This document shows, in pieces, positions 1 to 25,240 of a stretch of DNA of 25,240 nt; positions within the stretch are counted from its first letter, which is position 1; the number at the start of each line of letters is the position of its first letter. The notes beneath the pieces were generated by a model that searched no databases, had not been told where the DNA came from, and saw nothing but the letters and a program-made list of their open reading frames with translations. The stretch spans positions 1 through 25,240 of the IMG/VR virus record IMGVR_UViG_3300019487_000022; one strand, given 5' to 3'. The position numbers and the translations under genes were made by a program. Source of the DNA: a virus.

Positions 1-275
1 CTATAAAGATTACTGGTTGGACCAATCCAATCAGCGATAGTAAAAGATTGAGAAAAATTTGGAAGCCCGGTCCCGCTATAACCAGAATAACCACTTGGGC
101 CAGAGTATCCAGAATAACCTGATTTACCACTATAACCACTTGTTCCTGCGGCAGTTGCATTAACCCACTTGTTAGAACCAGAATCATATGTCAAGACTTC
201 TTGATCTTGTACATTAATAATTCTAACATCGCGAAGTTTAATGAGTTTATCGAATAGACGGACTAAATCTGGCAT
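1..275 (-). CDS. Partial (runs off window) Ser-Gly-Tyr repeat protein with tail-fibre-like N-terminal motif
   Basis: Not in the ORF track; read by hand. ATG at 275 gives MPDLVRLFDKLIKLRDVRIINVQDQEVLTYDSGSNKWVNATAAGTSGYSGKSGYSGYSGPSGYSGYSGTGLPKFSQSF..., open to base 1. The LxDV...VLTYD...KWVN segment resembles motifs of phage fibre proteins. Preceded by the promoter motif. Confidence 0.75.
   Translation of the reverse strand, partial: MPDLVRLFDKLIKLRDVRIINVQDQEVLTYDSGSNKWVNATAAGTSGYSGKSGYSGYSGPSGYSGYSGTGLPNFSQSFTIADWIGPTSNLY
72..146 (-). repeat. Coding (S-G-x)n collagen-like repeat
   Basis: GTSGYSGKSGYSGYSGPSGYSGYSG: Gly at every third residue with varied synonymous codons. Confidence 0.9.
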
Positions 276-284
276 CTTAGTTAT

Positions 285-311
285 TTTCCCAAGATGATTT
301 ATAAATCCTTT
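285..311 (-). promoter_or_regulatory. Putative alternative-sigma promoter (variant copy)
   Basis: AAAGGA-N15-GGGAAA ending 9 nt before ATG 275; same spacing as the other copies but a divergent -10 box. Confidence 0.4.
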
Positions 312-331
312 AGTTTTACAGCCTTAGTGGT

Positions 332-799
332 CTACTTATTTTTAATAAGCGAAATGATAGAAGATACTACTTTTTTAGCGTCTACAAATACTTTTTCATC
401 ATAGGTTTCAGCTTCCCAACAATCGAATTGAAATCTTCTTAAATACATAGGGTCTTTTAATAAATTTATATTTGTATCATATCCGAATATAGATGGGTCA
501 GACTTTCCCCAAACTACAACCCCAGGTTTTTTATAATGAGATGCAAAATGAGGAAAGAAATTGTCAACTGAACACCATGTTGATGCTTTATCTAAAATTT
601 CTGCTAGATAATCAAACGATTGTCCTAAGATACACTCATCCGCATCAATTGGCTCCTCCCCGAAATATCCAACTTGTATAACTTTTACGTTATTCTGTTT
701 AAGTTCTTTTACTACTTCATTCCAATAGGGATAATTTTTAGGATTTTTACCTTCTCTTCGTAATGGTTTTGACCAAGGTGCAATAATAACAGACGACAT
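332..799 (-). CDS. GT9 (heptosyltransferase-like) C-terminal nucleotide-sugar-binding half
   Basis: KNYPYWNEVVKEL...VIQVG and CSVDNFFPHFASHYKKPGVVVWG match the GT9 K-wp/D-x4-H-x-A...P-x4-G motifs. It has its own AAGGA RBS. Confidence 0.75.
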   Translation of the reverse strand: MSSVIIAPWSKPLRREGKNPKNYPYWNEVVKELKQNNVKVIQVGYFGEEPIDADECILGQSFDYLAEILDKASTWCSVDNFFPHFASHYKKPGVVVWGKSDPSIFGYDTNINLLKDPMYLRRFQFDCWEAETYDEKVFVDAKKVVSSIISLIKNK

Positions 800-810
800 A
801 TTATATATCC

Positions 811-1836
811 TTACTTATACATCTCTAAAAAGGCTTGGTATAATTTACCTTTCCAATTCCTATCCCACATCCATTTGTAAACATTATATCTATCTTGACT
901 TGGATCTATTAACTGGGCTTCTGCTATACTAATAATATTTAAATCTTTTTCATCTTTAAATATTTCTGGTGTACAAAGAGCCAATGTAATCTTTTTATGA
1001 ATCTTTTTTAATTCTGGCAGAACATGTTTAAATGCAAAATGATCTCCAATTCCATTATCTAAAACAATAAGTTTTGAATCATTTAGAATGTCGTATTTTC
1101 TCAATTCTCGCCTAAATATATCTTCATCATGATCCCATAATTTTGAATCATTATAACTTCTAATACCACCTGATGGATCTCTTAAATGCCATGTTAAAGC
1201 ATTAGGCTCAACTAATAGCTTATAACCTTTCCTTTTTATCTCATATGTAAATAACGTTTCTTCTCTGTGTCCTACAGGGGATAGTACCAAATTATATTCT
1301 GCTATTCCTTTACGATATAAAAAAGTATTATGCAAATGATCAACTTCTATTACTCTATCAAACTTACTCCATTGTACATTTCCTTTTGTGCTAATATCTT
1401 CTATTTTTCCTGAACATGAAGAAAAAGGAATAACCGGATGAGAAGGAGTCCATACTAATCCTCCAACAGCTCCTATGTCTGGTTGTATTAACTTCATTAA
1501 CCTTTCCAAAACATTAGGTTCTGGTACATCATCATCATCTATTCTCCAGATCCAATCTGTGCTAGATAAAATTTGAGCCTTATGATGATTGAGAACTTGA
1601 CCTTTTCTTTCGCCATAAATTACTTGTAAATCTATATTTTTTAAATGTAAAACTGTAAATATATTTTGGTATGTTGGATCATTTCTTAAATCTTTTTGTT
1701 CTCCATCATCAAAAACAAGTATCTTTTTAGGACGACGGGTTTGATTTGCAACAGCCATTAGAGCCATAGGAAGAGTTGTATAATATCTATCCTTAGTTGA
1801 TATACTGACTGTAACAGTAGGCTCTATTTTTAACAT
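811..1836 (-). CDS. GT2 glycosyltransferase fused to a GT9 N-terminal half
   Basis: GT-A motifs VFDDG, RIDDDD, HREET. The C-terminal ~90 aa LIVLDNGIGDHFAFKHVLPELKK resembles the GT9 N-terminal GD motif. Confidence 0.8.
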   Translation of the reverse strand: MLKIEPTVTVSISTKDRYYTTLPMALMAVANQTRRPKKILVFDDGEQKDLRNDPTYQNIFTVLHLKNIDLQVIYGERKGQVLNHHKAQILSSTDWIWRIDDDDVPEPNVLERLMKLIQPDIGAVGGLVWTPSHPVIPFSSCSGKIEDISTKGNVQWSKFDRVIEVDHLHNTFLYRKGIAEYNLVLSPVGHREETLFTYEIKRKGYKLLVEPNALTWHLRDPSGGIRSYNDSKLWDHDEDIFRRELRKYDILNDSKLIVLDNGIGDHFAFKHVLPELKKIHKKITLALCTPEIFKDEKDLNIISIAEAQLIDPSQDRYNVYKWMWDRNWKGKLYQAFLEMYK

Positions 1837-1838
1837 AA

Positions 1839-2528
1839 TTATCTTATATTGTGTTTTTCAATAAATCTCTTATATATATCGTCAGTTCTCTTTGAAGCCA
1901 TATTCCCCTCATTTTTTACAATATATTTAATAAATTCTAATGAGTTCTTTTTTATTTTATACCCTGCTTTAGCGATTCTTACCCACATATCCCAATCTTC
2001 TATAGAGTTTAAATTACTATCAAAGTTCCCAACACTAAGACATTTTACCTTATGTAAAACGCTCGATATATAAATAAAATTGGATTTAATTAACATATCC
2101 ATTCCTGGATAAATATCAGGATTAGATATTCCATAAGGAATAGCTGGACTCCCATCCACAAATTCATTTATTGCATCAGAATAAACTAAATCACAATCTT
2201 CTATTGCTTTTAATTGAGAACTTAAATAATGTTCTCCCCATCTATCATCTGCATCGCAATATGCTACGTATTTAAAAAATGAATCTTGTCTTATTAAATC
2301 TAGTGCTGCATTTCTAGCTGAACTAACCCCACCATTTTCTTTATTTATAATTTTAACTCTTTTAGTAATATCTCGCCCCAATATATTTTGAGCTTTATTT
2401 TCTTCTTTAGATCCATCATCAATTAAAAACAACTTCCAGTTTAAATAACTTTGCCCCAGTATAGATATAACAGACTTTAATAGCAAGTCTTTATCATTAT
2501 AATAAGGCATTACTATTGCAACATTCAT
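1839..2528 (-). CDS. GT2 glycosyltransferase
   Basis: IVMPYYN, IDDGS, NGGVSSARN, YCDADD, EDWDMW. Start placed at ATG 2528, 1 nt after the upstream TAG. Confidence 0.92.
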   Translation of the reverse strand: MNVAIVMPYYNDKDLLLKSVISILGQSYLNWKLFLIDDGSKEENKAQNILGRDITKRVKIINKENGGVSSARNAALDLIRQDSFFKYVAYCDADDRWGEHYLSSQLKAIEDCDLVYSDAINEFVDGSPAIPYGISNPDIYPGMDMLIKSNFIYISSVLHKVKCLSVGNFDSNLNSIEDWDMWVRIAKAGYKIKKNSLEFIKYIVKNEGNMASKRTDDIYKRFIEKHNIR

Positions 2529-2529
2529 C

Positions 2530-5500
2530 CTATTTCTTTTCAATCAAAGCTAAAAATAACCCGTTATGCCATTTTCCATATGCTGTTTTGCCATCTTCCC
2601 ATTCAGAATTCAAAAGAGGTACAGGCAAATAAACTTCATGTATTATTGATATCTGATTATCTTTAATCAGATCCTTTAAAGAATCCTGCGTACCTTTTTT
2701 AACACTTGGCCACTCATAATCATCTACAATAAAGAGAAATCTCTTTGCCATAGCAGGTAGGGCAAATTTTAAAGCCTTATATTGGTCTTCGTATGTATGA
2801 TTTCCATCAAATAAATACATATTAATTGGTGGAAGATTTTGTATATCTATCTTAAAAAAATCATTTTCAATCAGCGTACAATCGTTATCTCCACCAAATG
2901 TATTAACATTATGTATTAATTCATCTTTAGCATGAATAAACTGTTTATTCTGTCTCTGAGTAAAATCACTAAATAAACTAAAATCGTCTACAATATAGCA
3001 TATACCCATTTTATTATTAGATAAAACGGAACAACAAGTACTTCCTCTCCAACAACCAACCTCCAAGTAATTTAATCCACTACAAGAACCTAAATTATTT
3101 AATAAATGCCTATTAGTTGTGCTAGACATGCCTTCTATTGTTAGAACATCAGGATTTATATTAGATATTCCTTGTTCTGCACGATATACACAATCATCAA
3201 TAAAAGCAGGAGTTAACGATGTTTGATTAGTAAACAGGTTGTCTTCTTTAGTTGATTTTTGAAATAACAGACCTTTAGTTATTAAATTAGATTGATTCTC
3301 AGATACAAAATTTGGATATGTAGAGTCTATATCAACAAATTCAAATTGATATCCTGATCTGTTAAATATATCTATCCCCTGTTCTATATTTTTATTAATA
3401 TTATCTTTATTATCTAAATCAGGGAATTTAACTTCTTGATGTGCCCAGGATTTTAATTTTTCTAAAATTACATCTCCCCCGCCCATCCAACTAAAATGCC
3501 ATCCGCCATTAGAGATTTTTTGACTCTCAGTACACTCTCTGTATCTTAAATCTGTTGTATTCAATCCAAATCTCTTCATATTTCCATACGTTGTTATGCG
3601 ACTAAATACGCCTGGCTTTATTTCATCCTTTCCTGCTTTTAAATTAAGATAAAAATTATACAAAGTCTGTTCAAAATACATCCAATCTTGTTGTGGGTTA
3701 TACTCTTTTATTTTCTCACCTCTAGGTATTTCATCTATATCAGATAGAATAATAATATCTTCATCTGAACAATTTTGCAGAGCATTCATTATATAATTTC
3801 TTTGATAATGCTCTATTACCCAAGGATCAGGATCGTAAACCAATGGTGCTATTAAATGAATTATCTTAGACTCAAAATTTTTAAATCTATCTTTATTATT
3901 CTTAAAATATAATGGCTTATGTATTCCCGTATGAGTTGTTGCCATCTCGCAAATAACAAATTTATCAACATAAGGATCTAATTCATTTAATCTTATTTCT
4001 AATAGGTCTAACTCATTAAAAAATGTAAAACAATCATATACTTTTCTTTGTGTCTTCTGCTGGGGTACAATTTGAGGTTGTGATTTATGATAAATATATC
4101 CTTTTTTATCATAATACTCCATATTGCAGAGCAAATATAAAGGATAACTATCATCTATATCAACGATTGTATATTGAATGCCTCTGTGATATAAATCTGT
4201 CGCATTTTCTAATGAATGAATAATATTATCATCATTATTAAACTGAGGTATATTTAGTTCTGTATGAACATAGGAAGTTATCTTTTGTTTTATAAACTCT
4301 TTGTCGCCGATAAAACTAAAATGCCAACCCGCGTTTTGTATTGTGTGTTTAAAATCATAGTCTCTAGTAGTACGAAAAGAATCTATATCACAATTTTTAG
4401 CTTCTGAATAAGGGAAAATTCTGGCTTTATACCATCCGTCCAAAACTTCATAATTCAATTTATAACAAAATAATCGTAAATGAAGACATGTCAATCCCAT
4501 AGAAGGTCTGTATTTATCTATAACAGAAGCCTTGGGAATCTCATCAGCGTCTGTCATAATAATAATGTCATCATCATGGCAATCTACTAAACCACGTTTA
4601 ATAGCATTTCTTTGAAATGTTTCATTAGAATACGAATCTCCAGGAGGGAATTCATCAATTACTACATGTCTAACTTTCGGTAAGAATTGTTCAAATCTAG
4701 ACAAATTTTCTGCAAAATATAATGGTTTAGGTAATCCAGAATGCGTGAATCTAGACTCCACAATAACAAAATAATCTACAGTGTTATAAAGTTCATTAAA
4801 CCTTAACTCTAAAATATCCAATTCATTAAAAAACATAAAACAGTCATATATTTTAGATCTTCTAACTCCCTTTTCAACATACCAGGAGCTGGAATAAGAC
4901 TTAACTTCTTCCCCGAATATTTCATCTACTGCTTTCTTTACATCAGCACAATAAGGATAATCATGACCTCCAATAATACCATTGGATTTTAATTTAGGTA
5001 GCCATGCTGATATATCATTTTTCACCGATTCATAATCATGACTAGCATCTATAAATATTAAATCTGCACAATTGTTTGCCAACATACTAGCTGCAGAAAC
5101 TGATTCAGTTCTAAATATAGTTAGATATTCGTTTAATCCAAACCTATCAATGTTGTTAATAAATTCTTGATATATATCTGATTTTTTAGCTTCCTCAGCA
5201 TGAGTTGTTCCACCTTTAAACGTATCAACCGCATAAACTTTTAATTTCTTTGCTTTAATTATATCTGCCAAAGAGCATAAACTTCTGCCTTTCCAATTCC
5301 CAATTTCAATTATTATTCCCCCATCAGGAACTTTAGAAACATACTCTCGATACAAATCAATATCAAGGTCAGAAAACCATCCATCCGGCAATTCTTTATC
5401 ATTAATACGTTCTAATACTGTCATACCATTATTATTAGTTAAATGCTCTTTTATACGCCAATTTTTATTACTATCTAAAAATTCATCAATCGCTCGTTTT

Positions 5501-8466
5501 AATCCTGTTCCAGGACCACCTGGCCATCCGCCATAATAATCCCCTTGCATTCCTTCTTCTGCATGAAATACTGTATCATGTAAGATAATATATTTTTTAA
5601 CCTTACCTGTATGTAATTTTAACTCACTTTTCAATTGGTCATAACAGTGAATTGTATCAATAAATAACAAATCTGTAGGCTCTATATCAGCCTCTAACAC
5701 ATCTTTTTGAATAAAACGAAAATCTATATTTTCTTCTCTCGCTAAATCTATTAACTTATCTACTTCATCTTCTTTATGCCAATCATAAGAAATTAAACGC
5801 TTAGGTTTTGCTGATAAAAACGCCAAAGTAGATTGTCCATGCCTTACACCAAATTCAGTAACATGATCGCAAATTTCCGCATATCTTTTTAATATTGGTA
5901 GGTGTTCATTTATATCACTGGAAGTATCTTGACACGCTTGTTTATATCTATAGTCAAGACTATCTTTATTTACAAGATTTACATTCTCTAAAATTGTTAA
6001 GCCGTTGTTGTTTTCATAAATTTCTTTTATTTTCCACTGGGTATTGTTTATTAAAAACTCTTCAATTGCATCTTTTAGCCCCTTATTAACAGATTCATCA
6101 AACGATAAAGATAATCCATCTCCAGATACGCTTTTATGATCGAAAGTCTTAGTATCATGCATTATAATATACTTACTTACTTTTGAAGCATGAAGATTTA
6201 ATTCTGTTAAAAGATGAGAATAAGAATGATAAGTATCAATAAATAACAAGTCGGTATTTTCTATATTTATTTTAGATGTATCCCCTTGAATAAAAGATAA
6301 TTTAATTTGTTCTCTTTTTGCAGCATCTATCGCAAATTCTATTTTTGGACAAGATCTCAAATCATATGAAACCATTGTTTTTGGCATGCCAGCCAAAAGA
6401 CCCCATGTTGAGACAACCTCACGTACTCCAAATTCTGTTATATGTTCACATTGCTGAGCATATAATTTTAATATAGGAAGATGTTCATTTATATCACTTG
6501 GAGTATCTTTATATTCTGTATACTTTCTTTCTATTGTGCTTTTAAAATTATGCTTTGCTTTAAGATAATCTAGAGAAGATTTCGTTCTTTCGTTTTTTAG
6601 TAACGGAAGATTTTGTTTTTCTCTTTCTGTGGTATCTCCATAAATACGACTAAAAGTAGCTCCACCACAATGACGAATAGGAAATATATCAAACTTTTCA
6701 TCTATCTTTGTAAATTCTGTATTATATTCTACATTATGCGGAACCTGTACTATATTATATCCAGCATTCCTAGCTCTAATACTAAAATCTACATCTTCAT
6801 AATATCCTTCTCCAAAGTTTTCATCTAATATGCCAATATTGTCAAATACTTCTCTTTTTATCATGACACAAAAGAAAAGAATATACTCTCCCTGGGCTTC
6901 ATCTAACCAAGATTTTTTTACTCCTGTTATTCCTACTTTACTGTCGCCCTTAAAAGGTTCTTCTAATAACGAAAGCCAAGTATCTTTACTTACCCATGCA
7001 TCGTTATTTAAAAGTATTATATACTCACCTGAAGATTCTTTTATACCAGCATTCGTAGGTTTTATATATCCTGCAGCATCCGGCATAACAATAACTTTAA
7101 AAGGATGCCCTAATTTATTTACATATTCTTCAGTTCCGTCTGTGCAGCCATTAGCAACAACAATTACTTCTATATTTGATAAATCTGTATATTTTTTTAT
7201 ACTTTCTAAACACGGTACTAAACAATCATGCAAATGATTATAAGTAGGGATAACTATAGAATATTTTACCTTTTGAGATATATTATGATTAACAGGCTTA
7301 TAAGCCTCAATTCTCATATTATAACCCCAATGCCATTTAAAAACAGGATCCAATTTACTGACTTTAGTAAAATTGTTACTTATTAAATGATCTTTTAATA
7401 TCTCTTCATACCAACCAAACAAATGAGGGTTACTCACATTTGGGTCATAAACTGTTGTCCCGTAAATACAATTAAGAAGTGTGTATCTTTCGTTTTTATT
7501 AGATTTTTCAAAATTACGACACAATTCTAGAATATCAGGTAATTCTAAAATGAGTTTACCACCAGGAACTAAAACCCTATTCCATTCTTTTAAAATATCA
7601 TTTGCTTGAAAACAGGAAAAATGTTCAAATAGATGAAATGCAGCAATTTCATCAACACTATTATCTGGATAATCTAAATGTCTAACATCCATTTGTTTTT
7701 GAGCAAGTGGGTTATACAAATCTATATTTACATATCCAGGTAATAAAATACTTCCGCAACCTAAATTTAACTTAAGTTTTTGACTATATCTTTCATGTAG
7801 TATTTTTTCATTTCTATCTACGATACTGTCCCATCCTTTTACGCCATGAACAGTAATACTAGATTTATGCCATATTGGAAATTGAATTTCATGGTCAGTT
7901 ATTTCTCTTTCGTTTTTAAAAGTAACATCATTAGGGACTTGTAATATACGATATCCTGCTAATCTAACTTTATGGCAATAATCTATATCTTCACCATAAC
8001 CTGGATTAAAAGATTCATCCAACAATCCGATTTCCTGTATAATTTTTCTACTTATCATTACACAGAAAAATAATAAGAAATCACATTTAGTTCCAACATG
8101 AAAATCTTTAGCAGCGCCCGTCATCCCAACTGAAGCATCTTTTGCAAAAGGATCTGACAATATTTTTAACCACAAATTTTTCTCTGAATCTAAAATAACA
8201 TTGTCATTATTTAAGAGTATTATATAATCACCAGAAGATGCTTTTATCCCCTCATTGGTTGCTTTTGTATATCCTGCTGGCTCATCAATCCATATAAGTT
8301 TTAATCCTAAAGATTCTACATATGATTTGGTTTCATCCGTACAACCATTAGCAACAACTATAATCTCTACATCTTTCAAATCAGTATTTTTAATAATACT
8401 ATCAAGACATGGCTTTAAACAGTCATAAAAGTGATTATAAGTAGGGATAATTATAGAATAGCGCAT
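2530..8466 (-). CDS. ~1978-aa multidomain glycosyltransferase/methyltransferase (GT2-MT-GT2-MT-MT-MT-GT17-GT17-MT)
   Basis: ATG 8466 with an AGGAAG RBS. Approximate domains: GT2 8466-7790; MT (LNLGCG) 7775-7300; GT2 7270-6560; Methyltransf_24-like 6500-5985 and 5920-5405 (SDINEHLP, EFGVR, LFIDT); MT 5390-4875 (EIGNWKGRS, FIDASH); GT17-like 4855-4100 and 4045-3260 (YDCFxFFNELD, DxDEIP, GWHFS); MT 3200-2530 (EVGCWRGS, FDGNH). Confidence 0.9.
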   Translation of the reverse strand: MRYSIIIPTYNHFYDCLKPCLDSIIKNTDLKDVEIIVVANGCTDETKSYVESLGLKLIWIDEPAGYTKATNEGIKASSGDYIILLNNDNVILDSEKNLWLKILSDPFAKDASVGMTGAAKDFHVGTKCDFLLFFCVMISRKIIQEIGLLDESFNPGYGEDIDYCHKVRLAGYRILQVPNDVTFKNEREITDHEIQFPIWHKSSITVHGVKGWDSIVDRNEKILHERYSQKLKLNLGCGSILLPGYVNIDLYNPLAQKQMDVRHLDYPDNSVDEIAAFHLFEHFSCFQANDILKEWNRVLVPGGKLILELPDILELCRNFEKSNKNERYTLLNCIYGTTVYDPNVSNPHLFGWYEEILKDHLISNNFTKVSKLDPVFKWHWGYNMRIEAYKPVNHNISQKVKYSIVIPTYNHLHDCLVPCLESIKKYTDLSNIEVIVVANGCTDGTEEYVNKLGHPFKVIVMPDAAGYIKPTNAGIKESSGEYIILLNNDAWVSKDTWLSLLEEPFKGDSKVGITGVKKSWLDEAQGEYILFFCVMIKREVFDNIGILDENFGEGYYEDVDFSIRARNAGYNIVQVPHNVEYNTEFTKIDEKFDIFPIRHCGGATFSRIYGDTTEREKQNLPLLKNERTKSSLDYLKAKHNFKSTIERKYTEYKDTPSDINEHLPILKLYAQQCEHITEFGVREVVSTWGLLAGMPKTMVSYDLRSCPKIEFAIDAAKREQIKLSFIQGDTSKINIENTDLLFIDTYHSYSHLLTELNLHASKVSKYIIMHDTKTFDHKSVSGDGLSLSFDESVNKGLKDAIEEFLINNTQWKIKEIYENNNGLTILENVNLVNKDSLDYRYKQACQDTSSDINEHLPILKRYAEICDHVTEFGVRHGQSTLAFLSAKPKRLISYDWHKEDEVDKLIDLAREENIDFRFIQKDVLEADIEPTDLLFIDTIHCYDQLKSELKLHTGKVKKYIILHDTVFHAEEGMQGDYYGGWPGGPGTGLKRAIDEFLDSNKNWRIKEHLTNNNGMTVLERINDKELPDGWFSDLDIDLYREYVSKVPDGGIIIEIGNWKGRSLCSLADIIKAKKLKVYAVDTFKGGTTHAEEAKKSDIYQEFINNIDRFGLNEYLTIFRTESVSAASMLANNCADLIFIDASHDYESVKNDISAWLPKLKSNGIIGGHDYPYCADVKKAVDEIFGEEVKSYSSSWYVEKGVRRSKIYDCFMFFNELDILELRFNELYNTVDYFVIVESRFTHSGLPKPLYFAENLSRFEQFLPKVRHVVIDEFPPGDSYSNETFQRNAIKRGLVDCHDDDIIIMTDADEIPKASVIDKYRPSMGLTCLHLRLFCYKLNYEVLDGWYKARIFPYSEAKNCDIDSFRTTRDYDFKHTIQNAGWHFSFIGDKEFIKQKITSYVHTELNIPQFNNDDNIIHSLENATDLYHRGIQYTIVDIDDSYPLYLLCNMEYYDKKGYIYHKSQPQIVPQQKTQRKVYDCFTFFNELDLLEIRLNELDPYVDKFVICEMATTHTGIHKPLYFKNNKDRFKNFESKIIHLIAPLVYDPDPWVIEHYQRNYIMNALQNCSDEDIIILSDIDEIPRGEKIKEYNPQQDWMYFEQTLYNFYLNLKAGKDEIKPGVFSRITTYGNMKRFGLNTTDLRYRECTESQKISNGGWHFSWMGGGDVILEKLKSWAHQEVKFPDLDNKDNINKNIEQGIDIFNRSGYQFEFVDIDSTYPNFVSENQSNLITKGLLFQKSTKEDNLFTNQTSLTPAFIDDCVYRAEQGISNINPDVLTIEGMSSTTNRHLLNNLGSCSGLNYLEVGCWRGSTCCSVLSNNKMGICYIVDDFSLFSDFTQRQNKQFIHAKDELIHNVNTFGGDNDCTLIENDFFKIDIQNLPPINMYLFDGNHTYEDQYKALKFALPAMAKRFLFIVDDYEWPSVKKGTQDSLKDLIKDNQISIIHEVYLPVPLLNSEWEDGKTAYGKWHNGLFLALIEKK

Positions 8467-8486
8467 GTTTTTGTTTCTTCCTAAAG

Positions 8487-8513
8487 AATCGACACAAAAA
8501 CTATGGCTACTTA
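8487..8513 (-). promoter_or_regulatory. Putative alternative-sigma promoter
   Basis: TAAGTA-N15-TCGATT, 20 nt upstream of the megaenzyme ATG. Confidence 0.55.
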
Positions 8514-8525
8514 AGCGTTTATTAG

Positions 8526-8966
8526 TTAAGGCTCTGCTTTTTCTACTTGCGGAGTTTCTTTCTCGACTTGCTGAGTTTTTTGAACGTCGCCAAACCAAAA
8601 TTCCTCAATCCATTCATTTAAACCTAACCCCCAGAGTTTTAACCCAAATAACAAAGCAACTAAGAAAAATAAAGCCAGCATTTTAGCTCTTAATGATCTT
8701 AATTGTTCAAATATTCCTATTCTACCGTTACCTCTCAAAGCTTCATCTACAGCATCTAATTTGTTATTTATTTTATTCTCTACAGTTTGTATTTGATTAC
8801 TAGTTTCTTCAGAGTAATTTTTCAATTCATCTTTTATCTCTGAAAATCCAGTATCTATCCTTTTATCAATACGGACTAATTCTCTATCGTATTGTTCTTT
8901 AATAAGATTTAACAATGTTTGAGTATAAGGATCGTTAAAATTGTTCTTTTCTGGATCTGTTGGCAT
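8526..8966 (-). CDS. Coiled-coil protein with C-terminal transmembrane helix (phage membrane protein, possibly lysis-associated)
   Basis: Helical N-terminus, LRGNGRIG motif, then hydrophobic MLALFFLVALLFGLKLWGLGL. Confidence 0.6.
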   Translation of the reverse strand: MPTDPEKNNFNDPYTQTLLNLIKEQYDRELVRIDKRIDTGFSEIKDELKNYSEETSNQIQTVENKINNKLDAVDEALRGNGRIGIFEQLRSLRAKMLALFFLVALLFGLKLWGLGLNEWIEEFWFGDVQKTQQVEKETPQVEKAEP

Positions 8967-9012
8967 AGCGTTAGCCCACTTTAATAAATATTCGTATATG
9001 CCTCATTTCCAC

Positions 9013-9046
9013 AAATTTAAAGCAACTTCCTATGTACTTTAAATTT
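9013..9046 (-). terminator. AT-rich hairpin after the subtilase gene, possible terminator
   Basis: AAATTTAAAG...CTTTAAATTT inverted repeat; extends by a G-U pair on the minus strand. Confidence 0.35.
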
Positions 9047-9053
9047 ATTAGAT

Positions 9054-9875
9054 CTATTTTGGTTTGTAAGATAAAGAGGTAAGTTCTGAATATATCTGAT
9101 TAGGAGTGGGTTTCTTACCATTTTTCTCTTTATTTTTCTGAATTAACAGAGATGCTAATCCTGCAATCATTGCCGTGGTTAAACTGCTTCCATTGGCTTT
9201 TGTGTATTTATTATGCAAATAAGTGGTAAAAACTGAACCCATTGGAATGGCAATTTGTAATCCCGTAGAACCAGAAACAAATTTGTTAGACTTAGTTTCT
9301 TTTAATCTTGCTACGGATAAAACTTCAGGATAAGACGACGGATATTCAATTACAGATGTTTTTTCCCCAGCAGCAGCAAATACGCATATGTTTTGCTCAT
9401 ATGCTTTCTTAATAGTATCATGCAATACACTATAGTTAGTAGGAGACCCTAAAGAAATAACAATAATATCTACTTGTTTAACAACTGCCCACAATACCCC
9501 AGCCACTAAAGAATTAAATGAAGAATCACCGTTACTATCTATTACCTTGATGAAATATAGATCTGATTCGGTAGATATACCCGTTATTGATTTAGGATTA
9601 TTTGCAGACAAAACTCCAGCTATCATGGTAGAATGACCATTATGATCTATTTTATCTCTTTCAGTTTCGGACATATCTACAGATTCAACAACATTTTTTA
9701 TGTCTTTATGATCAGGAGTGCCGGAATCAATAATTGCTATCTTTACTCCTTTACCTGTTAAATGTTGTCCTAATCCATAATCTACTCCCCTAAACACACA
9801 AGGGTTTGGAATAGAGTCATAAATCTGTTTTGGCTGTCTTTTTGATTGACTAATATGATAACTTATTTTTGACAT
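9054..9875 (-). CDS. Subtilisin-like S8 serine peptidase, atypical
   Basis: GKGVKIAIIDSG (Asp), DHNGHSTMIAG (His), NGSSLTTAMIAG (Ser). The oxyanion motif reads AAAGE instead of AAGN. Start placed at ATG 9875, just after the upstream TAG. Confidence 0.85.
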   Translation of the reverse strand: MSKISYHISQSKRQPKQIYDSIPNPCVFRGVDYGLGQHLTGKGVKIAIIDSGTPDHKDIKNVVESVDMSETERDKIDHNGHSTMIAGVLSANNPKSITGISTESDLYFIKVIDSNGDSSFNSLVAGVLWAVVKQVDIIVISLGSPTNYSVLHDTIKKAYEQNICVFAAAGEKTSVIEYPSSYPEVLSVARLKETKSNKFVSGSTGLQIAIPMGSVFTTYLHNKYTKANGSSLTTAMIAGLASLLIQKNKEKNGKKPTPNQIYSELTSLSYKPK

Positions 9876-9876
9876 G

Positions 9877-10599
9877 CTATAAAATAAATTGAGAAGGTAT
9901 ACGGTACGATGTTCCAGACCCAAACATTTCCAAACGTATATTTAAATCAAATGTTTGTAAAAAATGAACTTTTTTTCTTAAAAACAAAGATAAATGAGCT
10001 ACTAATAAATCATCCGTGACAATATGTTTACACTTATTTATCTCATCCAACCGTTTAAAAATATTCTTCTTAAAAGGTATTAATCTAACCTTTATTTCAT
10101 TTAGATCTAAATTATCATTTATATAATGCTTTAGTTTACTATGGTTTATACACAATGCCACCCTGTTTTTATGAGCTTTAGTTTTAGGATAGTACTTTAT
10201 ACCATAGCCTTCTCCATTCCATATTAAACCAGCAAGTTTATAATAAACTTGAAAAATATTCATATCTGTTTTTCTTTTACCCTGTAAAATATCTGCGAAG
10301 TAACCTTTCTTTTCAAAATTAACTCCACTATTTTTCAATGATTTTACCGGAATATTATCTTGTCTAACATTAAAAGAATAATTAATTATCCAATCATATG
10401 TGATATTATTATTTTTCTCTAACTCTCCTAATGTTATGCATCTTACATTCTTTGTATATCTAAATAGAGATTGCACATCAGCATCTTTTACCAGCCATGT
10501 GATAGATGATTCAGGATGTAACTTTTTGATACGATTGTTTATTGAACTACTTATAAAACAATCTAGTAGACTATTTAAGTTTACAACCATTGTATTCAT
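9877..10599 (-). CDS. Degenerate GT9-like GT-B protein
   Basis: N-terminal VVNLNSLLDC...IKKLHPESSITWLV and C-terminal INKCKHIVTDDLLVAHLSLFLRKKV follow the GT9 layout with altered motifs. ATGA overlap with the upstream gene. Confidence 0.6.
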   Translation of the reverse strand: MNTMVVNLNSLLDCFISSSINNRIKKLHPESSITWLVKDADVQSLFRYTKNVRCITLGELEKNNNITYDWIINYSFNVRQDNIPVKSLKNSGVNFEKKGYFADILQGKRKTDMNIFQVYYKLAGLIWNGEGYGIKYYPKTKAHKNRVALCINHSKLKHYINDNLDLNEIKVRLIPFKKNIFKRLDEINKCKHIVTDDLLVAHLSLFLRKKVHFLQTFDLNIRLEMFGSGTSYRIPSQFIL

Positions 10600-11273
10600 A
10601 ACTCAGCTCGCCCTGTTCTTAAAGCTTCTGCTAATTCTTCGTCTGACATCTCATTTCCACCGCCTTGTTCACGTTCAATTGCTTTTATATCTTCACCAGT
10701 AAACTGTAAATTAACTAAACCATCATCTCCATCAAACATCTTTTCTGCCAATGCAATTGAGCTACCAACGGCTCCATCTTTAATAGTTATATCATCAAGT
10801 TGGGCATCCTTAGCAGATTGTCTTTTACTCATATATTCAGCCTTAGCTTTAGATTCTTTTTTAACTGATTTCTGCATTGTTCTATAATTAATGATACGTA
10901 AAACTTTATCTTTTAATAGTTTTCTAGCTGCAACAGAGTTTTTAAGATTTTCATGTAATTCTTCATCTATTAGCTTAACATCAGCTGGTCCCTCAAATGT
11001 AAGACCTATATCCTGTATAATTACAGAACCTTTCTTAGTACATTGTAAAAAGTACGGCTGATCTGAATCATCTTCTTGATCTATTTCTTTTATAAGCCCC
11101 TGTATAGTTTTAATAAAATCTGTTAAACTAACATCTATGATTTCCGTAATATACATTACTCTACGACTTTTGATATTAGCAACAAGTTCTTCTAATTCAT
11201 CAAATTCATATATTTTTACGCCTTTATCTGAAAAATCTTTTATAACTCTATTTTCTACGTCTACAAATAGCAT
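10596..11273 (-). CDS. Hypothetical protein
   Basis: ATG 11273 overlaps the GT4 stop (TAATG), and its own stop overlaps the next ATG, suggesting translational coupling. Confidence 0.75.
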   Translation of the reverse strand: MLFVDVENRVIKDFSDKGVKIYEFDELEELVANIKSRRVMYITEIIDVSLTDFIKTIQGLIKEIDQEDDSDQPYFLQCTKKGSVIIQDIGLTFEGPADVKLIDEELHENLKNSVAARKLLKDKVLRIINYRTMQKSVKKESKAKAEYMSKRQSAKDAQLDDITIKDGAVGSSIALAEKMFDGDDGLVNLQFTGEDIKAIEREQGGGNEMSDEELAEALRTGRAEL

Positions 11274-12676
11274 TATACACTCCAAATCTGTTTTAATCTC
11301 TCTAATATTGAATCGACTACGGTATCTATAGAATATTCTTTTTTAACCAAGTTTTGTAATTTTTTGTTTTTTTCTTTAGCCTTATTAGGATTTTCATAAA
11401 CATATCTCATTAATTGAGAAGCACCTTCTATTGTTTTATAAGAAGTTAATACAGGAAATACTTGTTCATCCCAATAATGCACATGCATAAGTCCAGACTG
11501 AACAGGAGCAAAAGAATCTGGATCTAAAAGATAAGAATTATCGTGATTCAAAAACATAGCTTGTCCACTGCAATTTGTGGAAATAACAGGTAAACCACAT
11601 AAAGAAGATTCACATAATGGCATTCCAAAACCCTCCCCGCGTGTAAATAATACAAACGCATTACACGATCTGTATAAGCTAGGCATTTTATTCTCAGGAA
11701 TAACTTTACTACATCTGACAATATGAGGTACATTTTTACCACCATATTGTTGACAATATGAATCTATTGTTGTGCGAATAATATCATTTTTCTCTGATGT
11801 ATTGTGATATCTAGAAACTAATAAAAGAGATACGTTATCTTTATCTGTAAATGCTTTTAAATAAGATTTTAATAATACATCAAAACCTTTTCTATAACTC
11901 CATCCAAAAACGCTTACAAAAACAAAGTCTTTTAGTTCTGGACGAAATTCATATTTATCCCCTTTAGAAGTATAAGAATCTACATCAACCGTGCATGGAA
12001 AGACATATATTGGTCGTTTTAATCCTGATTTTATAAGAATATCTTTTGAAAAATCTGAAGTTACCCATATTTCCTTATAATTGTTAGCTACTTCTAAAAA
12101 TTGCTTAGGAATTGAATAGGATTCAACTGTTGTATACAGTATAGAATTTCTACCACTACTGCAATTTCCAAATGAAGGTATCATACTATCGATTCTGATT
12201 GTGTTTTTATTAGGTTTTCCTCTTAAAGAAGACATTGTATACATTTCTTCATCTGTGAGATGATTTTTATTACCCACAGATTCTATTATGACTTTTACAC
12301 CTCTTTTTTGAAGAGCAAGGGCAAGATTACGATTTACTTTAGCATAACCACCAGCTTCAAAAAAGTGACCTTTAATCAAGACCTCTAGTTCTTTTGATTC
12401 TTGATTTTCTAGACTTATATTCTCTTCTTTATTGGGAGATAATATTTTTTGTTTTAATACAGCCATTTTTTCTTTCAATCTGTAAAGGTTGTTTTCAATA
12501 CGAGTATCTTCAATACTCTTAATTTCAAAAGTTTCAGCTAAAACCATAGCCTGAAAACCTTTAGATCTTAAAATTTCATCTTCTTTTATTTCTTGCTCAA
12601 TATCGTTTAAATACGGGATATGTTTATTAATATCTGCAAGATATATAGTATTTTTACTTTTATTTATAAATTTCAT
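11273..12676 (-). CDS. GT4 (GT-B) glycosyltransferase with N-terminal extension
   Basis: GGYAKVNRNLA, RKGFDVLLKSY and the EX7E motif GEGFGMPLCES, then GLPVIST. AGGA RBS. Confidence 0.92.
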   Translation of the reverse strand: MKFINKSKNTIYLADINKHIPYLNDIEQEIKEDEILRSKGFQAMVLAETFEIKSIEDTRIENNLYRLKEKMAVLKQKILSPNKEENISLENQESKELEVLIKGHFFEAGGYAKVNRNLALALQKRGVKVIIESVGNKNHLTDEEMYTMSSLRGKPNKNTIRIDSMIPSFGNCSSGRNSILYTTVESYSIPKQFLEVANNYKEIWVTSDFSKDILIKSGLKRPIYVFPCTVDVDSYTSKGDKYEFRPELKDFVFVSVFGWSYRKGFDVLLKSYLKAFTDKDNVSLLLVSRYHNTSEKNDIIRTTIDSYCQQYGGKNVPHIVRCSKVIPENKMPSLYRSCNAFVLFTRGEGFGMPLCESSLCGLPVISTNCSGQAMFLNHDNSYLLDPDSFAPVQSGLMHVHYWDEQVFPVLTSYKTIEGASQLMRYVYENPNKAKEKNKKLQNLVKKEYSIDTVVDSILERLKQIWSV

Positions 12677-12691
12677 TATATCCTGCTATTT

Positions 12692-12718
12692 TATCGTATA
12701 AATAAAAGAACACACTTA
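12692..12718 (-). promoter_or_regulatory. Putative alternative-sigma promoter
   Basis: TAAGTG-N15-ACGATA, 15 nt upstream of the GT4 ATG; overlaps the terminator arm. Confidence 0.5.
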
Positions 12719-12740
12719 CAAAAATTGCAAGTGTGTTCTT
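12700..12740 (-). terminator. Intrinsic terminator
   Basis: Minus strand AAGAACACACTTGCAA-TTT-TTGTAAGTGTGTTCTT (16-bp stem, one G-U pair) followed by TTATTT. Confidence 0.75.
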
Positions 12741-12774
12741 AAAATTGACTTATGAAGATATAAGGTTGTCTAAC

Positions 12775-12891
12775 TTACTCTTCGGTATCTTTCTTTGAAA
12801 ATTTCTCTTTTAACTTTAAAAATAAGTCCTTCAATGGTTTAGAAAAAACTACACCAAGCACAAGACAAACTACGCCAACTAAAATTGTCAT
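12775..12891 (-). CDS. 38-aa single-pass membrane microprotein
   Basis: Not in the ORF track. MTILVGVVCLVLGVVFSKPLKDLFLKLKEKFSKKDTEE with an AAGGGA RBS; fills the gap before the terminator. Confidence 0.7.
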   Translation of the reverse strand: MTILVGVVCLVLGVVFSKPLKDLFLKLKEKFSKKDTEE

Positions 12892-12903
12892 TTTTATCCC
12901 TTT

Positions 12904-13317
12904 CTATTGTTTAGATGCTTTTAGAAGCATTGATGACAGTGTTACTTTATCATTATTTATATTACTGTTTTCAGGTGATATTTCCTTTATAGTTACTAAG
13001 TCTAAACCCTTTGTAGGTATATAATATGTTGTGTGACCTGAAGATGCAACAGGTTGAAAAGCAAAATCACTTATATTGTCTATTGATTCATCTCCTAATA
13101 AATCTAAAGTATTTACTTTGGGTTTTGCAATTTTTAAAGGTTGTTTGTTTTTAGGATTATTAGAATTAGCTAATTGTTTACAATGGTATCCCTTAAAATA
13201 TCCTTTTCTATATTCTGAATCAAAACAAAAATAAGAATATACAATTATGGATATTACAGAAGATATGAATAATAAATGTAAAAACATCTTAACCATATAA
13301 AAGTGTTCATCACTCAT
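12904..13317 (-). CDS. Hypothetical membrane-anchored protein
   Basis: N-terminal hydrophobic helix; operon-like overlap with the upstream gene. Confidence 0.65.
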   Translation of the reverse strand: MSDEHFYMVKMFLHLLFISSVISIIVYSYFCFDSEYRKGYFKGYHCKQLANSNNPKNKQPLKIAKPKVNTLDLLGDESIDNISDFAFQPVASSGHTTYYIPTKGLDLVTIKEISPENSNINNDKVTLSSMLLKASKQ

Positions 13318-13714
13318 ATTTACCTAAACTTTGCTTAAAAAACACCGTCCAAAGCTTTTGATGCTTTTTCTCACTAAAATAATCTGACTTAATAGTTGAC
13401 AATAAGTCTGATTTCAAATATTTGGAGGCTACATCCTCGTATGTTTTATATTTTTCATCTGTTGGAGGTAACGGTAAAGGCGGGCATATATCTAAAACAA
13501 CTGCATCAAAAGTAATTATAGATCCATTATCTATTTGTATACGAGCATTAAATATATCATTTCGTTCTATATTAGGTTCTGTTTCAAAACTAAAATATAG
13601 AAGTTCTTGCATTGAAGAAAGAAAAGCTGATTGCATATTATGAATAATACGCATATTTTCTTGAGACATATTTAAAGTAAAATCTTTTTTAGCCATTGAA
13701 GTTTGTTGAAACAT
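13310..13714 (-). CDS. Hypothetical protein
   Basis: 134-aa ORF in a tight cluster; alternative start at ATG 13696. Confidence 0.65.
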   Translation of the reverse strand: MFQQTSMAKKDFTLNMSQENMRIIHNMQSAFLSSMQELLYFSFETEPNIERNDIFNARIQIDNGSIITFDAVVLDICPPLPLPPTDEKYKTYEDVASKYLKSDLLSTIKSDYFSEKKHQKLWTVFFKQSLGKYE

Positions 13715-14120
13715 GTTTTTTAATTTCAGTAAGACGTATAGTATAGTGTATTAAATTTTTACCTTTTAAAATCATAAATCCTAAACGTAATGTACAAGGA
13801 TCATCTAAAGGTACAATATATCCATTCTTTTTACGACACGAATCGAATAGATTTTTAAATTTTTTAAAATCACAATCTGTTCTTTTTATATCTTTTGATT
13901 TATGTATAAGACCAGGCGTGTGATAATATTTATCAAGATATTGATAAACTCTTTGAACTAAAGGTTTAAATATTAAATTAACGTCTACATCATCTTTCTT
14001 TATTTTACCACATTTATATCTTAAGTAATCTTTACAGGAATATTGAGTTATAGAATTAAATATATAAAGTAACAGTAACGTATCAACAGGATTATATTTA
14101 TAAGCTGATTTATTTGCCAT
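13689..14120 (-). CDS. Hypothetical basic protein
   Basis: AGGAG RBS and the promoter motif upstream. Confidence 0.7.
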   Translation of the reverse strand: MANKSAYKYNPVDTLLLLYIFNSITQYSCKDYLRYKCGKIKKDDVDVNLIFKPLVQRVYQYLDKYYHTPGLIHKSKDIKRTDCDFKKFKNLFDSCRKKNGYIVPLDDPCTLRLGFMILKGKNLIHYTIRLTEIKKHVSTNFNG

Positions 14121-14146
14121 AACTTATCTGACTCCTATACCAGTGT

Positions 14147-14172
14147 TATCGTCTTTAAACATAAAGAACTTA
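14147..14172 (-). promoter_or_regulatory. Putative alternative-sigma promoter
   Basis: TAAGTT-N14-ACGATA upstream of the RBS of 13689..14120. Confidence 0.45.
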
Positions 14173-14227
14173 TAATTTTCTTCGCTTCGCTCGAAAATTA
14201 TGTCATACGTCGTAAACTCCGTATGAC
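14172..14227. other. Two abutting perfect inverted repeats
   Basis: ATAATTTTC/GAAAATTAT (loop TTCGCTTCGCTC) directly followed by GTCATACG/CGTATGAC (loop TCGTAAACTC). Confidence 0.75.
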
Positions 14228-14432
14228 TAATCCACATACATTTGTAATTTTGATTTTGAAATAAAAATGACAGTTAATAACTTTTCTTGATATGAGTTTT
14301 TGTTATTTACTTTATATAATTAACAGTTGTTAATCTTGAGATCATTGAAGCGCAGTTACGGTTATTTATTTTTTTAATGTGTGACGAGAAAATATTGAGA
14401 ATCAAACAGTCGTCAATCTACTTGTCACGAAT

Positions 14433-14572
14433 AATGGACTGAACGTACATCCCCTTTGCTCTTAAAGCTGCCATACCTGGAATAAACCGTTCTTTACCAG
14501 GCTAGGTAATTGGCTGCGTTCTGCCAATCTCTAGATGCTGCTGGGGCATTTTAATGCCCAAAGTAATCCATT
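14433..14572 (-). ncRNA. Candidate structured non-coding RNA
   Basis: GC-elevated non-coding stretch with closing stem AATGGA/TCCATT, internal hairpins GGGCATT/AATGCCC, ATTGGC/GCCAAT and CCTGG/CCAGG, and a possible GAACG/CGTTC pseudoknot. Confidence 0.45.
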
Positions 14573-14642
14573 GTCCGCTATGATTCTTATGTCAACTAAA
14601 CCTTATAACAGAACTTTTGTCACATTTAGATAAAAAGCGCAT

Positions 14643-14915
14643 CTAAAATAACGTTAGTTGTGCTTGTTGACTTTGAAAGTCTTGTTTTTCTTTTTCTTCA
14701 TTTATACACTGTATCGTCCGCAAGAGCTGTTTTGCTTTACCCCATGCCTTAGCTCTTATTAACGCATTAAGACGTGCAACAACGGTAGGATAATAACCAG
14801 GGCACCTATAACGAACGTTATCTATTAAAACTGTCATACCCTCTGGGTTGTATCTTAAAAGAATAACCTCTGGATATCCTGCTTCAATTATAAAACTTCT
14901 TTTAAACCAGTTCAT
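14643..14915 (-). CDS. Hypothetical protein (MNWFK N-terminus)
   Basis: 90-aa ORF starting 3 nt after the upstream stop. Confidence 0.7.
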   Translation of the reverse strand: MNWFKRSFIIEAGYPEVILLRYNPEGMTVLIDNVRYRCPGYYPTVVARLNALIRAKAWGKAKQLLRTIQCINEEKEKQDFQSQQAQLTLF

Positions 14916-14918
14916 ATG

Positions 14919-15119
14919 TTACTTCTTTTTATAATAATCAGGATCTGTTGTTAAACGATCAATTGCAATTTCTTTTGCAATAGAACGGCTAAAAGTGTTT
15001 TTCATTTCTTCTTGTATACCTAAAGCGACTTGTTCTGGATCTAAATTTGTATCTTTTTTAGAAGCCAAGATATATTTCTTTAAATGACGAGAAAAATTAT
15101 TTGATTCTATCTTTTTCAT
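14919..15119 (-). CDS. DUF5661-like small phage protein, His residues absent
   Basis: DPEQVALGIQEEMKNT...IAKEIAIDRLTTDPDYY follows the recalled GxxxEMEHT...AxEIAxDHLxExPDYY pattern. Confidence 0.65.
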   Translation of the reverse strand: MKKIESNNFSRHLKKYILASKKDTNLDPEQVALGIQEEMKNTFSRSIAKEIAIDRLTTDPDYYKKK

Positions 15120-15128
15120 AAAATAAAT

Positions 15129-15683
15129 TTACGGTGGACTACCCGCATCCAGTTGTTTTGTAAAAGGTTCAAATAAGGAAAAAATATCACTACTTGCAAA
15201 TATTACAGCAAGTGCAATAATACAAGAAAATATAAATACAAATGTATATTCCTTGTAACTATCAATACCTATCTTTTTAAGATAATGTAAACGAGAAATA
15301 CCTAAGAAAATACAGAATAATATAATTAAAGAATGAACGCTAAGTTTACTGTAATAGCTTCCGCCCATTGTGAGCCAAAATACAAATTCATCGAACAATA
15401 AAGTTATACCTACTCCATAACAAAAACTAACAATTTTTAGAGATTTCTCTTTTATCTTGAAAAATAATAAAAAAGTACATAATGCTACTAATATAAATAT
15501 ACCATAAACGTAATGATGAATATGATATCCGTTTACATGTAAGAATAAAAATGACGGCAACCAACCAGACATAATCGCCATGACAATAATTCTGGATAAT
15601 ACGAATAGCGATAGCATAGCATAACATATTTGTTGTGCTATCGTACCTGATCTTTTAGCCCATCTGATTGCGGATTCGTTCAT
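15129..15683 (-). CDS. Multi-pass membrane protein with HIHH motif
   Basis: About five hydrophobic segments; motifs GYHIHHYVYG and YGVGITLLFDEF. Confidence 0.75.
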   Translation of the reverse strand: MNESAIRWAKRSGTIAQQICYAMLSLFVLSRIIVMAIMSGWLPSFLFLHVNGYHIHHYVYGIFILVALCTFLLFFKIKEKSLKIVSFCYGVGITLLFDEFVFWLTMGGSYYSKLSVHSLIILFCIFLGISRLHYLKKIGIDSYKEYTFVFIFSCIIALAVIFASSDIFSLFEPFTKQLDAGSPP

Positions 15684-16017
15684 TCATTTTCTCTCTTACT
15701 AAATTCCAAGAATCTGATTCTTTATCAGAATGCCGAATTTTACTTTGTATCATGTCCCACCTATCCATCTCAAGAGAATGATCATAATGTTTAAAATTAT
15801 CATGTGCTATAGTTTTATTATCTAACTGATTATCTGATAATTTTGTTGGAATTTCGATGTGTTCAGATATACGAACATCATTATTCAAAATAACTGTAAC
15901 TTCTTGTTCTTCTTGATTTTGCATTTCTTCATATTCTTCTGTTTGTTCAAAAGAACATGGATCTATTCCAGTTTGCCTGAGAAATGCTTCCAACATGGTT
16001 TCTTTATTAAAAGACAT
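15655..16017 (-). CDS. Hypothetical acidic protein
   Basis: 120-aa ORF with the promoter motif directly upstream. Confidence 0.7.
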   Translation of the reverse strand: MSFNKETMLEAFLRQTGIDPCSFEQTEEYEEMQNQEEQEVTVILNNDVRISEHIEIPTKLSDNQLDNKTIAHDNFKHYDHSLEMDRWDMIQSKIRHSDKESDSWNLVREKMNERIRNQMG

Positions 16018-16026
16018 GTTGTATGA

Positions 16027-16054
16027 TTTCGATATTTATATATTAGTTTCCTTG
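16027..16054 (-). promoter_or_regulatory. Putative alternative-sigma promoter
   Basis: CAAGGA-N16-TCGAAA ending 9 nt before ATG 16017. Confidence 0.5.
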
Positions 16055-16621
16055 AGCCAATCTTTTAGCTAACAAAATATCCTTAATGACGTTATCATTA
16101 TTTTCTTTAGTATTTTGACGGAGTATAAAGGCAGGATGAAGAGTAGGAATGAATGCTTTATTTTTATAGGATTTCTGGCTTCCCCGTTCTCTAATAATAC
16201 TAATCTTAAAATCATTTGTTAATGCTTTGAGAGCGGTAGAGCCTAATGTAATAAGAACTTTGGGTTTAATAATCCAAATTTGATAATCTAAATATGATAG
16301 ACAGGACTTAATTTCTATTTCTTCTGGTATTCGATTATTTGGTGGACGGCATTTTATAATATTTGCAATATAAACGCTTTTTCTTTCTATTTTACAAGAT
16401 TCTAACCATTGATTTAATAATTGCCCAGCTTTACCAACAAATGGTTTGCCTTGTTCGTCTTCATCTTTTCCAGGGGCTTCCCTGATAAACATTATATCAC
16501 AATCTATATTCCCGGCTCCAAATACTGTTCTAGTCCTACCTTCGCATAACTTGCAGTCTTTGCATTTGGATACCTTATCTTCGCAGATGCTTAGGTAAAA
16601 TTCTTTTTCTTGAGTTAGCAT
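16043..16621 (-). CDS. udg: Family-4 uracil-DNA glycosylase (4Fe-4S)
   Basis: CxxC, (R)EAPG, GKPFVGKAG, NIIKCRPPNNR, HPAFILR. Confidence 0.92.
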   Translation of the reverse strand: MLTQEKEFYLSICEDKVSKCKDCKLCEGRTRTVFGAGNIDCDIMFIREAPGKDEDEQGKPFVGKAGQLLNQWLESCKIERKSVYIANIIKCRPPNNRIPEEIEIKSCLSYLDYQIWIIKPKVLITLGSTALKALTNDFKISIIRERGSQKSYKNKAFIPTLHPAFILRQNTKENNDNVIKDILLAKRLAQGN

Positions 16622-16633
16622 AACATTAAAAAT

Positions 16634-16948
16634 TTATTCACAGTAACCACAAAAATGTTTACCTATATCTCGACGAGTTTTACCATATTTACGATAATCA
16701 TCTTCTGAAACATGTATGCCTTCTGTCCAGGAATCAAAAATATCACCACACTGTGAACAACGTTCAAAATTATCAGGTATTATTCGTGTTATTTCTTGTA
16801 AAAACCAAATCACATCCCAAGCAAGTGTCGGAGATAATTTTGGCTTATACTTCATAGAAACTTCTTTTGGCAATTCACCTTGTAGAAATCTGTGAAGTTT
16901 ATTTATTTTACTCAACCATTTTTCTGATTTATTATCTTCTTGGTCCAT
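16634..16948 (-). CDS. Hypothetical protein with C-terminal zinc ribbon
   Basis: CSQC...CGYC; GAGG RBS. Confidence 0.75.
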   Translation of the reverse strand: MDQEDNKSEKWLSKINKLHRFLQGELPKEVSMKYKPKLSPTLAWDVIWFLQEITRIIPDNFERCSQCGDIFDSWTEGIHVSEDDYRKYGKTRRDIGKHFCGYCE

Positions 16949-17020
16949 AAAAACCTCAAAATTATTTCAATAAATATTGTAACTATCTTATGAAACACAA
17001 ATATTATTTATTTTTTCATT

Positions 17021-17047
17021 AAAGGAAATGTGTATAGTCTTTCGATA
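17021..17047 (+). promoter_or_regulatory. Putative alternative-sigma promoter for the plus-strand cassette
   Basis: AAAGGA-N15-TCGATA, oriented with the only plus-strand genes. Confidence 0.55.
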
Positions 17048-17052
17048 TGTAG

Positions 17053-17115
17053 GTTGTAGGCATGGCAGAAGCCTAGCTTTGTATAAAGTTAAAGATCATT
17101 GTTGATCTCTGCAAT
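17053..17115 (+). other. Cloverleaf-like 5' leader structure
   Basis: 7-bp closing stem GTTGTAG/CTGCAAT enclosing GGC/GCC, GCTTT/AAAGT and AGATCA/TGATCT arms. Confidence 0.35.
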
Positions 17116-17156
17116 AGAGTAAGTAGTAAGATAATAGTAGTAAGGAGAAAAATATC

Positions 17157-18002
17157 ATGTCTATGCGTGACAAGATAGCTAATGCTATCTCGCTTATCGA
17201 AACCCATAATCAATCAGTTGAAGATCCAACAGATAAAATTGATGTTAACGATTTTCAAAAAAGACTAAAAAAAATTGGTGGAACTTCTGAAGATCTTCTA
17301 TCAGAATTAAAATGGGAAGATTTAGAAAAATGTGGACTTCCAACTCTTATAGCCAGGAAAGTAGCTACAATTTTTCGTAAACCTTCAACTGAAGACAGAC
17401 CTTCCGCTAGAAGTATTGAAGTAATGACGCCAGTAGAATTACTGGTTAATTTTAACCCTTCCCATCTTTCGTCTTTAATTGCAAAAAGATTAAAAGAAGC
17501 AACTCAAGGTAAGAAATTTTTGGTATTTAATAACGGGAATATCAATATAGATATCTCTACCAAATTACTTCAGGAGATAGTAAAAAATTATCCTCAACGA
17601 GACACCATAATTATCGATGGTAAACCTTGTAAAGTCTATGCTGTTGGAGAAAGTGTGGGAGAATTTGTTGATGAAAACCCTATATACCAGGGTCGTCCGT
17701 TGCGTCCAGATGATACTTGTGATCAATTAAATAGATCATGGTCTGGCGTTCCATTAATTGTTAGACAACTGATTTATATCTGTGTTACAAAAACTCATGA
17801 TATTCGAGTAACGCATGAAAAAGCACACGATATATTAGATTTAGCTCTAGCTTCTGATGCGGAACAAAAAATCCGTCAACGTTTTCCAAAAGCATCAATT
17901 GCTTTGGATGAATTAATTGAAGCTGGTCAAGCGCCAACTCTAAAAGTTCGTCTTGGAACTCAAAAAATTAACGATCCTTTTTATCAAAATAAAACTTACT
18001 AA
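17157..18002 (+). CDS. Hypothetical protein with SAM (sterile alpha motif)-like N-terminal domain
   Basis: AAGGAG RBS. LLSELKWEDLEKCGLPTLIARKV resembles the SAM pattern LxxLtxeDLxxlGixxgxrxki. Confidence 0.7.
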   Translation: MSMRDKIANAISLIETHNQSVEDPTDKIDVNDFQKRLKKIGGTSEDLLSELKWEDLEKCGLPTLIARKVATIFRKPSTEDRPSARSIEVMTPVELLVNFNPSHLSSLIAKRLKEATQGKKFLVFNNGNINIDISTKLLQEIVKNYPQRDTIIIDGKPCKVYAVGESVGEFVDENPIYQGRPLRPDDTCDQLNRSWSGVPLIVRQLIYICVTKTHDIRVTHEKAHDILDLALASDAEQKIRQRFPKASIALDELIEAGQAPTLKVRLGTQKINDPFYQNKTY

Positions 18003-18023
18003 CAATTAACTGGAGATTATTTT

Positions 18024-19673
18024 ATGAATCAAATTATACATGTAATATTAATTTTAGATGATAGTCCATCTATGTTAATGCATAGAGAAAACACAAAATG
18101 TGGAGTTAACCAAACATTAGACACGCTACGCGCAGTTACTAAAGAAACAAAACAAGATATTTTTGTCACAATTGCAATTTTTGCAAGTGAAAATTATATC
18201 GCCCCAGGATTTTATTGCACCCCTCTTAATGAGACAATAAAATTTACTGATAACAATATGCCTTCATCGGGTTCTGGAACATTGATGAATAAAGCTTTAT
18301 TAAATATTCTTTCATCTGTACCAAGTTACGAAAACAACTTGTGCTGTATATTTACAGACGGAGAAACACACGACGGAGAATTATTTCCCCAAGCATCTGA
18401 TATGATCGAGAATATAAAAGATCAAGGATATACTTTTGCATATATTGGAGCTAATCAGAATGTTGAAGAGATTGTAGAAAAATTAAATATCTCAAAATCT
18501 AATTCTATGAAATATATTAGCGATGCAAATGGTACTAGAGGGGCATTTTATCAATTATCACTTGGTATTAGAAAATATTGTGAATTTAAAGCCAAGGGAA
18601 AAAATATTAATAAGATGTTTGATGTATTAGATATTAAGAAAACAAAAATGAAAGTTCGCGGTTTAGAATGTTCTATTAATACCCCAGAAGCAAGAATATC
18701 CGATCAAAATGTTAACTATCTACCGCCTTATGCTCCGACACCAGCATATGTAGTAGATGAATATCCTGCATGTCCTGATAATTGGATGCATGGCTCAGCT
18801 AAAGCATCCTCTTATTTCGTACCTGTTAAGACAGGAAAAGGGATGTGGCTAGATTTTAATGAAGCATCTAAAAAGAGCAGACATCATTTAGCAGCGGTTA
18901 TTTCTGTTCAAGGAGTTAATCCCGTAACAGGTCAAAGAACTTCCTCAATGAGATTGGAAAAATACGAAAATAAATGTCCAATACATGACATAGATTTCCA
19001 ACAAGATAGATTCTGTTCAGAATGTGAATATAAATGGCCTGCACAAAATTATTTAGCATCCAATATGACACCTCAAGGTCAATTTTGGATAGATGGTTTT
19101 AGAAACGAAGAAGGTTTGGTAAGACAATATATCTTTACAGAAGAAGAAGAAAAACGAGGCATAGCACAAGCTATTTCAGGTGATGATAGAGTTTTTGCTA
19201 TTGGAATTGCATTTTTCCGCAGCAAAAAGAAAAAACCCATTCCAAAACCAATATACTTTGGTGGATTTAGTGGTTATTCAGGTGTCTCAGGATATTCTGC
19301 TATAAGTGGCTATAGTGGCTATAGTGGATGTTCAAGAGTGTCTGGTTATTCTGGAATAAGTGGAAGTTGGTCGACACATGGAATAATGAATGCCACCGTA
19401 GATAGTATTGGTATTGGTGCATCTTATCCAGATCAACAAATTATATTTGATGAACCGATAGATGTTAAATCTTACGAAATTGCTGCCGGGAGTAAAATAA
19501 AACAGACAGTATATGAAGATACAAATAAAATATCTTTTTGGGAAGATGAACCTTATGCAATGTTGTATATCAATTATGCAGATGAAAAATCAGTAGAGCA
19601 AATCTTAGCAAAAGGTAAACGAAAATATCGACCTGAAGGATTTTTAACTAATATTCCGGTGGGTAATTCTTAA
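18024..19673 (+). CDS. vWA-domain protein fused to an uncharacterised domain with zinc-finger and SGY-repeat insertions
   Basis: MIDAS DDSPS...T...FTDG and YIGANQ. C-terminal domain MWLDF...GVNPVTG...QNYL...QFWIDGF...VRQY...AAGSKIKQTVYED. CPIH...CSEC insertion. GGAG RBS. Confidence 0.85.
   Translation: MNQIIHVILILDDSPSMLMHRENTKCGVNQTLDTLRAVTKETKQDIFVTIAIFASENYIAPGFYCTPLNETIKFTDNNMPSSGSGTLMNKALLNILSSVPSYENNLCCIFTDGETHDGELFPQASDMIENIKDQGYTFAYIGANQNVEEIVEKLNISKSNSMKYISDANGTRGAFYQLSLGIRKYCEFKAKGKNINKMFDVLDIKKTKMKVRGLECSINTPEARISDQNVNYLPPYAPTPAYVVDEYPACPDNWMHGSAKASSYFVPVKTGKGMWLDFNEASKKSRHHLAAVISVQGVNPVTGQRTSSMRLEKYENKCPIHDIDFQQDRFCSECEYKWPAQNYLASNMTPQGQFWIDGFRNEEGLVRQYIFTEEEEKRGIAQAISGDDRVFAIGIAFFRSKKKKPIPKPIYFGGFSGYSGVSGYSAISGYSGYSGCSRVSGYSGISGSWSTHGIMNATVDSIGIGASYPDQQIIFDEPIDVKSYEIAAGSKIKQTVYEDTNKISFWEDEPYAMLYINYADEKSVEQILAKGKRKYRPEGFLTNIPVGNS
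19260..19367 (+). repeat. Coding (S-G-x)n repeat
   Basis: GGFSGYSGVSGYSAISGYSGYSGCSRVSGYSGISGS. Confidence 0.9.
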
Positions 19674-19981
19674 TCATCTTCTAAGATATGACGAAATACA
19701 TCTGGATGAAATCTGAAATTATCCTCTGGTCCTAATGGAACAATATAATCTGTATCAAAATAAGGATCCTGTTTCTTTCTAATAACAAACTCTATTCTTA
19801 ATCTTGCTTCAGGGTATGATTGTTCTGGAATGATACTTCTCAAAGTCTCATAGTTTGGTATATCCATTTCTATGAGATTTTGAGTTGCTTCATCTCTAAT
19901 AACAGGATCAGGATGAGATAAATTCTGTATATTAAGAAATATATTTATTTGAGCAAAGAAAATAGCAAACCATGTTGACAT
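19670..19981 (-). CDS. Small protein with HEAT-like repeat and hydrophobic N-terminus
   Basis: IQNLSHPDPVIRDEATQNLIEM...PEARLRIEFVI. Its stop overlaps the convergent gene's stop (TTAA). Confidence 0.65.
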   Translation of the reverse strand: MSTWFAIFFAQINIFLNIQNLSHPDPVIRDEATQNLIEMDIPNYETLRSIIPEQSYPEARLRIEFVIRKKQDPYFDTDYIVPLGPEDNFRFHPDVFRHILEDD

Positions 19982-19983
19982 AT

Positions 19984-20904
19984 TTAATGAAGTCCTAAAT
20001 GTTTGTTTATCATTTTTCTTATTAACTCATTAGTGTTTTTATATCCCCTCTTTTTAGAATCGTTCTTTAAGGCAGAAACTATTTCTGATTTCAACCTAAA
20101 TGTTATTTGTTCTGTTTTAACCTTTTTAAATTGAACTCCAAATTCTGTATCAAAATCATCATCTGGTAAATTAGAGAAATCTTTTCTTAATTGATCTTGA
20201 GTATATTTACTATTGAATTGCCATGTTGACAAACTCATTGCAAGTCTTTTAGGAGAAGGCTGCATCATTTGATAAAATATACTCTTCTTCTTTAAAATTA
20301 CAGGCTCTTTACGCGGAGTAGATATAAAACAAGATTTGAACCCTAAGTTTGAGTAAATGTTTATAATTGGATTAAAACAATTAATAAATTCTCTTGCATA
20401 TTTTTTAGTAACAAAAGCAAATTCATTTCCTGCTAAAAAATAGGGAGTCAATCCTAAAAGGCTTTTACAGGTATTTCTATTAATATTTACTATTCTTATC
20501 ATCTTAAATATATCATTTAATTTATTTTTATTAGCAAATGAGTTAAAATAATGGCTCTTAAGAAATGTATATTTGATGGTGCTTTCCAGTATTTGAGCGA
20601 CATGAGAAGTTGGAGCAGACAATATAGCAACACAATTGTTAAGATTTAAAGATAATATATTTTCTTTGTTTAAACCAAGAATTTTTTCATTATGTATGAG
20701 AGCAAATAATCGTCTTGTTTCAATTAATAATATAAAAGCTAATAATTGATCTTTACCACTTCTTCTTCCTATTGCAAACGCAAACTCGTTAAAAATTGAA
20801 TCGCAATCAAATATACCACATGGGTACATTGCAGATAAAATCTGTTTTTGCCCACGATTTAATACAAAACCAGTATCTTTTTCAATAAACTCTATTGCAT
20901 TCAT
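19984..20904 (-). CDS. Terminase large-subunit-like ATPase domain fused to a ribbon-helix-helix domain; no nuclease domain
   Basis: Q motif (NRGQKQIL), Walker A GRRSGKD, Walker B-like LAGNEFAF, coupling motif ISTP, FDTEFGVQF, then EQITFRLKSEIVSALKNDSKKRGYKNTNELIRKMINKHL. AGGAG RBS. Confidence 0.78.
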   Translation of the reverse strand: MNAIEFIEKDTGFVLNRGQKQILSAMYPCGIFDCDSIFNEFAFAIGRRSGKDQLLAFILLIETRRLFALIHNEKILGLNKENILSLNLNNCVAILSAPTSHVAQILESTIKYTFLKSHYFNSFANKNKLNDIFKMIRIVNINRNTCKSLLGLTPYFLAGNEFAFVTKKYAREFINCFNPIINIYSNLGFKSCFISTPRKEPVILKKKSIFYQMMQPSPKRLAMSLSTWQFNSKYTQDQLRKDFSNLPDDDFDTEFGVQFKKVKTEQITFRLKSEIVSALKNDSKKRGYKNTNELIRKMINKHLGLH

Positions 20905-20924
20905 ATCTTGTCTCCTATTAAAGG

Positions 20925-20951
20925 ATTCGACAAAATATGAACGGTAACTTT
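20925..20951 (-). promoter_or_regulatory. Putative alternative-sigma promoter
   Basis: AAAGTT-N15-TCGAAT, 20 nt upstream of ATG 20904. Confidence 0.55.
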
Positions 20952-20964
20952 ATAAAGTTACGAT

Positions 20965-21186
20965 TTAGTAAAAGCCTCTTTTGCAATATATGACTATTTG
21001 ATTTTCCAGAAATGATAGTCTGTCTGTGTATATTTCTAATTTAGAGGGTTCTAATTTAATTTCGCTTGATAATGCTTTGTGTTCTTCTAGTATATCTAAA
21101 ACTTGAGGACCATATTCTACATCGTAAGTAAGTTTGCCTTTAGCTATATTGACAAAATAACCAATATCATGATTTTTGTTACTCAT
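20965..21186 (-). CDS. Hypothetical protein
   Basis: 73-aa ORF starting 7 nt after the upstream stop. Confidence 0.6.
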   Translation of the reverse strand: MSNKNHDIGYFVNIAKGKLTYDVEYGPQVLDILEEHKALSSEIKLEPSKLEIYTDRLSFLENQIVIYCKRGFY

Positions 21187-21193
21187 TGATTTA

Positions 21194-21739
21194 TTATCCT
21201 GGAAAACGTGTTTTAGATGGATTAATTATAATTATATCAGTTATATAAGCATTTGAACCATATAACTTACCAACATTAGAGACAGGAGGAAATGCTTCAT
21301 AATGTCCGTCAATTGTTCCCCTTTTCCATGACAAAGATATACCACTATACCCAGCTTTATCAAATGCTTTTATCCATGATCTACATTGTTTATCTGTGCC
21401 GGTAAAAACCACAGCATTAAACCCACGACGATTTAATTCATATTTTAACTCACTTAAGAGGAAAATATCTTTTCCTTTTTCATCAAAAATACTAGTAAAT
21501 CCACGAATAAAAGAACCAGAAATGTCTTCGTTTTTAATTAGACTTTGAGCTATAGTCTTACGAGAAGTGTTGTTGCCATACAATGCAAGTATATTTGATA
21601 CAGCAGTTGGTCCACATGAAGCTTGCGTTCCTGGACCCATACTATTCAATAAAGTGTTCGTCTTCACTTGCGATACGACGCCGCAACCCGTCAAACCACA
21701 CAAAAAAACGATTATGAACAGTTTGTATAACCAGTTCAC
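21194..21739 (-). CDS. Lipoprotein with C39-like cysteine peptidase domain
   Basis: GTG start, signal peptide with LTGC lipobox, QASCGPTA (catalytic Cys) and GHY (His). Confidence 0.7.
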   Translation of the reverse strand: MNWLYKLFIIVFLCGLTGCGVVSQVKTNTLLNSMGPGTQASCGPTAVSNILALYGNNTSRKTIAQSLIKNEDISGSFIRGFTSIFDEKGKDIFLLSELKYELNRRGFNAVVFTGTDKQCRSWIKAFDKAGYSGISLSWKRGTIDGHYEAFPPVSNVGKLYGSNAYITDIIIINPSKTRFPG

Positions 21740-21764
21740 AATCTTTTAATTTGTGTTAAAAGAT

Positions 21765-22115
21765 CTATTTTACCTTCTTTGCCTTTTTCTTCCAGTTAAC
21801 AAATACTCTGCCTTTGCCAGAAAGTATCAAATCTTTAAAGTCAACAAAATCAATTTCGCTCATACTGCCAAAGAATTTAGGATTATCATAATGAGCTAGA
21901 TATGCTGATTTTGCTTTCTTACTGCTATCAAATCCTAACATTACTTTATCTTCATCATATTTACCTGTTTTAGGATCATTCTGATGAACAATATAAACCT
22001 TTTCGGGTTCTTGATTTGTACCTAAATATACGTCTAAGCCTTCTCCGTCCTCACCCTTAGCTTTATAAATAAAGCCATAATCATATTTCATCTTAACACG
22101 CCATTCTTTACCGTT
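21765..22115 (-). pseudogene. 5'-truncated phage inorganic pyrophosphatase-domain gene (may still be expressed from ATG 22091)
   Basis: YDYGFI, DGEGLDVY, HQNDP, DEDKVMLGF. The frame continues upstream of the ATG as NGKEWRVK (family-like GxxWxxxM) and then hits the element end and a stop. Confidence 0.75.
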
Positions 22116-22260
22116 AAACCAATCTTACAAAAACTTGATAGATTGACATTTCGAGCCTTAACCGCCGTTCCTTCACCGAACGGCAAGCAACTCACGCTAC
22201 TTTCAAATGTTTTCGCAAGGGGTTAATGACTACAGGCGTTGCGGCAACGCTCCTATCCCT
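22095..22260 (-). ncRNA. Putative omega/reRNA scaffold plus guide
   Basis: Hairpins GCGTTGC/GCAACGC (22236-22250, inside the tnpB 3' end), GCCGTTC/GAACGGC and CAATCT/AGATTG. The guide would start near 22112 (GGTAAAGAATGGCGTG). Boundaries approximate. Confidence 0.6.
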
Positions 22261-23410
22261 TATTCCGAGGAACTCAGGGATTACTTTGCGTCCAATGTTC
22301 AAACTTCCGTTCACGTCGGCGTTCACGGCAAAGCCGTCCTTCGTGACGTACAATCCTCGATGCTTCCTCTTGCCTGAAAACTCGGAAACATCGTCGCCAT
22401 ACTTCGGCAGAGCGTCACGGTCGTAGAAACTCGCCTTGCTCGTATAGCTTTCTTCGGTGAAGACAACCTCGATCCCAGCCGCCAACGCTTTGTACTTGAT
22501 TTTCTCAAGCAGCAGATACGTTGGGACAGCACAGAATGCTTGGTTGGTCTTCTTGCCGAGGTTGATCCCGTTTTTCCATCCATCGTTCTTCCCAATGATT
22601 ATCGTACCGATGCCGTTGGTTCGGCATTCGGACACGATCATCTTCGAGACGTGATGGAAGTAGTTTTCCAAACGGAAGTACCTCTTACGCAGACGACTCT
22701 TACAGGGGCGTTTGTTGTACCACTGGTTGATATTCTTGACGATGCGACCGTTGACCAGTATTGGACGTGTCTGGTCTAAAGTTATCGCAGCCAAGTTGTT
22801 CAACCCGATGTCGATGGTGCAAATCTTCGCCTTGTCGAGTTTCGCCTTTTCTTTCTTCGCTTCTGGCTCACCGTCGTACTGAACTTCGATGACGAAGTCG
22901 AATCGTTTTGGGGTAATGACCACCTGTTTGTAGTTCTTGTCGCAGGGAATCGAGAAACAGTTATTGGTAGCCGTCAACTGCGTGAGCGGCTTACCCGTCT
23001 GACCGCCCTTGATCGTTTCGTTGTAGAAGATGACCTGTGCCATTTCTTCTTTGTAGTTGGGCGGCTTTGGGCATTTCACGAACTTGGACGTGTCCTTGCC
23101 GTAGGCGGTCAACGCCCTACGAAAGTTGCTCCAATCGGTCAGCACCTTGCGGACGGTCTGCTTCGCCGTCTTGGTGTTGTGTAGTTGTTTGAAGCAGTCG
23201 AGGTCTTTGACCTCTCGGATCAGGATGTTGATGTCGGGAAGTTGTGAAAATTTTGCTGGCGTTGGGGTGAACCACGCTTTTCGCATGAGGAACGTACAGC
23301 GATTGTACAGTTCCTTGGAGAGCGAGCAGAGACGGATAATCTCTGTGCTTCCCTTGTGAAAATGTCGTTCGACCATCAGCATACTTACCTATTTAGGGTA
23401 TGCCCTACGA
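22113..23410 (-). mobile_element. Non-autonomous TnpB-only IS200/IS605-superfamily element (left end uncertain)
   Basis: GC jumps to about 50% (31/60 in line 22321). Right-end hairpins at 22120-22145 and 22164-22184, upstream hairpin TAGGG/CCCTA at 23394-23407. No tnpA. Confidence 0.75.
22192..23382 (-). CDS. tnpB: RNA-guided endonuclease TnpB, zinc-finger-less with relocated RuvC-II Glu
   Basis: SKELYN, IDIGLNNLA (RuvC-I), IIIGKN lacking the canonical Glu, EESYTSKAS, KRKHRGLY, NADVNGSLNI (RuvC-III). Confidence 0.93.
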   Translation of the reverse strand: MLMVERHFHKGSTEIIRLCSLSKELYNRCTFLMRKAWFTPTPAKFSQLPDINILIREVKDLDCFKQLHNTKTAKQTVRKVLTDWSNFRRALTAYGKDTSKFVKCPKPPNYKEEMAQVIFYNETIKGGQTGKPLTQLTATNNCFSIPCDKNYKQVVITPKRFDFVIEVQYDGEPEAKKEKAKLDKAKICTIDIGLNNLAAITLDQTRPILVNGRIVKNINQWYNKRPCKSRLRKRYFRLENYFHHVSKMIVSECRTNGIGTIIIGKNDGWKNGINLGKKTNQAFCAVPTYLLLEKIKYKALAAGIEVVFTEESYTSKASFYDRDALPKYGDDVSEFSGKRKHRGLYVTKDGFAVNADVNGSLNIGRKVIPEFLGIRDRSVAATPVVINPLRKHLKVA

Positions 23411-23763
23411 TTTCCTTCACAATTTTAGAGCCGTATAACCAAATGTTCATCCCCTCAAATTCGTTGTAAGTATCCTCTGGATAGGAAGGGATGTCAGATG
23501 GTTTATTACCAGATTGGCAATACGACCTCCACTCTTTTCTGCTTTTCAAGCCCAAAGTATGCACGAATACTTTGGCATCTTTGTAGTCCCGATACTGTCT
23601 AAAACGCCTCTGCTTTACATGACTAAAATACTCTGGCTTCTTCCTCATAATCTGAGACAGGCCATTGTATCCGTTCTCCTTTGCCAACCTCTCAGCGTCA
23701 GCCAAATGGGTTTCTATGAGCTTCCTGTATCTCTTCTTCTGTTCTTGGTTCTTCTTTTTTCAT
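23385..23763 (-). pseudogene. Frameshifted fragment with integrase-repeat/helicase-associated-like repeat
   Basis: YKDAKVFVHTLGLKSRKEWRSYCQSGNKPSDIPSYPEDTY...WL. The frame is open back to KKKNQEQKKRYRKLIETHL but is one base out of frame with ATG 23763 at an A6 run. Confidence 0.55.
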
Positions 23764-23791
23764 TTTGTTTTAAAAGAAAATAATGTGTTCT

Positions 23792-25240
23792 TTACGAAGC
23801 AACTTCTCCCGAATCATCCCATACATTCCCGTTCCATTGCTCAATAGTATCAATAGAACGAATCCCGTATTGGTAATCTCTGCCAAAACGATTGTTTATA
23901 ACCTTTAGCCCATCTACTCCCCTCGCATAAATCGTGTAATTACCACCATTTAACCAATTATTTTCAATAGTTATATTACTAATAGGTCCACTATCTTCTT
24001 TGAGAAAAACGGCAGCATTGCTTTTTGTCCCAGGAATATCTTTAGGAATATCAAAAAAGTTATTCCTAAAGATCATATTATTACCGTGTGTAAGCTGAAT
24101 GGCATCAGCATGCGCACTTGTATTTAATCCTAGATGATGAATCCAACAATTTTCAATAACATTGTTGTTTCGAGGATTAATCCCGTCTGTACCTGAATTA
24201 TGTATTTCTAAATTTCTGGCAGTAAAGTCCCAACCTGTTAATAATGCACCACTTGCTGATGTGCCAGAAAGTTCACCGTCTTCAATTAAGGCTGAACCTC
24301 CTTCAAATACCTTGATACCATAAGAACCGCTTGTGTTAAGAGTGAAATTTCTAATTATAACGTTCTTTGCATATACAAAAATTCTTCCTGTGATATTTAC
24401 ATTTTCAAGAACAAATCCATCCTGCGTTATATCCATATTGCCGATATTAGCAAAATTCGAAGGGTTACTGGTTGGGCCAGTATTATTAGGACCAGGTTTC
24501 GATGCTGGTTGTGGATCAGGATCTGGATTCGGGTTTGGATTTGGATTAGGGTTATTACCTGCCGGAGTTATCTCAATGAAAGCAACTTTGTTATTACTTG
24601 ATCCCGATGCGTTACTAACGGTTAATTTTCCATCTGTTACATTAACAGTAACATTACCTTCAATAAATCTATTTGTAGAGGTTGGCGTACCATTGACAGC
24701 TAAAACACCTTCAACATTAATTCTATAAATGCTATTAAAATAACTTGGATCTCCTGCAACTAACTTGACGTTATATGACCCATTAGGCAAACCTATTTCC
24801 CAAGTTCTGGTTCCATAGTTTTGCATATGATTAATTGTATCTAATCTTTGATCTGTTAATACTCCGCGATCCCTCGCATTTGGATTAGACTGATTCCAAC
24901 CGTAACTATAATTTCCTCTGTTTCCAAATACTAAACCTGTATCGGGTAAATAACCAGTGGGAACAGTTGAACCTGCTGGCAGAAAATCAACTCGTATTGT
25001 TTCTTCTGTAGGAGTTTCTGGCAAATCATTATCATCTTCTACAACCGTTAACGTTTTAGAAGTTAAATTTGGGGATGCAAATGTAAAAGATGCAGTTCCA
25101 TTTGTTGTGTCACTGTCTTCACTTGCATTAAATGTAATTACTTGAGGTTGATTCCAATTTTGGGGAGTAAATGTTACAGAGGATGAAGTAGTGGTTAAGT
25201 TCCCATCTCCGTTTTGTTTATTAATATTGACTGTAATATT
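23792..25240 (-). CDS. Partial (5' end outside window) multidomain protein: Calx-beta/Ig-like + carbohydrate-binding beta-sandwich + right-handed beta-helix
   Basis: The frame is open to 25240 (483 codons). Motifs: VTFTPQNWNQPQVIT...EDDND; GYLPDTG...SYGWN...WEIGLPNGSYNV; NP linker; KPGPNNTGP...HADAIQ...NNWLNGGNYTIY. Confidence 0.85.
   Translation of the reverse strand, partial: NITVNINKQNGDGNLTTTSSSVTFTPQNWNQPQVITFNASEDSDTTNGTASFTFASPNLTSKTLTVVEDDNDLPETPTEETIRVDFLPAGSTVPTGYLPDTGLVFGNRGNYSYGWNQSNPNARDRGVLTDQRLDTINHMQNYGTRTWEIGLPNGSYNVKLVAGDPSYFNSIYRINVEGVLAVNGTPTSTNRFIEGNVTVNVTDGKLTVSNASGSSNNKVAFIEITPAGNNPNPNPNPNPDPDPQPASKPGPNNTGPTSNPSNFANIGNMDITQDGFVLENVNITGRIFVYAKNVIIRNFTLNTSGSYGIKVFEGGSALIEDGELSGTSASGALLTGWDFTARNLEIHNSGTDGINPRNNNVIENCWIHHLGLNTSAHADAIQLTHGNNMIFRNNFFDIPKDIPGTKSNAAVFLKEDSGPISNITIENNWLNGGNYTIYARGVDGLKVINNRFGRDYQYGIRSIDTIEQWNGNVWDDSGEVAS
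24506..24556 (-). repeat. Asn/Asp-Pro linker repeat
   Basis: NNPNPNPNPNPDPDPQP between domains. Confidence 0.9.

What the first reader, a model, noticed from the sequence alone, without database searches (positions are those of the whole stretch)
2530..8466. Nine-domain glycan assembly-line megaenzyme
One uninterrupted ORF has the order GT2-MT-GT2-MT-MT-MT-GT17-GT17-MT with apparently intact motifs (NND/ED, DxDEIP, Gly-rich SAM loops). The alternating glycosylation and methylation modules suggest a colinear synthase for an O-methylated glycan. Chlorovirus A064R is a much smaller precedent. I do not know of a characterised enzyme with this architecture.
Basis: partly seen in the sequence, partly recalled or inferred. 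Interest (0 to 1): 0.85.

Follow-up and report, generated by a model that had tools for sequence, protein, structure and literature searches.

The report
Nine-domain phage sugar-and-methyl transferase
A very large uncultured phage encodes one 1978-residue soluble protein that strings together four sugar-adding and five methyl-adding enzyme domains; it belongs to an unstudied, heavily shuffled phage family that sits next to collagen-like fibre genes and probably coats those fibres with methylated sugars.

Summary
Window 2530-8466 (minus strand) is one uninterrupted 1978-aa ORF. Family-conserved catalytic residues are kept in the eight domains I could test.

It is not a one-off. At least 204 metagenomic proteins of 1087-3462 aa are built from the same module types in different orders. 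The closest lie on phage contigs of 130-494 kb.

The two GT2 genes just downstream (1839-2528, 811-1836) are fused to the C-terminus of the megaenzyme in many relatives. The working unit is therefore about eleven transferase domains plus a GT9-like gene (332-799). The pair 811-1836 plus 332-799 is the conserved anchor; the module train before it varies from 2 to about 13 domains.

Collagen-like (Gly-Tyr/Phe-Ser)n tail-fibre genes flank the locus in 16 of 24 related loci and start 56 nt downstream here. The most likely role is cytoplasmic building of O-methylated glycans on virion fibres.

Strict colinearity and a true assembly line (carrier domain) are not supported. I found no paper on this family. 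This scan had already met a 2990-aa relative on other DNA.

The parts
2530..8466 (-). Megaenzyme ORF, 1978 aa, nine transferase domains, no predicted membrane segment
7822..8466 (-). Domain 1, GT2 (GT-A glycosyltransferase), aa 1-215
   Evidence: PF00535 73 bits. Conserved N40, D88, D150-E151, D160, D162 and H200 are kept.
7273..7821 (-). Domain 2, class I SAM methyltransferase (Methyltransf_11 type), aa 216-398
   Evidence: PF08241 38 bits, matching only the C-terminal half of the profile. The family alignment shows L233-N-x-G236-x-G238 and D249 kept in the N-terminal half.
6547..7272 (-). Domain 3, GT2, aa 399-640; 49.5% identical to domain 1
   Evidence: PF00535 82 bits
5977..6546 (-). Domain 4, CmcI / rhamnosyl O-methyltransferase-type MT, aa 641-830
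   Evidence: PF04989 28 bits against a cut-off of 23.2. All family-invariant residues are kept.
5407..5976 (-). Domain 5, second CmcI-type MT, aa 831-1020; 48% identical to domain 4
   Evidence: PF04989 26.7 bits; PF13578 25.9 bits, just under its 26.3 cut-off
4882..5406 (-). Domain 6, Methyltransf_24 MT, aa 1021-1195
   Evidence: PF13578 81 bits; phrog_2675
4147..4881 (-). Domain 7, GT17-like glycosyltransferase, aa 1196-1440
   Evidence: PF04724 117 bits; DADEI motif at 1306-1310
3247..4146 (-). Domain 8, GT17-like glycosyltransferase, aa 1441-1740
   Evidence: PF04724 129 bits. AlphaFold2 model pLDDT 90.1, pTM 0.85, GT-A fold.
2533..3246 (-). Domain 9, divergent Methyltransf_24-type MT, aa 1741-1978
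   Evidence: PF13578 34 bits, full profile length; phrog_1458 C-terminal half. Among the homologues this type was mapped only in P0006.
1839..2528 (-). Stand-alone GT2 gene, 229 aa. Its ATG lies 1 nt after the megaenzyme's stop. It is the C-terminal domain of the megaenzyme in many relatives.
811..1836 (-). GT2 gene, 341 aa, with a C-terminal beta/alpha half-domain. It is the conserved anchor gene and is fused to the module train in some relatives.
332..799 (-). 155-aa protein that always follows the anchor GT2. Its L003 homologue matches the C-terminal half of GT9 (heptosyltransferase family).
3..275 (-). Start of a collagen-like (Gly-Tyr-Ser)n gene, 56 nt downstream of 332-799. It runs off the contig end. 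Candidate acceptor.
18024..19673 (+). VWA-domain protein with a short interrupted Gly-Tyr-Ser run. Second candidate acceptor.
11273..12676 (-). GT4 glycosyltransferase, first gene after a terminator-like and a promoter-like site. Same strand and possibly the same transcript as the megaenzyme.

Best explanation
The ORF is a real, soluble, nine-domain transferase of a huge phage. It has four inverting-type GT-A glycosyltransferase domains (two GT2, two GT17-like) and five class I SAM methyltransferase domains.

It is the first gene of a tightly coupled block: megaenzyme, GT2 (229 aa), GT2 (341 aa), GT9-like (155 aa). This block lies directly upstream of a collagen-like (Gly-Tyr/Phe-Ser)n fibre gene.

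Most likely the block works in the infected cell's cytoplasm on the phage's own collagen-like fibres.
- The conserved pair 811-1836 plus 332-799 supplies the constant, probably priming, step on the exposed Ser (or Tyr) side chains.
- The variable domains of the megaenzyme each add one sugar from a nucleotide sugar or one O-methyl group from SAM. The product would be a short, heavily O-methylated glycan, possibly containing 6-deoxyhexose.
- Fusion keeps the enzymes equimolar and close together.
- Gain, loss and swapping of whole domains between related phages changes the glycan.

Shown here: the ORF, the domain identities, the intact conserved residues, the fusions in relatives, and the synteny with collagen-like genes.

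Inferred: the sugar and methyl chemistry, the acceptor, the division between core and elaboration, and any order of action.
For: 1. All nine domain calls are above Pfam cut-offs. Family-invariant residues are kept in eight domains. The GT17 domain folds confidently as GT-A.

2. There is no hydrophobic segment typical of a membrane helix. The maximum Kyte-Doolittle 19-mer score is 1.62, inside the GT2 core.

3. The two downstream GT2 genes are C-terminal domains of the megaenzyme in at least 17 and 14 homologues. P0024 carries both, in the window's order.

4. The genes are separated by 1, 2 and 11 nt.

5. The anchor pair follows the module train:
- in 6 of 6 huge-phage loci;
- in 6 of 7 more distant phage loci, where the train has only 2-6 domains;
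- and the anchor GT2 lies directly upstream of every W332 homologue in 11 of 11 metagenome loci.

6. Proteins that flank the locus match Collagen PF01391 at 28-298 bits and PHROG tail-fibre or collagen-like minor-tail families. They occur in 16 of 24 related loci.

7. Whole-contig scans for the repeat:
- all 19 matches in a 142-kb genome rated 100% complete lie next to the megaenzyme;
- all 53 matches in a 130-kb genome rated 90% complete do too;
- all 56 matches in a 171-kb contig and 67 of 68 in a 258-kb contig flank it;
- in a 494-kb genome, one of two clusters does.

8. The closest relative (L003) carries RmlB-like, RmlD-like and RmlA-like genes between the megaenzyme and the anchor GT2.

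9. Precedents:
- A064R, GT-GT-MT, builds and 2-O-methylates the rhamnose end of a capsid glycan in the cytoplasm (PMC9614988).
- WsaE, MT-GT-GT (PMC2943079).
- The collagen-like BclA carries rhamnose and 2-O-methylated anthrose (PMC6222408).
- SgtA glycosylates the collagen-like BclA3 (PMC7157674).
Against: - There is no biochemical or proteomic evidence.
- Donor sugars, linkages and methylation positions cannot be read from sequence.
- The collagen association is synteny among related phages, so the loci are not independent observations.
- 8 of 24 loci show no collagen-like ORF within the fetched flanks; most of these loci are short.
- One complete genome has a second collagen cluster about 230 kb from the megaenzyme.
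- The window's own 124-kb contig, estimated 26% complete, has no sugar-nucleotide genes.
- Bacterial homologues of the single domains lie in ordinary polysaccharide gene clusters. A lipid-linked acceptor is therefore not excluded.
Confidence: 0.55

Rival explanations
1. The enzyme remodels or builds a host-envelope polysaccharide (O-antigen, capsule or S-layer glycan) on a lipid carrier at the inner face of the membrane during infection. The purpose could be to block superinfection or to alter the cell surface.
For: - The characterised bacterial multi-domain relatives by function (WsaE, WbdA) act on undecaprenyl-linked glycans (PMC2943079).
- Single-domain GT17 and GT2 homologues lie in bacterial polysaccharide-type clusters in Chlamydiota, Verrucomicrobiota and Gastranaerophilales MAGs.
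- A recent preprint counts huge-phage glycosyltransferases as envelope-associated (10.64898/2026.10.24.761521).
Against: - Pfam found no initiating phosphoglycosyltransferase, flippase, ABC transporter, polymerase or ligase in the window.
- The megaenzyme has no membrane segment.
- The locus is conserved beside fibre genes rather than lysis or early genes.
Confidence: 0.2
2. It is a strictly colinear glycan assembly line. The domains act in N-to-C order, so the domain string spells the product: sugar-Me, sugar-Me3, sugar, sugar-Me.
For: - A064R acts in domain order D1, D2, D3 (PMC9614988).
- Non-random cassettes recur across the family: GT2 then MT11 (79 observed against 50 in shuffles), and MT24 then GT17 (18 against 6.7).
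Against: - There is no carrier or docking domain.
- The two recurrent cassettes place the methyltransferase on opposite sides of the glycosyltransferase.
- WsaE's capping methyltransferase is N-terminal (PMC2943079).
- The adjacency counts come from related proteins and are not independent.
Confidence: 0.12
3. The glycosyltransferase domains decorate the phage's DNA (hydroxymethylated bases) with sugars, as in T4-like and other hypermodifying phages.
For: - Phage glycosyltransferases are known to hypermodify DNA (Pyle et al. 2024, cited in PMC12619734).
- A uracil-DNA-glycosylase-family gene lies at 16043-16621.
Against: - Five methyltransferase domains of sugar or small-molecule O-MT types, rml-type genes in relatives, and conserved placement among fibre genes all fit a protein or glycan target better.
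- No base-hydroxymethylase was seen in the window. I did not search the whole contig for one.
Confidence: 0.05
4. The single ORF is an artefact (assembly chimera), or a polyprotein that is cleaved into separate enzymes, for example by the S8 protease encoded at 9054-9875.
For: - A subtilase gene lies two genes upstream on the same strand.
- The protein is known from a single cluster member.
Against: - Independent contigs from other samples carry continuous 1931-2990-aa relatives.
- Internal repeats are too divergent to mislead an assembler.
- The subtilase is not conserved in the related loci.
Confidence: 0.04

Closest known systems
Chlorovirus PBCV-1 A064R (638 aa; two rhamnosyltransferase domains plus a 2-O-methyltransferase domain) with A061L
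   Same: - Virus-encoded and soluble.
- Several transferase domains of about 200 aa on one chain.
- Mixes glycosyl and methyl transfer.
- Builds the outer part of a virion-protein glycan in the cytoplasm (PMC9614988).
   Different: - Three domains against nine (eleven counting the split-off GT2 genes).
- Eukaryotic virus against tailed phage.
- The PMC9614988 review describes A064R-D1 as having a GT34-like GT-A fold and D2 as representing a new GT family; here the domains are GT2 and GT17-like.
- Sequence homology was not tested, because no A064R sequence was available to the tools.
Geobacillus stearothermophilus WsaE (methyltransferase plus two rhamnosyltransferase domains) and E. coli WbdA
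   Same: Large cytoplasmic multi-domain enzymes that build, and in WsaE's case methyl-cap, a glycan that ends up on a surface protein (PMC2943079).
   Different: - They are bacterial.
- They have two or three domains.
- They act on a lipid-linked glycan that is exported by an ABC transporter and transferred by an oligosaccharyltransferase. None of those partners is in this locus.
Glycosylation of collagen-like proteins: Bacillus anthracis BclA, C. difficile SgtA with BclA3, Mimivirus L230
   Same: - Gly-X-Y repeat proteins with hydroxyl residues in the repeat are glycosylated by enzymes encoded near them.
- The BclA glycan contains rhamnose and an O-methylated sugar (PMC6222408, PMC7157674, PMC9614988).
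   Different: - Those repeats are Thr- or Lys-based; here they are Gly-Tyr/Phe-Ser.
- The known enzymes have one or two domains.
- No glycan has been shown on any phage collagen-like fibre.
Uncharacterised phage relatives: P0004/L010 (2990 aa, about 13 domains), P0130/L003 (2062 aa), P0006 (1857 aa)
   Same: - Same module types.
- Same anchor pair downstream.
- Same collagen-like neighbours.
- 39-64% identity in the best segments.
   Different: - Every protein has its own module order: 47 architectures among 120 proteins.
- Relatives add FkbM-type methyltransferases and extra GT2 domains.
- Many relatives keep the terminal GT2 fused, whereas here it is a separate gene.

Membership tests
GT2 (Pfam PF00535, GT-A fold) | Profile match above the curated cut-off | tested here: met
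   73 and 82 bits against a cut-off of 23.3, for aa 1-215 and 395-640
GT2 (Pfam PF00535, GT-A fold) | Metal- and nucleotide-binding acidic residues (DxD-type Asp and the downstream ED...D) | tested here: met
   D88/D489, D150-E151/D548-E549 and D160,D162/D558,D560 coincide with columns conserved at 91-100% in 349 domain instances
GT17 (Pfam PF04724, MGAT3 family) | Profile match above the curated cut-off | tested here: met
   117 and 129 bits against a cut-off of 26; also found by the genome search
GT17 (Pfam PF04724, MGAT3 family) | Conserved D-x-D-E-I motif and GT-A fold | tested here: met
   D1306/D1308/E1309/I1310 and D1576/D1578/E1579/I1580 are invariant in 90 instances. The model has pLDDT 90.1 and its best structural matches are GT-A enzymes at TM 0.3-0.42. 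No solved structure was found by sequence.
GT17 (Pfam PF04724, MGAT3 family) | Beta-1,4-GlcNAc transfer to the core mannose of N-glycans (the characterised activity) | not testable with these tools
   Donor and acceptor cannot be read from sequence. An N-glycan acceptor is not expected in a phage.
Class I SAM-dependent methyltransferases (PF08241, PF04989, PF13578) | Profile matches above cut-off and a glycine-rich SAM loop with the following acidic residue | tested here: met
   All five segments are above cut-off. G236-x-G238 and D249; E678-x-G680 and D702, with the same in copy 2; G1056, G1060, S1062 and D1081. Domain 9 was judged from the Pfam match and by eye only.
Class I SAM-dependent methyltransferases (PF08241, PF04989, PF13578) | Sugar O-methylation as the reaction | not testable with these tools
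   Inferred from fusion to glycosyltransferases and from A064R-D3, WsaE and rhamnosyl O-methyltransferases in PF04989.
Carrier-based modular assembly lines (PKS/NRPS type) | Carrier or tethering domain between catalytic modules | tested here: not met
   Pfam finds only transferase domains. The nine domains fill 1978 aa with no unassigned stretch.
Carrier-based modular assembly lines (PKS/NRPS type) | Colinearity of module order and product | tested here: inconclusive
   Cassette orientation differs between the GT2-MT11 and MT24-GT17 pairs. A real test needs product structures.
Virus-encoded multi-domain glycan-building enzymes (A064R, A111/114R type) | Several transferase domains on one soluble viral polypeptide | tested here: met
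Virus-encoded multi-domain glycan-building enzymes (A064R, A111/114R type) | Sequence homology to A064R domains | not tested
   No A064R sequence was available through the tools.
Virus-encoded multi-domain glycan-building enzymes (A064R, A111/114R type) | Glycan demonstrated on a virion protein | not testable with these tools
   Needs virion glycoproteomics.

The most novel reading that the evidence does not exclude
Huge phages carry a hypervariable 'glycan writer'. A conserved two-gene anchor primes the Ser or Tyr residues of collagen-like virion fibres. A train of 2 to about 13 fused glycosyl- and methyl-transferase domains, reshuffled module by module between phages, then writes a lineage-specific, heavily O-methylated glycan. 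In effect this would be a naturally recombining toolkit in which domain content predicts glycan structure.
Probability: 0.3. Interest if true: 0.8.

Novelty: new variant of a known kind. Interest (0 to 1): 0.6.

Why it matters
Characterised enzymes that combine glycosyl and methyl transfer on one chain stop at three domains (A064R, WsaE). This phage family reaches nine to about thirteen and varies by whole-domain gain, loss and fusion.

If the collagen-fibre target is right, three things follow:
- It would extend virion glycosylation, so far described for chloroviruses, mimiviruses and some mycobacteriophages, to huge phages.
- It would be the first case of a glycosylated phage collagen-like fibre.
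- It would offer a natural series of related enzymes for learning which domain makes which linkage or methyl group, which is useful for glycoengineering.

It also shows that a striking single gene is really part of a larger unit whose conserved core lies in the small neighbouring genes.

Tried and rejected
I could not fetch the contexts of the protein-database homologues or the 184,772-bp contig that holds the same protein. The search for related loci was used instead.
- **Metagenome scan** did not return the window's own longer contig. The full collagen-like gene that starts at window 275 is still unseen.
- **NCLDV origin** rejected. There is no NCLDV capsid match (although the control genomes also gave none). 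Earlier notes and tail-fibre PHROG matches point to a tailed phage.
- **A natural 'split' version in L011** rejected. Its roughly twelve ORFs break inside domains, so they are frameshifts, either assembly errors or decay.
- **Solved-structure search by sequence** gave only weak GT2 matches such as TarS (E 1.6e-6) and nothing for GT17, even with a profile.
- **Sugar-nucleotide genes** (PF01370, PF00483) are absent from the 124-kb contig.
- **Split GT9 idea**: that the C-terminal extension of the 811-1836 protein is the missing N-half of a split GT9 enzyme. Pfam finds nothing there in four homologues. The model shows only a three-strand beta/alpha half-domain. This is left open.
- **Promoter and terminator scan** gave no more sites than shuffled sequence.
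- **Literature searches** for phage multi-domain GT/MT enzymes, GT17 in phages and glycosylated phage collagen-like fibres found no description of this family.
- Two papers could not be opened.
Full report
**1. The observation**

The window has 30% G+C and most of its genes are on the minus strand. The longest ORF runs from 8598 (TTG) or 8466 (ATG) down to 2530 without a stop.

ATG 8466 is the likely start, for three reasons:
- It gives a protein that begins directly with the GT2 core (MRYSIIIPTYNH), as the relatives do.
- It is preceded by AGGAAG about 10 nt upstream.
- It does not overlap the upstream gene.

The product is 1978 aa. Pfam on the whole protein finds GT17 (229 bits, two stretches), GT2 (143 bits, two), Methyltransf_24 (138 bits, three), RMNT_CmcI (51 bits, two) and Methyltransf_11 (37 bits).

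I cut the protein into nine segments. Every segment scores above the curated cut-off of at least one family. In segment 5, Methyltransf_24 reaches only 25.9 bits, just under its 26.3 cut-off; the call there rests on RMNT_CmcI.

**2. Are the domains intact?**

I mapped the query's nine segments onto 120 homologues with phmmer, extracted 27-349 instances of each domain type and aligned them. Every column conserved at 100% in these alignments carries the same residue in the query's copies:
- GT2: the Asn-Gly and Asp of the nucleotide-binding part, the NND Asp (D88/D489) and the ED-x-D region.
- GT17: D-x-D-E-I (1306-1310 and 1576-1580).
- Methyltransferases: the glycine-rich loops and following acidic residues.

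The ninth domain had only two instances and could not be tested this way. It matches the full length of PF13578, and by eye it keeps the E-x-G-x-x-x-G loop.

An AlphaFold2 model of the second GT17 domain, built on 36 sequences, has pLDDT 90.1 and pTM 0.85. Foldseek places it among GT-A glycosyltransferases: chondroitin synthase, TarS, SpsA, GlfT2, PmHS2 and Mimivirus R699. TM-scores are modest at 0.3-0.42. Neither the protein nor a profile of the domain finds a solved GT17-like structure by sequence.

The protein has no hydrophobic stretch typical of a membrane helix.

**3. Artefact?**

The internal paralogues are old. Domains 1 and 3 are 49.5% identical, 4 and 5 are 48%, and 7 and 8 are 38%. 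The longest DNA repeats inside the gene are 155 and 86 nt at 74-78% identity. Repeat-driven misassembly is therefore unlikely.

Continuous relatives of 1931-2990 aa lie on independent viral contigs from other samples. The apparent split version in L011 is a string of frameshifts inside domains, not a set of single-domain genes.

**4. Where it lives**

The window is the first 25 kb of a 123,806-bp IMG/VR viral record that CheckV rates 26% complete. Earlier notes of this scan describe it as a very large cave phage with CRISPR-Cas and tRNA genes. I did not re-test those notes.

The nearest relatives of the megaenzyme are on viral contigs of 258, 142, 130, 494, 371, 171 and 187 kb.

In species-representative bacterial genomes the same search found only single-domain GT17-like and GT2 genes, in ordinary-looking clusters of Chlamydiota, Verrucomicrobiota, Gastranaerophilales and others. 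No multi-domain form turned up. That scan finds close relatives only.

**5. A shuffled family, not a singleton**

The protein database holds at least 204 proteins of 1087-3462 aa with E of 0.001 or better. Mapped with the query's own domains, the best 120 give 47 different module strings. None equals the query's, and the query has the most mappable modules, nine.

The unmapped stretches in relatives are FkbM-type methyltransferases, further GT2 domains and MT24 domains. Proteins such as P0004 (2990 aa) therefore carry about 13 domains.

Some neighbour pairs recur far more often than in label shuffles:
- GT2 then MT11: 79 observed against 50 expected; the reverse order was seen 3 times.
- MT24 then GT17: 18 against 6.7.
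- GT2 then CmcI, and CmcI then GT2.

These proteins are kin, so the counts are not independent events.

Compared with the closest relative (L003, 58% identity over 834 aa), the query differs as follows:
- it lacks an N-terminal GT2;
- it has a duplicated CmcI domain plus MT24;
- it lacks the FkbM domain between the two GT17 domains;
- it has its own ninth domain.

The family evolves by whole-domain gain, loss and replacement.

**6. The unit is larger than the ORF**

The megaenzyme's TAG is followed after one base by the ATG of a 229-aa GT2 gene. Two bases after that gene comes a 341-aa GT2 gene. Eleven bases further on comes a 155-aa gene.

- The 229-aa protein is the C-terminal domain of the megaenzyme in P0007, P0004, P0003, P0102, P0076, P0008-P0012 and others.
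- The 341-aa protein is the C-terminal domain in P0048, P0114, P0050, P0044 and others.
- P0024 carries both, in the window's order.

These fusions tie the three genes into one functional unit of about eleven transferase domains.

The 341-aa GT2 and the 155-aa protein form the most conserved part:
- They follow the module train in all six huge-phage loci.
- They do so in six of seven more distant phage loci, where the train has only 2-6 domains.
- The 341-aa type lies directly upstream of every homologue of the 155-aa protein in eleven metagenome loci.

The L003 homologue of the 155-aa protein matches the C-terminal half of GT9 at 28 bits against a cut-off of 22. The 341-aa protein is modelled (pLDDT 89.6) as a GT-A domain plus a small C-terminal beta/alpha half-domain.

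**7. The neighbours point to an acceptor**

Fifty-six bases downstream of the block, an ORF begins that runs off the contig end. It reads GTSGYSGKSGYSGYSGPSGYSGYSGTG, a Gly-X-Y collagen-type repeat with Tyr and Ser.

In all six related huge-phage loci the megaenzyme is flanked by proteins of 335-1480 aa full of (Gly-Tyr/Phe-Ser)n runs. These match Pfam Collagen at 28-298 bits and PHROG tail-fibre and collagen-like minor-tail families.

I scanned whole contigs for the repeat at DNA level:

| Contig | CheckV completeness | Repeat matches |
|---|---|---|
| 142 kb | 100% | all 19 in the gene 1.2 kb upstream of the megaenzyme |
| 130 kb | 90% | all 53 in the adjacent gene |
| 171 kb | 34% | all 56 within about 13 kb either side |
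| 258 kb | 51% | 67 of 68 flank it |
| 494 kb | 98% | 24 adjacent, 26 about 230 kb away |

Counting every related locus examined, 16 of 24 contain a collagen-like ORF within the fetched flanks. Most of those without one are short fragments.

The closest relative also carries RmlB-like, RmlD-like and RmlA-like genes between the megaenzyme and the anchor GT2, and a sulfotransferase upstream. This suggests a 6-deoxyhexose in that phage's glycan. The window's contig has no such genes, but three quarters of the genome are missing.

**8. Most likely mechanism**

These are soluble enzymes made late in infection, next to fibre genes. They most plausibly act in the cytoplasm on the fibre proteins themselves, as A064R does on the chlorovirus capsid protein (PMC9614988).

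In a collagen triple helix the X and Y side chains point outwards, which is established structural knowledge. The Ser and Tyr hydroxyls of a Gly-Tyr-Ser repeat would therefore be accessible.

O-glycosylation of Ser, Thr and Tyr is documented for S-layer proteins (PMC2943079). Glycosylation of collagen-like repeats is documented for BclA, with rhamnose and a 2-O-methylated sugar (PMC6222408), for BclA3 by SgtA (PMC7157674) and for mimivirus collagen by L230 (PMC9614988).

I infer that the conserved anchor pair performs the constant step and the variable domains extend and methylate. A conserved core with a variable periphery is the usual pattern of glycan evolution.

GT2 and GT17 are inverting families in CAZy, which is established knowledge. 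The GT4 gene at 11273-12676 would add a retaining step.

None of the chemistry is shown here.

**9. What is not supported**

There is no carrier domain and no evidence of tethering, so 'assembly line' is only a metaphor. Colinearity cannot be tested in silico. The opposite orientation of the two recurrent cassettes, and the N-terminal capping methyltransferase of WsaE, argue against treating it as a rule.

**10. Rivals**

- Host-envelope polysaccharide synthesis on a lipid carrier remains possible (about 0.2). The locus lacks every export and initiation component.
- DNA glycosylation is unlikely (about 0.05).
- An artefact or cleaved polyprotein is unlikely (about 0.04). The nearby S8 protease gene is not conserved in relatives.

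**11. Novelty and score**

Multi-domain GT/MT enzymes are known with up to three domains, so this is a new variant of a known kind rather than a new category. It belongs to an uncharacterised family for which I found no publication.

This scan had already noted a 2990-aa relative on another genome and read it the same way. I reached the collagen link from my own synteny analysis before seeing that note.

Interest is 0.6: notable to glycobiologists and phage biologists, and directly testable, but without experimental support and not unique to this window.

Noticed in passing
window 22192-23382 (and 22001-24000): A TnpB/IS605-OrfB-like gene (Cas12f1-like TNB and OrfB_IS605 matches) lies in an island of 44-48% G+C against a 30% background. 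It is probably a recently inserted mobile element.
   Followed up: no
window 811-1836 and 332-799: The anchor GT2 has a C-terminal three-strand beta/alpha half-domain (model pLDDT 89.6). The next gene's homologue matches only the C-terminal half of GT9. Together they might form a two-chain GT-B enzyme, as Alg13/Alg14 do. Pfam finds nothing in the extension.
   Followed up: partly
window 3-275 and G000 122659-123519: Both ends of the 123.8-kb contig fall in or next to Gly-Tyr-Ser repeat genes. The assembly probably broke at these repeats, so the contig ends are not genome ends.
   Followed up: no
L011 9977-18857: The megaenzyme homologue on this 187-kb contig is broken by about ten frameshifts inside domains. 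This is either an error-prone assembly or a decaying gene.
   Followed up: partly
L003 18092-18949: A LAGLIDADG homing-endonuclease-like gene sits between the RmlD-like and RmlA-like genes of the relative's glycosylation block.
   Followed up: no
L003 7725-8336: A sulfotransferase-family gene lies two genes upstream of the relative's megaenzyme. That phage's glycan, or its fibre tyrosines, might also be sulfated.
   Followed up: no
window 9054-9875: A subtilisin-family (S8) protease gene lies on the same strand two genes upstream of the megaenzyme. It is not found in the related loci.
   Followed up: partly
window 6830-7237 (+): A 135-aa antisense ORF inside the megaenzyme has 'homologues' antisense to the relatives' GT2 domains. 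This is most simply a by-product of conservation of the sense strand, not a gene.
   Followed up: partly
window 12675-12740 (-): A 16-bp-stem terminator-like hairpin is followed at once by TTTATA-16-TATAAT in front of the GT4 gene. This may be the start of a transcript running through the megaenzyme to the collagen-like gene. No other convincing terminator lies on that strand down to position 1.
   Followed up: no
window 18024-19673: A VWA-domain protein carries a short interrupted Gly-Tyr-Ser run at about aa 415-450. It may be a further fibre-associated or adhesin protein and a possible second acceptor.
   Followed up: no
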